A stretch of 64,000 bases of DNA from Candidatus Altimarinota bacterium. GTDB taxonomy: Bacteria; Patescibacteriota; Gracilibacteria; 1-14-2-50-48-13. Location of the stretch: contig JBKBWQ010000001.1 in assembly GCA_046314355.1 (NCBI GenBank), positions 320,001-384,000 of the forward strand. Reading direction: 5' to 3'. This document shows, piece by piece, positions 1 through 64,000 of this stretch (position 1 is its first letter; each line of letters starts with the position of its first letter). The notes beneath the pieces are model-generated. The model was not told the DNA's origin. It did not search any database and saw only the letters and a list, made by a program, of their open reading frames with translations. A program made the position numbers and the translations under genes.

Positions 1-457
1 TGGATGGTTTTGTAAATACCATTCGATATTTTGCCGTTTCTTTATCGTACTTATAAAAACCAAATAGATACGCAAGTTTTTCACCTACTCCTTCAGGTAC
101 TTTCTTTACTTTTTCCTGATTATTTTTCTCATCTTTCTTTTGCTGATAATGCTTAATGGAAGGTTCTTGAGGCTCTTGGGTAAACTCTTCAATTTCCTTA
201 TAGTCTTTAAGGGCTGTAAGCCCGGCTTGTGAGGCTAATGTGCGGCCTATTTTATCCTGAGTTACTATGATTACAGTTTTCTTTTCCTCCTCCGCTTTTT
301 TTCTAATCAGTTTCAGATTTACAATACTAGTAAGAAGCATAGATCTTCCAGGTATCACCAAATATACTGTCTTATCTTTCTGTGATGAAATCTTTGAAAA
401 AACATCTGTAATTTCATCATCAATTTCTATAAAGGTGAGGCGCTGGTCTGAAAGCAT
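1..457 (-). CDS. Conserved CPR-type hypothetical protein, N-terminal part (runs off the window start)
   Basis: Not in the ORF track. Manual translation from ATG 457: MLSDQRLTFIEIDDEITDVFSKISSQKDKTVYLVIPGRSMLLTSIVNLKLIRKKAEEEKKTVIIVTQDKIGRTLASQAG. Resembles the N-terminus of CPR proteins often annotated baseplate-J-like (from recall). Confidence 0.7.
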   Translation of the reverse strand, partial: MLSDQRLTFIEIDDEITDVFSKISSQKDKTVYLVIPGRSMLLTSIVNLKLIRKKAEEEKKTVIIVTQDKIGRTLASQAGLTALKDYKEIEEFTQEPQEPSIKHYQQKKDEKNNQEKVKKVPEGVGEKLAYLFGFYKYDKETAKYRMVFTKPS

Positions 458-617
458 GAAAAATCACTAATAAATACATGGAACTTCGAGTGATCCTAGT
501 ATAAAAAATCTTGGTCAAAGGGGCAAGCATAAGTTCCAGAATCATCTGTTGTTATTTTGTAATTACACTACACGCTTGCACTGGAGTGACTTTTGCTCTA
601 AAAAAGCACTATAGATT

Positions 618-1514
618 ATGTTTTCTAATATGAAAAAATACTTTCTCCTGCCTGCGATCTGCATATGTTTTCTATTTATTCTCTCCTACCTGCAGACTTA
701 TAGAATCAAAGCTCAAGAGACGTCATCTCCAGCATTAACTGTATATTTTTTCTCTATTGGACAGGGGGATAGTTCTCTTATTCATACTCCAGAGAATAAA
801 TGGATACTTGTGGATGGCGGACCAGATTCTGAAAGTGCAGTATCTGCAATGCATCCAATACTTCCATTCTTTGCAGGAAAAATAGACTTAATGGTACTAT
901 CTCATCCTCATAAGGATCATATTGCAGGACTTATAAAAGTGCTTGATACCTATGCGGTGGGAAGTATCCTTATGTACGGTGTCTCAGAAAATGATCTGCA
1001 AGAGCAATTTATTGCAAAGAGTATGGAAAAAGGAATCCCAATAATCAGTGCGGATCCTTTGATTGATTTACAAATTGATGCTGTAACGTATGTTGATGTA
1101 TTAAGTCCATTAGAAAATGCTGATTCAGAAGAAAAAAATATTAATAATTTGTCAGTGATGTTTATGCTCAAGAGCGGTGCACATACTTTCCTCTATACTG
1201 GTGATGCTGAAGAAGAACAGGAACGTCAGCTCTTACTATCACAGTCATACCTTGATGCAGATATTCTTAAGGGAGGTCATCATGGAAGTAAGACAAGCAG
1301 TAGTATTCCTTTTTTAGATGCAGTCTCCCCCGACTTAGTAGTATATATGAATGGTCTTGATAACTCCTTTGGTCATCCTGATACTCAAACGCTTGAACAT
1401 TTAGATGAAAAACATATACCTTACTTTAATACTTCGCTTAATGGCACTATAGTAGTAACTTGTCCTTTGAAGGAGCAAAAGTGTACTAGTACATCTGAAC
1501 GCTCACTTCATTGA
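618..1514 (+). CDS. ComEC/Rec2-type metallo-beta-lactamase-fold protein (stand-alone MBL domain)
   Basis: N-terminal TM; motifs IGQGDS, LVDGG, SHPHKDH, TGDAE, GHHGSKTSS, FGHP. Confidence 0.9.
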   Translation: MFSNMKKYFLLPAICICFLFILSYLQTYRIKAQETSSPALTVYFFSIGQGDSSLIHTPENKWILVDGGPDSESAVSAMHPILPFFAGKIDLMVLSHPHKDHIAGLIKVLDTYAVGSILMYGVSENDLQEQFIAKSMEKGIPIISADPLIDLQIDAVTYVDVLSPLENADSEEKNINNLSVMFMLKSGAHTFLYTGDAEEEQERQLLLSQSYLDADILKGGHHGSKTSSSIPFLDAVSPDLVVYMNGLDNSFGHPDTQTLEHLDEKHIPYFNTSLNGTIVVTCPLKEQKCTSTSERSLH

Positions 1515-1562
1515 GTAAAATTCTATCCATCCAATATATCTGTATACTCTACGGAGATGTAG

Positions 1563-1645
<83 letters not shown>

Positions 1646-1661
1646 GTTAAGCCACTTGCAC

Positions 1662-1689
1662 TTGCTATCACTCCTTGCATAGATAGAAT
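1662..1689 (+). promoter_or_regulatory. Putative sigma70 promoter of xer
   Basis: TTGCTA-16 bp-TAGAAT, 26 nt upstream of ATG 1716. Confidence 0.5.
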
Positions 1690-1715
1690 GAAACCAACAG
1701 CATTTCATACATTTG

Positions 1716-2708
1716 ATGATCTCTCTTGCAGAACACATTCAGGATTTTCTCGTTGATATCATTATAGAGAAGAATCAGTCAAAAAAAACAAAGCTTAATT
1801 ATGAGCATTATCTTAAACGTTTCTTGAATTTTATAGGGCAAGATGCAACACCAGACAAGATCACCTTACCTAGAGTAAAAGCATACAGACTATTTCTGAC
1901 AGAAGTCACTGATAAAAATGGAGTACTGCTTTCTCCAAAAACGCAGAGTTATCACATAATTGCTCTGCGAGCGATACTTAAATACTTAAGAAAAAATGAT
2001 GTCGAAACACTTGCTCCTGAAAAAATAGAAGTAGCAAAATCTGAAAGCAGACATGTGGAATATCTGACAAGAGAAGAGCTCGACAGATTATTTCAAGCGG
2101 TAGAGGATATATTTGTAAAAAATGAAAATGTCATTCTGTTAAATCCTAAAATAAAGAACAAGGAAGAGCGTATTGCTGAACTAACATTAAGAAAATTAAG
2201 AGATAGAGCTATCCTTGAAACATTATATTCTACAGGACTTCGAGTCAGTGAACTTGTAAGTCTTAACCGCCTAGAAGTAGACCTCGTAAGAAAAGAGTTT
2301 GCAGTAACTGGTAAAGGTAGAAAACGCCGCATTGTCTTTCTGTCTCAAACTGCGGCAGAGAAAATACAAGACTATCTTCAGAAAAGAGGAGATAATCTCA
2401 AACCTCTTTTTCTCAATTATGCCAGGAGTATGAAAAAGCAAGGAGATATATTAGCAGATGAAGAGCGAAGACTAACGACAGTATCCATAGAAAATATTGT
2501 ACGCACCTATAGTGCACATGCAGGTATTATTAAAAGAGTAACACCGCATGTACTTCGTCATTCCTTTGCTACAGAACTGCTCTATAATGGCGCTGATATA
2601 CGATCAGTGCAGGAAATGCTGGGACATGCGAGCATTACGACTACTCAGATTTATACAAATATTACAAATAAACATTTGCGTGAAGTACATGAAAAATTTC
2701 ATAAATAA
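1716..2708 (+). CDS. xerC: XerC/XerD-family tyrosine recombinase
   Basis: TGLRVSEL, GKG, HVLRHSFAT, LGH, TTQIY give the full catalytic set; housekeeping context; xerC versus xerD not resolvable. Confidence 0.85.
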   Translation: MISLAEHIQDFLVDIIIEKNQSKKTKLNYEHYLKRFLNFIGQDATPDKITLPRVKAYRLFLTEVTDKNGVLLSPKTQSYHIIALRAILKYLRKNDVETLAPEKIEVAKSESRHVEYLTREELDRLFQAVEDIFVKNENVILLNPKIKNKEERIAELTLRKLRDRAILETLYSTGLRVSELVSLNRLEVDLVRKEFAVTGKGRKRRIVFLSQTAAEKIQDYLQKRGDNLKPLFLNYARSMKKQGDILADEERRLTTVSIENIVRTYSAHAGIIKRVTPHVLRHSFATELLYNGADIRSVQEMLGHASITTTQIYTNITNKHLREVHEKFHK

Positions 2709-2712
2709 GCAT

Positions 2713-3339
2713 ATGGAAATTATACAAATTCGTGAGCCATTTGGACATTCGTACCATCGGATCTTAGAAGAAGTACGTCCTGAACTTCTCAAAGGAGGAG
2801 TACTGATGTATGGGACAGACACCTGCTGGGGACTATCAACTATGATTAGCTCAAAAAAAGGTATTGAAAAAATCTATAATATTAAGAATAGACCTGAGAC
2901 AAAAGCAGTAAGTATTGCTGTATCAGATCTACAGATGGCACATCAATATGTCCATATTTCTCAGGAAGTAGAGAGCTTTATGAAGAAGTATCTGCCAGGT
3001 AGAATTTCGCTTATTCTTCCTGCAAAAATGGAAGCTTTTCCTACTGATTTTCTTATTCCAGATAGGAAAGTCAGTATACGTATTCCTTCGGATCTTTTTA
3101 CAAGAAGGCTTGTTGCTTCGCTAAAGGAGCCACTAACTACAACATCCGCAAATATTTCAGGACAAAAGGAACTCTATACATGGAAAGAGGTAGAACACTT
3201 CCTTGAAAATATTTCAGAAAAACCTGATCTCGTACTCTATAAGAAAAGAATCCCAAAATGTCTTCCAAGTACTATTATTAATACCACTACTACTCCTTGG
3301 ACTGTAGTACGGCAAGGCGGATTTGTATTGGAAAAATAG
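2713..3339 (+). CDS. tsaC: L-threonylcarbamoyladenylate synthase (TsaC/Sua5)
   Basis: TDTCWGL, IYNIKNRP, TTTSANISG, PSTII; start taken at ATG 2713. Confidence 0.9.
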   Translation: MEIIQIREPFGHSYHRILEEVRPELLKGGVLMYGTDTCWGLSTMISSKKGIEKIYNIKNRPETKAVSIAVSDLQMAHQYVHISQEVESFMKKYLPGRISLILPAKMEAFPTDFLIPDRKVSIRIPSDLFTRRLVASLKEPLTTTSANISGQKELYTWKEVEHFLENISEKPDLVLYKKRIPKCLPSTIINTTTTPWTVVRQGGFVLEK

Positions 3340-3382
3340 TATATGATATAATATATACAATTCATTTTACAGCACTTACTTT

Positions 3383-4225
3383 ATGCCGGATAAACCAGAG
3401 TTAGATATGCATTTTCTTTCCACTTTGGAGAAAATACTTCTAGATCTCAAAGCTAATTATAGTGCAGAGGATATTCCTTCTCTTGAGAAACGCGTCTTGG
3501 AAGAGGCAAAAAAGAATTCTGCAAATCTTGATATAAATAAGCAGATTGAGCTCTTAGCTGTTGTACATGAGCTTTGGCATGCCTTTAAATTCGCTGCAGA
3601 AAAACATAAGAATCAAGCAAGAGAGTCTGGTGAGCCATATATTATGCATCCTATTCTTGTAGCACTTAACGAAATATATCACCAAAAGCATGAAAGGGGA
3701 CACTATGCTGAATCTCCCATTATTGCAGCACTGCTGCATGATACGATAGAAGATACTGATGCGCAGTACGAGGATCTTGATGCTCACTTTGGAAATAGAG
3801 TGAAGCAGCTTGTAGCGAACCTGACAAATAAGCCTGAGTGGGATGAATGGAAGAAAAAAGGACAGCTGTCTCATACTGAAAAGTCCGCTTTACAGTTTAT
3901 TAATGCAATAAAAGATCCTGCATCCCTTTCTGTGAAATTTGATGACCGCACACATAATCTGGATACGATCAGATATATGCCTGCGGAAAAGCAGATAAAA
4001 AAGATACTAGACACTCTCTCAGTGGGATTTATAGAAAAAGCAGAATCACTAGGAAGATTTGATTTTCTCATACAGCTCTACATTACGATCCAGCAGTACC
4101 TTACAGATGTAAATATAGAACAGTTTGCTGAGAACTCCGAAGATGCTAAGCAGCTTAAACAGCAATCACTCACTCAGATCAGCGATATTCTCTCAAGACA
4201 TCATCAGGAGATTTTCCATAGATAA
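3383..4225 (+). CDS. Stand-alone RelA/SpoT-type HD hydrolase (small alarmone hydrolase-like)
   Basis: AAEKHKNQARESGEPYIMHP, AALLHDTIEDTD, KFDDRTHNL; no synthetase domain. Confidence 0.8.
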   Translation: MPDKPELDMHFLSTLEKILLDLKANYSAEDIPSLEKRVLEEAKKNSANLDINKQIELLAVVHELWHAFKFAAEKHKNQARESGEPYIMHPILVALNEIYHQKHERGHYAESPIIAALLHDTIEDTDAQYEDLDAHFGNRVKQLVANLTNKPEWDEWKKKGQLSHTEKSALQFINAIKDPASLSVKFDDRTHNLDTIRYMPAEKQIKKILDTLSVGFIEKAESLGRFDFLIQLYITIQQYLTDVNIEQFAENSEDAKQLKQQSLTQISDILSRHHQEIFHR

Positions 4226-4288
4226 TTTGAGATTATTTTGAAATAGAACAAAAGATACGTAGTATTAAAGTATCTGATAATATTTATT

Positions 4289-5056
4289 ATGGCAGTAAAT
4301 TTAAGTTATTCAGCACTCTCCATGTATGAGCAGTGCCCAAAGATGTATGAATTCCGCTACATCGAAAAGCTCCCTTCAAGACAAAATGGTGCAATGAGTT
4401 ACGGAACGAGTATTCATAATACTCTCTATAAATTCCTTATACCATTACTGCCAAAAGATACTTCTCAGACCAGTCTTTTTGATGAACAAATCATACCTGA
4501 TATGTCTCTTTCAAGACTTCTGGAGCTGTTAGATGAGAATTGGTCTGAGTTTGGATATAATGATAGAAAATTCATGTTTACGAAAAAGAGGGAAGCAATG
4601 GAGCTCCTCACAAAATGGCATGAAAAATATAATGGAAACTTTGGAAATCCAATACTGCTTGAAACAAAATTTACTGTATCATGTGGGGAGTACACTATTA
4701 CTGGACGCTTTGATCGTATTGATTTACTTCCAGATGGCTCAGTGCATATTATTGATTATAAAACAGGTAAGCTGCGTACCCAAAAAGATGTAGATGAGGA
4801 TTCTCAGCTTTCTATGTATGCGCTTGCAGTAAAACAGACCCTTGGGCTTCCCGTAGGAAGACTCTCACTGTATTTTGTCACTCAAGATCAGGAAATCATC
4901 ACTATGCGTTCCGAGGATTCATTGACAGATTTTGCAAGAGGTGTAGAAAAAATAGGTACCTCAATTGATCAGAAATATTTCCCAGCTACACCTTCAAAAG
5001 TTCAATGTACTTATTGTGACTTTGCATCTGTATGCAGCGATCGCTGGATTGAATAA
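4289..5056 (+). CDS. PD-(D/E)XK nuclease (RecB/AddB-like, probable Fe-S staple)
   Basis: LSYSALSMYEQCP, GTSIH, GRFDRID, IIDYKTG, QLSMYA, C-terminal CTYCDFASVC. Confidence 0.85.
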   Translation: MAVNLSYSALSMYEQCPKMYEFRYIEKLPSRQNGAMSYGTSIHNTLYKFLIPLLPKDTSQTSLFDEQIIPDMSLSRLLELLDENWSEFGYNDRKFMFTKKREAMELLTKWHEKYNGNFGNPILLETKFTVSCGEYTITGRFDRIDLLPDGSVHIIDYKTGKLRTQKDVDEDSQLSMYALAVKQTLGLPVGRLSLYFVTQDQEIITMRSEDSLTDFARGVEKIGTSIDQKYFPATPSKVQCTYCDFASVCSDRWIE

Positions 5057-5065
5057 ATTATATAT

Positions 5066-5524
5066 ATGCGTGTTGTTATCCAAAAAGTAAGTAAGGCACA
5101 TGTAGAAGTCAATCATACTGTCGTGGGCAGTATTGGGGCAGGTCTGCTAGTGCTTTTAGGTGTTCATAAAGATGATAATGAATCTGATATAGATACCATT
5201 ATCAAAAAAATCCTTGAGACAAGAATGTTTCCTAATGAAAGTGGAGAGAAATATTTTGATATTTCACTTAAGGATACTGCTATGGATATCCTGGTGGTAT
5301 CGCAATTTACCCTCTATGCAAATCTTAAAAAAGGCAGAAGACCTAGCTTTGACAATGCAGCTAGTCCCATAGCTGCTAAAAATATGTACAAAAAGTTTTT
5401 GGATAAACTACGTAACAGTTATACTGGAAATATAAGTACGGGTATCTTCCAGGCACATATGGAAGTATCTCTTACAAATACTGGTCCCGTAACATTTATT
5501 TATGACTCACGACTCGATATATGA
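5066..5524 (+). CDS. dtd: D-aminoacyl-tRNA deacylase
   Basis: MRVVIQKV, VSQFTLY, KGRRPSF, NTGPVT. Confidence 0.95.
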   Translation: MRVVIQKVSKAHVEVNHTVVGSIGAGLLVLLGVHKDDNESDIDTIIKKILETRMFPNESGEKYFDISLKDTAMDILVVSQFTLYANLKKGRRPSFDNAASPIAAKNMYKKFLDKLRNSYTGNISTGIFQAHMEVSLTNTGPVTFIYDSRLDI

Positions 5525-5955
5525 AAGTAAAGATTAAACGGATTGATTCTACCCTACCTTTACCTGAGTACCATACTAGTGGGGCAGTGGGCTTTGACCT
5601 CATCGCCCGCGAGACTGTGACCATCCCTGCCAAAGGACTGGAGTTTGTGCCTAACAATGTCATCATCAAAATACCTGAAGGCTACATGCTTCTTTTAGCA
5701 AATAGAAGCTCCACAGCAAAAAAACGGGGTCTCACAATAGCAAATGGAATTGGTATCATTGATCAGGATTACTGTGGTAATGAAGATGAGCTAAAGACTC
5801 TGTTCTACAATATGACAGATGAACCGGTCACTGTCCAAAGGGGAGAAAGGCTCTCTCAGTGCGTGTTCGTAAGAGTAGATCAGGGAGAATGGGAAGAAGT
5901 GGAAGAGATGTCTGATCCCACACGAGGAGGCTTCGGAACTACTGACAAAGTATAA
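5521..5955 (+). CDS. dut: dUTP diphosphatase
   Basis: GFDL, RSS, GIIDQDYCG, RGGFGTT; ATGA overlap with dtd. Confidence 0.95.
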   Translation: MKVKIKRIDSTLPLPEYHTSGAVGFDLIARETVTIPAKGLEFVPNNVIIKIPEGYMLLLANRSSTAKKRGLTIANGIGIIDQDYCGNEDELKTLFYNMTDEPVTVQRGERLSQCVFVRVDQGEWEEVEEMSDPTRGGFGTTDKV

Positions 5956-5969
5956 AAATATTGTTTAGT

Positions 5970-5997
5970 TTGCTTTTATTAAGTAAGTTGCTATAAT
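5970..5997 (+). promoter_or_regulatory. Putative sigma70 promoter (extended -10)
   Basis: TTGCTT-16 bp-TATAAT with TGn, upstream of the GxxExxY gene. Confidence 0.6.
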
Positions 5998-6032
5998 TTA
6001 AATATATTATTTAAAAGCAATTCCTGTTTTCT

Positions 6033-6476
6033 ATGTTAAAATTTCCAACTGCTAAGCGAGAGCAGCTTCATACAGATCTTACAGAAAAAATCATTGGAGC
6101 AGCAATTCGGGTACACACAACTCTCGGCCCGGGATTCGACGAAGATATTTACACAAATGCTCTTATCGTCGAATTTAATAAGAACAATATTAACTTTGAA
6201 AATAACTGGCAGGTAAAAGTCTATTACGATGCAGTGAATGTAGGAGCCTACACTTTAGATTTTCTTGTCCAGGATAAGGTCATCGTAAAAGTACTGGCCA
6301 CAGATATACTAGATGCAAAATATCTCTACCAAGTGAAATCCCACCTAGCAGCTGCCGAATTGAAAGTCGGGCTTGTCCTAAACTTCGGAGGCGCAACACT
6401 TGAGATCAAAAGAGTAGAGCCGCGTGTATTAAAAGAGAGAGCAAAGAAAGAGAGAGTGGTAGATGATTATTTGTAG
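6033..6476 (+). CDS. GxxExxY family protein with degenerate nuclease motif
   Basis: IIGAAIRVHTTLGPGFDEDIY, GLVLNFG; DFLVQDKVIVKVLA in place of the usual DLLVExKVIVELKA. Confidence 0.85.
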   Translation: MLKFPTAKREQLHTDLTEKIIGAAIRVHTTLGPGFDEDIYTNALIVEFNKNNINFENNWQVKVYYDAVNVGAYTLDFLVQDKVIVKVLATDILDAKYLYQVKSHLAAAELKVGLVLNFGGATLEIKRVEPRVLKERAKKERVVDDYL

Positions 6477-6486
6477 ACAAAAATTG

Positions 6487-6577
6487 GTAATTGGGCTCAA
6501 TAATTGGGCACACATAATTAGGGCGCTAATAATTGAGCTCAATTAGTGAGTCCAATTATCGCGCCCTAATTACTGAG
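6487..6577. repeat. Nested palindromic intergenic repeat, copy A
   Basis: TAATT(G/A)GG-based subunits, central perfect palindrome TAATTGAGCTCAATTA; clearly homologous to 40692-40790. Confidence 0.9.
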
Positions 6578-6585
6578 TTCCTTCT

Positions 6586-7206
6586 TTACGCCGCCCCCAA
6601 CGTCTTATCTCCTTTTTTCCAGCCGATTGGACAAAGGTCTCCAGTCTGGAAAGCTTCGATAACTCTCTTTAATTCTTCAGTATTTCTTCCTACTGTAAGA
6701 TTGTGTACTGTCATTGCCTGTAGAATATTATCAGGATCGATAATAAACATTCCTCGAAGACTCATGCCATCGTCATGAAGTACATTAAAGAGCTCTGATA
6801 GATTCTTATTTAGATCTGAAAGCATTGGGAAGTTGAGATCTCCAATTTCTTTGCTCCATGCCTTGTGAGCATGTACAGAGTCAATACTTACTGCGAGAAT
6901 CTGAGTATTAAGAGCTTCAAATTCACTATTCTTTGCAGAAAGATCTAGAATCTCAGTTGGACATACAAAAGTGAAATCAAGAGGATAGAAGAATACTACT
7001 TTCCATTTCCCCTCATAGTCATCGAGTGATACCTCTTTAAATTCTCCTTTGAAGTATGCATCAAGCGTAAAATTTGGTACCTCATGTCCGATTCTAATAT
7101 CATAGGCCCCAGCATCCATACAACCGCATCCACAATCTGAAGAATCGCATCCGCAGTTTTCACCACAGCCGCAAGCTCCTTCTCCGCATCCGCATTCCGT
7201 ATTCAT
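6586..7206 (-). CDS. ahpC: 2-Cys peroxiredoxin (AhpC/Prx1) with Cys-rich N-terminal extension
   Basis: FFYPLDFTFVCPTE, GRN, LCPIGW; 9 Cys in residues 5-29. Confidence 0.93.
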   Translation of the reverse strand: MNTECGCGEGACGCGENCGCDSSDCGCGCMDAGAYDIRIGHEVPNFTLDAYFKGEFKEVSLDDYEGKWKVVFFYPLDFTFVCPTEILDLSAKNSEFEALNTQILAVSIDSVHAHKAWSKEIGDLNFPMLSDLNKNLSELFNVLHDDGMSLRGMFIIDPDNILQAMTVHNLTVGRNTEELKRVIEAFQTGDLCPIGWKKGDKTLGAA

Positions 7207-7289
7207 AAATTTTTTATATATAACAATTAAAAACGCCCTTAATTTTAAAGTAAGGACGTCTTTACCGCAAGCCTAAGTACCTTGGTCTT

Positions 7290-7520
7290 CTAAGATTTTT
7301 TATGAATAGGCATCCCTTTTTCTTTGTAGCGCTTATGCAGCACTATTTTAAGGGTAATAAATAGTGCTGCAATGAAAACAAGAATAACCATAAAAGTCTC
7401 ATAAGGTATATGAGAAAAACCAAATAAACGTAGTTCACCTGCGGAAGTATAGCTCTGATTCGTGTTTACAGGTGCATCTTCCTTTACGGTAGTTGCAAAC
7501 GCGTCGCTGAGGGTAGTCAT
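7290..7520 (-). CDS. Small single-pass membrane protein
   Basis: 76 aa; hydrophobic FMVILVFIAALFITL followed by a basic tail. Confidence 0.55.
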   Translation of the reverse strand: MTTLSDAFATTVKEDAPVNTNQSYTSAGELRLFGFSHIPYETFMVILVFIAALFITLKIVLHKRYKEKGMPIHKKS

Positions 7521-7644
7521 AGTGAGAATAGAAAGCCTTTTACCTGTAGTATACTAAAGAACATAGAAATGAAAAATAAAAATATAAATTTAGTTTACAT
7601 ACATTCCCTAGAACATAGTATGTAGAAAACCTATTTTAAGTATT

Positions 7645-8871
7645 ATGACTGAATTATTTAGAGATTTTCTGCAGACAGAGCAGGCAGCTGAACTTACAAA
7701 AATTATTGATTCTCTCAAAGGTGACACCTTAAAGATACATAGTTCTCTTTCAAAACGGAGTGATAAAGAACAAATACTACCGTATCTTCCGGATATGCTT
7801 CTTTTGCGGGATCTCAGAGAAAAAGCTGAGAAAAAATTCAGTCAAGCACCGAACATGTTTTTTACAAGAAGGGGACTGGAACAATCCACAGGTGAGAATA
7901 TCGCTGAGCATAAAGCCTCATGGATCTCTACGGATGCAAAAGTACTGGTACTGTGCAGCGGCATAGGGGGAGAGATGATATCTTTGGCAAAAAAAGCTCA
8001 GCACGTGACGGCAGTAGATAATGATGCTGAGATATGCGAAGTTGCAGCATTAAATGCAGACGCCTACAGCGTGAAGAATAAAATTACTTTTATCAATGAT
8101 ACAGTCGAACATTTTCTTGAGAAGTACAATGGAGAAGGATTTGATGCGGTATATATTGATCCAGATAGAAGACCGGGAGATTCAAGAAAAGTAGAATTAT
8201 CCCAATATTTACCAAACATATATGAGATACTGCCTCAGCTACTGAAAATATCGAAAGATATCTACTGTAAAGTATCACCGCGGATTTTTAGAGATGAGCT
8301 CACGAAAATACAAAATTTATCTTCCTACGAATTTATACAGGAAGATCAGGATCTAAAAGAATGTGTACTTCACTTTACTCCACTTGCAGACGATATTACA
8401 AAGATAGCTACAAAAATCAGCAATAATACTGCTATTCACCTCTACTCAAAAGAGAGTCAGTCTCACAAACAGATACTTTTGGATGAGAAAGCCGTAAAAT
8501 TATATTTGTTTGAACCATATGCATGTGTCATGCGGGCAGAACTTGTAGAGCAGTGTGCAGAGAATATAGATGGGATTTTTCTCGCAGAGAAGGGCGCACT
8601 ACTGACAAGTGATATACTTAGTGAAACAGGAAAAGACTGGGGAACATACTTTGAAATATGTACTGTGCTTCCTTTTCATCCAGCAACTATCAAGACCTAC
8701 TGCAAAGATAATGCCCTTGATAAGATTATTATCAAAAAAAGATATTTTCCTCTAGAACCACATGAAATCAGAAAATTCCTAAAAATAAAGGAAGGCGGAA
8801 ATGATATTTTCTACTGCACTACTCTTGCAGATAAAAAAGTCATAATCCACTGTAGAAGAGTATTGCCTTAA
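7645..8871 (+). CDS. Class I SAM-dependent methyltransferase with C-terminal THUMP-like domain
   Basis: FTRRGLEQST, LCSGIGGE, YIDPDRR, KVSP, LFEP. Confidence 0.8.
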   Translation: MTELFRDFLQTEQAAELTKIIDSLKGDTLKIHSSLSKRSDKEQILPYLPDMLLLRDLREKAEKKFSQAPNMFFTRRGLEQSTGENIAEHKASWISTDAKVLVLCSGIGGEMISLAKKAQHVTAVDNDAEICEVAALNADAYSVKNKITFINDTVEHFLEKYNGEGFDAVYIDPDRRPGDSRKVELSQYLPNIYEILPQLLKISKDIYCKVSPRIFRDELTKIQNLSSYEFIQEDQDLKECVLHFTPLADDITKIATKISNNTAIHLYSKESQSHKQILLDEKAVKLYLFEPYACVMRAELVEQCAENIDGIFLAEKGALLTSDILSETGKDWGTYFEICTVLPFHPATIKTYCKDNALDKIIIKKRYFPLEPHEIRKFLKIKEGGNDIFYCTTLADKKVIIHCRRVLP

Positions 8872-8930
8872 CGTATGTGAATCTGTACAATCTAAATACT
8901 ATATAATTTTCGTATTTTCACAAAAATCCT

Positions 8931-9908
8931 TTGAAAACATTTACCATTACTGAAGCCGAACACGATCTAAGAATAGATAAGTTTCTTCGCAGATATTTTG
9001 CAAGTTTGCCTCTTTCCACAGTCTATAAACTGCTGCGTAAAAAGACTATAAAAGTAAATAATAAGAAAGCAGATGAAAAATACCTTTTGCAAAAAGGTGA
9101 CACCGTAGAAGTATTCCTGTCTGAGGAATCTTTAGGAAAGATAGAAACAGAGTCAAAGGAGCGAAGAGAAAGAAATCTCGCTATCGTTAAGCCTACTTTT
9201 GAAGTTCTATTCGAGGATGAATCAATATTAGTAGTGAATAAACCTGGAGATATAGCTGTACACTCAGGGACAAGTGTTGGCATAAATACGCTTATCAATC
9301 AAATACTCACCTATCTTCACTATAAAGGTGAAGGCTTTAAACCAGCACTCGCACACAGGCTTGATATGCAGACATCAGGCATTATTTTAGTAGGAAAGAC
9401 CCGTGAGGCACTTCTTTCTCTGAATGCCCAAATCAAAGACCGCGAGGTACAGAAATACTATCTTGCTCTTGCCCAGGGTATGTTAGAAAAAAAGGAGGGA
9501 ACCATAAAAGTTGCTCTTAAAAGAAATTATCATTCTGAAAAAAAGTTTAAAGTGACAAAAGCTGAAGAAGGGGAAGACTCACAGGAAGCAGTCACTAAGT
9601 ATAAGATAGAGAAGGAATGGAAAAATAAGTTTACGCTCCTGCGTCTCCAGCTCATCACAGGTAGAACTCATCAGATCCGTGCTCATTTAGCAACCATAGG
9701 GCACCCTATAATCGGAGATTCTTCTTATGGAAACTTTAACAGCAACCATGAAATACAGAGAGAGACTGGATTAAAAAGACAATTCCTGCACTCAACGGAG
9801 ATGATCTTTACGCATCCGATCACTAAGAAAAAAATGGATATTGTGTGCCCACTTCCAAAAGACTTAGAAAAAGTGCTCGCGTGGCTAAACGAGAAATTTG
9901 CAGATTAA
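8931..9908 (+). CDS. RluA-family pseudouridine synthase with S4 domain (RluC-like)
   Basis: RIDKFLRR, VNKP, HRLDMQTSG, TGRTHQIRAH, RQFLH. Confidence 0.92.
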   Translation: MKTFTITEAEHDLRIDKFLRRYFASLPLSTVYKLLRKKTIKVNNKKADEKYLLQKGDTVEVFLSEESLGKIETESKERRERNLAIVKPTFEVLFEDESILVVNKPGDIAVHSGTSVGINTLINQILTYLHYKGEGFKPALAHRLDMQTSGIILVGKTREALLSLNAQIKDREVQKYYLALAQGMLEKKEGTIKVALKRNYHSEKKFKVTKAEEGEDSQEAVTKYKIEKEWKNKFTLLRLQLITGRTHQIRAHLATIGHPIIGDSSYGNFNSNHEIQRETGLKRQFLHSTEMIFTHPITKKKMDIVCPLPKDLEKVLAWLNEKFAD

Positions 9909-9993
9909 AAATCTCCCATATTTACAAGTTTTTTACAGGTAGTATAGTACTTCTGTAAATAAAATTAATTGTAAAATAACAAAGGAGGTGCGT

Positions 9994-10428
9994 ATGAGGG
10001 AATTTTCATTTCCATTCAATCGGTTATCAATTGCACAAAAGGATGTAATTATCCAGATTGTAAAAGAAATAGAATCCTTACAAAAAATTTCTCATAATCC
10101 AGATGAAGTCGACAGGTTAGAAATGACTAGTGTGCAGCGTTTAGAGGATGCGCTACTCAGTATTCAAAACATAAAAGAAGAATTTATGAAGGAGAAAGAT
10201 TTCATAGATCTGCCTCTGACCAATCTTTTTTTAGAAAATGACAAGGATCAGCAGAAAATGGTGAGAACCATTCAGACTTATCTCTTTAAGCTCGGGATGA
10301 GAACAACTCGGGATTTGCTTCAAAAAAGCTATAACGAGTTAGTCGGTATGAATGGTTTAAGTAAGCAAATGGCAGATATCATCGTTGAGTATTTAAACAA
10401 ATACAATTTAAAATTACAAAGTTTTTAA
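9994..10428 (+). CDS. Hypothetical protein with C-terminal RNA polymerase alpha-CTD-like domain
   Basis: LPLTNLFL...VRTIQTYLFKLGMRTTRDLLQKSYNELVGMNGLSKQMADIIVEYL; AAGGAGG 5 nt before ATG 9994. Confidence 0.6.
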   Translation: MREFSFPFNRLSIAQKDVIIQIVKEIESLQKISHNPDEVDRLEMTSVQRLEDALLSIQNIKEEFMKEKDFIDLPLTNLFLENDKDQQKMVRTIQTYLFKLGMRTTRDLLQKSYNELVGMNGLSKQMADIIVEYLNKYNLKLQSF

Positions 10429-10440
10429 AAATTGAAAATT

Positions 10441-10475
10441 ATAAAAGGGATGACATTCGTTCATCTCTTTTTTAT
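10441..10475 (+). terminator. Intrinsic terminator
   Basis: AAAAGGGATGA-loop-TCATCTCTTTTTT. Confidence 0.6.
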
Positions 10476-10501
10476 AATAAAGAATATTTGCCCATATATT
10501 T

Positions 10502-11140
10502 ATGAATTTAAAAGATATCGAGTTCATCCTAGATGAACTCTGCAAGCTCTATCCGTCTCCAAAAACAGAGCTAGAGCATAGAAACCCCTACGAGCTTCTC
10601 GTGGCAACAATGCTCTCAGCTCAATGTACTGATAAGAGAGTAAACTTAGTTACTCCAGAGTTATTTAGAGTATGTCCAAGTACAGCAGAGCTCGCTGAGA
10701 TTGATATAGATGATTTAAAGTATCTCATTAAATCTATTAATTTTTTCAATAATAAGGCAGTCAATCTCAAGAGAATGGCTCAGATTCTTCAGCAGGAGCA
10801 TAATGGCGAAGTTCCTAAATCACGAGAAGCGCTTGAGGCGCTGCCGGGAGTGGGTCGAAAAACAGCAAATGTCGTACTTGCAAACGCTTTTGGAATACCT
10901 GCATTAGCCGTCGATACTCATGTATATCGCGTGACAAACCGGCTAGGGATAGTACATGAAAAAGAGCCGCTTAAAACAGAACAGGCACTTCTAAAAGTAA
11001 TTCCGAAAAAATGGTGGATAGATGGACACCATCTGTTTATTCTACATGGACGAAGAATTTGCATAGCTAGAAAACCAAAGTGCGAAGAATGTCCTGTAAG
11101 AGGGAAGTGCGAATATTACAAAAAACTAACACAGGAGTAA
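10502..11140 (+). CDS. nth: Endonuclease III
   Basis: LSAQCTD, LPGVGRKTANVV, VDTHV, CIARKPKCEECPVRGKC. Confidence 0.97.
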   Translation: MNLKDIEFILDELCKLYPSPKTELEHRNPYELLVATMLSAQCTDKRVNLVTPELFRVCPSTAELAEIDIDDLKYLIKSINFFNNKAVNLKRMAQILQQEHNGEVPKSREALEALPGVGRKTANVVLANAFGIPALAVDTHVYRVTNRLGIVHEKEPLKTEQALLKVIPKKWWIDGHHLFILHGRRICIARKPKCEECPVRGKCEYYKKLTQE

Positions 11141-11144
11141 ATCT

Positions 11145-11194
11145 AGAGATAAAAAAAGAGCAGCGGTTTAATCCGCTGCTCTTTTTTTATCTCT
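11145..11194. terminator. Bidirectional intrinsic terminator
   Basis: Perfect 22-bp inverted repeat with 6-nt loop and A/T tracts, between convergent genes. Confidence 0.9.
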
Positions 11195-11230
11195 TCATCT
11201 TGTTTCTACTCTACTAATCTTTAATCAATA

Positions 11231-14200
11231 TTACTTATTTGGGAACTCATACATCATAAGCGCAATCTTTGAAAGCTCTGCTCGTGTTGCAAAATGCTCT
11301 CCGTGGAAAAGTCCGTCGTTCTTACCGCTGACAATTCCTCGTTTGAAAGAATATGCTACATATCGTGAGAACCAATCTGTTTCTCGTACATCCTGGAAGA
11401 ATGTATAATCATCAGAATCTGAAGACTGTATTACCTGCTCCTGATCAATCTTTGCCTGAAGTACACCGCTTGTTCCTCTAAGGATAATTTTGAGTGCTTC
11501 AGCTCTATTGACTGGCTGATTTGGTCTAAAGAATCCATCATCATAACCATTGATAATTCCAAGTGCCTTTGCCTGTGCAATGTAACCAGCATACCACTCA
11601 TTTCCACGGATATCAGGGAAAGCTTTACTTGCATCGATTCCAGCTACAGCTTTTCCATTAAGTCTCATTACAAGCTTCACAAGCTCGGCTCGAGTCATAT
11701 TCACATCTGGTCTGAATAATGATCCTGTAACTCCTGACACTACACCTCTCGATGCAAGTGTACAGATTACATCCTTTGCCCAATGGAACTGAATGTCTGT
11801 AAAGGCAGAACATGTTCCTTGAGGCTGCTGCGGAATACTTGTTCCTGGAGTATTATGTGTGTCAAAGAATCCGATTACTCCTGATTTCTTAATATAAGTA
11901 TCAAATCTCTTTCCCTTGAAATCGCTGTATCCTCCAATCTTTGTCCAAGTCTTTGTAGCAGGATCATAGAACATGATCGCAAGATTCTCTGGCTGTGAAA
12001 CATCTCTAGTAATATCTCTTGAAAGATCTCCGTATACCCGAAGCATTGGTGAGAATGTTTGAGTAAGGTCACCGTACTGGATAAAACAATCATAGAGCTG
12101 AGTATACCCGTTTGGAATACTTGTCTTTGCTGTTTCAGGAAGTCTGCTCGCTGTGTAGCAAGACGGAGTATAGATAGTTCCTGTAAATCGTGATCCGTCC
12201 GGATTCGTCACAATAGTTCCTTTATCATACTGAATGCTGATTCCATTTCCTGCATCCATATGCTTGATCGGTACAGTTGCAACACCGTTTGAAAGATCAA
12301 ATTTGAGTGGTCCGTAAACTGTAAGGAAAGATCCATTATCAGTCGCTGGGATGGTAGTCGGAGTAGTTGTATCTACCTGACTTCCTCCTCCACCACCACC
12401 TCCGCTGCTTCCACCACCGCCTCCTCCGCCACCACCTGTGGATGAGTTAGAAGTATTTATTGTAAACGCCTTAGCAGGGATAGTAATTGTAGCATTATTA
12501 GATGTTACAACTGCTTCTGCTGTATAGTTTCCAGATGGAACGAGTTGTCCATTATTATCAGTTCTGTTCCATGTAATACTTGCAAGCTGTACGCTACCAT
12601 TTCCTGGAACTACGATTGATGTCTGTCCCTGAGTAAAGTTCTGTCCTCTACTAGACTGCCATACAATCTGACCTGCACTGTTTTTGATGATCACATCAAA
12701 CATCTGGCTAGTAGGGAATGTAAGAGTCTGATTTGTACTTGTAGGGTTGAACACTACGACCTGTACATTTACATTTTCAGTTCGTGCAAAGTTTACACTA
12801 TCAGCACCTGTAACTGTACTCTTGAGAAGCAAATTACCTGTAAGTCCAAGAGTAGTCGTTGTACCTCCTGTATTTATAAAGAATGAGAAAGGTCCGTTTG
12901 CAGCAAAAGTTGGAAGTGATCCATCAGTTGCCCGTACTGTCCAATAATATCTCGTGTTATTTGTTCCAGTGAATGAATATGAATTCGTAGTAAGATTAGT
13001 AGCTACCGGAGTAGTACCAGTCAAGTTTGCAGCAGATGTTGCTACGTATACGTTGTAATTCAAAGTATTTCCATTTGGATCCTGTCCAGCCCATGTGAGG
13101 GTAGTAGTAGTTGTACTTACATTTGAGTTATCAGATGGAGATACAAGGTTTACTGTAGGAGCAAGATTTGGATTATTATTGCTAGCGACAATGCTGAATG
13201 CAGTTGTTGCAGCAGTAGGGAAGATGTTTGATCCAGTAGGATTAATATCTCCGCTGAGAATATAGTTACCAAGTGCTACCTGACTTCCATTTGTTCCAGC
13301 TTGATTCCATGTATAATTGTAAGTCTTTACTTCACCTGGATTGAAAGTCACTGACTGATTTCCAGATGTAGATGGAGAGATAAACACCTGCTGATTATTT
13401 GCATCCATTACTCTAAAGAGAGCTCGTGAAGCATCGTTGATAGTTGCTGTCTGAGTATTCTGCGTAAGATTTCGTACCTGAAGCTCAAATACCATGTTCT
13501 GTCCCTGTATAAATACAGTTCGAGGATTATTTGTAGCTCCGTCTCTTGTGATAAGAGTATATTCAAAGTTTGCATTTGCACTAGGATTCTGAGTCGCAGT
13601 CTGAGTCGTAAATGTAAATGTACCATTTAGTGACTGACCTGTAAGTCCCTGAGGATCTCTAGCTACTACTCTCCAATAGTACCGTGTACCATTTGCAAGA
13701 CCAGTTGCCTGATAGTTCGTTGCAGATGTTCCCTGAGTTACAAGAGTTGTAGGGTTTGAATTAGTATCAAAATATACATCGTATAAGAGTGCATCTCCAT
13801 TTGGATCAAATCCAAACCAAGTAAGAGTCACATTTCCACCATTTACAACAGTATTATTCGATGGAGTAAGAAGAGTAACTACAGGTGCATAATTTACCTG
13901 AGACTGAGTAGTTGATACAAGGAACTGCATCTGAGGTGCTGTAGGAAGATTGCTGTTTGTTGCGCGAATCTGTGCAGTCGCAGTATAAAGTCCGTCTACA
14001 AGTGTAGGAGTACCAGATGGTGTATCAGCTGTAAATGTTCTGACCTCTCCTGGTGCGAGTACAATACTAGTATTAGTAGTACTATCTGCATGAGCTACAA
14101 AGCTCTGCGTTCCAGTTGAAGTATTTACATTGAATCGAACCTCATCTCCATTATCCGGGAATGTTAGTGTCTGAGGCTGTGTGCTGATATTTGCTACCTG

Positions 14201-16792
14201 CATCACAAACCGTATACTTTCATTAGCTGCAAAGACTGTCTTTGCTCGTCCATTAGTAGTAGATGCTGTATAAGCTGTAAATCTGAATGTGTCATTCTGA
14301 GTAACTACTGGAGTTACAGGAGGATTTGTAGTTCCATTCGTGATATTTACACTAAATGAGTTTGGTCCGTTCGTTGCAGTTGCAGTCTGTCCGTTGGAGT
14401 TTCGTGCAATGACATTCCAGTAGTAAGTACCGTTTGTAAGTGTAGGAGAAGTAACCTGAGTACCTGTAACACCTGACATATAAAGTACAGGTGAACTAGT
14501 AGTTCCAAAGTATACATCGTAGCTTACTGCATTTGTACCATTCCAGCTAAGATTTACAGTATTTGTAGTTACTGGAGAAGTTACTGGGTTAAGAGTCACA
14601 GATGGAAGCGTAGTGCTTGTCCCTGTTACAAATGTGAAAGGTCCATTGATTGAAGATGTAAATCCATGAGATGCATCTCTTACCTGTACATTCCAGAAGT
14701 AAGGTACATTTGTACTAAGACCTGTAAGGTTGAAAGTAAGTGTTGTTGGATTTGCAGGATTTGAACTTGCTCCGTTTGGAGTAGTGTAGTTTACACAGTT
14801 CGTATTGATCGCTGCAAGTGATGTAGAATAACATACCTGGTATGTGAGCGCATCACTCTCATTGTCAGTACCTATCCATCGTACAGTTGCTGATGTTGCA
14901 GTTACATTTGTAGCATCCACAAGACGTGCGATTGGTGCCTGATTAGTTACTGTTCCTGTTGTTGTAAAGCTTGCGATCTGATCTGTAGAATACACCATGT
15001 ATGTACCGTCAGATACTCGCGCAGTCCAGTAATAAGTAGTACCAGGTGCGAGATTTGTAATTGTGTATGAACCTGTATTTGTAGTTGTGTATACACAGTT
15101 TGAAGCTGCATTATTTCGGTCTGTACTTATACAGATATCTACCGTAAGTGCATTTCCATCAGGATCAGTAGCACTGTAGTTTACAGTAGCTCCGTTCTGA
15201 GTTGGATTTGTAGCAGATCCGAGAGTGATACTTGGCATTCTATTTGTAGAATTATTTGCCATTGTAGTAAAGGAAAGAGGACCATTATCCGTGATTCCCT
15301 GTACTACCTGATCAGCAACTCGTACTGTCCAGTAATATGTCGTACCTGCAATAAGATTTGTAAGAGTTGTACTCTCATTAGATGTTGTTACAGAACAGTT
15401 ATTTGTGATATTTCCAGCAGTTGTTCCAAAACATACAGTGTATGTGAGAGGAGCATTTACATCTGCATCATATCCATTCCAGATAAGAGTAGCAGTTGTT
15501 GCCTGAATATTTCGTGACTCAAGAAGAGTTACATGTGGAGTATTGTTACCGTTGCTTGTACCAGTAGTTGTGAACGCAGCTGTATTAGAGTCTCGAGTTC
15601 CAACATTATTTGTAGCTTTTACAAACCATGTATACTGAGTATTTGCAAGAAGACCTGAAAGTGTAAAAGTTGTAGCATTTCCTGCATTTGTACAAGTGTA
15701 TGCTCCAGCAGTATTTGTTACCTTATAACATATCTGATATGAGATTGTAGTATTCTGAGTATCAGTTGCGCTGTAAGTTAATATAACACTTCCATCATTA
15801 TTTACAGAAGAGTTAAGTGCTCCAAAGTTTGGAAGAGAGTTACCTCCATTATTTGCATTATTAGTAGTGAAATACTGCACTGAGCTTGATGCGCTTCCAG
15901 TCGTATTTGTTCCACGTACCCACCACTGATATGTAGTAGCAGGAGTAAGACCGCTGATTCTATATGAAGCAGCATTTCCTACATTGATACATGTAGCAAT
16001 AGATGCATACTGTACCTGATAACATACTCTAAAGTCAGATGAGTTTGAGCTAGTCCAAGATACATCCGCAGCTGTAGAGTTTACTACAGTGGAAGAAAGA
16101 TTAGAGAAAAATGGAAGATCTCCGTTATTCACAGTACATCCATTTGAATTTCCGTTTGTTCCATAGATTGAGCAAGTACCATTCGTATTTCCGTTCGTTC
16201 CGTAGATTGATCCATTTACATTGTTGTTTGTACCATAGATGGAACCATTAGAGTTTCCATTAGTACCGTAAATAGATCCGTTTACGTTATTATTTGTACC
16301 ATATATTGATCCAGTATAGTTTTCATTTGTTCCATAGATATTTCCGGAAGTATTTGAGTTAGTCCCGTAAATAGATCCATTGCTAGAAGAAGTAGTGTTC
16401 GTTCCATAAATAGAACCATTAGAAGTACTACTTCCATTAGTACCATAAATAGAACTAGTACTAGACGTAGTATTTGTTCCATAGATTGATCCATTGCTGG
16501 AAGAACCTGTATTAGTTCCATAGATAGAACCATTAGAAGTACTACTTCCGTTGGTACCATAGATAGAGCTCGTACTTGAAGTACTATTAGTTCCGTAAAT
16601 AGAACCATTAGAAGAGCTGCCTGAGTTAGTTCCGTAAATACTAGAACTAGAGTTTGTACCATAGATAGAACTGCTGGAAGTTGAAGAACCAGAATTTGTA
16701 CCATAGATACTTTGCGCCGCAACTATTTCAACCTGAGCTACCTGCGTAAACGCAAATGCTGCAAGGATGAAAGCTGTAAAGATTTTTTTCAT
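11231..16792 (-). CDS. Large cell-surface protein: signal peptide, 16x SIYGTN repeats, multiple FN3-like and BsuPI-like Ig domains, Gly linker, three C-terminal SLH domains
   Basis: MKKIFTAFIL signal (ATG 16792); GLTPATTYQWWV-type FN3 motifs; TLTFPTSQMFDVII; FTDIQFHWA, FRPNQPVNRAE and TRAE SLH motifs. Confidence 0.88.
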   Translation of the reverse strand: MKKIFTAFILAAFAFTQVAQVEIVAAQSIYGTNSGSSTSSSSIYGTNSSSSIYGTNSGSSSNGSIYGTNSTSSTSSIYGTNGSSTSNGSIYGTNTGSSSNGSIYGTNTTSSTSSIYGTNGSSTSNGSIYGTNTTSSSNGSIYGTNSNTSGNIYGTNENYTGSIYGTNNNVNGSIYGTNGNSNGSIYGTNNNVNGSIYGTNGNTNGTCSIYGTNGNSNGCTVNNGDLPFFSNLSSTVVNSTAADVSWTSSNSSDFRVCYQVQYASIATCINVGNAASYRISGLTPATTYQWWVRGTNTTGSASSSVQYFTTNNANNGGNSLPNFGALNSSVNNDGSVILTYSATDTQNTTISYQICYKVTNTAGAYTCTNAGNATTFTLSGLLANTQYTWFVKATNNVGTRDSNTAAFTTTGTSNGNNTPHVTLLESRNIQATTATLIWNGYDADVNAPLTYTVCFGTTAGNITNNCSVTTSNESTTLTNLIAGTTYYWTVRVADQVVQGITDNGPLSFTTMANNSTNRMPSITLGSATNPTQNGATVNYSATDPDGNALTVDICISTDRNNAASNCVYTTTNTGSYTITNLAPGTTYYWTARVSDGTYMVYSTDQIASFTTTGTVTNQAPIARLVDATNVTATSATVRWIGTDNESDALTYQVCYSTSLAAINTNCVNYTTPNGASSNPANPTTLTFNLTGLSTNVPYFWNVQVRDASHGFTSSINGPFTFVTGTSTTLPSVTLNPVTSPVTTNTVNLSWNGTNAVSYDVYFGTTSSPVLYMSGVTGTQVTSPTLTNGTYYWNVIARNSNGQTATATNGPNSFSVNITNGTTNPPVTPVVTQNDTFRFTAYTASTTNGRAKTVFAANESIRFVMQVANISTQPQTLTFPDNGDEVRFNVNTSTGTQSFVAHADSTTNTSIVLAPGEVRTFTADTPSGTPTLVDGLYTATAQIRATNSNLPTAPQMQFLVSTTQSQVNYAPVVTLLTPSNNTVVNGGNVTLTWFGFDPNGDALLYDVYFDTNSNPTTLVTQGTSATNYQATGLANGTRYYWRVVARDPQGLTGQSLNGTFTFTTQTATQNPSANANFEYTLITRDGATNNPRTVFIQGQNMVFELQVRNLTQNTQTATINDASRALFRVMDANNQQVFISPSTSGNQSVTFNPGEVKTYNYTWNQAGTNGSQVALGNYILSGDINPTGSNIFPTAATTAFSIVASNNNPNLAPTVNLVSPSDNSNVSTTTTTLTWAGQDPNGNTLNYNVYVATSAANLTGTTPVATNLTTNSYSFTGTNNTRYYWTVRATDGSLPTFAANGPFSFFINTGGTTTTLGLTGNLLLKSTVTGADSVNFARTENVNVQVVVFNPTSTNQTLTFPTSQMFDVIIKNSAGQIVWQSSRGQNFTQGQTSIVVPGNGSVQLASITWNRTDNNGQLVPSGNYTAEAVVTSNNATITIPAKAFTINTSNSSTGGGGGGGGGSSGGGGGGGSQVDTTTPTTIPATDNGSFLTVYGPLKFDLSNGVATVPIKHMDAGNGISIQYDKGTIVTNPDGSRFTGTIYTPSCYTASRLPETAKTSIPNGYTQLYDCFIQYGDLTQTFSPMLRVYGDLSRDITRDVSQPENLAIMFYDPATKTWTKIGGYSDFKGKRFDTYIKKSGVIGFFDTHNTPGTSIPQQPQGTCSAFTDIQFHWAKDVICTLASRGVVSGVTGSLFRPDVNMTRAELVKLVMRLNGKAVAGIDASKAFPDIRGNEWYAGYIAQAKALGIINGYDDGFFRPNQPVNRAEALKIILRGTSGVLQAKIDQEQVIQSSDSDDYTFFQDVRETDWFSRYVAYSFKRGIVSGKNDGLFHGEHFATRAELSKIALMMYEFPNK
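16154..16711 (-). repeat. Coding tandem repeat: 16 copies of (S/N)IYGTN with Ser/Asn/Gly/Thr spacers
   Basis: Counted in the translation; synonymous codons differ between copies. Confidence 0.95.
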
Positions 16793-16946
16793 AATCATTT
16801 GATAATTTAAATGATAGTAAACTGGAAATATATGTATAAGTATCGAAACAGAAAGGGAATACAACAAAAAGAAAATACCGTTTCGTATTCTCTTTTGTTT
16901 TTGTTTGATATTTTGCTCAGTCCCTTTTGAAAGGTTCTGATACACT

Positions 16947-16974
16947 ATCATATGTAAACTTTACTAAATGTCAA
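16947..16974 (-). promoter_or_regulatory. Putative sigma70 promoter of the large SLH protein gene
   Basis: TTGACA-16 bp-TATGAT. Confidence 0.65.
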
Positions 16975-17105
16975 GTTATTTTATATATACTATTTATTCT
17001 AACTCACAATTTAGTAACTAAGTATGTATCTCTATAATAGAAGACGACTCAACTAAGGAAAAAGTTACATAAAATTTATTCCCAGAAAAGAGAAACTTTT
17101 TTAAC

Positions 17106-17141
17106 AATAGAAGAAGCGCTGATAAGGGTGCTTCTTCTATT
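17106..17141 (-). terminator. Intrinsic terminator
   Basis: AATAGAAGAAGC...GCTTCTTCTATT inverted repeat downstream of 17175-17828. Confidence 0.7.
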
Positions 17142-17174
17142 TAAATAGATCTAATATTTTACTGTATTTTGAAA

Positions 17175-17828
17175 TTACTCTCTTCCTACAAAGAGTTTTG
17201 CAATCACATTACCGTCAATACTAGCTTCAAATGTATCTCTATTACCCGTAGACACAAATGTAGCAATTTGCGGAACTCTTATTTTCCCAGAACCGTTATT
17301 TATTACTCCTGAAAAAAACGGACGAGCAGCATTAGAAGTCATGATGAGATTTACAGTTTTGCCATTAAACTCACTGAGATCACTAAATGTCAGATCCACA
17401 TTCTCACCAATGTTTATTCCATTTCCTGAGAGAAAGAGTCGAGCATCCTTTCGAGAATTATTCCCTGATTCTTGTTTCACTACAAAATTTGATCCATTGC
17501 TTTGAGCGATCACTAATCTTGGCTGATCCTTATTTAAAGAAATAGGAGCGAGCTGATTTTTATCTACACTACTTGTAGAAGCTTGCGCACTTGGAATAGG
17601 AGTCTCTTCCACTTCTACCAGTTTGTACTTTTTTACTTCCTTTACTTCTGCACACGCTGTATTTACTCCGCAAGGATATAATTGCCCATTCGTAGAACAT
17701 CCTGCAGTCATAGTCAAGATAGCAGAAGCTGTCATACGTACTAGCTTGTTTGCCATAGACGAAGGCAACATTGATACTTGATTTACTTTGTCTTCTTTGT
17801 TTGTAGTTCCTTCATTGATGAAATTCAT
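17175..17828 (-). CDS. Putative lipoprotein, paralog of 18104-19186 (shared C-terminal beta-rich domain)
   Basis: AILTMTAGC lipobox-like; NGSNFVVKQESGNNSRKD...IDGNV...VGRE shared with its neighbour. Confidence 0.7.
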   Translation of the reverse strand: MNFINEGTTNKEDKVNQVSMLPSSMANKLVRMTASAILTMTAGCSTNGQLYPCGVNTACAEVKEVKKYKLVEVEETPIPSAQASTSSVDKNQLAPISLNKDQPRLVIAQSNGSNFVVKQESGNNSRKDARLFLSGNGINIGENVDLTFSDLSEFNGKTVNLIMTSNAARPFFSGVINNGSGKIRVPQIATFVSTGNRDTFEASIDGNVIAKLFVGRE

Positions 17829-18020
17829 AATAGCAAAATATAATATATAAAAATTTCATCAAGTTATTACTCCTCTCTTCACTTCAAAACAAGACATATA
17901 TATTTTACTTATCCACAAGAATTGTTGGCACCCCACATCAAATAACATTAAAAACAGATCTTGATATTCTGTATGCTCAAAATACTGAGAGCTCTTATAT
18001 TAAGCGAAAAAATTTTACAC

Positions 18021-18052
18021 AAAAAAAAGAAGCACTTTTTAAAGTGCTTCTT
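18021..18052 (-). terminator. Intrinsic terminator
   Basis: AAGAAGCACTT...AAGTGCTTCTT followed by a U tract on the minus strand. Confidence 0.75.
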
Positions 18053-18103
18053 ATAGGTAACTAGATTCCCTCCTTTCTTTTTATTTATAATAATTTTTTG
18101 TTT

Positions 18104-19186
18104 TTATTCGCGACCAACGTAAAGGCGCACACCAACGTTGCCGTCAATATTTCCTTCATAAGTATCACGCACACTAGTACTTACAGATCCAGGGATCTGT
18201 GGTACTGAAATTGTGACACTTCCTCCACTCACTGTGCCGGTGAACGTAGGTCTTGACGAATTTGAAGTCATGATCAAGGTAAAAGTCTTACCATTGAAAT
18301 CATTCAGACCGCCAAATACTAAGTTAACATTATCTCCACTACGGCTGGCATCTAGACCAATTCTAGAATCCTTTCTAGAATTATTCCCAGATTCCTGCTT
18401 TACAACAAAATTAGAGCCGTTTGTTTGGCTTACAACCAATCTGGATTGATCAGCGTTAAGTTGTAGAGAAGTAACGTTATTGCTTGTTGCTGTACGCACT
18501 GTATAGGTAAATGTGAAAGTTGAACCGTTTGAATTAAATCCTTTTAACTCAACACTGTAGTTAGTATCAGCAGATAAACCGCTGTAAGTAACACTTCTTT
18601 CATTATAGAGAGTTTTTACGTCTCCATTATTTAGCCTAGACTCGATTCTTTGGAGGTTTTCACCTCCGAAATTTACAGTGAATCCACTACTGGTGATACC
18701 AGTGGCAGAAACATTGTTGATTACCGGAGAACCTACATTGGCAGATGATGATGGGCTTGGTGTTGGTGTTGAGATAAGTGTAAAAATCACATTACCATTT
18801 TCGATGGTAACTTTGTCAATTTTACGAACTCCTCCTTCTTCAAATGTTACTTCGTAATATGTTGAAGAAATCCTGGTTGCCTTGATCACTGGATAATTAA
18901 GAGCAGAATAATGAGTTAACATTACTCCTTTCTCTTCATTATTATCTAATGAAGTATATTTACCAGGGGCAGTTGATGCAGATGCGCTTGGAGTAGGTGT
19001 CGCATTACCACTAAGGCGGTACTGTTTGCCAGCTCTAATCTCAAATAATCCTTCGCTATCACGGTAAATCCCATCGGGCATTGCTGCCACATTGATAGAA
19101 CTTACTGGAGCACAACCAGTTACGATTGAACCAAAACCACCGAAAGTTAAAATTCCAACTAATATTAAAGTCTTTACGTTTTTCAT
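18104..19186 (-). CDS. Putative lipoprotein with FN3-like domain and shared C-terminal domain
   Basis: IVTGC lipobox; TPTPSAS linkers; YSGLSADTNYSVEL FN3 motif; AAGGAGA SD. Confidence 0.75.
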   Translation of the reverse strand: MKNVKTLILVGILTFGGFGSIVTGCAPVSSINVAAMPDGIYRDSEGLFEIRAGKQYRLSGNATPTPSASASTAPGKYTSLDNNEEKGVMLTHYSALNYPVIKATRISSTYYEVTFEEGGVRKIDKVTIENGNVIFTLISTPTPSPSSSANVGSPVINNVSATGITSSGFTVNFGGENLQRIESRLNNGDVKTLYNERSVTYSGLSADTNYSVELKGFNSNGSTFTFTYTVRTATSNNVTSLQLNADQSRLVVSQTNGSNFVVKQESGNNSRKDSRIGLDASRSGDNVNLVFGGLNDFNGKTFTLIMTSNSSRPTFTGTVSGGSVTISVPQIPGSVSTSVRDTYEGNIDGNVGVRLYVGRE

Positions 19187-19431
19187 AATAAATCTCCTTG
19201 CCTCTCGGCATTCTCTATATCATTTTAATATATTTGGCTTTTGAGATGACTACATCCCTTCAAGGTCAAGTGAGAGATATCCTCTCATAAATCCTCTATT
19301 ACTAATGTAATCACCCTCGCATTTTTATGTATATGCTTTCTTGGGGGAACCTAGTTGTTAAAGAACTTATGACAGGATAAGATATCCTGGTCACTTGACT
19401 TCAAGAAGAAATGTTTGTTTCTCTTAAGTCG
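19187..19431 (-). promoter_or_regulatory. Long structured 5' leader with boxA-like element
   Basis: Long-range pairs 19265-19273/19391-19399 and 19278-19290/19367-19379; GTTCTTTAACAA at 19355-19366. Confidence 0.55.
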
Positions 19432-19436
19432 AGGGT

Positions 19437-19464
19437 ATTATACATAAACTACTTATCTTGTCAA
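19437..19464 (-). promoter_or_regulatory. Consensus sigma70 promoter
   Basis: TTGACA-16 bp-TATAAT. Confidence 0.8.
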
Positions 19465-19609
19465 CATATTTCACAACAATTATTACATTTTGTATATGAT
19501 GCTATATTTTAGCTTCTACCAACGCATTTTATACTTACATTTTTAAAATATTTATAACCTAGATCGAATATTTTAAACTTTTTATATCTTATAGTACAAA
19601 TTTTATTAT

Positions 19610-19638
19610 AAAAAAGCTGCCATAGTATGGCAGCTTTT
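19610..19638 (-). terminator. Intrinsic terminator
   Basis: AAAAGCTGCCAT-loop-ATGGCAGCTTTT. Confidence 0.8.
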
Positions 19639-19663
19639 ATTTTACTCAACAGAAAAAGATTAA

Positions 19664-21016
19664 TTAATACTTAATTTCTCCCCATATGATTCCGGAGAAC
19701 TGTCCAAAACTTGTAAGACCCGAAGGCACTAATACAGCTTTTAGATTGAAATTCAGTAATCCAACCTTGTAATCAAACTCAGGTCCAACACCTACCATCC
19801 AAGATTCTGGGTTTTTCAGTCCATACACACCTATTCTTAATGGAACAGGCGCATAAGGTCTTATGCTCGCACCAGCAAATCCTTCACTGCTCCATCCTAG
19901 AAAGGCAGGGTAGAATTCACCACGACCGGTAAACTTCAGCATTCCTTCAAGAGGTGTGACCTCTATCTCAGCAATACCCGCCGGCACAAGACCATAACTT
20001 CCATAATTATACCGTCCTCCGCCCAATAGACGAAGCGTCACAATATCTGAAAACATTGCCTTGCCGCCGATACCAAAGAATGTGGAGGAAAAGTTAGATC
20101 CAAACGCATTTGGAATCTGCGCTGTTCCTCTTATGTCCGCAGCAGGTGCCACAGAAAAATCTTTAGCAACTTCTACTCCTTCCCACCAAGGTAGTGTCAC
20201 CACAGGCGTTTGAGATGGAATAGGTATTGCAGTTGGTGATGCAGAAGGAACAGGGGATTGGGATTTTTGTCTCTCCAATTCTTTTACCTTCTCTTCAAGA
20301 GCTTTTTGTTCCTGCTGCTGCTGTTTCAACTTCCTTTTTATGTCTTCTAACTCCGGATCTTTTGTAGGTACCGGAGTGGGGGTAGCGAGAACTGTAGGTG
20401 TAGGTGTCGCGACAGGTTTAATACAGTTTCTTCCAAGTTCCTTTAGAGCATCATCTTGTAGCCCTTGGATATATTTATGCCCATCAGTTTTATCCACTAA
20501 CTGGGCAGCAAATATTTCCAGAGTACCAGGAGTAAAAAAATAGGTTTTAGCACTTAAACGTGCCTGACCTAAGTCATCGACTACTTGTTGTGTTTCTCCA
20601 AGTAGTTTATAAGTAACGATTAGTTCATATGGTCTTCCCCGATTCTGGGTTCTTACACCTAATACTAATTTTCCATTTACACAGGAAGAAGTAATAGGGT
20701 TTAATTCCATAGGAGTAACCGCAACTTTTTTGATCGGAACCACCGGTGTCTTTTTTACCGCCGGTTTCACAGGAACTTGTTTTTTTACAACAGGTACCTG
20801 CTTGATCACTTTTTTAGGCTGAATCTTTTTGACTCCTGTATTCTTTTTTGAAGAAGCAGGAGCAATTTTTTTAAGAGTATTCTGCTTCGGTTTCACACTA
20901 GGTGTCACCTTTTTCTTAATTACTTCAGCTTTTTTAGCATATGAGATACTAGCAAAAGTAGGAGTAATAAATCCTGCAGCAATCATACATGCCACAACTG
21001 CGTTTCTAAAAGCCAT
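19664..21016 (-). CDS. Secreted protein: Lys/Pro-rich N-terminus, small Cys-pair domain, coiled coil, C-terminal beta-barrel-like region
   Basis: Signal peptide; LEDIKRKLKQQQQEQKALEEKVKELE; amphipathic Gly/aromatic strands ending WGEIKY; AAGGAGG SD. Confidence 0.6.
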   Translation of the reverse strand: MAFRNAVVACMIAAGFITPTFASISYAKKAEVIKKKVTPSVKPKQNTLKKIAPASSKKNTGVKKIQPKKVIKQVPVVKKQVPVKPAVKKTPVVPIKKVAVTPMELNPITSSCVNGKLVLGVRTQNRGRPYELIVTYKLLGETQQVVDDLGQARLSAKTYFFTPGTLEIFAAQLVDKTDGHKYIQGLQDDALKELGRNCIKPVATPTPTVLATPTPVPTKDPELEDIKRKLKQQQQEQKALEEKVKELERQKSQSPVPSASPTAIPIPSQTPVVTLPWWEGVEVAKDFSVAPAADIRGTAQIPNAFGSNFSSTFFGIGGKAMFSDIVTLRLLGGGRYNYGSYGLVPAGIAEIEVTPLEGMLKFTGRGEFYPAFLGWSSEGFAGASIRPYAPVPLRIGVYGLKNPESWMVGVGPEFDYKVGLLNFNLKAVLVPSGLTSFGQFSGIIWGEIKY

Positions 21017-21312
21017 ATACGGCCTCCTTTTTATCTATAATACTTTATTAACGTTTTTATATTCATGTACTTTCAAAAAAATTAATCTTTCCTGTTTGTA
21101 AATGAACATTTGCAATCTGCACGACTTTTAATATCGCCAACTTGCGATATATGTATAATGTACCCTTATATATAAGTCAATAAAAGCAGAGCTATTAGAA
21201 TGTTTTATTGAAACTAAAATACTCTATATGTATAGTTTAACAAAGTTCTGTCGTTCAGCATAGCAGAGAATGACTACTCGAATAGGGAATATAAACCATA
21301 TATCTAATTATC

Positions 21313-21355
21313 TTTATAGTTTATAGTTGACTATAAACTATAAACTATATACAAT
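21313..21355 (+). promoter_or_regulatory. Promoter overlapped by an operator-like inverted repeat; leaderless geometry
   Basis: TTTATAGTTTATAGT-TG-ACTATAAACTATAAA; TTGACT-17 bp-TACAAT with ATG starting 7 nt after the -10. Confidence 0.7.
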
Positions 21356-21361
21356 AAGATC

Positions 21362-22345
21362 ATGAAAACACTTACAGGACAAAAAATAGTAGAATATATA
21401 GAAGAGCATTCTCAAGCAACAGCAAAAGAGTTGTCAGAGTTTTTGAATATAAGTCCACAGGCGCTTTTTCGACAGCTTGCAAAGCTGCAGGAACGCGGGC
21501 AGATTACAAAGATAGGAACACCGCCTAAGGTGTTTTATCTACCTGTAACAAAAGGGAAGGAGGCTATCCTGGAAAGCACAGATCTCACCGCTGAAGAAAG
21601 ACAAGTTATTGATACTCAATATATCCACATCACTCCGCTTGGGGAGAAAAAAGAAGGAATAGAAGGCTTTATATACTGGACTGAAAAAACACATCAGCCT
21701 TTTCATAAGACTGCTCATGAATACATTCAGGCTATAAAGAAGTATGACAAATTTAAAGATCATGGACTTATTGATGCGACTTCAAAGCTGCAGAATACTT
21801 TTGAGGAATTTTTTCTAGATAAGCTCTATTATCTAGACTTCTATAGCATTGAACGCTTCGGAAAGACGAAGCTTGGCCAGCTTCTCCTCTACGCAAAACA
21901 AAGTCAGAATATGAGACTAATGAAAGAGCTCATTGCAGTTATTGAACCAAATCTAAAGGAACTTATAGTGAGATGTAATATTGACGCAATAGGGTTTATC
22001 CCTCCGACAGTAAAGCGTGAAACGCAATTTATGAAGGTACTCGAGAGCGCACTCCAGCTCAATATTCACAAGCTGCCTATCATAAAAATAAAATCAGAGA
22101 TTATGGTTCCTCAGAAGACTTTAACAAAACTTGCCGATAGAATAGAGAATGCTCAAAAAACCATGTTCGTTGATACGAAAACAGTATACAATAATGTTCT
22201 CCTTATCGATGATGCGGTAGGGTCGGGAGCAACTCTCAATGAAACAGCTGGTCAGATCCGGAGAAGAGGTCTCTGTACCGGAAAGATTATCGGAGTGGCA
22301 ATCACAGGAAGCCTCAATGGATTTGATGTTATAAGCGAAGTATAA
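21362..22345 (+). CDS. Winged-HTH + phosphoribosyltransferase-domain protein
   Basis: ATAKELSEFLNISPQALFRQLAKL; VLLIDDAVGSGATL PRPP-binding loop. Confidence 0.85.
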   Translation: MKTLTGQKIVEYIEEHSQATAKELSEFLNISPQALFRQLAKLQERGQITKIGTPPKVFYLPVTKGKEAILESTDLTAEERQVIDTQYIHITPLGEKKEGIEGFIYWTEKTHQPFHKTAHEYIQAIKKYDKFKDHGLIDATSKLQNTFEEFFLDKLYYLDFYSIERFGKTKLGQLLLYAKQSQNMRLMKELIAVIEPNLKELIVRCNIDAIGFIPPTVKRETQFMKVLESALQLNIHKLPIIKIKSEIMVPQKTLTKLADRIENAQKTMFVDTKTVYNNVLLIDDAVGSGATLNETAGQIRRRGLCTGKIIGVAITGSLNGFDVISEV

Positions 22346-22368
22346 ATTTTCTTTTTTCTTTTTTTATC

Positions 22369-22677
22369 ATGCAGAAATTACTCCTCATTACCGTTACTGG
22401 TGAGATGAATCCCATAGAGTTTAAAAATCATATCGTCTATAAGGTACAACATTATAATACTCACCTGCTATCTCCCAAACATCCTGAGATCACTGGAAAC
22501 GTAGAGTCGCTCAGCGATGATACTATCCGCATCCGTGCAGAGGGAGAAGAGTCAGACTTGCAGTTTGTGCTTGAACAAGCAAAGATAGGTCCCATCCTCT
22601 CCCATATTCAGAACGTTCATTATGAATGGAAGCCTGCGGGGAACAAGTACAAGCTATTTGGTATTAAAAGAGCTTAA
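22369..22677 (+). CDS. Acylphosphatase-like protein (divergent)
   Basis: ITGNVESLSDDTIRIRAEGEE, GPILSHIQNV; the catalytic GxVQGVxFR loop is not conserved. Confidence 0.6.
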   Translation: MQKLLLITVTGEMNPIEFKNHIVYKVQHYNTHLLSPKHPEITGNVESLSDDTIRIRAEGEESDLQFVLEQAKIGPILSHIQNVHYEWKPAGNKYKLFGIKRA

Positions 22678-22678
22678 T

Positions 22679-23410
22679 ATGACACTGCATTCTTTTTTTC
22701 TTCCGGGATTTCAAACTAATACTGATGAGACTTCGGTCCTTTCTGAAAAGGCGTATCCTGAATGTTTCCATCAAATCTCTACCGTACTTCGCGCAAAGAA
22801 GGGAACAGAGTTTTACCTGCTGAACAATCTTGGTCAGCGCTATCTTATGCGTATTACGCAGATAGAAAAAAAATCTATGACTGTTCTCTGTATAAAAATA
22901 GAATCAAAGGAAGCTGAGAATACTTTAAGCCTATGGATACCACTCATAAAACTACCAAAACTTGAAGCTGCACTTCAAATGTATACACAATTAGGAGTAA
23001 CTCATTTCAAAATTTTCAGGAGTGATTTTACTGACGAGAAAATAGAAATCCTGTCAGAAGCCAAAAAAGAGAGACTGCTTCGTATAATTACAGAGGCAAG
23101 TGAACAGTCAGAGCGTTTTTTCATTCCTACAATAGAATATCTTCTGACGGATTTTAAAAATGCTGAATACACTGAGAATATCTATGTGGCAGTTGAAAGA
23201 AATCAGCTTCAAAAGCAAGATCACTCAAAGGAATCAATCCGAAGTGTCATGATTGGTCCAGAAGGAGGATGGAGCAGCACGGAAATTACATTTTTCAAAA
23301 AAGACCCAAGGTTTTATCCATTGGATCTTCATTGTACAAATATACTGAGAGCAGAGACTGCTGCGGTGGTGGCAGTAGCATTGAGTCATTCTGAGCGAAA
23401 CGTAGTGTAG
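22679..23410 (+). CDS. rsmE: 16S rRNA m3U1498 methyltransferase
   Basis: HQISTVLR, EASEQSER, IGPEGGWS, ILRAETA. Confidence 0.93.
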   Translation: MTLHSFFLPGFQTNTDETSVLSEKAYPECFHQISTVLRAKKGTEFYLLNNLGQRYLMRITQIEKKSMTVLCIKIESKEAENTLSLWIPLIKLPKLEAALQMYTQLGVTHFKIFRSDFTDEKIEILSEAKKERLLRIITEASEQSERFFIPTIEYLLTDFKNAEYTENIYVAVERNQLQKQDHSKESIRSVMIGPEGGWSSTEITFFKKDPRFYPLDLHCTNILRAETAAVVAVALSHSERNVV

Positions 23411-23475
23411 TCGAAGGATCTGTATTTGGTAATTACTTAGAGTAATCCCGAAGGCAAATGACCGTGCTGGATGAC
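23385..23475. repeat. Degenerate REP-like palindromic element (GTCATTCTGAGCG...GGATGAC type)
   Basis: Left end GTCATTCTGAGCGAAACGTAGTGTAGTCGAAGGATCT, right end GGATGAC; lies between convergent genes. Confidence 0.55.
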
Positions 23476-23477
23476 GA

Positions 23478-24599
23478 TTAAAAGCTCTGCTTCTTGTACC
23501 AGTCCCAATCATAGGAAAGTACAGTAGTATCCCATGGGCGGTAAGATGAGTATACCTTTTTTGCCGTCTGATGAGTAAACTCCTTTCCATCAAATACCTT
23601 ATTTTTCATAAACTCATATTTCTTGGCAAGTTGAACGTTTCCTTTTGCAAGTACTTTAAACTCGTCTGCGTGAAGAGTATAGTAGTTGAAGGTCTCTGCG
23701 AAATCCTCAAAAGGATCAGAGCTTGCATATCCGCTTACAAAACCTTCATTATTTGTAGAAATTTTCTCATTTGAATTCTTCCAAGAGATTGCGTAGAACT
23801 CACTGCTCACATCATCTGTAGCGATAGAAGTATCTCCATCCATAAATCCTGAAGCATTCCCTCGTCCGCTGCCAGTAAAATGTCCAAGATCCACCACATG
23901 TCCAAGCTCATGTATTGCCACTCCTACCAATTCACTATCTTTCATATCGCTTACTCGTAAGATCATTGTATTAGATCCAGCAAGTCCTCTAGGTCCTTCT
24001 GAAGATGTCTTGAGTGTTAGATTTACAAGAGGATTTGTAAACTTTGCAGGAAATTTCTGAAACATTGCAGCAAGAGTCTGTTCTATATGTGCCGTCTCTG
24101 CAGAAGAAAGCTCGTTAGTAGCATCCTGGATAGTAAAATTACGTATCAACTCAGAAAGAGACTTCTGCTTAGTATTATTTACTGTTGCTACCGTTTCCTT
24201 TACTGGTGCTGGAGCATCGACTACTACAGGTGAAGAAGAAAGAATAGTGTTAACAACAGAGACACTTTCTTCCTCTACTATTTCAATTTCATTTTTAGGA
24301 CTCCACTGCGTATCTGGGATTATCTCAATAGGCTGAGGATTGAAACTTATCACTGAAGTATTCTTCTCATCAACTCTCGGCATATTATCAAATATACCTT
24401 CTAGGAGCATATGCACATCAAAGGATGCAATACGCTCACCAAATGTAGGAGCCATACCAAACACACCTCCTAAAGAAGAGCTGTCTGCAACTATCACATT
24501 CTCATTTGCCACTGTATGGAAAGCAACCGGTTCAGTTACACTTGCAATAAGCGTAAAAGAAACTACTGCCGTAAAAATGGTTGTAAGTGTTTTTTTCAC
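23478..24599 (-). CDS. Secreted zinc metallopeptidase (gluzincin-type)
   Basis: Signal-like start VKKTLTTIF (GTG 24599); HELGH; YASSDPFEDFAETF. Confidence 0.8.
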   Translation of the reverse strand: MKKTLTTIFTAVVSFTLIASVTEPVAFHTVANENVIVADSSSLGGVFGMAPTFGERIASFDVHMLLEGIFDNMPRVDEKNTSVISFNPQPIEIIPDTQWSPKNEIEIVEEESVSVVNTILSSSPVVVDAPAPVKETVATVNNTKQKSLSELIRNFTIQDATNELSSAETAHIEQTLAAMFQKFPAKFTNPLVNLTLKTSSEGPRGLAGSNTMILRVSDMKDSELVGVAIHELGHVVDLGHFTGSGRGNASGFMDGDTSIATDDVSSEFYAISWKNSNEKISTNNEGFVSGYASSDPFEDFAETFNYYTLHADEFKVLAKGNVQLAKKYEFMKNKVFDGKEFTHQTAKKVYSSYRPWDTTVLSYDWDWYKKQSF

Positions 24600-24799
24600 A
24601 AAATAAAGGAGAAACAAAATAAAATTCTCTCTCTTTATATGTTTATGTGTGATAGTAAAAGGGAAGCATTGACGAATAGCTTTGACCCCCTGAACGTGAA
24701 AGCAATATATACTTGTTTTACAAAATGTCAATATATTATAGAAAGATATTTATATTATCTTTGAGACAAATATCTCTACACATTTTATATGCTAATTTT

Positions 24800-24835
24800 T
24801 CTAAAAAAAGCCTTTGTGTAAAAGGCTTTTTTAGA
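24800..24835 (-). terminator. Intrinsic terminator
   Basis: AAAAAAGCCTTT-loop-AAAGGCTTTTTT. Confidence 0.75.
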
Positions 24836-24852
24836 TAAATGATATGAGATCT

Positions 24853-25344
24853 TTATTTTAACAAGTCTCCCAATGCATCAAAAGGACTTGAGGGTCTTTC
24901 TTCTTTTAAATCGCTGAGTCCTTTGCAGTCTTCCTTACAAAGAGGAGCGAGAGGTACCATCAGGAGTATCTCCTGGCGAAGCATTTCATCGATTTCCAGA
25001 GCTCTAAAGGTCATATCTACACGGAATATATCCTCTGCAGCTTCTCCTTTAAATTCTTCAGGAATATGCACATAGTATTCGCGGATTGATGTCTTTCCAT
25101 CCTTTATTTCATAAGGAAACTTTTTTAGGCATCTGCTGCATGTAAGTTCAAGCTTACATTTTATTTCCTTGATTTCCAAAAGAAAGGCATGACTTGCTTT
25201 CAGTACAATGGCATTTCCCGAGATAGGTGAGAGCAGGCGGCTATCCTCATCCTCAAGGTAGTTTTCTGAATATTCAGAAGTAAATTCTTCTTCATATCTG
25301 CTCCCTACATCCTTTCCTAAAATAGTTTTAATTGAAATTCTCAT
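24853..25344 (-). CDS. DUF177/YceD family protein
   Basis: CSRCL, QEILLMVP, LCKEDCKGL, SPFDAL. Confidence 0.88.
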   Translation of the reverse strand: MRISIKTILGKDVGSRYEEEFTSEYSENYLEDEDSRLLSPISGNAIVLKASHAFLLEIKEIKCKLELTCSRCLKKFPYEIKDGKTSIREYYVHIPEEFKGEAAEDIFRVDMTFRALEIDEMLRQEILLMVPLAPLCKEDCKGLSDLKEERPSSPFDALGDLLK

Positions 25345-25350
25345 ATTGTA

Positions 25351-26022
25351 TTAGTCTCTACCTGCAAGAAAGAACCGCAGTATAGAGGTAAAAAGATTAA
25401 TAAAATCAAGGTATAGTCCCATAGCCGCACTCAGAAACATTTCATCAGGATACCTTTCCTTTATATTCTGAATATCATACGCAGTATACACGGTGAATAC
25501 AATAATACCCATGATGGAAGCAATCATTTCAAGAATATTTGTCTGTAGAAACATATTCAATACTGAGATCAGAATGATACCGATTACAGATACAAATAAT
25601 ATTCCTCCAAGTGAACTTAGATCTTTCTTAGTGATCCATCCCCAAAGCCCTGCTGCAGCAAAGGTAAATGTAGTTGCAAGCAATGCCTTTAAAATAAGAG
25701 GTATACCTCCTACCGCTCCAGCACTTGCAAGGATCGGGGTAAGTGTAAATCCTGAAATGATGGCAAAAAGAGCAAACAGTATATATCCAAGCGGACGGAT
25801 ACCTTGTACTTTATGTACAGCAATTACTAAACCTAAAGAGACGATAAATGCTCCTATGGTAAAGAATGAATTGAAGAATAATTCCGGAAAACTTAACATA
25901 GTAAAAATACCGAGCCATACACCTCCTGCTGAGAGCAGAATAGCCATAGCAAAGAAAAAGAATACTTTATTTACAAATGCAGCTCTATTTTGAGCTCCTT
26001 GGAATGTTGGAGTTGAATACAT
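25351..26022 (-). CDS. Bax inhibitor-1/YccA family membrane protein
   Basis: About 7 TM segments; TKKDLS, YDIQNI, LYLDFINLF. Confidence 0.92.
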   Translation of the reverse strand: MYSTPTFQGAQNRAAFVNKVFFFFAMAILLSAGGVWLGIFTMLSFPELFFNSFFTIGAFIVSLGLVIAVHKVQGIRPLGYILFALFAIISGFTLTPILASAGAVGGIPLILKALLATTFTFAAAGLWGWITKKDLSSLGGILFVSVIGIILISVLNMFLQTNILEMIASIMGIIVFTVYTAYDIQNIKERYPDEMFLSAAMGLYLDFINLFTSILRFFLAGRD

Positions 26023-26097
26023 ATCTAATTGAATGAATAATACAACATCTGTAGTCTACAGAGGATTGTGTAAAAAGTCAAAAATGAAGATGAGTAC

Positions 26098-26544
26098 TTA
26101 AGATTGGAAGAAACGCTCAAGTATAATCTGCGCAGCAACAGCGTCTTTTCTTACCTTCCTAAGTTCACGAGGATCTTCCACAAGCATCGCCATTCGATTT
26201 TCAGCCTCTTGGGTGGATACATGTTCATCTATAAAGGTAATGGGGACTTCCGTAAGCCGTGCTAATACGTTTTCAGTATCTTTGATAGCCTTATTTGCAC
26301 GTTCGTTTTGCTGATCCGGCACATAACCTATAACAATTCCTATAATACTCTCTGTATTAAAAATATTATTTAAGAAGGAAAGAAGAAGCTCTTCTTTCCC
26401 ATCCCATTTACATACATCATATGGGTAAGCCATCTTCGATTTCTCTGAGGCAAGCGCAGCACCAATATATTTACTACCTACATCAAGAGCTAAGATTTTA
26501 TCAATCTTAAGAGCTGCGTAGATGTGCTTAGGCCTCTTTGACAT
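26098..26544 (-). CDS. ruvX: YqgF/RuvX family nuclease (start uncertain)
   Basis: ILALDVGSKYIGAA, FIDEHVST, DAVAAQIILE. Confidence 0.88.
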   Translation of the reverse strand: MSKRPKHIYAALKIDKILALDVGSKYIGAALASEKSKMAYPYDVCKWDGKEELLLSFLNNIFNTESIIGIVIGYVPDQQNERANKAIKDTENVLARLTEVPITFIDEHVSTQEAENRMAMLVEDPRELRKVRKDAVAAQIILERFFQS

Positions 26545-26980
26545 TGACTGCGAGTGAAGCATGGATACCTAGACCAAGGTTTACCTTGACGTCGTGTGAT
26601 CCGAGAGATTTAATATGCGTCATGCGTATTTGCTTAGCCTCAACCTCAATTTTATGCTGTTTAAATAATTCCTCTGCAATGTCTTTCTCAGCAATCGACC
26701 CATAAAGAGTCTTTGCATCAGTGGATTTTACCTTAAGCATCAATGGAGAGATACTCTCAATCTTACGCTTCATTTCATCACCATGAGCCTTCATCTCGTC
26801 ACTTTTCTGTGACTGTTTCTTTCTCATCTCCTCAGCTCTCTTTACATCCTGCTGAGTAGGGATCTTACCCAACCCCTGGGGCACAAGATAGTTAAGAGCA
26901 TACCCATTAGATACTTCTACGATATCATGCATATTTCCAATATTTGGGATCTTTTTGAGAAGCAATACTTTAATTTTCAT
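26528..26980 (-). CDS. rplI: 50S ribosomal protein L9
   Basis: VEVSNGYALNYLVP, LYGSI, IKSLG. Confidence 0.95.
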   Translation of the reverse strand: MKIKVLLLKKIPNIGNMHDIVEVSNGYALNYLVPQGLGKIPTQQDVKRAEEMRKKQSQKSDEMKAHGDEMKRKIESISPLMLKVKSTDAKTLYGSIAEKDIAEELFKQHKIEVEAKQIRMTHIKSLGSHDVKVNLGLGIHASLAVNVKEA

Positions 26981-26997
26981 AGTGCAGATAATTTAAT

Positions 26998-28863
26998 TTA
27001 TAAATTCTTCTTCAGCCATCCGAAGAAATTTCCCATGTTGAATGGTATCTTCAGCATATCAGAGCTCGCAAGATGCCACAATGAAATAGTTTCAAACCGG
27101 TCCTGCGGGAATACAAGATTCTGCCAAAATACATCCTGATATTTCTTGTCTATGGCGTCATAGGTACTTGGCTGGAAGAGAAAAATAGCCGGGATTTCAT
27201 CAGTAAAGATCTTCGTAAGATCGGTAATGTGTTTGGAAATGTACTCCTCCGCTGCATCATCTAACAGCCCACTTGGCGGATTTCTCATTTCTTCGATGAG
27301 AATATCAGCATTCGAGTTCTTAAAATTCGAAAGGTTATATCCTCTTTTGTTAGCCTGACTTGAATGCCAGTATGAAAATATATCTTGGTCATATCCAAGT
27401 TCTTGTCCTAACAGGATGATATCGTAATCTCTATTCGTAATAATTGTAGGTATATCCTTTGTCTCTTTTACCTGAACATCGATATCAGCTCCGATGATTT
27501 CCCAATCCTTTTTAATAGTCTCAGCAATATCTCCTAAGTATTCAGGACTTCTTGCCACCACAAGCTTCAGCTTTAATGGAGCTCCTTTATCATTATAGCG
27601 AACGGATTTGAAGTTATTCACAAGATCCACAAGACGGGTACCTGAGAGGGTCAGATTCTCAAGTAATGCGCCCGTAGATGTATCCCTAACACCTACTAGG
27701 GCACCTGTACCAACTCTTTTTATAAGTACATCCTCACGCTCTCTCACACTCTCTTCACTAGGGAATTTCCAGCCTGCATCAAAGAGAGATCCTCTCGCTC
27801 TATCAAGACTATATTCATTCGTCCATGATGCTTCCTGCTGCTGTAGAAAAGGTGTGTTTACAGGATTGAGAAACTCATACTTCTGCATGATTTCATTTCG
27901 AGATACACTTACCTGAAGGGCAAGTCTGGTACGCCAGTTCTTTAGGGCATCTTTGTCCATATTGAGAAAGGCAGCAAAGTATCTTGGAGAATTAATTTCC
28001 ACTGTGTTAAAGCGGTCTGCTTTACGGATTTCCGATACTTCATCCTGAGGAATATCCTTGATACCTTCTAAAGCATCTTTTTGAGTCAAAAGTCTCTCAA
28101 AGTCAGGAAATACTTCTAGAGTTACTTTCTCAAGATAAGGTTTCACTCCATAATATTCTGCATTTCTTTCTAAACTAATAATTTGCGCATCTAAGCCATT
28201 TTGTACATGCAGCATACCATCTGAGGCAGCTTTATAAGGACCGCTTCCCACAGGACTGAAATTTACAGAGCTCTGAGCTATATTTTCAAGACTAACACTT
28301 GACCATATATGCTCCGGAAGGATACCTACAGTGGTCGCGGTAGGGAAGAAATAATATGCCTTTGGTAAAGTAAACTTTACAGTCATATCATCCACCTTAT
28401 CTACCTTTACATCAGCAAAACGCTTTTTGAGCGTCGCATTTGGAAATGCCGGATCAAGGATAAGTTTATACGTAAAGAGAACGTCATCTGCATTGATCTG
28501 CTCTCCGTCATGCCATTTGGCATTGGGATTAATAAAGAAGGTATATTCCTTTTTATTTTCAGATACTTGATATGTAGCCAAGTCTGGAACCATCTTCTGC
28601 TGCTTTGGGTCATATTTTGTAAGACCACTATAGAGCAATCTTACAATATCCTGATCTGCAGATCCATTTACAGCAAAAAGAGGATTAGGAGTACGTACGC
28701 TTCCCACTAAACCTTCCTTGTAGCTCCCTCCGACAGTAGGACTGTGAATACTATTATCCTTATGAAAAAGATAAATAAGATGTCCAGTAGTGAGAAGAAA
28801 GAGAGCAACGCAAAGCACGAGTATCCTCGTGCTTGTAAAAAAATCTCGATAAGAAGAACTCAT
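26998..28863 (-). CDS. ABC transporter substrate-binding protein (family 5, OppA/DppA-like)
   Basis: GGSYKEGLVG, LLYSGL, KWHDGEQINADDVLFT, PVGSGPY, YWHSSQ. Confidence 0.9.
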   Translation of the reverse strand: MSSSYRDFFTSTRILVLCVALFLLTTGHLIYLFHKDNSIHSPTVGGSYKEGLVGSVRTPNPLFAVNGSADQDIVRLLYSGLTKYDPKQQKMVPDLATYQVSENKKEYTFFINPNAKWHDGEQINADDVLFTYKLILDPAFPNATLKKRFADVKVDKVDDMTVKFTLPKAYYFFPTATTVGILPEHIWSSVSLENIAQSSVNFSPVGSGPYKAASDGMLHVQNGLDAQIISLERNAEYYGVKPYLEKVTLEVFPDFERLLTQKDALEGIKDIPQDEVSEIRKADRFNTVEINSPRYFAAFLNMDKDALKNWRTRLALQVSVSRNEIMQKYEFLNPVNTPFLQQQEASWTNEYSLDRARGSLFDAGWKFPSEESVREREDVLIKRVGTGALVGVRDTSTGALLENLTLSGTRLVDLVNNFKSVRYNDKGAPLKLKLVVARSPEYLGDIAETIKKDWEIIGADIDVQVKETKDIPTIITNRDYDIILLGQELGYDQDIFSYWHSSQANKRGYNLSNFKNSNADILIEEMRNPPSGLLDDAAEEYISKHITDLTKIFTDEIPAIFLFQPSTYDAIDKKYQDVFWQNLVFPQDRFETISLWHLASSDMLKIPFNMGNFFGWLKKNL

Positions 28864-29085
28864 TTATTGTGTGATAAATGCAAAGAGAAGAGAATTGACA
28901 ACAAGAAGTACTGCAAGAATAACCGTTGCAATAAAAAGAAATTTTTCAGCACCTCTTTTTGTGCTATATACATTTCCGTCACCTCCAAAGGTTTCAGAAA
29001 GACCTACACCTTTACTCTGCATAAGGATGGATACACAAAGCAGGAGTGAAATAACAATCTGCGCAACAACGAGTACAGTTTTCAT
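28864..29085 (-). CDS. secG: Preprotein translocase subunit SecG
   Basis: ILMQSKGVGLSETFGG, KRGAEKFL; two TMs. Confidence 0.93.
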   Translation of the reverse strand: MKTVLVVAQIVISLLLCVSILMQSKGVGLSETFGGDGNVYSTKRGAEKFLFIATVILAVLLVVNSLLFAFITQ

Positions 29086-29168
29086 GACTTTATGGAAATG
29101 ATAATGCTTAAAACACTTATTAGTTTAGAAATTTTTTGATGAAGTGCAAGGCTTTCGTCTTTTTGAGC

Positions 29169-31163
29169 CTATTTTTTTTGATCTATAGGAATCTGAACAT
29201 CGAAGATTTGATCTTTATGATCTTTCTCAAGAGAGAGAAGAAAGTGGCAATCTTTTCTATGCAGACGAATCTGATGTCTTTGATTTATATATGCCACTAG
29301 TTCCTGATTATTCGCGTGGGCATTTTTAGCATTACAGCATCCCGCATACCAGAAATGAATCCCACTGTGACCTCCTATCTCTACAGTATCATTTTGAGCA
29401 TTATGGTACACAGCGGTATCGTCTTCATTTATTTCATGTACAAAAGCATCAGGAAACATTTTTCTTATGACATTTAGTGTCTTGAGCTCTCCGCAGCCTA
29501 TTTTAAATAGAATATCCTCTTTTTCATGAAGCGTGTGTTCCTTGAGGTCTTTAAAGTATTTACTTAGTAGTTCAAGATTATCTTCTAGTCTAGGAAGATG
29601 GAGTTCTATAAGCTGCTGCTGCAGACGTTTTTTACCATCACGCACATATACATCCCGGTGAAGTGCATAAAGATAGTTCTTTATTTTTTTCCTGGCAAAT
29701 AATGTGTGTGCATAGAGAAGTGAAGTATTCGTAGGAAGATGATCTGCACGGGTAATGATCTCAACCACATCGCCTGTTTTAAGTGAATATGAAAGAGGTA
29801 CGATAGAGCCGTTCACCTTTGCACTTGCACAGTGTGCCCCTATCTCAGGATCAAGAGCATATGCAAAGTCCAAAGGAGTAGCCCCCTTAGGCAGACCTTT
29901 TATCTCTCCATTGGTAGCCACCACAAATACTCTTTCTATTAGCTGTCCTACCTCTTTAGATTCGTTTTCTAAAAATCTTCCCTTTGTTGCAAAGTCTTTA
30001 TTTAACTCCGCTAGTCTCTTTTGCCATTCTTCATAAGACTCATTCTTTCCATTGCCTCGCTCCTTGTATACTGAATGAGAGGCAATACCATATTCAGCAA
30101 TATCATCCATCCATTGAGTACGAATCTGTATTTCCACAGGTCGTAATGGATTTTTTGGATATAGACCAGTCACAGTAGTATGCAGACTTTGATACTGATT
30201 AGTCTTTGGAAGAGAAATATAATCTTTAATACGCTTTGCAATCGGGAAACAATGCTCATGTATGTATCCAAATATCCGGTAACAATCCTCCTTCGTTGGT
30301 ACAATAACTCTGAGAGCAAAAATATCATAGAGTTCACTTACATGCTCGAGATGCTTATCCTTCATCTTAAACGCAATGGAATAGATACTTTTTACTCTTC
30401 CATGCACAGTACCCTTCATACGGTGCTGCTTCAGAACATGCTGTATCTGCTGTTTACATACTTCTATGATATCTGCATTTTCTTTCAGCTCTGTTTCAAG
30501 TGTACTTTTTATTTTCTGATACATCTCTGGTTCGAGGATTTCAAAGGCAGCATCCTCGAGTCTAGTTTTTAATGCATAGACTCCAAGTCTTGCAGATATG
30601 GGACCATAAATTTCCAGGATTTCATTTGCAATTCTACGCTGTTTTTCAGGAGCAAGTTCAGATACTGTAGCCATTCCCTCAAGCCTTGTAGAGAGTTTCA
30701 CTAGGATAACTCGAATATCGTCAGCAAGAACCAATAGCATCTGCCTTAGATTTTCTACCTGATCTGGATGAGAGCTATTGAGGCGAACCTTAGATAGTTC
30801 AGTAAAATGACATACTAGTTTACAGACTACTTCGCCAAAACGCTCTTTAATTTCGTCCTGGGTAGCCAGGTCTCGTTCAAAGACTTCATGAAGAAGACAT
30901 AACTGTATCGTAGATATATCCGGATGCACGAGCATAAGGTTCTCAAGACTTCTTATGACATGCTGAAAAACAGGCTCGCCATTTTTTCTTTTATAAGGAA
31001 GATAAATCTCATAGGCAAATTCAAATGTCTTTTTAAGCTCTTCCCAAGCCTCTCTTTTCGTAAAATGAGAGAGATTTAAATACTTGACTACTTTATTAAA
31101 AGTAATTTCACATGTTTTTTCCCAAGGATGGTTCGTTTTCCTGCAGAATATGGAAAGATCCAA
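29169..31163 (-). CDS. relA: Long RelA/SpoT homolog with degenerate HD domain and no C-terminal ACT domain
   Basis: GRVKSIYSI, DIFALRVI, RIKDYIS, YQSLHT, EIQIRT, TGS (TPLDFAY), AGCC...HRKDC; HD site reads LLHEVFE. Confidence 0.88.
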   Translation of the reverse strand: MDLSIFCRKTNHPWEKTCEITFNKVVKYLNLSHFTKREAWEELKKTFEFAYEIYLPYKRKNGEPVFQHVIRSLENLMLVHPDISTIQLCLLHEVFERDLATQDEIKERFGEVVCKLVCHFTELSKVRLNSSHPDQVENLRQMLLVLADDIRVILVKLSTRLEGMATVSELAPEKQRRIANEILEIYGPISARLGVYALKTRLEDAAFEILEPEMYQKIKSTLETELKENADIIEVCKQQIQHVLKQHRMKGTVHGRVKSIYSIAFKMKDKHLEHVSELYDIFALRVIVPTKEDCYRIFGYIHEHCFPIAKRIKDYISLPKTNQYQSLHTTVTGLYPKNPLRPVEIQIRTQWMDDIAEYGIASHSVYKERGNGKNESYEEWQKRLAELNKDFATKGRFLENESKEVGQLIERVFVVATNGEIKGLPKGATPLDFAYALDPEIGAHCASAKVNGSIVPLSYSLKTGDVVEIITRADHLPTNTSLLYAHTLFARKKIKNYLYALHRDVYVRDGKKRLQQQLIELHLPRLEDNLELLSKYFKDLKEHTLHEKEDILFKIGCGELKTLNVIRKMFPDAFVHEINEDDTAVYHNAQNDTVEIGGHSGIHFWYAGCCNAKNAHANNQELVAYINQRHQIRLHRKDCHFLLSLEKDHKDQIFDVQIPIDQKK

Positions 31164-31313
31164 AGAGGTGGCGAAATGATATAAAACAAATTACGCTTCG
31201 GAAATTCTACTCTTCTTTCTGAATGATTACAACTTTTTTCGCTTAAGCTTCACTTTTTCTGTAAAATTCATATAATTTGGCTATTATAAACTTTTTATAG
31301 AGAAGTCCGGCAT

Positions 31314-32483
31314 ATGAGAGTTGCGTTATTTCATGACTTTTTAGTACGAATGGGTGGAGCTGAAAAAGTGCTTCATACTTTCAGCGAGCTTTTTCCAGAT
31401 AGCCCTATCTATACTTTTTTTTACGATAAAGAAAAAGTAGAAAGAGAGTATCCAGGCTTATCAGCACGTATTATACCGCATCCAGGAGCACAGCGAATGT
31501 ACAATATAATAAAGCACATCCCCATAGTAAAAAAATACAGTACAAAGATTTTTATACGCTCCTTTCCAAAATACATCGAAGAGATAAATGTAAATGCCTA
31601 TGAGCTCGTAATAGCGAGCTCTACTGCATGGGCACATGGACTCATCACCGGTTCCAATACATCTTTTGTATGCTATATGCATTCTCCGATGAGATTTGTA
31701 TGGGACTGGTTCAACGAATACAAAAAATCATTAGGTGCAGTAAAGAATAAATCTTTTAGAAATATTATCCTTACACATGTACTCTCTTCAGTCCGTATGT
31801 GGGATCAAGTAGCGCTCAAAAAAGAATCGTTGATACTTACCAATGCAAAAACTGTTCAAAAGCGTGTCGAGAAGTATTATCACCGTTTTGATTCTCATGT
31901 ACTGTACCCTCCTGTAGAAGTGGAGCTCATCCAAGCACCAAAAAGCAGTGATATTGATCATGAGGATTACTTTCTGATCGTTTCAAATCTCGTAGAATTC
32001 AAAAGAATTGATATTGCGATAGAACTGTTTAATAAAACTGGAAAAAAACTAGTAATACTTGGTGATGGACCTCATAGAGATCAGCTTGAGAGTAGAGCAG
32101 CAAAAAATATTGAATTCCTTGGATACAAAAATGATGAGGTAAAATTTGAATACCTGAAAAACGCCCGTGCACTTATCTTATCTACAGAAGAGGATTTTGG
32201 TATTGTTCCCATCGAAGCACACGCAGCTGGAAAGCCTGTATTAGCACTAGCAAAAGGCGGAGCACGGGAGTATATAATACCAGGGGTGAACGGAGAGTTT
32301 TTCTACGAACAGACACTTGAGAGCATGGAGAAGGGACTTGCACATCTTCTTATGAATGAAGATAAATACAATGCACTTACCATCAGAAGTCATGCAGAGA
32401 AATTTTCTACTCAAAACTTTATAAAAAACTTCAAACATATTCTCAAAACAGAACTTGGTATTGAAATAACTCAGAATAAGTAA
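31314..32483 (+). CDS. Glycosyltransferase family 4
   Basis: MGGAEKVL, HSPMRF, EEDFGIVPIEA, GKPV. Confidence 0.92.
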   Translation: MRVALFHDFLVRMGGAEKVLHTFSELFPDSPIYTFFYDKEKVEREYPGLSARIIPHPGAQRMYNIIKHIPIVKKYSTKIFIRSFPKYIEEINVNAYELVIASSTAWAHGLITGSNTSFVCYMHSPMRFVWDWFNEYKKSLGAVKNKSFRNIILTHVLSSVRMWDQVALKKESLILTNAKTVQKRVEKYYHRFDSHVLYPPVEVELIQAPKSSDIDHEDYFLIVSNLVEFKRIDIAIELFNKTGKKLVILGDGPHRDQLESRAAKNIEFLGYKNDEVKFEYLKNARALILSTEEDFGIVPIEAHAAGKPVLALAKGGAREYIIPGVNGEFFYEQTLESMEKGLAHLLMNEDKYNALTIRSHAEKFSTQNFIKNFKHILKTELGIEITQNK

Positions 32484-32486
32484 TCT

Positions 32487-35102
32487 ATGTCTTCGGAAAA
32501 GCTCACTCCAGCCATGAGTCAGTACTATGAAATAAAGGAACAGTATAAGGACTGTGTCCTTTTCTTCCGCATGGGAGATTTTTATGAAATGTTTGATGAA
32601 GATGCGACTACTGCAGGTAGAGTGCTCGGCATTACGGTAACATCCAGAAATAAGAATGCATTGAACCCTACACCCCTTGCAGGCATACCGTATCATGCCT
32701 CTGATAAATATTTAGCTGAGCTTACAAAAAGAGGCTATAAAGTAGCGATCGCAGAACAAGTTTCAGACGCTAAGCTGCCAGGTATCATTCGGCGAAAGGT
32801 AGTACGCGTAGTGACTCCAGGAACAACCCTTCAAGACGAAGTGCTCAATAAAGGTAATCCAAATTACCTTCTCGCTGTAGTTGAAGACAGTAATAGGTTT
32901 ACTATCGCTCTTTGCGACCTCTCAACGGGTGAAGCAAATGTACGGTCAGTGGATGGTCTTGAGAATACGCGTTCAGAACTCTTTCGTCTTCAGCCAAAGG
33001 AGTTGCTTCTTTCAAAACATCTATTTTCTTCAGAGGAGATAGCGCAAATATTGACAGACTTGAATACGGCAAACTATTACTTCTATGCAGTACAGAATGA
33101 TCCCTATGAAGTACTAAAAATCCAGTACGGCGAGCACAGTATTGAGAGCATGGGTATAGAAAAAAATATACAAGCAGCAGAAGCCTGCGCAATGGTCCTT
33201 TCCTACCTCGTAGATACACAAAAAACTTCTCTGAATCACCTCAGACCTTTCAGAGTCATACAGAATACTGAATGCATGAATTTAGATGAAGGCACCATCA
33301 GAAATCTAGAACTACTTTTTACTCAAAGAGAGGGGAAACTTGAAGGAAGTCTGCTGCATCTTCTCAATAAAACCCACACAGGTGCGGGATCCCGGCTCCT
33401 GCGTTCATGGCTTTTAAACCCGCTGCTCTCAAAAGAAAAGATAGTAAACAGACTTCAGCTGGTAGACGAACTCTATAGTAGTACTTCGCTCAGAGAAGAC
33501 ATTAGGACCCACTTGAAGAACATGTATGACATAGAACGCATCCTTGCGAAATTAAGTCTGCAAAGAGCACATGCACGGGATATGGTTGCATTGAAGAATT
33601 CAATCTATGAAATCCAGGAGATACTTTCCCTCTTAGATCTCAACAAGGATAAAAAAATCTCACAAATTTTCAAAGAATGTAACAAAGAAGTACTGCATGA
33701 ACTCTATACGCTTATCGAAAAGGGTATCATAGCTGAGCCTCCGCTGACTCTTCAGGAAGGCGGCATAATACGCGAAGGGTATAGACAGGAGATCGATGAA
33801 TTGAGATCTCTCAAAAACAATGCTACTCAGTGGATCCTTGACTACCAGACACAGGAACAGCAGAAAACAGGTATAGCAACTCTCCGCATCAAATTTACAA
33901 ACGTATTTGGGTATTTTATCGAACTCTCAAAAAGCCAGTCTTCAAAAGCTCCAGAATACTATGTAAGAAGGCAGACAACAGTAAATGGCGAACGATATAC
34001 AACAGAGGAGCTCAAAGTCTATGAAGACAAAATACTACATGCAGATGATGCTCTTTCACAAATGGAATATGAATGTTTTCAGGAAATTCGGGAAAAAATA
34101 TTACAGTCATTATCTGACTTGCAGCAGTACTCAGAGATTATTGCATATCTTGATGTGTTGAGTTCCTTTGCAGAATTGTCTTATACTTATAGATATGTAT
34201 GTCCTCAGTTTGTAGAGAATAGAGATTTTACTATCATAAAAGGACGTCATCCAGTCATAGAAGCTTTAGAGATAAAAGATGGACGAGCTTTTATACCAAA
34301 TAATACCTGCTTTAAAGAAGGCAAGGAAGAGACACTGCTGATCACAGGACCAAATATGGCAGGAAAATCCACGTATCTGAGACAAAATGCTCTCATAGCA
34401 CTTATGGCACAGATTGGATGTTTTGTACCTGCAGAATCCGCTGAGCTTTCTCTAGTGGATAAAATATTTACCCGTGTAGGTGCATCCGATAATGTGAGTA
34501 AAGGTCAGTCTACATTCATGGTAGAGATGCAGGAGACAGCATATATTTTAAATAATGCTACAAAAGAGAGTCTTATCATACTTGATGAGGTGGGAAGAGG
34601 TACTTCAACTTATGATGGTCTTAGTCTTGCATGGGCAATCTTAGAGTATATACATGATACAGTAGGTGCAAAAACTCTTTTTGCTACACATTATCATGAG
34701 CTTATCGATGTGGTAGAAAAGTTAAAGAAAGCAAAGAACTATTCAGTGGCAGTACAGGAAACAAGTACGGGAGTAGTTTTCCTAAGGAAGATAGTACATG
34801 GAGGTGCTCCTGAGAGCTATGGTATTGAAGTGGCAAAACTTGCAGGTCTGCCGAAAAGTATTATTTCAAAGGCTTCTGCATTTTTAAGAGAGCTGGAGAC
34901 TTCAGGTCAAGATACAAAAAAGAAAAAGGGAAATGATAGAAATCAGCTTTCTTTCTTTCTCGAATCTGCTCCTCCCGCGACTCACGTAGTGGAAGTACAG
35001 AAAGCACATCCTCTTATAGAAGAATGGAAAAATCTGGACATTAATACTATGAGTCCTATGGATGCACTTCACTGGCTTTCAGAGAAGCAGAAAGATCTCT
35101 AG
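32487..35102 (+). CDS. mutS: DNA mismatch repair protein MutS
   Basis: FRMGDFYEMF, TGPNMAGKSTYLRQ, STFMVEM, DEVGRGTS, FATHY. Confidence 0.98.
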   Translation: MSSEKLTPAMSQYYEIKEQYKDCVLFFRMGDFYEMFDEDATTAGRVLGITVTSRNKNALNPTPLAGIPYHASDKYLAELTKRGYKVAIAEQVSDAKLPGIIRRKVVRVVTPGTTLQDEVLNKGNPNYLLAVVEDSNRFTIALCDLSTGEANVRSVDGLENTRSELFRLQPKELLLSKHLFSSEEIAQILTDLNTANYYFYAVQNDPYEVLKIQYGEHSIESMGIEKNIQAAEACAMVLSYLVDTQKTSLNHLRPFRVIQNTECMNLDEGTIRNLELLFTQREGKLEGSLLHLLNKTHTGAGSRLLRSWLLNPLLSKEKIVNRLQLVDELYSSTSLREDIRTHLKNMYDIERILAKLSLQRAHARDMVALKNSIYEIQEILSLLDLNKDKKISQIFKECNKEVLHELYTLIEKGIIAEPPLTLQEGGIIREGYRQEIDELRSLKNNATQWILDYQTQEQQKTGIATLRIKFTNVFGYFIELSKSQSSKAPEYYVRRQTTVNGERYTTEELKVYEDKILHADDALSQMEYECFQEIREKILQSLSDLQQYSEIIAYLDVLSSFAELSYTYRYVCPQFVENRDFTIIKGRHPVIEALEIKDGRAFIPNNTCFKEGKEETLLITGPNMAGKSTYLRQNALIALMAQIGCFVPAESAELSLVDKIFTRVGASDNVSKGQSTFMVEMQETAYILNNATKESLIILDEVGRGTSTYDGLSLAWAILEYIHDTVGAKTLFATHYHELIDVVEKLKKAKNYSVAVQETSTGVVFLRKIVHGGAPESYGIEVAKLAGLPKSIISKASAFLRELETSGQDTKKKKGNDRNQLSFFLESAPPATHVVEVQKAHPLIEEWKNLDINTMSPMDALHWLSEKQKDL

Positions 35103-35117
35103 TATTCAAAAGACTGC

Positions 35118-36725
35118 TTATTTTGCTGCTGCACGAATAAAAGCATTGAAGAGGGGATGACCTGTGCATGGACGAGAGGTAAATTCAGGATGAAATTGTA
35201 CTCCAACCATAAAAGGGTGGTCTTTGCGTTCTACTATTTCCACGATCCCTTCATCCAGATATCTTCCTGAAAAAATAATACCGTTTTGTTCCAGAATATC
35301 CTGAAAAGCATTATTGAATTCATATCTATGTCTATGTCTTTCAAGAATAGACTCTTTTCCGTACGCTTCATGGGCTTTTGTCCCTGGAGTAAGATGACAG
35401 ATATATACACCTTTTCTCATAGTTCCTCCCTTTTGTTCCACACTCTTCTGGCTTTCCATAATATCTACGATCGCATAAGGAGTTTTTGCATTAAATTCTG
35501 TAGAGTTTGCATCTTTCATTCCTGCAAGATTCCTAGCAGTTTCAATAGACAGGATCTGGGACCCGAGACATAGCCCGAGGTAGGGAAGCTGATGTTCTCT
35601 TGCCCAAGTACAAGCTTGTATCTTTCCCTCAATACCCCGGCTGCCAAAGCCTCCGGGTACAATAATACCATCTACCATCTCGAACTTTGCCCACTCATCC
35701 TGATCATTTTCTTCTAGTTTTTCACTATTGATCGGTACAAGTACAGGTTTACGGTTATTCATGTAGGATGCAGATTTGATTGCTTCATGCACACTTAAAT
35801 ACGCATCATCTAGATTATGGTACTTTGTCACGATTCCTATTCTAATCGGTTCTAGATCTGGATTCTTTATTTTCTCAATAAGCTGCTCAAACTCCTCAAG
35901 ATTTGGTGATGTTGAAGTATTTAGTCCAAGCTTTCGCTCTAAAATACTATGAAGGGAACTTTCTGCGAATTTTAGCGGAACTTCGTAGATGCTCTCTACT
36001 GTATAAGCAGGAATAACTGCATCTCTTTCCACATTGCAGAATAACGCTATCTTTTGAAAATGCTCTTCCTGGATGGGATAATCAGAGCGGAGAAGCATCA
36101 TATCAGGGAATATACCTGAGGATTGAAGCTCTCTCACTGCCAGCTGTGTCGGCTTTGTTTTGAGCTCCTTTGAAGATGCAAGGTACGGCAAAAGCGTCAG
36201 CATGACAAATAATGCTTGGTTTTTACCAACTTCTCTTTGTATCTGTCTTATTGCCTCTAGACAAGGCTGTCCTTCAATATCCCCAACCGTCCCTCCAATC
36301 TCTACGATGACAATATCTGCCTGAGACTCCTCAGCTGCCTTATATATTTTAGATTTTATAGCTCCTGTTATATGTGGAATGATTTGTATGGTTTTTCCTA
36401 GATATTCTCCCTTCCTTTCATTTTCAAGTACCTCAGAATAAATACGCCCCATCGTGACAGTGGAGTATTTTGAAAGAGGCTGATTGATGAATCTTTCGTA
36501 GTGTCCGAGATCAAGATCAGTCTCTGCAGCATCATCAGTCACAAAAACTTCTCCATGCTGCTCAGGGTTCATGGTACCTGGATCCACGTTCAAATATGGA
36601 TCAACTTTCATAAGAAATACTGAATGCCCAGAACGCTTTAGAAGAGCTCCCATCGAAGCCGCAGCGATACCTTTACCTAAAGATGAACAAACTCCTCCTA
36701 CCACGAAAATGAACTTTGAGGACAT
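35118..36725 (-). CDS. pyrG: CTP synthase
   Basis: SSLGKG, DPYLNVDPGTM, GLCLG, ERHRHRYE, QFHPE. Confidence 0.98.
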   Translation of the reverse strand: MSSKFIFVVGGVCSSLGKGIAAASMGALLKRSGHSVFLMKVDPYLNVDPGTMNPEQHGEVFVTDDAAETDLDLGHYERFINQPLSKYSTVTMGRIYSEVLENERKGEYLGKTIQIIPHITGAIKSKIYKAAEESQADIVIVEIGGTVGDIEGQPCLEAIRQIQREVGKNQALFVMLTLLPYLASSKELKTKPTQLAVRELQSSGIFPDMMLLRSDYPIQEEHFQKIALFCNVERDAVIPAYTVESIYEVPLKFAESSLHSILERKLGLNTSTSPNLEEFEQLIEKIKNPDLEPIRIGIVTKYHNLDDAYLSVHEAIKSASYMNNRKPVLVPINSEKLEENDQDEWAKFEMVDGIIVPGGFGSRGIEGKIQACTWAREHQLPYLGLCLGSQILSIETARNLAGMKDANSTEFNAKTPYAIVDIMESQKSVEQKGGTMRKGVYICHLTPGTKAHEAYGKESILERHRHRYEFNNAFQDILEQNGIIFSGRYLDEGIVEIVERKDHPFMVGVQFHPEFTSRPCTGHPLFNAFIRAAAK

Positions 36726-36907
36726 GATGGATATGCGTAAAAAAATCTTCTTGAAGACTAGCGTTTTTTAAAAAAAAGTGAAGATCTTTCCAAAAATATT
36801 ATGTGCCGAAATCCAGATAAAATAATATAAGATACAAGTCAAACATACTTCACCGACAGAATAATACCCCTATGTTATACTGTATATGGTGATTTTTATT
36901 CAAATGC

Positions 36908-37987
36908 ATGTCCACTCCTCTACACAAAAGATGGCTTTCCCGGTTTTTAAAAAAATATAATACCGGTGGTTATTTTCATGAAGGAGATGTAACTCTCAAT
37001 CCTAATAAGGATTTTTATGAATTCCCTAAGACAAAGAAGGAAAGAATTACGGACCTAAAAACACTCATGGACAAATACGAAGTCTATATACCATATATTG
37101 ATCTTGGAAGGGAAAACCGTTTTCGGACTATAGATCATCCATTTGAATTAAGAGATAGTGTTAGAAAAGAACTTTCCCAAATTTTAAGAATGAATGAAAC
37201 AAAAAAGGTAAAAATAAAAGCACCTAGAGAAGGTTCAGGTATTGCACAATTCTTTAAGGAGTCCTTTGCATTCGGTACAACAACCATTGCAATCTTTATG
37301 GTACTCTTGCTTGCAACCAATGTACAAGCCTACAGTCAGGTAGCTACATACTGGTGGGATACCGTCTCAGGTGAAAATGAACATGTGACGCAGAATCTTG
37401 AGAAACTTGCCAAGGTAGATGAAAACGCAAAAGAAACAAAGAATCTGCCTCTTTCTCTCGATGCAACTCATGCAAGTGCAGACAATAAGACGGGTTCAGG
37501 AAGCGGACAAATACTTGATGTCACTATCCCTGTATATCCTCCGGATAACCGTATCGTTATACCAAAGATAGGACAAAATATTCCTATCCAGGAAATAGCT
37601 CCAGATAATCTCATCAGGGAGGATTGGCAGGCGCTTGAGGACGATATCCAGAAAGGCTTACAGAAAGGTGTTGTACACTATCCGGGAACAGCAGTCCCTG
37701 GTCAGATTGGAAATGTATTTATCACAGGTCACAGCTCCTATTATGTCTGGGCACCTGGAGAATATAAGGATACATTTGCACTTTTGCATAATCTTGAGAT
37801 CGGAGATACGATAATTATTTATTATAATGAAAATAAATATACCTACGTCATCGAAGAAAGAAAGGTAGTAAAACCAAACCAGGTAGATGTCTTAAAACAG
37901 AGTGATGACCGTCGTCTTACCTTAATGACATGTACACCAATAGGTACAGCATTAAACAGATTGATACTCGTTGCAAAGCAGATTTAA
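36908..37987 (+). CDS. Sortase with long N-terminal cytoplasmic extension
   Basis: TM after about residue 120; GVVHYPGT, ITGHSS, LTLMTCTP, NRL. Confidence 0.88.
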   Translation: MSTPLHKRWLSRFLKKYNTGGYFHEGDVTLNPNKDFYEFPKTKKERITDLKTLMDKYEVYIPYIDLGRENRFRTIDHPFELRDSVRKELSQILRMNETKKVKIKAPREGSGIAQFFKESFAFGTTTIAIFMVLLLATNVQAYSQVATYWWDTVSGENEHVTQNLEKLAKVDENAKETKNLPLSLDATHASADNKTGSGSGQILDVTIPVYPPDNRIVIPKIGQNIPIQEIAPDNLIREDWQALEDDIQKGLQKGVVHYPGTAVPGQIGNVFITGHSSYYVWAPGEYKDTFALLHNLEIGDTIIIYYNENKYTYVIEERKVVKPNQVDVLKQSDDRRLTLMTCTPIGTALNRLILVAKQI

Positions 37988-38000
37988 GCTTTGCCCGCTT

Positions 38001-38055
38001 CCTTATACCTTATCCTCACCTTATAGGATAAGGATAATGATGAGGATAAGAATTA
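38001..38055. repeat. Hexamer-based inverted repeat between convergent genes (likely terminator/REP-like)
   Basis: CTTATCCTCA...TGAGGATAAG arms built from CTTATC/AGGATA units. Confidence 0.5.
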
Positions 38056-38072
38056 GGGGCATGGACATGCCG

Positions 38073-38807
38073 CTACATATACTGCAGACTCTCAAGGGGA
38101 CGTCCAATGATGTCACTGACAGAACGAACAAGAAGAGAATAGAGCTCTTTTTTGATATCTTCAGGGACTTGCAGACGTAATGCAGTATCAAAAGTATGAT
38201 CAAGATAGAAGGAAAAAGTCTTCAGGGCAGAGAGACTTATCTTTTGTGCAGTATGGGAAGGTCTGCAGTCTGAGCAGTAGAAAGCAAGCTCGAAAGTATG
38301 CACGTAAATCTCAGGTGTATCCTTTAGGGATTTTTCACATTGAATGCAATGCTTCACATCTTCGACATATCCTAAAAGTTTTAAAAGCCTAGTAATAAAG
38401 ACCAATACAGTCTCGATCAATTTATCACTCTCTCTAAAGGACTTGAGTACTTCTTTAAAAAACATATATATCCGTTCATTCTGCTCATGCTTAGGAAGCA
38501 TTCTTGCTAGAATCTCAAACATCAAAAAACGGAGCTGCATATCATCATAATCCTTTGCCTGTGGAAGGGTAGGAGAGATAAGCTCAGCGCCCGTAATAAT
38601 ATATACTCCTTCTGCCGCCTCATATAAATCTACATCTACCTCTTGTCCAGGCTCAAGTTTTGCCGCAAGCTTGCTGCCTATTTTCTGGAGTCCACGTGCT
38701 TTGGCATATACGGCTCCTATTTCTCTTGTAAAAAGGAGTAGGGAAGAGAACTTCTGATCATTTCGATCTCTATGGAGTACAAAGGCCTCTGTTTTGAGGT
38801 ATTTCAT
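38073..38807 (-). CDS. recO: DNA repair protein RecO
   Basis: LFTREIG, ARG, CIQC...CSDC zinc motif. Confidence 0.9.
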   Translation of the reverse strand: MKYLKTEAFVLHRDRNDQKFSSLLLFTREIGAVYAKARGLQKIGSKLAAKLEPGQEVDVDLYEAAEGVYIITGAELISPTLPQAKDYDDMQLRFLMFEILARMLPKHEQNERIYMFFKEVLKSFRESDKLIETVLVFITRLLKLLGYVEDVKHCIQCEKSLKDTPEIYVHTFELAFYCSDCRPSHTAQKISLSALKTFSFYLDHTFDTALRLQVPEDIKKELYSLLVRSVSDIIGRPLESLQYM

Positions 38808-39739
38808 TAAAACTTCGGTAGATAATTTTTAAGGGCAAGCTGTGTACTTACAAATGTTACGCCCATAAATATAATAAGCAATTTGAGTATCTCTAGAAGC
38901 CCTCTAGTGAAAAAGAATTCCTTTACGGTAAGAAGCATATTATTTACTACTAATCCCTCAGGAAGTGCTTTATCTGAAGATCCAAAGATAATTGAAATCT
39001 GCCATAAAAGGAATGCAAAGAGAATCACCCCAAGCAGTACCCCGCATGCGCTTAGAAACATACTCTCTCCGAAAAAAGGAAAACGTATAAAATTCTTTTC
39101 TGCTCCCACAAGCTCCATAATTTCAATCTCTTCGCTTCTACTATGTATAAGGAGACGGATAGTATTGAAAATAATCAGGACAGCAACAAGTGTAAAGAGA
39201 ATGTAGAGCACAATAAATAGTGCATTTACAGAATTCTGAGTCTGCGCAAACTGTGTAAGTCTGCCAGTCTGCTCCTGAAGAAATGTACGGTCATCACTGG
39301 ATTTGATAATACTCTTATATTTATCCTGAGAAATAATATTATAGATCTTCTGCGGATCTGATAGATTTACATTTTTGATGACAAGACTTGCAGGAAGAAA
39401 ATCCCTATCTTTTACGAAGGTAATAAGATCATCAGAAAAAAACTTCTCTGCTTCTTTTACTGCCTGCTGCTTTGATACCTGAGAAACAGTGGCAGGGATC
39501 CGTGCGAGTTCTGTACTCAGCTCCTGTACAAGCGGATCCTCTACATTCACAGTCTGAGAAAGAAAGATCGTATAGTCTACATTTTTCTCAACGCTCTCAA
39601 TACTTTTTCCAAGCAGAAATCCCATTCCATCAAGAAGGAGAAGAAAAAAACTTACAAGCATCACTACTGAAATAGCGCCTAAACTGAGAAGTTTATTTCT
39701 GAGGATATTCTGCCATGTAAAAAGGAGGAGTCGTTTCAT
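38807..39739 (-). CDS. ftsX: FtsX-like permease
   Basis: QNILRN, IFNTIRL, EIEIMELVGA, FIRFPF. Confidence 0.9.
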   Translation of the reverse strand: MKRLLLFTWQNILRNKLLSLGAISVVMLVSFFLLLLDGMGFLLGKSIESVEKNVDYTIFLSQTVNVEDPLVQELSTELARIPATVSQVSKQQAVKEAEKFFSDDLITFVKDRDFLPASLVIKNVNLSDPQKIYNIISQDKYKSIIKSSDDRTFLQEQTGRLTQFAQTQNSVNALFIVLYILFTLVAVLIIFNTIRLLIHSRSEEIEIMELVGAEKNFIRFPFFGESMFLSACGVLLGVILFAFLLWQISIIFGSSDKALPEGLVVNNMLLTVKEFFFTRGLLEILKLLIIFMGVTFVSTQLALKNYLPKF

Positions 39740-40617
39740 GAGAGAAATTGTGAATCATAAAGGTATTGCTTGAACTGATCTCTGAGATCATCGCGATCTT
39801 TCAAATATTCTACAGTAGCTTTGAGAAAATTCAATGGATCTCCTGTAGTAATCCACTGACCGTCCTGCACACTTTGAGCAACAACTTTGTGACCGCTTCT
39901 CATAAGCTCATCCACTCCGTCCATGAGCCAAAGCTCATTATCTTTTCCAAGCTTGAGACTCTCAAGTACGCCGAAAATTGCTGGATCAAGCAGGTAGCGT
40001 CCAAATCCTGCAAGGTTGGAAGGTGCTTCTTCTCGTTTCGGTTTTTCAACAATACGCGAGATCTCCATATCGGAAGTCCCGTCTTTCAAAGCATAACAAC
40101 CATATTTATGTATCTCTTCCATCGGTACTTCCTGGGCACCGAGCACGCAAGAGGCTCCCGTTTTCTCGTAAGTCTCAATAAGCTGTTTCGTAAATGACAC
40201 TTTAGATTTCACGAGATCATCTCCAAAGGCATAGATAAAAGGTTCATTACCTATAATATCTTTTACATTAAGACATGGAGTACCATTTCCATATGGTCCC
40301 TTTTGACGAATATACACAAATGATGCCATATTCGGAAGTTTCGCAATCTTCTCAAGACGATCAAGTTTACCTTGCTCTTCAAGATGATGTTCAAGCTCTA
40401 GAGAGTGGTCAAAATGGTCCTCAAGGGCACGTTTATCAGAACTCGTAACAAATATAATCTGCTCAATACCAGCTTCAACCATCTCTTCTACAATATACTG
40501 AACAATAGGAGTATCGATAATCGGAAGCATTTCCTTCGGCATGGATTTTGTAGCAGGGAGGAATCTTGTACCGTGACCGGCAACAGCGATCACACCTTTT
40601 CGTACTTTTTGAGACAT
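39736..40617 (-). CDS. galU: UTP--glucose-1-phosphate uridylyltransferase
   Basis: AGHGTRFLPATKSMPKEMLP, VEKP, GRY; start ATG 40617. Confidence 0.95.
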   Translation of the reverse strand: MSQKVRKGVIAVAGHGTRFLPATKSMPKEMLPIIDTPIVQYIVEEMVEAGIEQIIFVTSSDKRALEDHFDHSLELEHHLEEQGKLDRLEKIAKLPNMASFVYIRQKGPYGNGTPCLNVKDIIGNEPFIYAFGDDLVKSKVSFTKQLIETYEKTGASCVLGAQEVPMEEIHKYGCYALKDGTSDMEISRIVEKPKREEAPSNLAGFGRYLLDPAIFGVLESLKLGKDNELWLMDGVDELMRSGHKVVAQSVQDGQWITTGDPLNFLKATVEYLKDRDDLRDQFKQYLYDSQFLS

Positions 40618-40691
40618 ATGAAAAAAGACAGGAACAAAAACACTAGTTATTGTAGTGAAAATAAATGAGGACTCAAGGAATAAAGTAAGAA

Positions 40692-40790
40692 GTAATTGGG
40701 GCTCAGTAATTGGGCACACATAATTAGGCTACAATCATTGAGCTCAATTACTTCATTATGAGTCCAATTATTGCAGCCCTAATTACCGAG
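40692..40790. repeat. Nested palindromic intergenic repeat, copy B
   Basis: Shares TAATTGGGCACACATAATTAGG, ATTGAGCTCAATTA, TGAGTCCAATTAT and GCCCTAATTAC with 6487-6577. Confidence 0.9.
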
Positions 40791-40795
40791 CCATT

Positions 40796-41296
40796 CTACT
40801 CCATCTCAATCTTCACGATCTGCTCCGTCACATCAATCTTAGGAATAGTCAGTACTAACAATGACTCATGAGTCATTCTGGCGTGTATTCTCTTTATATC
40901 TGCATTCTGCGGAAGGATGATAGGTCTAGTGAATTTACCCCATTCACATTCTTCTGTGTGCAGGTATTTATCATCGATAGAAAGTCCTTCAGGTCTTTTT
41001 CTTTCACCTGATATAGTAAGTACTTCCTCTTTCACAGTTACGGCAATCTCATTGCGGTCAACTCCTGCAGCTTGTGCTACTATCACAATCTGAGAGGGTT
41101 CGTTATATACATCTACTTTTAAATCAATCTCATTATGTTCTGCTGTATGAGATTTGAGAGCAGCTGGTTCTTCAATATCTTGTATGACCTCTTCATTATG
41201 AAGATGATCATCAAAGATAATATTTTTTCTCTTAGCGTCTGAGAGCATCACGAATGGATTACTTCGATCCTGCTGCTGGTTGGAAGAACTGAACAT
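40796..41296 (-). CDS. Hsp20/alpha-crystallin small heat shock protein
   Basis: VDVY, LTISGER, ECEWGKFTRPIILP, LTIPK. Confidence 0.9.
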   Translation of the reverse strand: MFSSSNQQQDRSNPFVMLSDAKRKNIIFDDHLHNEEVIQDIEEPAALKSHTAEHNEIDLKVDVYNEPSQIVIVAQAAGVDRNEIAVTVKEEVLTISGERKRPEGLSIDDKYLHTEECEWGKFTRPIILPQNADIKRIHARMTHESLLVLTIPKIDVTEQIVKIEME

Positions 41297-41475
41297 AAAA
41301 GCCGAATGAAAAGCAGTAAGTTTGCGGAAATGTAGTCTCACTATACATGGAGAGATGCATTTATCAAGTGACACTTCTTAAATGAGCTTGAATTCAAAGA
41401 AAAATCTTCTATAGTTTATAAGAAATTGGCCCAAAGCAAATTGTTTGTACCTCCTCATTTCAGACCCTATTTCAC

Positions 41476-43494
41476 ATGAAAAATCTCCATTTGCAGTATC
41501 ATGCAATTAACATAAATCACCACAGTGCTGAGGAACTTCATGAAAGCTTCCATATTAATGTGGGCGAAGAAGGAGAACTATTTATTGCTGTTGGATTCAC
41601 AAATATTGTAAATGAAGTGGGATGTAAAAATACTCTCTACACCATAGTACAGACTATTCAGAATACACTTTTTTCTGATACATCTAAGGATCTCTATGAG
41701 AGATTTGAAGAGGGAATAAAGGAGCTGAACATCTATCTTCAAGATAAGGATTTCACTGAAATTGGAAGAACACATATTGCTATTGGTCTGTTGGAGAATG
41801 ACTCCATGTATATCACGAAGACTGGTGGGGCAGAGATCTATCTTCTCCGAAGTGGTATCTGTACTAATGTTACGGCAAACTTTGATAATGTTATGTATAG
41901 CGAAGATGAAGATAACCAGCTCTCTAGCATTGCCAGCGGAGAAGAAGGGTTACCTGAGTATTTCACAAATATTGCCACAGGAGCACTTGAAGAAAAGGAT
42001 ATCATACTTATTTCTTCCACAAGATTTACAAAATTCATAGGTGAGCAAGAGGTACTCGCCTTATTTGGAAAAAATAATATCGAGATCGGATTCATAAATA
42101 TGGAGCATAAGCTCAAGGAAAATCCTTCTGCTGACATTGCAGTACTCGGGTTTATATACACAGGCGGTGATGCAAAAACAATGCATGAGAGCTCTACATC
42201 TACGACATATGCAGAGGATGGAAGTATGTATGTACCGAGCAGGGAAGCTAATAAAATAGATATTAAGAAGATATTTACTTCCATAGCTCAGGGCAAAGTA
42301 AACTGGGATAGTATTAAAACTCGTGCGAAGGATTTCTACGAACAGCAGAAACTCTATGTCATGAATCCAAAGTACAGAGTGAAGCTCATTATATTAGGAA
42401 TAGTACTTCTGCTTATATTATTGGTAGTCAATATCAGTACTGCCATTGGAGGAAAGCAGAATGCAGAACAGACAGCAGCACTCCAGCAGAAATTTGCAGA
42501 AGCTCAGAAGGAGTATCAGCTCGGAGCAACAAGTAATATTAAAGGAGACAGAGAAGCTGCCCGTACTCATTTAGACACTGCAAAGAAGCTCACTCTTGAA
42601 CTCAAAGAAGGAAAAAAATCCACAGCAGATATGAATGCACTTCTTGATAAAATAGAAAAAGAAGAGGACGAAGCAAACAAGCTTACACGAATTGGTGAAG
42701 CAAACAGCTTTATAGATCTGAATGGAAAAGTAGAGAACGATGACCCTAAGGGGCTCGCATACTTTGACGAAAAGGTTTATGCATATTCTTCCACTAGTCT
42801 CTATGGTCCATTTGTAAATAATACTACAAACGCAAACAGCAAATATGCAGTAGAAGATAATAATCTTATCAAAGACGTAGCCTACTTCGGTGACATTCGA
42901 GGACTACTCATTAAGCTTACGCCAGATAAGGTAGCAGAATTTGTAAATAATGATTTCAAATATTCTGATACTACGTCTACAACATGGAAGTCTGGAGATA
43001 CGATAGCTACATTTGGAAATAATCTGTATCTGCTCTCTGAGAATCAAGTCTGGAGATATACAAGAAATAAGAATACTTATCGTGGTCCCTCTCCATGGCT
43101 TCAGAAAACAGACCCAATCTTAAAGGATGCAGTTTCTTTCTCTATTGATGGAAGCATCTACGTGCTACTCAAGACTGGGGAAATCAAAAAATATTTCCAG
43201 GGTAAGCCTGTAACTGATTTTGTTATCCAAGATATGCCAAAAGATCTACTGCAGGGTGTAGATGACAGATCTCAGATCCTCACTACAGCTGATGCAACAC
43301 ATGTGTATGTGCTCAATCATGGTACTGGAAAGATCATCGTACTGACAAAGGTAAAGGGTAATGTATCTCAAGTAGCGTTCGACAAACAATTTGGGTTTGA
43401 TCAAGTTGAAATCATCCACATAGTATTGTCTGCAGACGAAAAAACCCTACTTGCTCTTGGCAATAACAAAAAAATCTATAAGATAGATTTGTAG
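41476..43494 (+). CDS. CPR-type membrane protein: degenerate PP2C-like N-domain, TM, coiled coil, extracellular beta-propeller-like region
   Basis: GGAEIYLLRSG, GALEEKDIILISS; TM LIILGIVLLLILLV; NLYLL and SIDGSIYVL blade-like motifs. Confidence 0.6.
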   Translation: MKNLHLQYHAININHHSAEELHESFHINVGEEGELFIAVGFTNIVNEVGCKNTLYTIVQTIQNTLFSDTSKDLYERFEEGIKELNIYLQDKDFTEIGRTHIAIGLLENDSMYITKTGGAEIYLLRSGICTNVTANFDNVMYSEDEDNQLSSIASGEEGLPEYFTNIATGALEEKDIILISSTRFTKFIGEQEVLALFGKNNIEIGFINMEHKLKENPSADIAVLGFIYTGGDAKTMHESSTSTTYAEDGSMYVPSREANKIDIKKIFTSIAQGKVNWDSIKTRAKDFYEQQKLYVMNPKYRVKLIILGIVLLLILLVVNISTAIGGKQNAEQTAALQQKFAEAQKEYQLGATSNIKGDREAARTHLDTAKKLTLELKEGKKSTADMNALLDKIEKEEDEANKLTRIGEANSFIDLNGKVENDDPKGLAYFDEKVYAYSSTSLYGPFVNNTTNANSKYAVEDNNLIKDVAYFGDIRGLLIKLTPDKVAEFVNNDFKYSDTTSTTWKSGDTIATFGNNLYLLSENQVWRYTRNKNTYRGPSPWLQKTDPILKDAVSFSIDGSIYVLLKTGEIKKYFQGKPVTDFVIQDMPKDLLQGVDDRSQILTTADATHVYVLNHGTGKIIVLTKVKGNVSQVAFDKQFGFDQVEIIHIVLSADEKTLLALGNNKKIYKIDL

Positions 43495-43629
43495 CTTGCA
43501 ACACCCTCAATCATACAGGATCTTCCTCTCACATTTGATCTTTTGTATGTTTACATAACCTCTTCTCTCTTACATCCTCTCTCGGTGCACTTACCGAGAT
43601 GCTGTATTTTATTTTAATGTATATTTGGT

Positions 43630-44700
43630 ATGACTTCACAAAATCAGTCAGACAAGAGAAAAGCGGTAGAAAACGCCCTTGCTCTTATCGACAAACAATT
43701 CGGAAAAGGTACTGTCATGCGCCTTGGAGATTCCCAAAGCATGAATATCGAAACGGTATCTACGTCATCTATTTCTCTCGACCTGGCACTTGGCGGAGGA
43801 GTACCTAGAGGAAGAATTATAGAGGTCTATGGTACCGAGTCTTCAGGTAAGACAACACTCTGTCAGCATATTATTGCAGAGGCTCAGAGAAATGGAGGAA
43901 TGGCAGCACTCATCGATGCGGAGCATGCATTTGATCCAATCTATGCAAAGAAAATAGGTATCAATACTACTGAGCTTCTTATCTCTCAGCCAGACTCAGG
44001 AGAGCAGGCACTTGAGATCGTAGAGACACTTGTACGAAGTGGAGCATTAGATGTGATCGTGATAGACAGTGTGGCTGCACTTACTCCTCGTGCAGAGATC
44101 GAAGGAGATATGGGAGATAGCCATATGGGTCTTCAAGCGAGACTTATGAGTCAGGCTCTTAGAAAACTTACAGGTATTGTAGGTAAGACTAAGACTGTAG
44201 TTATCTTCATCAATCAGCTTCGTATGAAGATCGGAGTGATGTTCGGTAATCCTGAGACTACGACTGGTGGTAATGCATTAAAATTCTACTCCAGTGTACG
44301 AATGGAGATGCGTAAGAAGGCTTCCATCGATCAGGGAGTAGGAGATGATAAGAAATCTCTTGGTATCCGTACTCGAGTGAAGATCGTAAAGAATAAGATT
44401 GCTCCTCCATTCCGTCAGGCTGAATTTGATATTATGTTTAGCGAGGGTATCTCTAAAGAAGGTGATATCCTAGATACAGCAGTTGCTATGGAAGTAATCA
44501 CAAAATCAGGTGCATTCTTCTCCTTCGGAGCTACTAAACTCGGACAGGGAAGAGAAAATGCAAAGAACTTCTTGAGAGAAAATACCAAGGTACGAGATGA
44601 AATCGAAGCGAAAGTTCGACAGCTTGGAAAAGATCCTGAAGCTGTCATGAAAGTAGAGGAGATAGTTGCAGAAAAGGAGACTGAAGCGAATGATGAATAA
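43630..44700 (+). CDS. recA: Recombinase A
   Basis: [33 protein letters not shown]. Confidence 0.99.
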
Positions 44701-45199
44701 AAGACCTTTTAGGAAAAGGCAGAAAGAAACCTCAGTTAGTGTTCCCACACTGACTGAGGTTTTTGAAAAATCTATGCAGATCATTACAGTACGTCAGCAT
44801 AGTAAAAAGGAGCTGATCGAAAAACTTAAAAAGAAATATCCAGAGAATCAAGAGCTCATTGCTCCCACAATAGAAAGACTTCTCGAACTCAAATACCTGG
44901 ATGATGATGTTTATGCTGATGCGCTCACTAGAAACCGTCTCAAAATAAAGAAGAAAGGACTATTCTGGATCAAGAGTGAATTAAAAATGAAGGGAATCAA
45001 AGAGCAAAAAATCCAGGATATTTTGGAAAACTATCAGGAGGAAGAAACTGAAAGCCTTGGCGAAGCCATAAGAAAAAAGCTCTCCACATTAAAAAATGAC
45101 CTTTCTATTCATGAAAAAAAACAAAAACTTGCTGCATATTTACAGCGGAGAGGGTATCCATTGGAAAAAATCCTTCACGCATTAAATAATTCTCTTTAA
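44690..45199 (+). CDS. recX: Regulatory protein RecX
   Basis: [31 protein letters not shown]; overlaps the recA end. Confidence 0.9.
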
Positions 45200-45257
45200 A
45201 AAAAATTTGTTTTTGGCATACTGAGTATATAGTTTTCAGACTTTCTCCATAAATCCC

Positions 45258-45716
45258 GTGAGCACCCGCAACTATTCAAGAAATGTTTCATTCACCTACC
45301 AGATCATCATCATAATGGGGTTTTTTATACTCTTTCTGCAGCTCTACGCTCTTGCATCGAGTATGTACCGCGATAGCCAGCTCAATGAGCAGATAAAGGA
45401 ATTTAGAGCGGATAATGATAAAAAGAAAACAGAGATAAGCAACAAAAAGGTTGAATACATCAGTACACAGCTTGATTCTACACAGATACGCTACGCAAAA
45501 GAATCAGAGGATAAGCTCTATAAGGATGAACAGATGAAGATCATCAATAATAGCGCTGAACTAGCACACAATAATCTCCAGGATATAAGTGATTCACCGA
45601 CCTTTGCAAGTCCGAGCCTACTCACCCTAGAGGATGATCATGTAGAACAGATGAAGGCAATCAAAAAGCAGACAAAGATAGATCAGTGGAAGTATTACTT
45701 TTTTCATATAGAGTAA
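45258..45716 (+). CDS. Septum formation initiator (FtsB/DivIC)-like protein
   Basis: N-terminal TM, coiled coil, RYAKE, C-terminal WKYYFF. Confidence 0.65.
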   Translation: MSTRNYSRNVSFTYQIIIIMGFFILFLQLYALASSMYRDSQLNEQIKEFRADNDKKKTEISNKKVEYISTQLDSTQIRYAKESEDKLYKDEQMKIINNSAELAHNNLQDISDSPTFASPSLLTLEDDHVEQMKAIKKQTKIDQWKYYFFHIE

Positions 45717-45731
45717 CGTAGTACTGATAAT

Positions 45732-46255
45732 ATGTTGTCTGGACCAGAACAAGAACCCCTCTCTCCCTCCTCTCAAAACTCTCTCCAGGATACCTGCCCA
45801 AAGAGATCTTTTTTCAGATGTGCAGATTAAATGTACTTCCTGCCTTTGAGATTATCCCTCTTCGTAGAAAAGAGGGATAGATCGAAGTGTTGCTTATACA
45901 ACGTCCTGAGAACGATCCATTTTGGGCTGGGCAAAGGCCAAGCCTGCTGCCTACAAGTACCCCTAACTCATTTGATGATGTAAAGGAAAGAGTTTTCCAG
46001 GAATTAAATTACTCTGCAGATACAGGCAGTGATGCTATTTATGCAAGTACGGAACTAAAAAGATGGAAACGGGGAATGGTGATCAGTATCTATCATTATT
46101 TAGAATTAGAAGAAACCTCTGGAGTTGGAAAATTCTTCCCTGTGGATGAGCTGCCAGAAAATATAGTGGAGAATCAGGCGGAGATGATAGGGAAGATTGC
46201 GAAGATGTATAAAAGCTCGATGGCTCGGAGTGTGAGTGATAGTGGGAGTATTTAG
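45732..46255 (+). pseudogene. Disrupted NUDIX-like gene (frameshift plus in-frame TAG)
   Basis: The frame of ORF 45887 extends upstream as LLSKLSPGYLPKEIFFQMCRLNVLPAFEIIPLRRKEG*IEVLLIQRP (TAG 45878-45880); ATG 45732 is in another frame. Confidence 0.7.
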
Positions 46256-46348
46256 TAGTGAGGGTGATTTTTCTTATGTAGTATATTAAAAAATAGCCCT
46301 ACTAGACTCAAGAGCGTACCGACACACATCTTAACTTTAAGTTTGAGA

Positions 46349-46494
46349 GTCCCTCTTCGCCATTATAAACAAGGTAACTTACAGTTTAACGTAGGCTACG
46401 AGGGACATTCTTCGCTGTATATTAAAAAAATCTTCGCCTGCGAAGATTCATTCCTTTCTGGCTGTGCCATTCGTAGCTTCGTGAGAAGCGAAGA
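46349..46494. repeat. tRNA-downstream palindromic (CTTCG/GCTACG-type) repeat remnants
   Basis: GTCCCTC/GAGGGAC stem; GCTACGAGGGACA is an imperfect inverted copy of TGTGCCATTCGTAGC; several CTTCG/CGAAG units. Confidence 0.5.
46424..46448 (-). terminator. Terminator of tRNA-Met
   Basis: AATCTTCGCAGGCGAAGATTTTTTT on the minus strand. Confidence 0.8.
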
Positions 46495-46495
46495 A

Positions 46496-46572
46496 TGGTG
46501 GCTGAATGGAGAGTTGAACTCCAGACCTCGGGGTTATGAATCCCGCGCTCTAACCAACTGAGCTACCCAGCC
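46496..46572 (-). tRNA. tRNA-Met (CAT), elongator type
   Basis: GGCTGGGTAGCTCAGTTGGTTAGAGCGCGGGATTCATAACCCCGAGGTCTGGAGTTCAACTCTCCATTCAGCCACCA; paired G1-C72; encoded CCA. Confidence 0.95.
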
Positions 46573-46591
46573 ACGATGTTAGACGAGTTTT

Positions 46592-46619
46592 ATTATATGT
46601 ATGAGAGGGGGAAAGGCAA
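46592..46619 (-). promoter_or_regulatory. tRNA promoter
   Basis: TTGCCT-16 bp-TATAAT. Confidence 0.65.
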
Positions 46620-46630
46620 GGTGTTTTAGG

Positions 46631-47173
46631 TTATTTATTCTCAACCGTATCTGAACCATCCTTTTGCTCAGTACTTTTTTTCAGAGATTTCGGTTTCACA
46701 AAGTACGGCACATACTGCTTATCAGTGAGGAGCAGATCCCTCACATGAAGAGTATAGTATTTCAGAAGCTCTTGAGTAAACATCTCATAGTTACTATTTC
46801 CATTATTTAGTAGATCGATAGTACCTGAAGGTGTCGTAATTTCTTTTATAGTTCCTCCATTTTCAAGAAGATCGGAGCAATGTGCGATAATCACATCTGA
46901 GTCTACTTTATGCGGTCCATAGCTTATTTCTTCCTTTGATTTTTTTAGATGAAGTTTATTCAGAATACTCTGAATATAGTTATGTGACTGCCAGAAACTA
47001 TCTGGACTCTTGGTACTGGATATGAGATTCACAATTTTTCTTATCTCTTCTTCTATTTCCTCCACTGTATACTGTTCTTCATTGGAAGACTCAACTACCT
47101 GTACATTTAATCTCTTTATATCTTCTTTTACAGCTGCTTCCCATCTTAAGTTCTCTGTGATTCTCGTTGGCAT
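46631..47173 (-). CDS. Hypothetical protein
   Basis: 180-aa ORF with no recognised motif. Confidence 0.55.
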   Translation of the reverse strand: MPTRITENLRWEAAVKEDIKRLNVQVVESSNEEQYTVEEIEEEIRKIVNLISSTKSPDSFWQSHNYIQSILNKLHLKKSKEEISYGPHKVDSDVIIAHCSDLLENGGTIKEITTPSGTIDLLNNGNSNYEMFTQELLKYYTLHVRDLLLTDKQYVPYFVKPKSLKKSTEQKDGSDTVENK

Positions 47174-47260
47174 ATTATCGCTAAAGGAACTAAATTTTCA
47201 CGATAATACTCCTGCTTTTCAAAACTGAAAATAGTTTTTTAAATTTTCTCAACTATGCCG

Positions 47261-48457
47261 TTAAGATGCTATTTTCCTTATTATATAGCATTTTAAGTAG
47301 TTTCCTTCAGGGAAGTATGGGTTGAGAGAATGATCAAGGGGCTGAGATTTTTTCTCTAATACCTGTACAAGACATCCTGCTGCTTGAGCTGCCCAGGAAA
47401 GCATTCGGAAGAACTGTTCATCAGATACTACCCCAGAACATGAACACGTCATCAGGATTCCATGATTATCAAGGACCTCTAGAGCACGCTGGTTGAGAGA
47501 AATATATCCCTTCATTCCCCGGTCTATATCTTTTTTGCTTTTTACAAAGGCAGGCGGATCAAGAATAATAACATCATAAGATCCCTGCTTAGCATTCTTG
47601 AGAAACTCAAAGGCATCTTTCGCCTCAGTCCAGTGTTTATCCTTATCAAATCCATTGAGCTCTACATTGTTTATACCTTCTTCTACAGCATGATCAGAAA
47701 TATCGACAGAAGATACATGAGAGGCGCCTCCCTGAAGAGCTGAGACAGAAAATCCTCCTGTATAGCTGCAGATATTAAGTACTTTTCTATCCTTTACATA
47801 TTTCTGCAAAGCAAGACGGTTTTCTCTTTGATCTAGGAAAAATCCTGTTTTCTGTCCATGGAGGAAATCTACACGGAATTTGAGTCCATGTTCAAGAATT
47901 ATTTCCTCTTCCTTCAAAGTTCCATGAAGTACTCCCTCTTTCTTTTCTGGAAGGCCTTCTAATTTTCGTGCAGAAACATCGCTTTTTTCATAGATGCACT
48001 CAGGACTATATACTGCGATAAGGGCTTGGACAAATAGGTCCTTCAAATTCTCAGCTCCAAGTGTATGTATCTGGAGAATAAGCGTATTATTGTATTTATC
48101 CACAATAAATCCAGGAAGAAAATCAGATTCAGCAAAGACCATCCGGCATGCCGTAGTATTCTCATCTAAAACATATTCACGTCTTGTAGCAGCCGCTTGA
48201 GAGATTTTATTCTTAAAAAATTCCACATCAATGACATCAGCTTCATTCCAAGATAATATTCTGACAGCTATCTGAGACTGCTTATTGTAGTATCCGTGAG
48301 CTAGAAATATTCCGTCTAGAAAAATACTCACAAGTCTGCCGTGAAGAGCACTTTTCTCTCCTTCGATGCGTTCGATAGCTCCGCTAAAAATCCATGGATG
48401 CTTATGACCAAGGAAAGTTTTTTTCAATTTCGCTTTAAGATGAATCTTTGGATACAT
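47261..48457 (-). CDS. rlmI: RlmI-family rRNA m5C methyltransferase
   Basis: PUA (HPWIFSG), GQKTGFFLDQRENR, SYTGGFS, ILDPPAF, TCSCS. Confidence 0.9.
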   Translation of the reverse strand: MYPKIHLKAKLKKTFLGHKHPWIFSGAIERIEGEKSALHGRLVSIFLDGIFLAHGYYNKQSQIAVRILSWNEADVIDVEFFKNKISQAAATRREYVLDENTTACRMVFAESDFLPGFIVDKYNNTLILQIHTLGAENLKDLFVQALIAVYSPECIYEKSDVSARKLEGLPEKKEGVLHGTLKEEEIILEHGLKFRVDFLHGQKTGFFLDQRENRLALQKYVKDRKVLNICSYTGGFSVSALQGGASHVSSVDISDHAVEEGINNVELNGFDKDKHWTEAKDAFEFLKNAKQGSYDVIILDPPAFVKSKKDIDRGMKGYISLNQRALEVLDNHGILMTCSCSGVVSDEQFFRMLSWAAQAAGCLVQVLEKKSQPLDHSLNPYFPEGNYLKCYIIRKIAS

Positions 48458-48616
48458 GTGTGGTTGCTAGTAATATCGAAATATAGTGTAGCAGGTAGTT
48501 AATAAATAAAAAGACAAGATATGAAAATACGTAAAAACAATAATTAAGATTCTAGGATTGTTGACAGAAAAAACCGCAGGCCTATAGTGAATATAATTAT
48601 CCTTTACCTTCTGAAT

Positions 48617-48853
48617 ATGCCTCCAAAAGCAGCAGCAAAAGCACCTGTGGAAACTCCAGCTCCAGCACATAAAGATAACTCAATGAATGTGTACAAGCAT
48701 CATCTAGAAATGAAAGGAGAGTATATGAAGCATTCTAAATGGCATACCTGGGAATCTCCCATCGGACTAAGCATTTTTCTGCTTTCACTCTGTCTTTGTC
48801 TTGTAGTGCTCGCATATGCATTTGGACTTCTGCGGACAGTGGGATTATTCTAA
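48617..48853 (+). CDS. Small membrane protein
   Basis: WESPIGLSIFLL TM; own promoter TTGACA-16-TATAGT (48561-48588) and terminator. Confidence 0.65.
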   Translation: MPPKAAAKAPVETPAPAHKDNSMNVYKHHLEMKGEYMKHSKWHTWESPIGLSIFLLSLCLCLVVLAYAFGLLRTVGLF

Positions 48854-48864
48854 TTTGTACTCCA

Positions 48865-48898
48865 AATAAAAGAGCATGGCGTCCTATGCTCTTTTATT
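48865..48898 (+). terminator. Intrinsic terminator
   Basis: AATAAAAGAGCAT-loop-ATGCTCTTTTATT. Confidence 0.8.
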
Positions 48899-48955
48899 GT
48901 GTATTGACTTTCTAGGCTTCTAAAGACATAGTAGATTCACTTTTTAAAAAACATT

Positions 48956-50206
48956 ATGGGATCACAGCCGCCACTTAAAATCAGACATTTGAATCTTCAG
49001 ACCAATGGTGTCGCCCAAAACGGCGGTGACCATTTTGAAGTCCCATTTACTCTTCAAGGTGAGGTGTGTATCCCGAAGATTGTAGAGAAGAAAGGAAAAA
49101 CTATTTTTGCGCTTCCTGAGAGCATAACAAAGCGGTCTCTTCAGAGAATCCCGCCTGACTGTATGCACTTTACAAGATGTGGGGGATGTCATCTGAGACA
49201 TGTAGAATATGAAGACAGCGTACGAATCAAAGAATCTGTATTTAAGAAAGCCTTGGAAAAATATAATAGTGAGAAAAAGGTACAGGAAGCAATATTTAGT
49301 CTTAATATTGTTGCCGCCCTAAATCCTTTTCATTATAGAAATACTGCCCGCTTTTATATAGAAGACGGAGTACTCAAACAGCATGAGATGCTGACTCATG
49401 AGAACTTTCATATGAAGGAGTGCTATACAGTCTCCCAGAAGACATTTAGAAAAGCAAAAGAAATACTTTCATTGCTCCCAGAAACTATTGTAGAATTAGA
49501 GCTCAAAGAAAACTCCCGGGGAGAGCACATGTGTATAATAAGCGGCACACTTTTAAAGGAACTTCCGAAGATCCCTGCAGAAAGTGTGTATTTATATGAT
49601 AGAGAAAAGAAAGCTTTTGATCATCTTCAAGGTGTAAAAACCATTATGCATTCTCTGCATATAAAAGAGAATACGTTTCAATTTGAGATCGGACCAGATT
49701 CATTTTTTCAGGTAAACACAAAGATGGCAGAGGAGCTTTATACTCATATATCAAAATATGTGTACGGTAGGGGGGTGCTCTACGATCTTTTTGCAGGAAC
49801 AGGTACTATCGGAATAATTATGGCAAAGATCTTTCCTAAATTAGCAGTGAAAAGTGTAGAAAAAAATAGAGAGATGGTGGAAATATCACAAAGGAATGCT
49901 GTCCGAAATCAGGTAAAAAATATAGAGTTTCACCAGAATGATGTATTTAAGATGCAGATCAATGAAAAGTCTGACTCTATCATCATCGATCCGCCGAGAA
50001 AGGGGATGGATAAAAATGCCTTGGAGAATCTCATGTCTCTGCAGAGTTCGCAGATTATTTATGTATCATGCAGTCCTGCTACATTCCTGAGAGATATGGA
50101 GCAGATGCTTCCTCAGTATGAACTTAAAAATGTTACATTGTTTGATATGATCCCTTATACTTCGCATATCGAAGTGGTTGGAATATTTGAAAAACGGGCT
50201 CTATAA
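48956..50206 (+). CDS. rlmD: RlmD/TrmA-family RNA m5U methyltransferase
   Basis: CMHFTRCGGC, SFFQVN, DLFAGTGTIG, IDPPRKG, YVSCSP, HIEVV. Confidence 0.88.
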   Translation: MGSQPPLKIRHLNLQTNGVAQNGGDHFEVPFTLQGEVCIPKIVEKKGKTIFALPESITKRSLQRIPPDCMHFTRCGGCHLRHVEYEDSVRIKESVFKKALEKYNSEKKVQEAIFSLNIVAALNPFHYRNTARFYIEDGVLKQHEMLTHENFHMKECYTVSQKTFRKAKEILSLLPETIVELELKENSRGEHMCIISGTLLKELPKIPAESVYLYDREKKAFDHLQGVKTIMHSLHIKENTFQFEIGPDSFFQVNTKMAEELYTHISKYVYGRGVLYDLFAGTGTIGIIMAKIFPKLAVKSVEKNREMVEISQRNAVRNQVKNIEFHQNDVFKMQINEKSDSIIIDPPRKGMDKNALENLMSLQSSQIIYVSCSPATFLRDMEQMLPQYELKNVTLFDMIPYTSHIEVVGIFEKRAL

Positions 50207-50605
50207 CTCGACGATTTCCTTAATAGCTCCAAAGATGTCTTTCCATCCCGCAACTGCATCTTCATATTCTTTGTCTTCGATTGGTTTTTTAAATTCCGCT
50301 TTCCCTGTGAGCAGTGTTATTTCGTCGAATTCTTCGAAAGTATAGGTATTTATAAGCAGCACCTGGTCAGGAGATTCCATATCTACGAGAGTATGTTTGA
50401 GAAAGCAGCTTGGCTCTATCTCAAGAATCTTGCCTTTGGTGTATATTTCTCCTTCTACACTCATCCAGCTGATCTCAGATCCCACTTTCCACTCTGAAAT
50501 ATATTCACCTCCTAACGCCCGGCTAAGTTTTGGATTGGTAAAATACTCCCAGACCTTTGATGCAGGAGCCATGATCTCTATAGATTCTTTAAGATATTTA
50601 TGCAT
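50201..50605 (-). CDS. SRPBCC/AHSA1 domain protein
   Basis: APASKVWEYFTNP, SEWKVGS, GW near the C-terminus. Confidence 0.85.
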   Translation of the reverse strand: MHKYLKESIEIMAPASKVWEYFTNPKLSRALGGEYISEWKVGSEISWMSVEGEIYTKGKILEIEPSCFLKHTLVDMESPDQVLLINTYTFEEFDEITLLTGKAEFKKPIEDKEYEDAVAGWKDIFGAIKEIVEL

Positions 50606-50609
50606 AAAT

Positions 50610-51434
50610 TTATGTAATGGATTTGGTACGTGAGATTTCCCATGCGATCATAGCAGTTTTTCTTTTCGGATCCCAATGATAATTGCCGAGAATCCCGCTC
50701 GCCTGTATGACTCGGTGACAAGGTATAAGATAAGCCACAGGATTCTGTCCTACAGCTGTACCTACAGCTCTATGTGCCTTTTGATGCCCTATAGCTGACG
50801 CAATATGTCCGTATGTAGTAAGTCTTCCTTCAGGGATGTGAAGTAGTGCTTCCCAAACCTTTAATTGAAAAGGTGTTCCTCTCAAATGCAGTTTAATTTT
50901 TTCTACACTCTCGTGTCTCAACATGCGTAGTACTTGTTCATGCAGTTCATCTTTTCCATGAGTATATACTGCATTCTCAAATCTCTGTTTTATTTGTTCT
51001 AGACCTTCTGGAAGGGAATCTGCATAGGAAATATGACAGATACCTTTTGAAGTACTGCCTATAATTACAAATCCAAAAGGCGTTTCTTCAAAACAATAGG
51101 AGATCTCAAGCCCAGCTCCTCCATTTTTATATTCACCTGGAGTCATGCCTTCAATAGTGACAAAAAGATCATACAGCCTTCCAGTACTGGATAGACCTGT
51201 CTTATGTGCAATGCTTAGAAAGTTATCTTCCAGCAGCATTTTCTTTGCGTAGGAAATATTTAAGAATTTAAGAAATTTCTTGGGACTTACGCCTGCCCAC
51301 TGAGTAAATATTTTTTGAAAATGAAAAGGACTCATGTGTACAGATTCAGCAATACTTTCGAGAGAAGGCTGTTCATGGGCATGATCTTTTATATATTCGA
51401 TGGCCTTTGCTATTTGCTGAAAATAAAGAGACAT
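50610..51434 (-). CDS. ogt: AraC-HTH + O6-methylguanine-DNA methyltransferase (Ada-like, lacking the N-terminal Zn domain)
   Basis: SPFHFQKIF, GTPFQLKVW, RAVGTA, IPCHRV. Confidence 0.9.
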   Translation of the reverse strand: MSLYFQQIAKAIEYIKDHAHEQPSLESIAESVHMSPFHFQKIFTQWAGVSPKKFLKFLNISYAKKMLLEDNFLSIAHKTGLSSTGRLYDLFVTIEGMTPGEYKNGGAGLEISYCFEETPFGFVIIGSTSKGICHISYADSLPEGLEQIKQRFENAVYTHGKDELHEQVLRMLRHESVEKIKLHLRGTPFQLKVWEALLHIPEGRLTTYGHIASAIGHQKAHRAVGTAVGQNPVAYLIPCHRVIQASGILGNYHWDPKRKTAMIAWEISRTKSIT

Positions 51435-51504
51435 AGAAAGATGAAAATATTCTTACACACAGCCTATCAAGAATACAGATGAAAACAAACCGAATCTTGC
51501 GAAT

Positions 51505-51542
51505 AAAAAAATCCCTTCTCTTTCATGGAAGAGAAGGGATTT
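51505..51542 (-). terminator. Intrinsic terminator
   Basis: AAATCCCTTCTCTT-loop-AAGAGAAGGGATTT. Confidence 0.8.
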
Positions 51543-51550
51543 CTTGATAA

Positions 51551-52684
51551 TTATTTAAGCAGAACATCAACAGTACCTGAAACACCGTTTGTTACACTGC
51601 CTGCTTCCTGAAGAGTCGCATCTACAGCTCCGTTCACCGTACCAGAGACAGGAGCCGTCGCGGAAGGAACGTTTACATTTACTCCGCCAGTAGTATTGAG
51701 AGTGTTTGTAGCACCATTCACTGTACCTTTTACATCAACATTTACTCCTGTAGATGGAGAAGTCGGTTTCGCTGGCACAGCAGGTTTAGTGGCTGGTTTA
51801 ACAGCAGGGATCTTTACAGAACCTTTTACATCAAGTGTATTTTCAACTTTTTCTGGAGCAGCTTTCTTTAATACTCCATCTGTAAGATTTGTATTCAAAA
51901 GAAGTTTTGCAGCGGCATCTGCTCCAATACTAGAAGTTACCTTAGCTTTCGCTTCTACTAAGGATTTCTCAAGTGCCTTTAAAGCAAAATGAACATCTCC
52001 GCCTGCTGCAAGAAGAGCATTTGCATTTATGTGAGTACCTTTCTGTGTATTTATAAGATTCTCAGTGATAGAGATACGTGCATGTAATTTGTCTAATGCA
52101 GCTTTTGCATCTAACGAAAGAGCTGCATTTTCTTGTAGAAGGGAAGCTTCTGCATCAAGATCTAAAAGATTTTTTTCTAGAGAGGCTATATTCGTAGCTA
52201 GAGGTGTCTGAACATCTGCAGCAAGAGTAATCACGGTACCAAGATCTTTGCCTGCCTGAGTCATGACATCACTTTGTACCTTTGCTGCGGTATCTAGGAT
52301 TCCATCCAGCACTTTGCTTTCATTTAAGAAATCTTCATAGTTCGGCACATTTTTAAGTAGTTCCAGCTGCTCTAGAGCAAGACGTGGATAGATCTTTGAT
52401 TCATTGAATACCTGCAGTGTCTCAGGTGTAAGTTTTTTATCACCCTGATTCTTACTGACTGCAGTTTGAAGTGCTGTGGAACTATCCTGTAAGTCCTTCA
52501 CTCTTGTTTCAAAGTTTTTCTGCATTCCATTACGAAGTAGCGTACAATCTGTACTTGCTACAGTATTACTGCTTTTACTTATATCAGAAGTAAGTGAGCT
52601 CTCAGCACATCCACTGAGCAGTACCAATGAGAGCACAAGTGCACCAGAGGCAATACCTGTCCGTTTTAGTTTTTGTCTGATCAT
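51551..52684 (-). CDS. Putative helical lipoprotein with Pro/Thr/Val-rich tail
   Basis: VLLSGC lipobox; Ala/Leu-rich helices. Confidence 0.65.
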   Translation of the reverse strand: MIRQKLKRTGIASGALVLSLVLLSGCAESSLTSDISKSSNTVASTDCTLLRNGMQKNFETRVKDLQDSSTALQTAVSKNQGDKKLTPETLQVFNESKIYPRLALEQLELLKNVPNYEDFLNESKVLDGILDTAAKVQSDVMTQAGKDLGTVITLAADVQTPLATNIASLEKNLLDLDAEASLLQENAALSLDAKAALDKLHARISITENLINTQKGTHINANALLAAGGDVHFALKALEKSLVEAKAKVTSSIGADAAAKLLLNTNLTDGVLKKAAPEKVENTLDVKGSVKIPAVKPATKPAVPAKPTSPSTGVNVDVKGTVNGATNTLNTTGGVNVNVPSATAPVSGTVNGAVDATLQEAGSVTNGVSGTVDVLLK

Positions 52685-52751
52685 AATAAAATAGATTGAG
52701 GGTAAAATATCTATTTATTATTATACCATATTTAAAATATTTAGGAAATTT

Positions 52752-53393
52752 CTACAATTGCTCAGGATAGAGAACTCTTCTAAAGGTAAGATTAATGCGG
52801 GGAGAATGTATTTTCTTTGATTTAGGTAAAGAATGCAGCCAGTACTTTTGCGTCTCCCCCTTCATCAAGAGTAAACTGCCATGTTCTAGAATAAGAGATA
52901 GAGTTTCTTTAGTATCTTTATTCTTAAAAGAAAATTTTCTTTCAGCTCCTAAACTCAGAGAGGCAATAATAATATCTTTGCCAAACTCCTTTTCATTATC
53001 ACTATGCCAGCCTAGTCCTTCAGATCCATCACTATAGAGATTCAAGAGACATGAGTTAAATGCAGTACCAGTAATCTTTTCTATAAGTACCTTTAATTCG
53101 AGCAGCTCCTTTGTCCAAATATGTCCTTGTCTTGTAATATGCGAATAGGTATACGTATATGCTTTGTCAGCATACCATGCGACTTTTCTTCCGGTAATTA
53201 TATGTTTTCCATACATCACTACTTCGTCATTTTTCCAGGGAATAGTACTGAGAAAGTTCTCTAAATAAAAATCTGCTTCTACTGAGTCTAATGCTTTTCC
53301 AAAATAAAAAGCTTCACCATCTATCGGGAGAATATTAATGCACTCCTCATCCCTTGATGAAAACAAATCTGTCTGAGAGTAATTGAGCATCAT
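52752..53393 (-). CDS. alkB: AlkB-family 2OG-Fe(II) dioxygenase
   Basis: FNSCLLNLY, WHSDNE, SLSLGAER, HSLPK, RINLTFR. Confidence 0.92.
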   Translation of the reverse strand: MMLNYSQTDLFSSRDEECINILPIDGEAFYFGKALDSVEADFYLENFLSTIPWKNDEVVMYGKHIITGRKVAWYADKAYTYTYSHITRQGHIWTKELLELKVLIEKITGTAFNSCLLNLYSDGSEGLGWHSDNEKEFGKDIIIASLSLGAERKFSFKNKDTKETLSLILEHGSLLLMKGETQKYWLHSLPKSKKIHSPRINLTFRRVLYPEQL

Positions 53394-53411
53394 TCATTAT
53401 AGTGTGACAAT

Positions 53412-53699
53412 CTAGACTGCATCGAAATATTCCACTTCAATATGAGATAAAAGAGATCTTATCTTTGGGAAATACTCTCTGCCATACTCAGCATCTTGAT
53501 GTTTCTGCCATGAAGCCTGATCTTCGTAGAGCTCTGATACAACATATGCTCCTTTCTTAGTGCGTGATTTAAAAAGGTCATAATAGATATTTCCGATATG
53601 ATCTTCTTTTACTAATCCTTGAAGTTCTGAAAAAAGTCTTTCAAATTCGTTTTCCTGACCTTCTAGTACCTGAATATTTTTTATACCGCCAACTCTCAT
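53412..53699 (-). CDS. Antibiotic biosynthesis monooxygenase (ABM) domain protein
   Basis: GNIYYDLF, YVVSELYEDQASWQKH. Confidence 0.8.
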   Translation of the reverse strand: MRVGGIKNIQVLEGQENEFERLFSELQGLVKEDHIGNIYYDLFKSRTKKGAYVVSELYEDQASWQKHQDAEYGREYFPKIRSLLSHIEVEYFDAV

Positions 53700-53704
53700 A
53701 TCGT

Positions 53705-53742
53705 AAAAAAGTGGATAAAGTCTTCAAGACTACTTTATCCAC
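53705..53742 (-). terminator. Intrinsic terminator
   Basis: GTGGATAAAGT...ACTTTATCCAC followed by U6 on the minus strand. Confidence 0.7.
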
Positions 53743-53763
53743 GATCCGTATCAAATACCAGAA

Positions 53764-54150
53764 CTATTCTGTAGTTTTTCCATCAAAATGCTCTTCCTTC
53801 TCATCAGCTTTCGTCTTATGTACTGTCCTGTCTTTATGCTCCGCGGGAGAGTAAAGAGAATACAAACGAAGTGGAATAGTACCAGTGTTCACAACATTAT
53901 GTTTTGCTCCCTGAGGAATAATCACTGCAAATTCTTTTTTTACCTCATATTCATTCTCATCTATGTACACCTTGCCTTCACCTTCCTCGATACGAAGGAA
54001 CTGATCTACACCATGGATCTCTTCTCCCACCTCATCTCCGGGCTGGATACACATAAGTACCAGCTGACTACTTTTTGCGGTATAGAGTACACGGCGGTAA
54101 TCATTATTATCTAGAGTTTCCTGTTCAATGTTTAAGACATATCCTCTCAT
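53764..54150 (-). CDS. Cupin domain protein
   Basis: QLVLM, GEEIH, DQFLRIEEG, HNVVNTG. Confidence 0.9.
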   Translation of the reverse strand: MRGYVLNIEQETLDNNDYRRVLYTAKSSQLVLMCIQPGDEVGEEIHGVDQFLRIEEGEGKVYIDENEYEVKKEFAVIIPQGAKHNVVNTGTIPLRLYSLYSPAEHKDRTVHKTKADEKEEHFDGKTTE

Positions 54151-54227
54151 AGCATTATGGTTAGAATGTTAATATATCATTGTAGGCTTGAAGAAAATAT
54201 TTAGCAAGCAAGAGATAAGATAAATTG

Positions 54228-54572
54228 CTACAAACTCTTTCCGTCTACCTGTGTGACAGGAAGTGCAGGGATATCTATATCCTGAACCGTACGGACATTT
54301 ACAGCAAAAGATTTTGTCCCGTCTTCATTATTCACTGATGCAAAACACTGAACGCCGCATACAGGACAAAACTCATGCATGATCTTATCCTTATTAAAAA
54401 GATATTTTGTGAGCGGTTTTTCTGGTGCATTTATAGAGATTTGATCCTGTGAAACAAAAGCAAGAAGGAAACCTTTTCTACTGCATATAGAACAGTTGCA
54501 TTCCATAACTTCAGTAATAGGAGCATCAACAGTGAACTCTATATTTTTACAGTGACATGATCCGTGGAACAT
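54228..54572 (-). CDS. GFA/CENP-V family Zn protein
   Basis: GSCHC, CNCSIC, FCPVCG, VNVR. Confidence 0.92.
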   Translation of the reverse strand: MFHGSCHCKNIEFTVDAPITEVMECNCSICSRKGFLLAFVSQDQISINAPEKPLTKYLFNKDKIMHEFCPVCGVQCFASVNNEDGTKSFAVNVRTVQDIDIPALPVTQVDGKSL

Positions 54573-54733
54573 ACTGAGAGAGTTAAGGGTAAGAATAGGG
54601 AATACGTGAACATCCCTTTGCCTCTAGGATACAGAGTAAGAAGCGCAATATCAACAAAAACTTTGTAAGCATACTAAATAGTATTTGATGAGATTCTATC
54701 TAGGAATATAATAAAAATATAACCACCTCTCTT

Positions 54734-55180
54734 ATGGAAAAACCTCAATATATCATTTCAGATTTAGATGGGACTATTGCTCTCATAGGGCATCGTCAGT
54801 ATTTAGTGAAAGGTAAAAACAGAAATTTTGATAAATTTAATGACCTCTGTGATAAAGACACACCAAATCTAGCTGTCATAGAAGTATTGAAAACTCTAAG
54901 ATCCGCAGGATATAAACTCATCATTACCAGCGGACGGGATGACCGGGCAAAAGAAAAAACTGTGAATTGGCTGAAGCAGCATGGTATCGAATATGAAATG
55001 CTGCTGATGCGCAGAAGCGGAGACTATACTCCTGACCAGGAACTGAAAGAGCAGTGGCTCCTTGAAAAACTTCCGCCAAAAGAAAATATCCTCTGTGTGT
55101 TTGATGATAGAAACAGGGTAGTAGATATGTGGAGAAGTCATGGGCTGAGCTGCTTTCAGGTGGCGGAGGGGAATTTTTAA
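54734..55180 (+). CDS. HAD phosphatase of the polynucleotide kinase/phosphatase (PseT C-terminal) type
   Basis: DLDGT, SGR, LLMR, FDDR, VDMWR, FQVAEGNF. Confidence 0.88.
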   Translation: MEKPQYIISDLDGTIALIGHRQYLVKGKNRNFDKFNDLCDKDTPNLAVIEVLKTLRSAGYKLIITSGRDDRAKEKTVNWLKQHGIEYEMLLMRRSGDYTPDQELKEQWLLEKLPPKENILCVFDDRNRVVDMWRSHGLSCFQVAEGNF

Positions 55181-55572
55181 TTGTTATCCCCTGATAGGTA
55201 TTGAGTGAGAAGTTCAATATCAACAAAATCCTTTTCACGGCCGAGATCTTTTTTCAATCTGAAAAGATATTCCGGACGAACAACAGGAATACCTTCAAAT
55301 ATCTCAGCGGTATCAATCATCTCATCTATCTCTCCCGTCAAACTTTTCCAATCACGGAAGATATCTATATTCTCAAACTGCAGAGAGGGAGGTGAATCAT
55401 GAAAATTTTCAGGGTATTTTTTAATTAAATCATCCCAAAGCTCTTTTTTCACTGCAATATCCAAATCCTTTGCATCACGAAGACCTCTGACAGCAAGTAC
55501 TGTACTTCCGAATAAAGCATATTGTCCAAAAGGAAGATGAAGACTTTCTAATCCTTTTCTGAAAGGTATCAT
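55177..55572 (-). CDS. Minimal nucleotidyltransferase-fold hypothetical protein
   Basis: FGS...GLRDAKDLDI, GREKD. Confidence 0.6.
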   Translation of the reverse strand: MIPFRKGLESLHLPFGQYALFGSTVLAVRGLRDAKDLDIAVKKELWDDLIKKYPENFHDSPPSLQFENIDIFRDWKSLTGEIDEMIDTAEIFEGIPVVRPEYLFRLKKDLGREKDFVDIELLTQYLSGDNN

Positions 55573-56597
55573 AGGAATCTTGTTAAGAGTTCGGTAATTA
55601 TTTTCTGCTTTTCGATATTACAGCTATTACACCATATATCAGGCATGTCTGTTTTTTCTTTATTATAGTCTTCAAAACTCAACCATCTCATCTCAGCGAT
55701 TTCTTTATCTATGAAATCAAGTAACTCATCTTTGTAAATATAAAGATATCCTTCAAAGAAATGTCTATGAGCCTCATTTTTTCCTTTTTCAATCAGATGA
55801 AAATTATTTTCATCTCCGTTTATACCGGTCTCTTCGGCTAACTCTCTTTGAGCACCTTGCAGAAATGTCTCGCCCGCCTGAACATGTCCGCCGAAGAAAG
55901 TCTGCCATTTACCGAGATTACCTTTTACATTATCTGAGCGCTTTGAGCAAAGCAGTTCACCTTTTGAATTTATTATCCATATATTCGCCACTCCGTGAAA
56001 GTATTTTCGCGGTTCGGCGTAAATCAGTGAACGGGGAAGAGGTTCCGAGGGTTTTCCATCTTTAGTGTACGTTTGTAAGGTTTCATTTTCGGAATTGTGA
56101 GAGAAAGAGGAATCTTTCTTTTTTCTATTTATTATAAACAATACCAACGCCCAAATAATAATCCCTACTTCAAATAATGCAGTCCAGTGTAGAAGGAAGT
56201 TATAGATCCAAAAGCCATATGCATTTGGAACTGTGAATAAGTATAAACTTGTACTGGAAAAAGGTTGTAGCCATTCTATTCTTCCAACCACTGTATCTAG
56301 AAAGAGATGAAGAAAAATATTACTGAAGACAATGATCGCATAAATAAAGTATTCTTTCTTCTTAAGAAAAGAAATACATATAAACGCTGTAAACGCAATT
56401 ATCAGCCAAAAGAATGGAATATGCGTCCAATAGCTATGATGAAGATGAGCTCTATTATCCAGTAGATAAAAATATAGCATATCTAAATCAGGCAGCAAAC
56501 TAGCTATTAACCCTACAGTTAGAAATCTTTGAGTCCTAAGTTTAGACTGTAGAGTTTTTGTAAGTATATATCCCGCTGGAAGATGGGCTATGAACAT
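55569..56597 (-). CDS. YdjM-like membrane metal-dependent hydrolase fused to a NUDIX domain
   Basis: MFIAHLPAGY, LPDLD, HHSYWTH, HLFLD; then GGHVQAGETFLQGAQRELAEETG. Confidence 0.82.
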   Translation of the reverse strand: MFIAHLPAGYILTKTLQSKLRTQRFLTVGLIASLLPDLDMLYFYLLDNRAHLHHSYWTHIPFFWLIIAFTAFICISFLKKKEYFIYAIIVFSNIFLHLFLDTVVGRIEWLQPFSSTSLYLFTVPNAYGFWIYNFLLHWTALFEVGIIIWALVLFIINRKKKDSSFSHNSENETLQTYTKDGKPSEPLPRSLIYAEPRKYFHGVANIWIINSKGELLCSKRSDNVKGNLGKWQTFFGGHVQAGETFLQGAQRELAEETGINGDENNFHLIEKGKNEAHRHFFEGYLYIYKDELLDFIDKEIAEMRWLSFEDYNKEKTDMPDIWCNSCNIEKQKIITELLTRFL

Positions 56598-56606
56598 ATG
56601 ATTTTA

Positions 56607-57017
56607 TTATAATCCTTTAGGCTTCCATCCTGCATTCTTCGCATTTACTATCGGGAGAAACATCGGAGAGGGAAGATTGTTCCACTCAAACCAGTCCCAC
56701 TCAGTACATTCATCAGGTTCAATGATTGCTGCATCACCGTTTTCAATTTCTGTTTCTACAAAAATAGTCACATAATGTTTCTGTTCTTTTTCGAAAATAT
56801 CATTTGATACAAAAGAAAACTCTACACTCTCAATACTTATACCCGTCTCCTCCTCAGTCTCACGGATAGCACACACAGACCAAGCTTCGCCATACTCCAA
56901 TGCTCCTCCAGGAAATCCCCAGGATCCTTCACCGTGGGATCCTTTTCTTTTTCCCAGTAATACTTTACCTTCTTTCTTGATACATACTCCTACACCGACA
57001 TGGGGGATATTGTTCAT
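56607..57017 (-). CDS. NUDIX hydrolase (NUDT15/MTH2-like)
   Basis: VGVGV, LGKRKGSHG, PGGALEYGE...RETEEETG, HYVTIF, EPDEC. Confidence 0.9.
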   Translation of the reverse strand: MNNIPHVGVGVCIKKEGKVLLGKRKGSHGEGSWGFPGGALEYGEAWSVCAIRETEEETGISIESVEFSFVSNDIFEKEQKHYVTIFVETEIENGDAAIIEPDECTEWDWFEWNNLPSPMFLPIVNAKNAGWKPKGL

Positions 57018-57106
57018 GACACGTACAAGGTGATTTTTAATAGACCTAATATACTCTAAACTAAACAAAACTCAAATTCAGAAAAAAGTCCGAATACTCA
57101 GATAAC

Positions 57107-57135
57107 AAAAAGACCCGCTTGAAGTGAGTCTTTTC
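57107..57135 (-). terminator. Intrinsic terminator
   Basis: AAAAGAC(T/C)C...GTCTTTT hairpin after the 33-aa ORF. Confidence 0.6.
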
Positions 57136-57150
57136 GTTCTGGCTAAATTT

Positions 57151-57252
57151 TTATCTAAAGAAGATCAGATAAATGATAACTGCCATAAATAGTCCGCCGC
57201 CGAAGAACCATGAGATGCATGAAGCTGTTGCAAAGTCTTTTAATCCTGCCAT
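57151..57252 (-). CDS. 33-aa small membrane peptide
   Basis: MAGLKDFATASCISWFFGGGLFMAVIIYLIFFR; followed by a terminator; below the ORF-track cutoff. Confidence 0.55.
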   Translation of the reverse strand: MAGLKDFATASCISWFFGGGLFMAVIIYLIFFR

Positions 57253-57337
57253 AGGGAAGAGATTATTATGTAGAATCTAGAAGTATAGCATTAAATTCTA
57301 CAATTGAAAAACTGACTGTAAAAATTTACAGCAAAGT

Positions 57338-57757
57338 CTACGCTTCACCCTCAGCACATTTCTTAAAATTATCTAAGATTGACTGCCATCCACGTTTTTG
57401 TAATTCAAGTGAATTCTCACCTTCGGCTTCGAATTCGACAGTTACTTTTGTATTATTCCCTAGATCCATAAAATGAACTTCTACAGCTCGATCACCGATA
57501 GTATATGCAATAAGCTTATGAAAATTCACTTCAGTATATGTCCCCTTAAAATCAAATCCATGAGTACCGTCCTTTGATTCCATTCTATTATTGAATTTTC
57601 CCCCTGTACGCACATCATTCTCTGAAGAAGGGCAATACCAGTCTTCGGATGCAAAATTCCACTGCATAATATACTCAGGTTTTGTATAAACATCCCATGT
57701 TGTTTCGATAGGTGCTTCTACCATAGTTTCAATAGTGATGACGGGGTTGTTTGCCAT
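57338..57757 (-). CDS. SRPBCC/AHSA1 domain protein
   Basis: QWNFASEDWYCP, RMESKDG, GFDF, GWQSILDNFK. Confidence 0.9.
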   Translation of the reverse strand: MANNPVITIETMVEAPIETTWDVYTKPEYIMQWNFASEDWYCPSSENDVRTGGKFNNRMESKDGTHGFDFKGTYTEVNFHKLIAYTIGDRAVEVHFMDLGNNTKVTVEFEAEGENSLELQKRGWQSILDNFKKCAEGEA

Positions 57758-57934
57758 GATATTTGTAATAATTTGTAGAATATGTGTACTTAAGCTCAGT
57801 TCCAATCGCTATAACTGAGAAGCCTCGACCTTACGAGATTAACGCAAATCTTTCTCCAAAGAGACTAAAGTATAGTTAGAGTATATCAAAATAAAGAAAA
57901 TAAACAAACTAAGTGTGAGAAAGGTCACTTAAGA

Positions 57935-58078
57935 TCACCATCGCTTGAAGGCGTTTTTCCCAAGGTGCAAAAAGATGATCATGATAAAAATCATAAGAGA
58001 GCTGCTATATGCTTTATGAAGAAGCTTTTTAGAAGAAGACACAAAGGCATATGGTTCTTCATCAAGAACGGGTTTCAT
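57935..58078 (-). CDS. Possible 47-aa small membrane protein
   Basis: MKPVLDEEPYAF...SLMIFIMIIFLHLGKNAFKRW. Confidence 0.3.
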   Translation of the reverse strand: MKPVLDEEPYAFVSSSKKLLHKAYSSSLMIFIMIIFLHLGKNAFKRW

Positions 58079-58159
58079 TGATTAAAGGAGAATAGAGAGA
58101 TTATTTTAAAGGAAGTTCATTAGAATATATTATTTTTGTCTTTTCACCAATACTTTAGA

Positions 58160-58711
58160 CTATCTTTCATCTAATAAAATTTGATAGAACAGCTGAGCAT
58201 TATTTTCTGACATTTGGAATATAATCTCATTTTCAAATTGTCCTTCAAATATTTGAATTTGCTTTAACCAGTCTTCTTCTGACATCTTTAAAAGCTGAGT
58301 ATGTCCTGAGTACCGTATAAAACCTTTGTTTTTTTCATTGAGAGAAATTAACTTTTCTCTTGCTTCCAGTTCTTTAAAATCCCCTTTAAGCCTGATAAGC
58401 TGAAAAGCTACTTGTTGTTCTTTGGCCATCATTTCAAGTTCCTTTATTATTGCTTCATTTTGTAGAGTTCCGACGATACAAACAGAGAGATCTGCTTCAA
58501 TAAAATTCTTTGTCAGTCCTAGAAGATTTTTGTACATACAGGTTCCTCGACCTTTATTTGTTTGTACTGTAAAGTGAAATGATAGATCGTTTGTATCAAT
58601 GAATGCATACTCAATATTTTCTTGAATAAATCTTTCTCTCACAAGTTGCATGAGTGAAGATTTTCCAGAAGAAGATGGTCCTCTTAATATAGTTATTTTT
58701 TTCATTGACAT
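58160..58711 (-). CDS. P-loop nucleotide-kinase-like protein (AAA_33-like)
   Basis: ILRGPSSSGKS Walker A; ELEARE lid-like motif. Confidence 0.7.
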   Translation of the reverse strand: MSMKKITILRGPSSSGKSSLMQLVRERFIQENIEYAFIDTNDLSFHFTVQTNKGRGTCMYKNLLGLTKNFIEADLSVCIVGTLQNEAIIKELEMMAKEQQVAFQLIRLKGDFKELEAREKLISLNEKNKGFIRYSGHTQLLKMSEEDWLKQIQIFEGQFENEIIFQMSENNAQLFYQILLDER

Positions 58712-58768
58712 TATTTTTTAATAGTGTATTTTTCTATACTATTCTAAACAAAAAAAGGAGAGAAAGAA

Positions 58769-59716
58769 ATGGTTCTTTCAAAATTAGCTCAGAAACAGGT
58801 TGCAGACTTTGGGTATCCTAACCTCATAAAAGGATGTCACAAATCATACTTTACTACGTCACAGATTGAAAGTTGGAAAGAGTGCATGTCTAGTACGACT
58901 ACCTGCATACCTTTCCCAAAAGGTTTATTGATAGAAAACAAAATAATTACTGAATTATTTCAATTCTTTGGAGGAAAGATATCAGAAAACGATGTACATA
59001 ATACTAAAATAACACAAGATATTTTAGTTGCTATGTTGTATGACCGTTCGGGATTAGTCAGTAATGATACACATCTGATTGATACAGCTGTCTATAATTA
59101 CATTGATAAATATGGAATGTTTCTAGGCGACGGAGCATATTTTAAATTTATGCCGCTTGGAATCCTCTTAGCGATAAGTAAAATTATCTATGATGAGACT
59201 ATTGCAGAGAAGATTCTTAAGCAGCTTTTGAAGATAGATGAAAGTATTATAGAAAGGTATAGAGAAGATGTGATGAATATTCTTTGTCTAAAAAATTCAA
59301 CCGAACTACAGCTAATAAAGGAGTTTGTTGATAAAATTATCTATAAACTTGATGCATTTGATCTTTGTCGTTTCTCAGGTAATGGTCCAAAGCGAGAGCT
59401 TACTGGACATAGATACTTGATGGATGCTGGAGAACTCTATAAATTAAAGAGTAACCCAGATGCTATACTTGAGTTTATTAAAACACCATACTCACCTAAA
59501 TATTTTAAAGAGAGTGTGAATTATGCAACTCTGTACTCTTGGCTGAGTGATCAAGAACTCTCTTTAGAAGAACTTGATACATTCCAAGCAACACGACCAT
59601 ACCAGATAGATACACGTCTTCTCTGGCACGATGGAAGACTTATGAGAGAGTACGAAGTAGATAAAAATTTTAAACAAGTTCTTGTGTATGAAAATCTTAA
59701 TATAAGAAATAAATAA
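58769..59716 (+). CDS. Hypothetical protein
   Basis: 315-aa ORF with AAGGAG SD and its own terminator; no recognised motif. Confidence 0.6.
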   Translation: MVLSKLAQKQVADFGYPNLIKGCHKSYFTTSQIESWKECMSSTTTCIPFPKGLLIENKIITELFQFFGGKISENDVHNTKITQDILVAMLYDRSGLVSNDTHLIDTAVYNYIDKYGMFLGDGAYFKFMPLGILLAISKIIYDETIAEKILKQLLKIDESIIERYREDVMNILCLKNSTELQLIKEFVDKIIYKLDAFDLCRFSGNGPKRELTGHRYLMDAGELYKLKSNPDAILEFIKTPYSPKYFKESVNYATLYSWLSDQELSLEELDTFQATRPYQIDTRLLWHDGRLMREYEVDKNFKQVLVYENLNIRNK

Positions 59717-59728
59717 TCACAAAAACGT

Positions 59729-59758
59729 AAGAGACTATAGTAACTATAGTCTCTTTTT
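59729..59758 (+). terminator. Intrinsic terminator
   Basis: AAGAGACTATAG-TAA-CTATAGTCTCTTTTT. Confidence 0.8.
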
Positions 59759-59853
59759 ATTTTGCCCATTATAAAAATACTATCTAATACTAATAAATGC
59801 ACTCATGTCAGAAGGGAAATGATCATCCGTACAAATATAATATTTGGAATATA

Positions 59854-60624
59854 CTATTCATTAGTATAATTTAAGCTATTTAGTATTCTCGCTATTTCCA
59901 TTTTTACAGTTTCATCATCTTTTACAGCTTTCTGATCTCCAGATTGTACTCCATAATTTCCAAACTGAGCATGATTCATACCTTTAATGACTACATCTTT
60001 TGCACTTAAAGGCAAATTTTTTCTGTTTTCAGAAAGTTTTTCCGGAGTCAGGATTCCATCCAGACTACCATGAATAGAAAGTACATTCAGAGGTGTAGTA
60101 GAAATATCACTTGCACAATAAGCTGCAAATAGCCAAAGTTCACTGATAACATCTGTGCGGTTTTTCACATACTCACAGCTCATGGATCCTCCCATAGAAT
60201 GACCACCAACTATCCATTTTTTTATCTCAGGATGATCGGCTATTACTTTGTCTGCCTGATTGATACTGAATAAAGCAAGGTTGAGAGGAGGTTTTGTAAT
60301 AAATACTTTCATATTTTCCGCCTGACCATTTGATAATCCGGAAAGCATATAAAAGTAAGCTTTTGGATCAACTTTTGCTCCAGGATAATAAATAAGACCA
60401 GTCTGCGGGTTGTTTGATACTAAAGAACCTGAACCGTTTGGCATTATCTCCCAGTAATCTGCCTTCTCAGTCACCGCAACACTACTTGCGGCATTATCTA
60501 AAACCATAGCAAGCTTCTCAGGATCAGCCTTGTAAATATCATTCGCCCAAATGAGAAAGACTATAATTAGGATTGCGAAAACGCTAATCAAGCCTATTCC
60601 TATTCGATATAATACTTTTTTCAT
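59854..60624 (-). CDS. Membrane-anchored alpha/beta hydrolase
   Basis: YPGAKVD, GGHSMGG, GSLDG, GMNHAQFGNYG. Confidence 0.9.
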   Translation of the reverse strand: MKKVLYRIGIGLISVFAILIIVFLIWANDIYKADPEKLAMVLDNAASSVAVTEKADYWEIMPNGSGSLVSNNPQTGLIYYPGAKVDPKAYFYMLSGLSNGQAENMKVFITKPPLNLALFSINQADKVIADHPEIKKWIVGGHSMGGSMSCEYVKNRTDVISELWLFAAYCASDISTTPLNVLSIHGSLDGILTPEKLSENRKNLPLSAKDVVIKGMNHAQFGNYGVQSGDQKAVKDDETVKMEIARILNSLNYTNE

Positions 60625-60655
60625 AAATGTGTTATTGAAGATAAAAGGTGTTCAT

Positions 60656-62794
60656 TTATTTTACGACAAATAATGTTGCTCCCATGGCTGGAAGGGAGTA
60701 ATTAATCTGATTATTTACTACAGTTATACTCTCAGCTGCTTTTATAGACAGTGAGGCTGATGTAAGCTGATATACATTTACCTGACTCATATTCTGTATA
60801 TTTTTGAACTTTGAACTTATACTCTGCGGACTGGAAGTTTTGTTTATGACTAGAAGATAATATTTATTACTACTATCACTAAATCCATATACTGAAAGAT
60901 CATGAGTATTCGGATTTGTAGCTAAGATAGAAGTAGTCCCTACTCTTGCACCTTTGCCGTCATAATTCAGAAACAGATCAAATGCTCCCTGAATATAACT
61001 ACTCTGATCAATCGTACTGAGCGGCCAATAATTTGCAGCGAATACACCATATTTTCCAAAGATCCCTAATACATCCGCCTGTGCAAGTGCTCCGGAGATG
61101 TGATTGGCTCCTCCATAATTATATTCAGTGAAAGACATTTTTGTTCCTGGGTATTTATTATCAATCTTACTCTTTATATAGGAGAGAAGATTTACAGGTT
61201 TATTCCCTAAATAATCCTTTGAAATCCAGCTGTCTTCCACATAAGTCTGATCCCACAGTGAGCGGGGAGCCTGAAGTCTTGCTTCGATTTCTCCTTTACT
61301 CTGATCAGCACCATTATTTTCAGTAATTCTTCGTCCACCACCTCGAGCTTCAGGATACCAGTGAAGATCCAATACATCCACTAACCTTTTTCCTGCCTGA
61401 TCTTCAGCAGTTTTCATAGCACTTAAAAAGTATTCTACATAGTTGCGTCCGTTCTTATCGGGAGCATCCTGTAGTGTTTCAAATTCATTGAAGCCGTAGG
61501 AAACTGCCCCAAATACTAACGTATCAGGCATGACGTCCTTGATCATCTTTGCAAATCTGATAGATCGTTCAGCAATCTCTTCATAAGTCACTTTCGCTGA
61601 ATGAACAAGAGGATGAGTAGAGGACCACAGTCCAGGCTCATTATCCAAGGAAATGAATATTTTTCTCCCCTGTGCCAACTGATCTTTGAAGGCAGCTTTC
61701 AGCCACTGCAGAAATAAATCCTGTCTCACTCCATTTGGATAAAAGCTATCCGGCTGAGCAAGATTTCTTATCCAGCGCTTATTGCTATCTAAGGCTTTAT
61801 CATAGACTAATCCATTCTTATCAGCAGAAACATAATCAACAATTGGAATTGTAATCAATGCATCAGCAGATTTTGCAAAGAACTTTAAGACTTGTTCTTT
61901 TACAGCCTGTCCTGGAGAAGTACTCTCGCTTAAATACCCGTCACTGGAATTCGGTCCCCAGTCCGTACCTGCATTGGAAGCATTATTGGTCCAGTTGTAG
62001 GCAGTCCAGCGGTTACCGCCAAGTCTAAATAAATTGCCCCCAGTCTCTAAAATATTGCTTCCATAAATATATGGAGAAATCTCTTTTCTGTCTTTAGTAG
62101 GATCCACTTCTATCACTAATCCTCCAGTTGGCACTGGATCGTTCACCACGGGATCAGAAGGTGAAATATTTTTTTGCAACATTATTCGATACATGAGTTC
62201 CGCAAGTTTTCCTCGGGTCATACCTTGAGCAGGGAAGACACGGTTACTTCCATCAGCATCAATGAGCTGATACCTCTTCGCGTACTGAAGATATTTTGCA
62301 AACCATGCGGACTGCTGATTCTGCACATCGGCATACATGTTTGCCTCTACGGCTATGTCATCAGTATTGATATTTGCAGAGATGAGAGCCATCTTTAGAT
62401 TCTCAACTAGAGCTACTGTCTGTGCAGGTTTAAAAGTACCATCATCATATCCTTTTATTATTCCCAGATTTTTTGCAGTGTTTAAGTAATCGCTGTACCA
62501 GGATCCAGCAGGAGTATCGCTGAATAACCAGCTGCCATTTGCATTTTGAATAGTAGTTTTATTTGCGAGTAGAATAATCTTGAGAGCTTCAACTCTATTT
62601 ACTGCATTACTTGGTTTGAAAGTGCCGTCAGAGTAGCCCTGGAGAATTCCTTTTTGTTCCAGGTATTCGATGGCTGTGTAATTTGGATGACTTGGGTAGA
62701 CGTCAGTGAAAGAAGCATTTACTGCGGATATATTTATTCCTGAAAAAATTATCAGAAATACTGCACCAAGTATTAGATTTTTAAAATATTTCAT
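60656..62794 (-). CDS. SLH-anchored glycoside hydrolase family 44
   Basis: Signal peptide; three SLH repeats; RLGGNRWTAYNW, LDNEPGLW, DLHWYPE, FTEYNYGG. Confidence 0.88.
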   Translation of the reverse strand: MKYFKNLILGAVFLIIFSGINISAVNASFTDVYPSHPNYTAIEYLEQKGILQGYSDGTFKPSNAVNRVEALKIILLANKTTIQNANGSWLFSDTPAGSWYSDYLNTAKNLGIIKGYDDGTFKPAQTVALVENLKMALISANINTDDIAVEANMYADVQNQQSAWFAKYLQYAKRYQLIDADGSNRVFPAQGMTRGKLAELMYRIMLQKNISPSDPVVNDPVPTGGLVIEVDPTKDRKEISPYIYGSNILETGGNLFRLGGNRWTAYNWTNNASNAGTDWGPNSSDGYLSESTSPGQAVKEQVLKFFAKSADALITIPIVDYVSADKNGLVYDKALDSNKRWIRNLAQPDSFYPNGVRQDLFLQWLKAAFKDQLAQGRKIFISLDNEPGLWSSTHPLVHSAKVTYEEIAERSIRFAKMIKDVMPDTLVFGAVSYGFNEFETLQDAPDKNGRNYVEYFLSAMKTAEDQAGKRLVDVLDLHWYPEARGGGRRITENNGADQSKGEIEARLQAPRSLWDQTYVEDSWISKDYLGNKPVNLLSYIKSKIDNKYPGTKMSFTEYNYGGANHISGALAQADVLGIFGKYGVFAANYWPLSTIDQSSYIQGAFDLFLNYDGKGARVGTTSILATNPNTHDLSVYGFSDSSNKYYLLVINKTSSPQSISSKFKNIQNMSQVNVYQLTSASLSIKAAESITVVNNQINYSLPAMGATLFVVK

Positions 62795-62814
62795 AATTCT
62801 AGGATTTAAGAATA

Positions 62815-64000
62815 CTAAAGATACTCCGCCAAAAACGTTTTCTTACTCTTCACCAACTCTGCCGGCGTCCCCTCAAACATTATATTACCACCCTTATCTC
62901 CACCTTCCGGACCAAGATCAATAATCCAGTCCGCTTGACGAATGATATCTACATTATGTTCAATGGTAATCACAGTATTTCCATCATCCACGAGACGATC
63001 GATAAGCTTATGAAGCCGGGTAATATCTGAAATGTGCAGTCCTGTAGTTGGTTCATCAAGGACATAGATACTTCCTTTTTTATGAAGTTCACTGGCGAGT
63101 TTAATACGCTGGCATTCACCTCCGGAAAGGGTACTGAGCGGCTGTCCAAGACTTAAATACTCAAGTCCCACATCATTGAGTGCCTGAAGTTTTTGTGCAA
63201 TTTCTTTTAAGTCAAAGAACTCATTTGCCTCAGACATAGTCATATCCAGGACTTCTGTAATATTTTTTCCATTATATTTGTAAGCCAGCACTTCATCCTT
63301 GAAACGTTTTCCTCCACAGACATCGCATGGCGTCTTTGCATCATCAAGAAACCCTAAATCCGTAGTCAAGAATCCAGCTCCCTTACAATTATCGCAGGCA
63401 CCTTTAGAATTGAAACTAAAAAGTCCTGCATCCACATTATTTTCCTTGGCAAAAGCCTTACGGATCACATCCATGATACCAATATATGTGGCAGGATTTG
63501 ATCTGCTGGAAGTCCCTACGGAGGACTGATCCACTACAATCGCATCAGGATGCTGCTTGAGAAATACTTTATGAATTAAAGAACTTTTACCTGAACCAGA
63601 GACTCCTGTCACTACAGTAAATACACCAGTAGGAATATCTACAGTTATATTCTGGAGATTATTCACATGAGCGTTTTTTACTGTAAGTTTTCCAGAAGGT
63701 TTCCGAACTTCTTTTTTGATCGGAGTCTGATCTTTTAAATGTTCTCCGGTAAGAGTTTTCGCTTTCAATAACTCAGAATACATACCTTCAAACACTATTT
63801 GACCACCTCCGACACCAGCCTTGGGTCCCACATCTACGATATGATCAGCAGCTTTGATAACGTCTGGATCATGTTCAACTACAATCACTGTATTTCCCAG
63901 ATCTCGAAGCTTCGCGAGGAGATCATTCAAGCGGTGCACATCACGGGGATGGAGTCCGATGCTTGGCTCGTCAAAGATATACATCACATCCACGAGACTT
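62815..64000 (-). CDS. uvrA: UvrA-family ABC ATPase (class 2/DrrC-like), 5' part outside the window
   Basis: DEPSIGLHP, GVSGSGKSS, FSFNSKGAC, LSGGECQR, DEPTTGLH. Confidence 0.9.
   Translation of the reverse strand, partial: SLVDVMYIFDEPSIGLHPRDVHRLNDLLAKLRDLGNTVIVVEHDPDVIKAADHIVDVGPKAGVGGGQIVFEGMYSELLKAKTLTGEHLKDQTPIKKEVRKPSGKLTVKNAHVNNLQNITVDIPTGVFTVVTGVSGSGKSSLIHKVFLKQHPDAIVVDQSSVGTSSRSNPATYIGIMDVIRKAFAKENNVDAGLFSFNSKGACDNCKGAGFLTTDLGFLDDAKTPCDVCGGKRFKDEVLAYKYNGKNITEVLDMTMSEANEFFDLKEIAQKLQALNDVGLEYLSLGQPLSTLSGGECQRIKLASELHKKGSIYVLDEPTTGLHISDITRLHKLIDRLVDDGNTVITIEHNVDIIRQADWIIDLGPEGGDKGGNIMFEGTPAELVKSKKTFLAEYL

Follow-up and report, generated by a model that had tools for sequence, protein, structure and literature searches.

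A probable lineage-restricted surface-protein locus beside an S-layer gene in a one-membrane CPR bacterium

How did a bacterium with a single membrane come to carry, side by side, two paralogous lipoprotein genes and a gene for a secreted protein whose C-terminus has been read as barrel-like? The locus lies in a window of 64,000 nt (the whole stretch of DNA analysed) from a small one-membrane hot-spring bacterium with a CPR-like, 1.69-Mb genome rated 98.3% complete, and the original prediction took it for a foreign-looking cassette captured from a diderm host or a phage. Our analyses support that interpretation in part; as to origin, they point with reasonable but far from full confidence to a surface-protein locus that is restricted to the lineage of this one-membrane CPR bacterium (Patescibacteria, Gracilibacteria-type class) and evolved in place beside an S-layer gene, and not to an imported cassette.

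The three genes, designated A, B and C, are co-oriented minus-strand ORFs within positions 17175–21016 (17175–17828, 18104–19186 and 19664–21016, respectively), as had been predicted, and an independent 36,439-nt Logan contig covers positions 14500–23500 with zero differences. They adjoin a minus-strand gene (11231–16951) for a giant, SLH-anchored surface protein of S-layer type, with 1906 aa and with fn3 and BsuPI-like repeats; SLH was matched in three stretches (E 4.2e-35, same profile library as used for C) and fn3 with an E of 6.8e-31. Because this SLH-anchored protein adjoins the three genes, we regard the locus as a surface-protein neighbourhood. The C-terminal, SLH-containing part of the giant protein has 22, 46, and 31 matches in three genomes of the same family.

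The paralogy and the lipoprotein nature of A and B, both part of the original prediction, were borne out. In bacterial lipoproteins, a basic n-region and then a hydrophobic h-region precede the invariant Cys, which lies some 15–35 residues from the start; both proteins satisfy a regular expression of this PROSITE-style rule. The longest ORF of gene A (17175–17828, minus strand) has 217 aa from the first ATG, although its true start is likely to be Met20 (17771) or Met25 (17756), with no SD site seen at the start; its lipobox, MANKLVRMTASAILTMTAG followed by Cys, places this residue at position 44, and a brief segment containing Cys and a P/S/T linker come next. Gene B (18104–19186, minus strand) codes for 360 aa, with a lipobox (MKNVKTLILVGILTFGGFGSIVTG followed by Cys; IVTG before Cys25), an N-terminal domain of ~110 aa, a PT linker, an fn3-like domain (residues 158–223, 18518–18715) and a C-terminal domain in common with A. 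The fn3-like assignment is weak, with a PF00041 match of 17.5 bits and E 0.0048, under the 25-bit gathering cut-off, and a best ESM Atlas feature match to an fn3 cluster at 0.89, under the tool's own bar of 0.9. The shared domain (residues 91–217 of A, 17178–17558, and 234–360 of B, 18107–18487, both minus strand) is 58.3% identical over 127 aa (E 1.7e-41), in an alignment that pairs residues 91–217 of A with 236–360 of B. Synonymous sites are saturated (pS 0.81) with a pN of 0.29, so the duplication is old, and the two copies are under purifying selection. No further copy of A or B was found in the 1.69-Mb genome. Lipoproteins are ordinary in this genome, judging by the lipobox-like signal in 42 of its 1338 ORFs. 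The processing enzymes are encoded too, with two Lgt matches (PF01790; 1.2e-65 and 9e-27) and one LspA match (PF01252; 3.5e-33).

Gene C (19664–21016, minus strand) codes for a secreted protein of 450 aa with a signal peptide (residues 1 to ~26), a basic Lys/Pro/Val-rich stretch (~28–100), a globular part with two Cys (~101–200) and a PT linker after it, a coiled-coil helix (221–251, 20264–20356) followed by a PS linker, and a Gly/aromatic-rich, all-beta C-terminal domain (~276–450, 19667–20191). P/T/S linkers are therefore present in A, B, and C, as the original prediction stated. Two AlphaFold2 runs gave models with pLDDT 40.4 and 32.5, both unusable as structures, and the helix was the sole confident element (block pLDDT 78–89); the secondary structure of the C-terminal domain in the model of pLDDT 32.5 is all-beta, with long hairpins and roughly 10 strands.

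That the third protein is beta-barrel-like, as had been claimed, holds for its composition and for one low-confidence model, but not for family profiles or for AF2, which gave no confident model. The C-terminal domain has 14.8% Gly, 14.8% F+Y+W and no Cys, and ends in ...FSGIIWGEIKY, where the terminal Tyr and alternating hydrophobics fit a beta-signal by eye; F, Y or W is the last residue of 7.7% of all ORFs in the genome. C ranks first among 1221 ORFs on an OMP-likeness score (Gly, aromatics and beta-amphipathicity), a crude measure designed after C had been seen. Residues ~268–450 of an ESM Atlas model (whole-protein mean pLDDT 0.53, pTM 0.37) superposed on outer-membrane barrel clusters with TM 0.51–0.62 by query, in 10 out of 10 among the matches listed; these clusters were Phage_OMP, autotransporter, CopB, PorV/PorQ, TraF_2, and MetA-pathway. 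Conversely, Foldseek with the low-confidence AF2 model found no match (best E 0.41, TM at most 0.28), Pfam retrieved no family, and no OMP family in particular, with residues 270–450 up to E 10, and C was not picked up in the genome-wide search with PF13505. A Pfam scan of C found no SLH domain. The NCBIfam profile NF058560 (FapF) matched C with E 0.044 over profile positions 12–68, covering the coiled coil only; with a score of 12.6 bits, far under the cut-off of 700, membership was rejected. The Atlas model and the composition thus make the barrel-like C-terminus a weak lead.

Strong SD sites precede B (GGCAAGGAGATTTATT-ATG, containing AAGGAG) and C (AAAAGGAGGCCGTAT-ATG, containing AAGGAGG), and none was seen upstream of nth, recA or the galU-like gene, in agreement with the original prediction, or upstream of mutS, pyrG, L9 and the sortase gene. 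Genome-wide, on crude longest-ORF gene calls that underlie all genome-wide statistics given here, a strong 6-mer SD precedes 43 of 1263 first starts (3.4%), vs. 0.9% at random positions; such rarity could equally be taken for a sign of foreign origin, against a native one. The promoter and untranslated leader of B occupy 19187–19464 (minus strand), with TTGACA-16-TATAAT (19464 to 19437) agreeing with the consensus in 12 out of 12 positions and a leader of ~245 nt. The leader is predicted to form a long and stable fold (MFE -69.6 kcal/mol, z -4.58, with 0 of 200 shuffles as stable); it has no Rfam match, no second copy in the genome and none in 40 relatives. The prediction that each gene has its own terminator stood for C and B, where the scan called a palindromic hairpin with T-runs on both strands (19612–19638) and an intrinsic terminator with hairpin and T-run (18027–18052), respectively, but not for A, which is followed by a 9-bp hairpin without a good T-run (about 17109–17138), noted by eye and not called by the scan (all on the minus strand).

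The envelope type assigned to this organism, an apparently monoderm CPR genome without BAM, was confirmed. No match to Omp85/BamA (PF01103), LpxC (PF03331), LolA (PF03548), OMP_b-brl (PF13505) or Secretin (PF00263) was found in the 98.3% complete genome, with positive controls for PF01103, PF03331, PF03548 and PF00263 matching in diderm genomes; the bamA and lolA searches were among the checks proposed with the original prediction. A single OEP (TolC) match was rejected as an outer-membrane marker, since it falls on the coiled coil of an adaptor of HlyD/MacA type, next to a MacB-like ATPase. In the available part of PMC6744442, CPR are considered to lack an outer membrane, and the families described as enriched in them are those for pili and cell-cell interaction. 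By its gene content, this genome is thus assigned to the monoderm, BAM-less CPR type.

Homology searches returned little beyond the query proteins themselves. Word-indexed searches with C, B and an A/B profile against 5.77 billion clustered proteins returned only the proteins of the window; phmmer with the C-terminal 181 aa of C against 1.84 billion representatives retrieved itself and one spurious repeat protein only. There was no match by tblastn in 50,697 phage records and none in PHROGs, and no pattern match in metagenome contigs could be confirmed (0/113 and 0/391), with viral contigs likewise yielding none. Pfam and NCBIfam scans of A, B, and C found no family, and the shared 127-residue domain occurs only in A and B across every collection searched. 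Among 40 relatives, C was found in none (0/40) and B in none except for one marginal match in the fn3 region, whereas a 672-aa neighbour protein is present in 36 of them and the neighbouring metallopeptidase in 30; homologs inherited across the lineage, named with the original prediction as the finding that would contradict it, were therefore not seen (0/40). By these searches, the three genes are orphans, present in no other sequenced organism searched, a status that fits both divergence in situ and acquisition from an unsampled donor and cannot separate them.

The composition of the locus is host-like. Ranked for codon usage among genes of the same size, the three reach percentiles 46, 67, and 74; GC is 0.370 vs. 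0.382; and 4-kb windows place the tetranucleotide distance at percentile 87.5, so the locus is not foreign-looking as had been proposed. We found no integrase, tRNA target or bounding repeats at the locus: the nearest integrase-family gene, XerC/D-like, is at 1713–2708, in line with the earlier statement that none is nearby; the single tRNA of the window is at 46496; and the sole flanking repeat, a 20-nt AT-rich pair with 85% identity at 16820 and 21139, is taken as chance. A horizontally acquired genomic island was considered and rejected on composition, mobility marks and donor homologs.

Synteny with relatives, another check that had been suggested, was usable from one genome only, G002, of the same family and the closest usable. 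G002 keeps the order L9, RuvX, Bax1-I, YceD, metallopeptidase, RsmE, and acylphosphatase; beyond the last of these there are five minus-strand ORFs in which no similarity to A, B or C could be detected. One of the five codes for a lipoprotein of 207 aa whose PT linker is long; after them the contig ends. The ortholog of the S-layer gene is at the edge of another contig and, since the locus is split over two contigs, its adjacency in G002 is inferred. Given this adjacency, the corresponding slot in G002, flanked by the S-layer gene and acylphosphatase-rsmE, holds different, non-homologous exported orphans, and we therefore read it as a fast-turnover surface-protein locus.

A working scheme can be proposed from the sequence features. 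A and B would be exported by Sec and lipidated by Lgt and LspA, leaving them anchored in the cytoplasmic membrane on its outer side, with the P/T/S linkers, and the fn3-like spacer in B, holding the shared 127-residue domain in or beyond the wall, where it may bind a ligand. C would be exported via its cleavable signal peptide; its basic Lys/Pro-rich stretch most likely runs along, or is bound to, the anionic wall, from which a stalk would be formed by the coiled coil. The C-terminal all-beta domain would then do the work at the far end, most probably as a binding module exposed on the surface and barrel-like in fold. Transcription signals appear to be separate for each of the three genes and, because of their strong translation signals, B and C are probably abundant. 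Topology, binding role, and abundance are all inferred here.

Capture of the three genes from a diderm donor, either the host or a phage, and their retention for host interaction, appears unlikely. It would account for strong SD sites on B and C, a feature of no more than 43 of the 1263 first starts, for the outer-membrane-barrel-like C-terminus of C in the Atlas model, and for genes missing from 40 out of 40 relatives with neighbours in 36 and 30 of them. However, the duplication of A and B is old, mobility marks are absent, composition is host-like and no donor-side homolog appeared in any collection searched, whether the 5.77 billion clustered proteins, the 1.84 billion representatives (other than C itself and the spurious repeat protein), the 50,697 phage records, PHROGs, or the metagenome and viral contigs. 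Nor are A, B, and C at all likely to be chance ORFs or decaying remnants without function, as orphans without a family match might suggest: their long open frames come with signal peptides, SD sites, promoter and terminators, their codon usage is typical of the genome, and the A/B domain keeps 58% amino-acid identity at saturated synonymous sites. By these sequence criteria, the three are real genes.

The remaining alternatives concern what C does. It is unlikely that C is a true membrane beta-barrel, displayed on a coiled-coil stalk, that works independently of BAM and serves as an anchor or pore by inserting into a diderm host cell's outer membrane, with A and B as accessory binders. The Atlas superpositions, the Gly and aromatic content with no Cys and a terminal Tyr, the first rank in OMP-likeness, the all-beta secondary structure with long hairpins, the lack of barrel-assembly machinery in its own genome, and the CPR enrichment in pili and cell-cell interaction families reported in the accessible part of PMC6744442 are all consistent with this. 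Against it, confidence is low in both the Atlas and the AF2 models, the latter without structural matches, no OMP family HMM matched up to E 10, the score was devised after seeing C, and the alternating pattern also occurs in soluble beta-sandwiches and barrels. To our knowledge, there is no precedent for a monomeric OMP-type barrel that inserts from the outside of a cell without BAM. If true, C would represent a novel type of anchor or weapon in a one-membrane CPR epibiont, an outer-membrane-type barrel without detectable relatives from a cell lacking outer membrane and BAM, partnered on the cell side by the two orphan lipoproteins. It is very improbable that C is a resident barrel, tethered to the wall, in a cryptic outer membrane or outer lipid layer belonging to the organism itself. 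The module order of C (wall-facing basic part, coiled coil, barrel-like domain) resembles that of OmpM or SlpA, as portrayed in the available parts of PMC10628300 and PMC9388160, and SLH proteins are many in the lineage; but all five outer-membrane markers are missing from the 98.3% complete genome, the TolC match is an adaptor coiled coil, C lacks SLH, it is the sole OMP-like ORF of the genome on the crude score, and PMC6744442, in its accessible part, reports that CPR are considered to have no outer membrane. A native surface-protein locus with C as a binding module is the reading that we prefer.

Several known systems resemble parts of this locus. Small outer-membrane barrel families (Phage_OMP PF24653, OMP_b-brl PF13505, PorV/PorQ and the autotransporter beta-domain) share with C the Atlas superposition, the Gly/aromatic richness and the terminal Tyr, but C has no profile match at the thresholds tried and no confident model, and its host genome shows no outer membrane. 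The amyloid transporter FapF, like C, has a coiled coil before a C-terminal barrel-like part. In the available parts of PMC10628300 and PMC9388160, the OmpM and SlpA tethers consist of SLH, coiled coil and barrel, an order matched in C by an extended N-terminal part, a coiled-coil helix and a C-terminal barrel-like domain; C differs from these tethers, as described there, in having no SLH, in the small size of its putative barrel (~175 residues, roughly 10 strands) and in a host genome without BamA or any other outer-membrane marker. Finally, although the globular domains of A and B match no known family, both proteins resemble the surface lipoproteins of monoderms, the substrates of Lgt and LspA, in their positive N-terminus, hydrophobic core, lipobox Cys, and P/T/S linkers before globular domains.

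Our comparisons do not support the capture of genes A, B and C from a foreign donor, which the original prediction had placed in a diderm host or a phage; these three minus-strand genes encode orphan surface proteins, which belong to a known general kind. The distance of their codon usage from the genome mean falls in the 46th (A), 67th (B) and 74th (C) percentiles of genes of similar length, and the 4-kb stretch that contains them shows a GC content of 0.370 vs. 0.382 and a tetranucleotide distance that ranks at the 87.5th percentile among 4-kb windows and exceeds their mean by less than 1 SD; both codon usage and tetranucleotides are therefore host-like. The locus has neither a tRNA nor an integrase gene and is not convincingly bounded by repeats, and the statement that no integrase lies nearby thus stood. 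The only flanking repeat, a pair of 20-nt AT-rich direct repeats with 85% identity (16820-16839 and 21139-21158) roughly bracketing A to C, is taken as chance.

Database searches did not reveal any donor homolog. Among 5.77 billion clustered proteins, word-indexed searches retrieved a single match for C, which was C itself (7999 candidates scored, lengths 247-788), two for B, which were B and A (5396 candidates, lengths 198-630), and one, protein B, for an A/B profile compared with longer proteins (4641 candidates). An exhaustive phmmer search with the last 181 residues of C against 1.84 billion representatives returned the query and one repeat protein, P0004 (1033 aa, E 5.7e-5), rejected as a homolog because its 32-residue match recurs over seven near-identical repeats; residues ca. 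100-200 of C were searched by word index and contig patterns, not exhaustively. Likewise, neither B nor C matched any PDB sequence below E 0.17, phage records, PHROGs and viral contigs contained no homolog of the proteins searched, and no pattern match from metagenome contig scans was confirmed (0/113 and 0/391). Among public runs, the sequence occurs in one DNA run from a hot-spring metagenome, which may be the source of the genome, and in no RNA run listed. When this run was assembled independently, a contig of 36,439 nt covered positions 14500-23500 with zero differences; a second run of the same study, X3, does not cover the stretch.

ORF calls, tblastn and lipoboxes confirmed the description of the locus as three co-oriented genes with P/T/S linkers, two of them coding for paralogous lipoproteins. 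Gene A (17175-17828, minus strand) encodes 217 aa, counted from the first ATG, and gene B (18104-19186, minus strand) encodes 360 aa. Residues 91-217 of A and 236-360 of B are 58.3% identical over 127 aa (E 1.7e-41), and this is the sole relationship among the three proteins in a tblastn comparison of all of them with their own 1.69-Mb assembly, where C matched only itself. In this shared domain, pN is 0.29 and pS 0.81, a level at which synonymous sites are saturated; this indicates that the duplication is old and that both copies, which have the codon usage of the host, are under purifying selection; such an old duplication also speaks against capture. The lipoprotein signal of A, numbered from an internal Met, is MANKLVRMTASAILTMTAG followed by C, and that of B is MKNVKTLILVGILTFGGFGSIVTG followed by C. 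The same genome encodes LspA and contains two matches to Lgt (G000:C1:1123180-1123929 and 154742-155512; E 1.2e-65 and 9e-27). Using a PROSITE-style rule, we found a lipoprotein-type signal in 42 of 1338 crude ORFs genome-wide, so lipoproteins belong to the ordinary repertoire of this cell and are no mark of a diderm.

The shared domain is C-terminal in both lipoproteins. In A it follows a short stretch containing Cys and then a P/S/T linker; in B, an N-terminal part of ca. 110 aa leads via a PT linker to an fn3-like domain, which precedes it. The fn3-like region matches PF00041 with E 0.0048 and 17.5 bits, under the 25-bit cut-off, and the ESM Atlas model of B bears a weak resemblance (TM below 0.5) to architectures combining fn3 and carbohydrate-binding modules. 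By eye, a 15-codon upstream ORF (ca. 17787-17834, minus strand), which may be due to chance, can be read 10 nt 3' of a GGAG motif, overlapping in a different frame the first ATG of the longest ORF of gene A.

Expression signals are unevenly distributed. AAGGAG(A/G) occurs at proper spacing from the ATG of B and C, there is no Shine-Dalgarno site before A, and no strong site precedes nth, recA, the galU-like gene, mutS, pyrG, the L9 gene, the HTH-PRTase gene or the sortase gene, as had been noticed for the first three of these; genome-wide, of 1263 crude first starts, 43 (3.4%) have a strong 6-mer site, vs. 0.9% of random positions. A signal-peptide heuristic applied to a list of 95 strong-site genes proved too permissive to be informative, as it accepted 477 of 1263 ORFs. 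The claim that each gene has its own terminator held for C and B, with terminator-like hairpins and T-runs at their 3' side in a scan; the hairpin after A, read by eye, lacks a good T-run. Rfam models yielded only sub-threshold sRNA matches on terminators over 16500-21800. A perfect TTGACA-16-TATAAT promoter, of the sigma-70 consensus, lies ca. 245 nt upstream of B; the whole contig contains four such sites on both strands and ca. three are expected by chance from base composition, so this count alone is no proof. The intervening leader RNA (19187-19464, minus strand) forms a long helix when folded (MFE -69.6 kcal/mol, z -4.58, 0/200 shuffles equally stable), shows no Rfam match or notable ORF, is single-copy in the genome and was found in none of 40 relatives. 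This leader may act as a cis-regulatory RNA that has not been described so far.

The window starts at 320 kb of a contig 1.62 Mb long, in a genome with a rated completeness of 98.3%, and several lines point to a CPR (Patescibacteria) organism of a Gracilibacteria-type class using the standard genetic code. Ribosomal protein L30, named in PMC6744442 among the families absent from CPR, is missing, and same-class relatives have genomes of 0.7-2.0 Mb. Conserved genes of five of these relatives (G013, G024, G030, G031 and G036) contain 2-9 in-frame TGA codons, which is compatible with the use of an alternative genetic code by part of the class; TGA is a stop in the genome analyzed here. The best RecA matches, in Saccharibacteria and Patescibacteria (64-70%), are interspersed with many other phyla and are not decisive for lineage. 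Profiles for Omp85/BamA, LpxC, LolA, OMP_b-brl and secretin, whose positive controls were detected in named diderm genomes, had no match in the genome, supporting the reading of the cell as monoderm. An OEP/TolC match was rejected as the coiled coil of an HlyD/MacA-type adaptor; this 744-aa membrane-fusion protein (G000:C1:133202-135436) has a very long coiled coil that scores 27.2 bits, over the Pfam OEP cut-off, and is followed by a MacB-like ABC ATPase in a genome without TolC or outer membrane.

Gene C (19664-21016, minus strand; 450 aa) encodes a protein that starts with a type-I signal peptide and continues with a very basic stretch rich in Lys, Pro and Val (about 28-100), followed by ca. 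100 aa that include two Cys. A helix at 221-251, with a PT linker on its N-terminal and a PS linker on its C-terminal side, leads to the C-terminal domain, which had been predicted to be beta-barrel-like and which we regard as an unusual and putative barrel-like domain that is still unproven. Several features argue for a barrel. In the ESM Atlas model of C (pTM 0.37, mean pLDDT 0.53), residues ca. 268-450 resemble outer membrane barrel cluster models with TM 0.51-0.62 by query in 10/10 of the matches listed, including Phage_OMP, autotransporter beta-domain, CopB, PorV/PorQ, TraF_2 and MetA-pathway clusters; language-model features place C nearest, at 0.90-0.92, to clusters of unnamed proteins (176-232 aa) and to one OMP_b-brl cluster. 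The composition of these last 183 residues (14.8% Gly, 14.8% F+Y+W, no Cys, terminal GEIKY) also fits an outer membrane barrel, and C ranks first of 1221 ORFs on a crude score of Gly, aromatic residues and beta-amphipathicity over the last 180 residues, a score designed after C had been seen and hence not independent. Other results speak against a barrel or do not help to decide. No OMP family profile matched the C-terminal domain with E up to 10, and AlphaFold2 without alignment gave a pLDDT of 40.4 for the whole protein, helix 221-251 being the sole confident element (block pLDDT 78-89), and of 32.5 for the C-terminal 181 aa, modeled without confidence as all-beta with long hairpins; Foldseek found nothing in the PDB with this last model (best E 0.41). 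The three-copy oligomer prediction for residues 215-450 scored 0.01 and gives no indication for or against a barrel.

Alternating hydrophobicity is also found in soluble beta-sandwiches, and a closed barrel fold of the C-terminal domain is about as likely as not; that it is a membrane barrel deployed on a host appears unlikely. A membrane barrel and an ordinary beta-rich binding module would differ in what they imply. Judging from titles and abstracts, we found no description of an OMP-type barrel in CPR; a true membrane barrel would make C the first outer-membrane-type barrel from a cell without outer membrane or BAM, and a direct, testable handle on host contact. With an ordinary binding module, the locus would represent a typical site of fast surface-protein evolution next to the S-layer gene, mainly useful as an example that "foreign-looking" envelope genes of CPR can be home-grown.

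The distribution among 40 relatives (three from the same family and 37 from the same class) indicates that the A-B-C locus is not detectably inherited vertically. C had no homolog in any of them, and the only match to B (G034; E 7.2e-4, 23% identity) is limited to the fn3 region, contains an in-frame TAG and was rejected as an ortholog. Of other genes in the window, that for a 672-aa protein (41476-43494) is kept in 36/40 relatives and a metallopeptidase gene in 30/40. The latter (23478-24731, minus strand; Peptidase_Mx, 7.2e-9) codes for a secreted Zn-metallopeptidase with a second copy in the genome, and scores 27.0 bits, just under the cut-off of 27.4, with the family of the anthrax lethal factor N/C-domain.

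Synteny was partly retained in G002, a same-family genome that is 97% complete. Genes for L9, RuvX, Bax1-I, YceD, the metallopeptidase, RsmE and acylphosphatase are arranged like those of the window, except for an additional Pth gene; the acylphosphatase gene is followed in the window by the HTH-PRTase gene and then C, B and A, but in G002 by five minus-strand ORFs and the contig end. These ORFs code for three membrane-anchored proteins (285, 165 and 303 aa), a small membrane protein (107 aa) and a 207-aa lipoprotein in which the lipobox (LSA followed by C) and a long PT linker precede ca. 95 aa of C-terminal domain, and are not similar to A, B or C except for low-complexity linkers. In G002, the ortholog of the neighboring SLH surface protein is encoded at the edge of a different contig and is followed by AhpC, which is likewise near the SLH gene in the window. 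We infer that both contig ends abut, in which case the two genomes carry different exported orphans in the interval from the S-layer gene to acylphosphatase-rsmE, as a fast-turnover surface-protein locus would. The HTH-PRTase gene (21362-22345, plus strand), divergent from gene C and missing from the syntenic place in G002, codes for a winged-helix HTH fused to a ComF/PRTase-like C-terminal domain; of 12 relatives searched, one had it (G003, 41% identity), and the 3.4-kb contig that carries it shares no neighbors with the window.

The SLH-anchored surface protein (11231-16951, minus strand; 1906 aa) contains many fn3 and BsuPI-like modules, a poly-Gly tract and an N-terminal run of short S/T/N/G-rich repeats with the motif IYGTN, and its gene stretch is the strongest tetranucleotide outlier on the whole contig. 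The family is rich in SLH proteins, the SLH-containing C-terminal part of this protein having 22, 46 and 31 matches in the three same-family genomes.

Host attachment and exploitation by CPR are largely unexplained, and their surface proteins are mostly orphans. A, B and C carry export signals and the genome encodes the export machinery; we infer their topology, binding and abundance. In the most probable mechanism, A and B would be exported and lipid-anchored on the outer face of the single membrane, with flexible linkers that may carry the common binding domain outward across the wall. C would be secreted and retained at the wall via its basic Pro/Lys-rich segment, exposing a coiled-coil stalk tipped by a beta-rich working domain, and the three proteins may form part of a variable surface coat beside the S-layer gene.

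The module order of C recalls OmpM/SlpA tethers and FapF. However, C does not have the SLH domain of OmpM/SlpA, it scores 12.6 bits with FapF, whose cut-off is 700, and its genome has neither BamA nor an outer membrane; since their defining tests fail, C is placed outside both families. A and B, in turn, are like monoderm lipoproteins in their mode of working and passed the testable criteria, whereas they differ from the known ones in that their domains are new.

Follow-up and report, generated by a model that had tools for sequence, protein, structure and literature searches.

The untranslated leader of an orphan lipoprotein gene can be folded, over two thirds of its length, into one long imperfect hairpin. 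Of the readings considered, the likeliest is a cis-acting element that would govern the stability or processing of the mRNA of a strongly expressed envelope lipoprotein. This reading is held tentatively, its chances being judged somewhat below even. Transcription from a perfect sigma-70-type promoter would yield an mRNA with a leader of ~245 nt, in which the long hairpin would form and leave the ribosome-binding site open. The hairpin could then work in one of two ways: as a 5′ structure slowing the 5′-end-dependent decay by RNase J or, more specifically, as a processing site for RNase III. After an RNase III cut, the 3′ arm would refold into a small 5′-terminal hairpin, as in Staphylococcus aureus cspA. 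We infer the use of the promoter, the start site and any cleavage or effect on half-life or translation. If real, the element would be one more long structured 5′ UTR tuning an abundant envelope protein, here in an uncultivated bacterium with the RNases Y, J and III; even then, the leader hairpin would raise no new question.

The locus lies in a stretch of 64,000 nt (the window) of a Candidatus Altimarinota bacterium, corresponding to positions 320,001 to 384,000 of contig JBKBWQ010000001.1 (assembly GCA_046314355.1). Coordinates refer to the window, except those with the prefix C1, which refer to contig C1 of the genome. The transcription unit is organized as follows:

18104..19186, minus strand: orphan lipoprotein gene, 360 aa, signal peptide with lipobox VTGC
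19184..19198, minus strand: Shine-Dalgarno sequence (SD) AGGAG (19198-19194), 7-nt spacer and start codon ATG (19186-19184)
19187..19431, minus strand: untranslated leader, ~245 nt by prediction, no ORF of at least 30 aa, no Rfam match at E ≤ 1
19437..19464, minus strand: sigma-70-type promoter, TTGACA (19464-19459), 16 nt, TATAAT (19442-19437), 12/12 match
19612..19638, both strands: strong bidirectional terminator hairpin ending the upstream gene 19664-21016
18027..18052, minus strand: terminator 3′ of the lipoprotein gene

A preliminary description of this DNA had reported a consensus promoter, TTGACA-16-TATAAT, followed by a long non-coding leader in front of a lipoprotein gene, and both were recovered here. 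Transcription is predicted to start near 19431-19429, which sets the length of the leader. The spacer holding promoter and leader measures 477 bp. Because the upstream gene 19664-21016 stops at a strong bidirectional terminator, the lipoprotein gene needs a promoter of its own and, with terminators on both sides, therefore forms its own monocistronic unit.

The encoded lipoprotein has Ser/Thr/Pro-rich linkers, a weakly fn3-like middle part (fn3, E 0.005) and a C-terminal domain in common with its paralogue 17175-17828 (58% identity over 127 residues). In this paralogue (minus strand), only the C-terminal domain is shared, and translation likely starts at an internal ATG, giving a lipobox (..LTMTAGC); the region upstream of it has no similarity to the leader. 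Both lipoproteins belong to an envelope gene cluster together with a secreted protein of 450 aa and an SLH/fn3 S-layer protein of 1906 aa. The secreted protein (19664-21016, minus strand) contains repeats rich in Lys, Pro and Val, a coiled-coil stretch and a C-terminal region whose last residue is aromatic, and no Pfam family was found in it above cut-off. The S-layer gene has an 11/12 promoter at 16974..16947 and a leader of ~150 nt (z -2.7), in which (window 16788-16974, minus strand) a 5′-terminal hairpin starting at +2 and a 15-bp hairpin are predicted. The listed ATG (16951) of the S-layer ORF falls inside this promoter, and the signal peptide MKKIFTAF... begins near 16791. Two further genes are found nearby. 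The 417-aa ORF at 23478-24731 (minus strand) resembles a zincin-type metallopeptidase (Peptidase_Mx, E 7e-9; ATLF, E 4e-6, just under cut-off), and the gene at 21362-22345 (plus strand, 327 aa), divergent from the envelope cluster, has an N-terminal winged-helix domain and weak phosphoribosyltransferase-like matches in its C-terminal part.

Within the leader, the following elements were located:

19252..19414, minus strand: long imperfect hairpin, ~165 nt, 59 bp, minimum free energy (MFE) -69.3 to -69.6 kcal/mol, z -5.13
19373..19389, minus strand: local palindrome CAGGAUA-UCU-UAUCCUG in the 5′ arm, equilibrium probability 0.006
19271..19287, minus strand: local palindrome UGAGAG-GAUAU-CUCUCA in the 3′ arm, probability 0.00003 in the full leader
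19355..19366, minus strand: boxA-like 12-mer GTTCTTTAACAA in the 5′ arm, fitting GYTCTTTAANA
19199..19210, minus strand: small hairpin UGCC-GAGA-GGCA (GNRA), abutting the SD

The long hairpin is made of a 5′ arm (19414-19333) and a 3′ arm (19322-19252), joined by helices of 10, 1, 9, 5, 4, 14, 5, 2, 2, 3 and 4 bp. The long-range arms proposed earlier (19265-19273 with 19391-19399, and 19278-19290 with 19367-19379) reappear in the same register within this predicted structure. The first pair is 9 nt long and fully complementary; the second is part of a 21-nt pair, 19278-19298 with 19359-19379, which is 81% complementary and contains a 13-nt stretch with one mismatch. Weak outer helices (19428-19420 with 19246-19238) prolong the hairpin towards the predicted 5′ end, to within ~3 nt. 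These outer helices, of 3 and 4 bp, start around positions +3 to +4 and +8 to +9; the 10-bp helix, the first strong one, follows at about +17. The mean pair probability of the leader fold is 0.90, and eight of the 77 predicted pairs are G-U.

The fold is much more stable than expected from the composition. The minus-strand leader RNA reaches -69.6 kcal/mol, compared with -47.1 ± 4.4 kcal/mol for 200 dinucleotide shuffles (z = -5.13), none of which folded as well; the comparison with shuffled controls, which the preliminary description had suggested as a check, thus turned out in favor of the structure. The complementary plus strand folds less well (z = -3.74, with one of 200 shuffles as good), and over a segment of 180 nt the minus strand is better by 12.6 kcal/mol. 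The long hairpin remains the MFE structure up to 70 °C. The G+C content of 16S rRNA is used as a rule of thumb for thermophily, and by this rule the value of 50.6% found in this genome does not suggest a thermophile. An RNA thermometer was rejected, given that the predicted structure leaves the SD free and does not change between 37 and 70 °C. An intrinsic attenuator was also discarded, no U-tract being present after the hairpin. A leader peptide was considered for the 12-codon ORF starting at 19288 and rejected: its SD-like GAGGA (found by eye) is separated from the AUG by only 3 nt and hidden within the stem.

To place the hairpin in its genomic context, an intergenic background was built from 5174 segments of 180 nt in the 323 gaps of contig C1 that measure 180 nt or more, using a rough ORF-based gene map. 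In the G+C-adjusted ranking, the segment with the hairpin comes 92nd out of 5174 and its gap 35th out of 323. When the 12 gaps at the top of this ranking were refolded, strong terminators, tRNA genes and palindromic repeats of a multi-copy family were among the structures found. Although the hairpin is genuine and not random, it does not stand out as an outlier from the intergenic background of its own genome.

These ranks bear on the most serious alternative, namely that the inverted repeat has no function as RNA. In that case, the transcribed spacer would happen to contain a DNA palindrome that arose by chance or is decaying, left over perhaps from an inverted duplication or an old insertion. 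We regard this as unlikely, while giving it real weight. Besides the modest rank of the gap, it is consistent with the fact that both strands beat their shuffles and that an internal strand test for RNA-level selection was not significant (six G-U against three A-C among the transition-type mismatches of the arms). The leader is also a single orphan copy, conserved in none of the sets searched, in a genome rich in intergenic palindromic repeats of another family. Against it, the leader belongs to no repeat family of the genome, its imperfect arms with eight G-U pairs favor the transcribed strand, and the hairpin occupies precisely the space from a consensus promoter to a strong SD, which it leaves open. 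An integron attC site, as we take such sites to be built, was rejected as an origin of the palindrome, which ends without terminal inverted core sites and has nothing similar beside the neighboring genes.

The other repeat family consists of multi-copy intergenic palindromes whose units resemble TAATTGGG/CCCAATTA. Flanked on both sides by short AGTAA-type repeats, the palindromes mostly follow directly on terminators, and they form the most stable intergenic folds in the genome. Outside the window, they occupy the following gaps of contig C1:

C1 222009-222435
C1 606402-606673
C1 633546-633791
C1 650272-650565
C1 744626-744885
C1 1008733-1009287
C1 1224071-1224585

Compared with REP/MITE-like repeats, the leader likewise contains an inverted repeat that is long, imperfect and intergenic. 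It differs by its single copy (by BLAST and by the covariance model described below), by having no relation to the repeat family of the genome, and by its position after a promoter instead of a terminator.

For both the leader and the gene, the search for relatives returned little. By BLAST, the leader matched itself alone in its own genome (next best match 30 nt, E 0.064) and nothing in 40 relatives. A covariance model (R1), constructed from the single leader sequence and its MFE structure, recovered in the own genome the locus only, plus its own reverse strand at E 0.03, and none of 150 class genomes gave a match at E ≤ 0.1. A 25-mer of the 5′ arm had no match in metagenome contigs or in genome contigs, and the leader had none in phage records. 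For the gene, a search of 200 class genomes yielded its own paralogue and one marginal match (E 7e-4, 23% identity, 90 aa, internal stop). Among metagenome contigs, 494 pattern matches contained no relative, and in a set of 5.8 billion proteins (candidates of 198-630 aa) only the protein itself and its paralogue were retrieved. The collection of homologous leaders, another check that had been put forward, thus found none in the 40 relatives, the 150 class genomes or the metagenome and genome contigs. Beyond the paralogue of the gene, neither leader nor gene has a homologue in any set searched, and as a single orphan sequence the leader cannot define an RNA family. The earlier idea of a novel ncRNA family accordingly gained no evidence from conservation, no second copy or relative being present in any set searched. 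Comparison with the covariance models of Rfam 15, also suggested before, linked the leader to no known cis-regulatory family (riboswitch, T-box or leader): a 5-kb search returned nothing in 19187-19464 at E ≤ 10, and a 331-nt search of the leader only two eukaryotic snoRNA models (E 1.5 and 9.8).

The two local palindromes had led the preliminary description to propose mutually exclusive folds. Both local pairings do exist at 19373-19389 and 19271-19287. When both are enforced, the energy is -62.2 instead of -69.3 kcal/mol, a cost of 7.1 kcal/mol, and even so the long stem is altered in its middle part only; the alternative folds are populated at less than 1%, and the exclusive states are thus not borne out. 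The two local hairpins moreover amount to a single observation, because whenever one strand of a stem is palindromic, its partner must be so too. On the modelled energies, a two-state switch is unsupported thermodynamically. According to the predictions, the 3′-arm palindrome would form only with the 5′ arm removed.

The ribosome-binding site was examined in the same way. In the full leader, the SD is predicted to be accessible, with an unpaired probability of 0.73-0.92, and the TGCC-GAGA-GGCA hairpin said to abut it is indeed found at 19210-19199. After in silico removal of the 5′ arm, with the new 5′ end at 19300, 19290 or 19288, the 3′-arm palindrome forms with a probability of 0.63-0.72; for a start at 19295, this probability is only 0.36. 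A new 5′ end at 19285 or 19280 instead lets the released 3′ arm base-pair with the SD, which is then unpaired with a probability of at most 0.13. Judging from these in silico results, a cleavage might act in either direction, depending on where the RNA is cut.

This last pairing is an argument for a regulated switch or protein-binding leader, in which the hairpin would withhold an anti-SD-like 3′ arm until a trans-acting factor or a cleavage frees it, thereby closing the ribosome-binding site. The drop from 0.73-0.92 to at most 0.13 and the presence of a local palindrome in each arm are compatible with such a switch, but we consider it improbable in view of the poor energy of the alternative folds, the redundancy of the two hairpins and the absence of any match to a ligand-binding or known regulatory family in Rfam. 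The sequence AGGATATCT, present in both arms ~105 bp apart, was rejected as an operator: of its 52 occurrences in the genome, 47 fall in coding sequence, which does not look operator-like.

Another possibility is that the consensus promoter is not the one used by the gene, so that the mRNA would start near the ATG, or the promoter would produce a separate small RNA. Perfect promoter matches are indeed little in excess of chance, with four in the genome and 2.9 expected from its composition (1.69 Mb, 38% G+C). As to sequencing runs, the only one listed with this DNA is a DNA run, which may be its source, and no RNA run is listed. However, all four are intergenic and correctly oriented, each facing a same-strand gene 28-251 nt downstream, and three of the four precede genes for envelope proteins (one SLH-domain protein and two lipoproteins). 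The site at 19464..19437 is the only 12/12 match within 18000-21500. On the minus strand from 19436 to the ATG, no other promoter-like site matches at 9/12 positions or more, and no terminator separates the hairpin from the gene. The TTGACA-TATAAT site is therefore taken as probably the real promoter of the lipoprotein gene, and a start near the ATG or a separate small RNA appears quite improbable. The leaders behind perfect promoters differ in structure: the one of the other lipoprotein gene is 86 nt long with a hairpin at its very 5′ end, and the one of the SLH gene is 102 nt long and unstructured; the former speaks for a stability or processing role of leader hairpins in such genes, the latter against it.

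The preliminary description had further noted an exact boxA match and deduced Nus-dependent control. The 12-mer GTTCTTTAACAA is present just inside the long stem, on the minus strand at 19366-19355, as was claimed, and nusB and rnc, whose presence had been named as a point to verify, are both encoded in the genome. A NusB/NusE boxA element, as in rRNA leaders and in E. coli suhB, might modulate elongation or translation of the lipoprotein mRNA. Several observations are in agreement with this: the 12-mer fits GYTCTTTAANA and occurs once in the genome (0.6 expected), nusB is present, and the match in the leader is the sole consensus match on contig C1 lying upstream of, and in sense with, a gene. 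In addition, the boxA-like motif of the genome's own 16S leader, GACCTTTGATA, is also inside a long-range processing stem, and one class relative (L019) has the exact 12-mer GTTCTTTAACAA in its 16S leader.

Nevertheless, the frequency of the consensus is that of chance: the 1.69-Mb genome has 25 matches where its composition would predict 16.6, and of the 23 matches on contig C1 three are intergenic, where 2.4 are expected. A second match within the window, at 58369-58379 (plus strand), lies in coding sequence. The consensus GYTCTTTAANA is gamma-proteobacterial; in the section of Baniulyte et al. 2017 (PMC5725501) that we draw on, it was derived for gamma-proteobacteria and candidates were taken only within 50 nt of the start codon, whereas the leader match is 170 nt away from it. 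No GYTCTTTAANA match exists at the rRNA genes of this genome, where the 16S motif GACCTTTGATA and the 23S motif GATTTTTGAAA are each identical to the leader motif GTTCTTTAACA at only 7 of 11 positions (hand count). In the predicted fold, eight of the 12 bases are paired, 19366-19359 being part of the 14-bp helix. Rho was not found above cut-off in this genome, which is 98% complete (best match 42.5 bits, cut-off 509). Seventeen 16S upstream regions, from the own genome and 16 class relatives, were also inspected by eye, and their boxA-like elements vary widely; as a sequence, the leader 12-mer is within the range of the class 16S motifs, but this range is loose. We regard the boxA-like 12-mer as matching by chance, and Nus-dependent control on an exact boxA, with matches at chance frequency, differing rRNA motifs, a paired element and no Rho found, is abandoned here as very improbable. 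The resemblance to the boxA/Nus sites of rRNA and suhB-type leaders, in the portion of PMC5725501 used for comparison, is confined to the consensus match in a leader and the presence of nusB; chance frequency, deviating own rRNA motifs, distance from the start codon, pairing and the failure to find Rho set the leader apart. As a lesson, an exact match to an E. coli-type boxA says little in an AT-rich genome of another lineage with a different rRNA-leader motif.

The rRNA genes themselves are unlinked, the 16S gene (C1:1206759-1208242) and the 23S gene (C1:1366156-1369178) being 158 kb apart. The solitary 16S gene has a promoter and a terminator of its own as well as a leader/trailer processing stem, and the 23S gene has its own promoter and is followed by the 5S gene.

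A combination of the preceding ideas can also be imagined. In such a lineage-specific device, either NusB/NusE bound to the boxA-like 5′ arm or a cut by RNase III would free the anti-SD-like 3′ arm and thus close or re-open the SD. If true, an orphan surface lipoprotein would be regulated at the post-transcriptional level, and this in an uncultivated bacterium whose small genome yielded neither Rho nor RNase E above cut-off. We consider such a device highly improbable.

The reading of the hairpin as a stability or processing element is in line with the decay machinery encoded in the genome. RNase III was identified above cut-off (TIGR02191, 236 bits, C1:591074-591712), as were RNase J and RNase Y, and RNase E/G was not found above cut-off. 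The set of RNases Y, J and III corresponds to a Bacillus-like decay set. The nusB gene is located directly upstream of rnc on the same strand (C1:591074-592168). The stem of the hairpin offers ~33 near-continuous base pairs. Its helices of 9, 5, 4 and 14 bp, parted by loops of 1-6 nt and with the 10-bp helix below them, form an extended double strand of at least about two helical turns, as expected of an RNase III substrate. Of the RNase III-processed switch suggested in the preliminary description, the role for RNase III thus stays plausible, with rnc and a suitable stem, and the switch lacks thermodynamic support. A stabilizing role of the 5′ structure would go together with a strong ribosome-binding site and a 5′-end-dependent nuclease, and both are present in the form of AGGAG 7 nt before the ATG, predicted to be accessible, and RNase J. 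The agreement with a classical 5′-terminal stabilizer is less clear, because the 10-bp helix begins ~17 nt from the predicted 5′ end.

Stabilizing 5′ UTRs are known from highly expressed genes for envelope or secreted proteins, such as ompA and aprE. The lipoprotein gene resembles this type in the strength of its promoter and SD, in its long structured leader and in its envelope product, and the neighboring S-layer and lipoprotein genes also have 5′-proximal hairpins here. It differs in that the protective stem of those UTRs is at the very 5′ end, whereas only weak helices reach the predicted end of the present leader, which is also much longer. The long 5′ UTRs of S-layer genes belong to the same type; they form transcript-stabilizing structures, as exemplified by the Lactobacillus slpA UTR in the part of a review that deals with them (PMC3666127).

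The closest system for the processing option is cspA of S. aureus. There, according to the portion of the original report considered here (PMC3386247), RNase III cuts a long 5′-UTR hairpin, by which the half-life increases from less than 2.5 min to more than 16 min, and the remaining half refolds into a short 5′ hairpin protecting against RNase J1. The cspA leader, as presented in that portion, measures 113 nt and is conserved among staphylococci, in contrast to the leader of ~245 nt described here, which has a hairpin of ~165 nt, no sequence relation to cspA and no known relative. Moreover, the SD of the lipoprotein mRNA is predicted to be already open in the unprocessed leader, and cleavage is hypothetical in this case. 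Both systems, again by the same portion of the cspA report, have in common a long 5′-UTR hairpin upstream of the SD and an organism possessing RNase III and RNase J. As in cspA, the 3′ half of the leader can form, in silico, a short hairpin at the new 5′ end.
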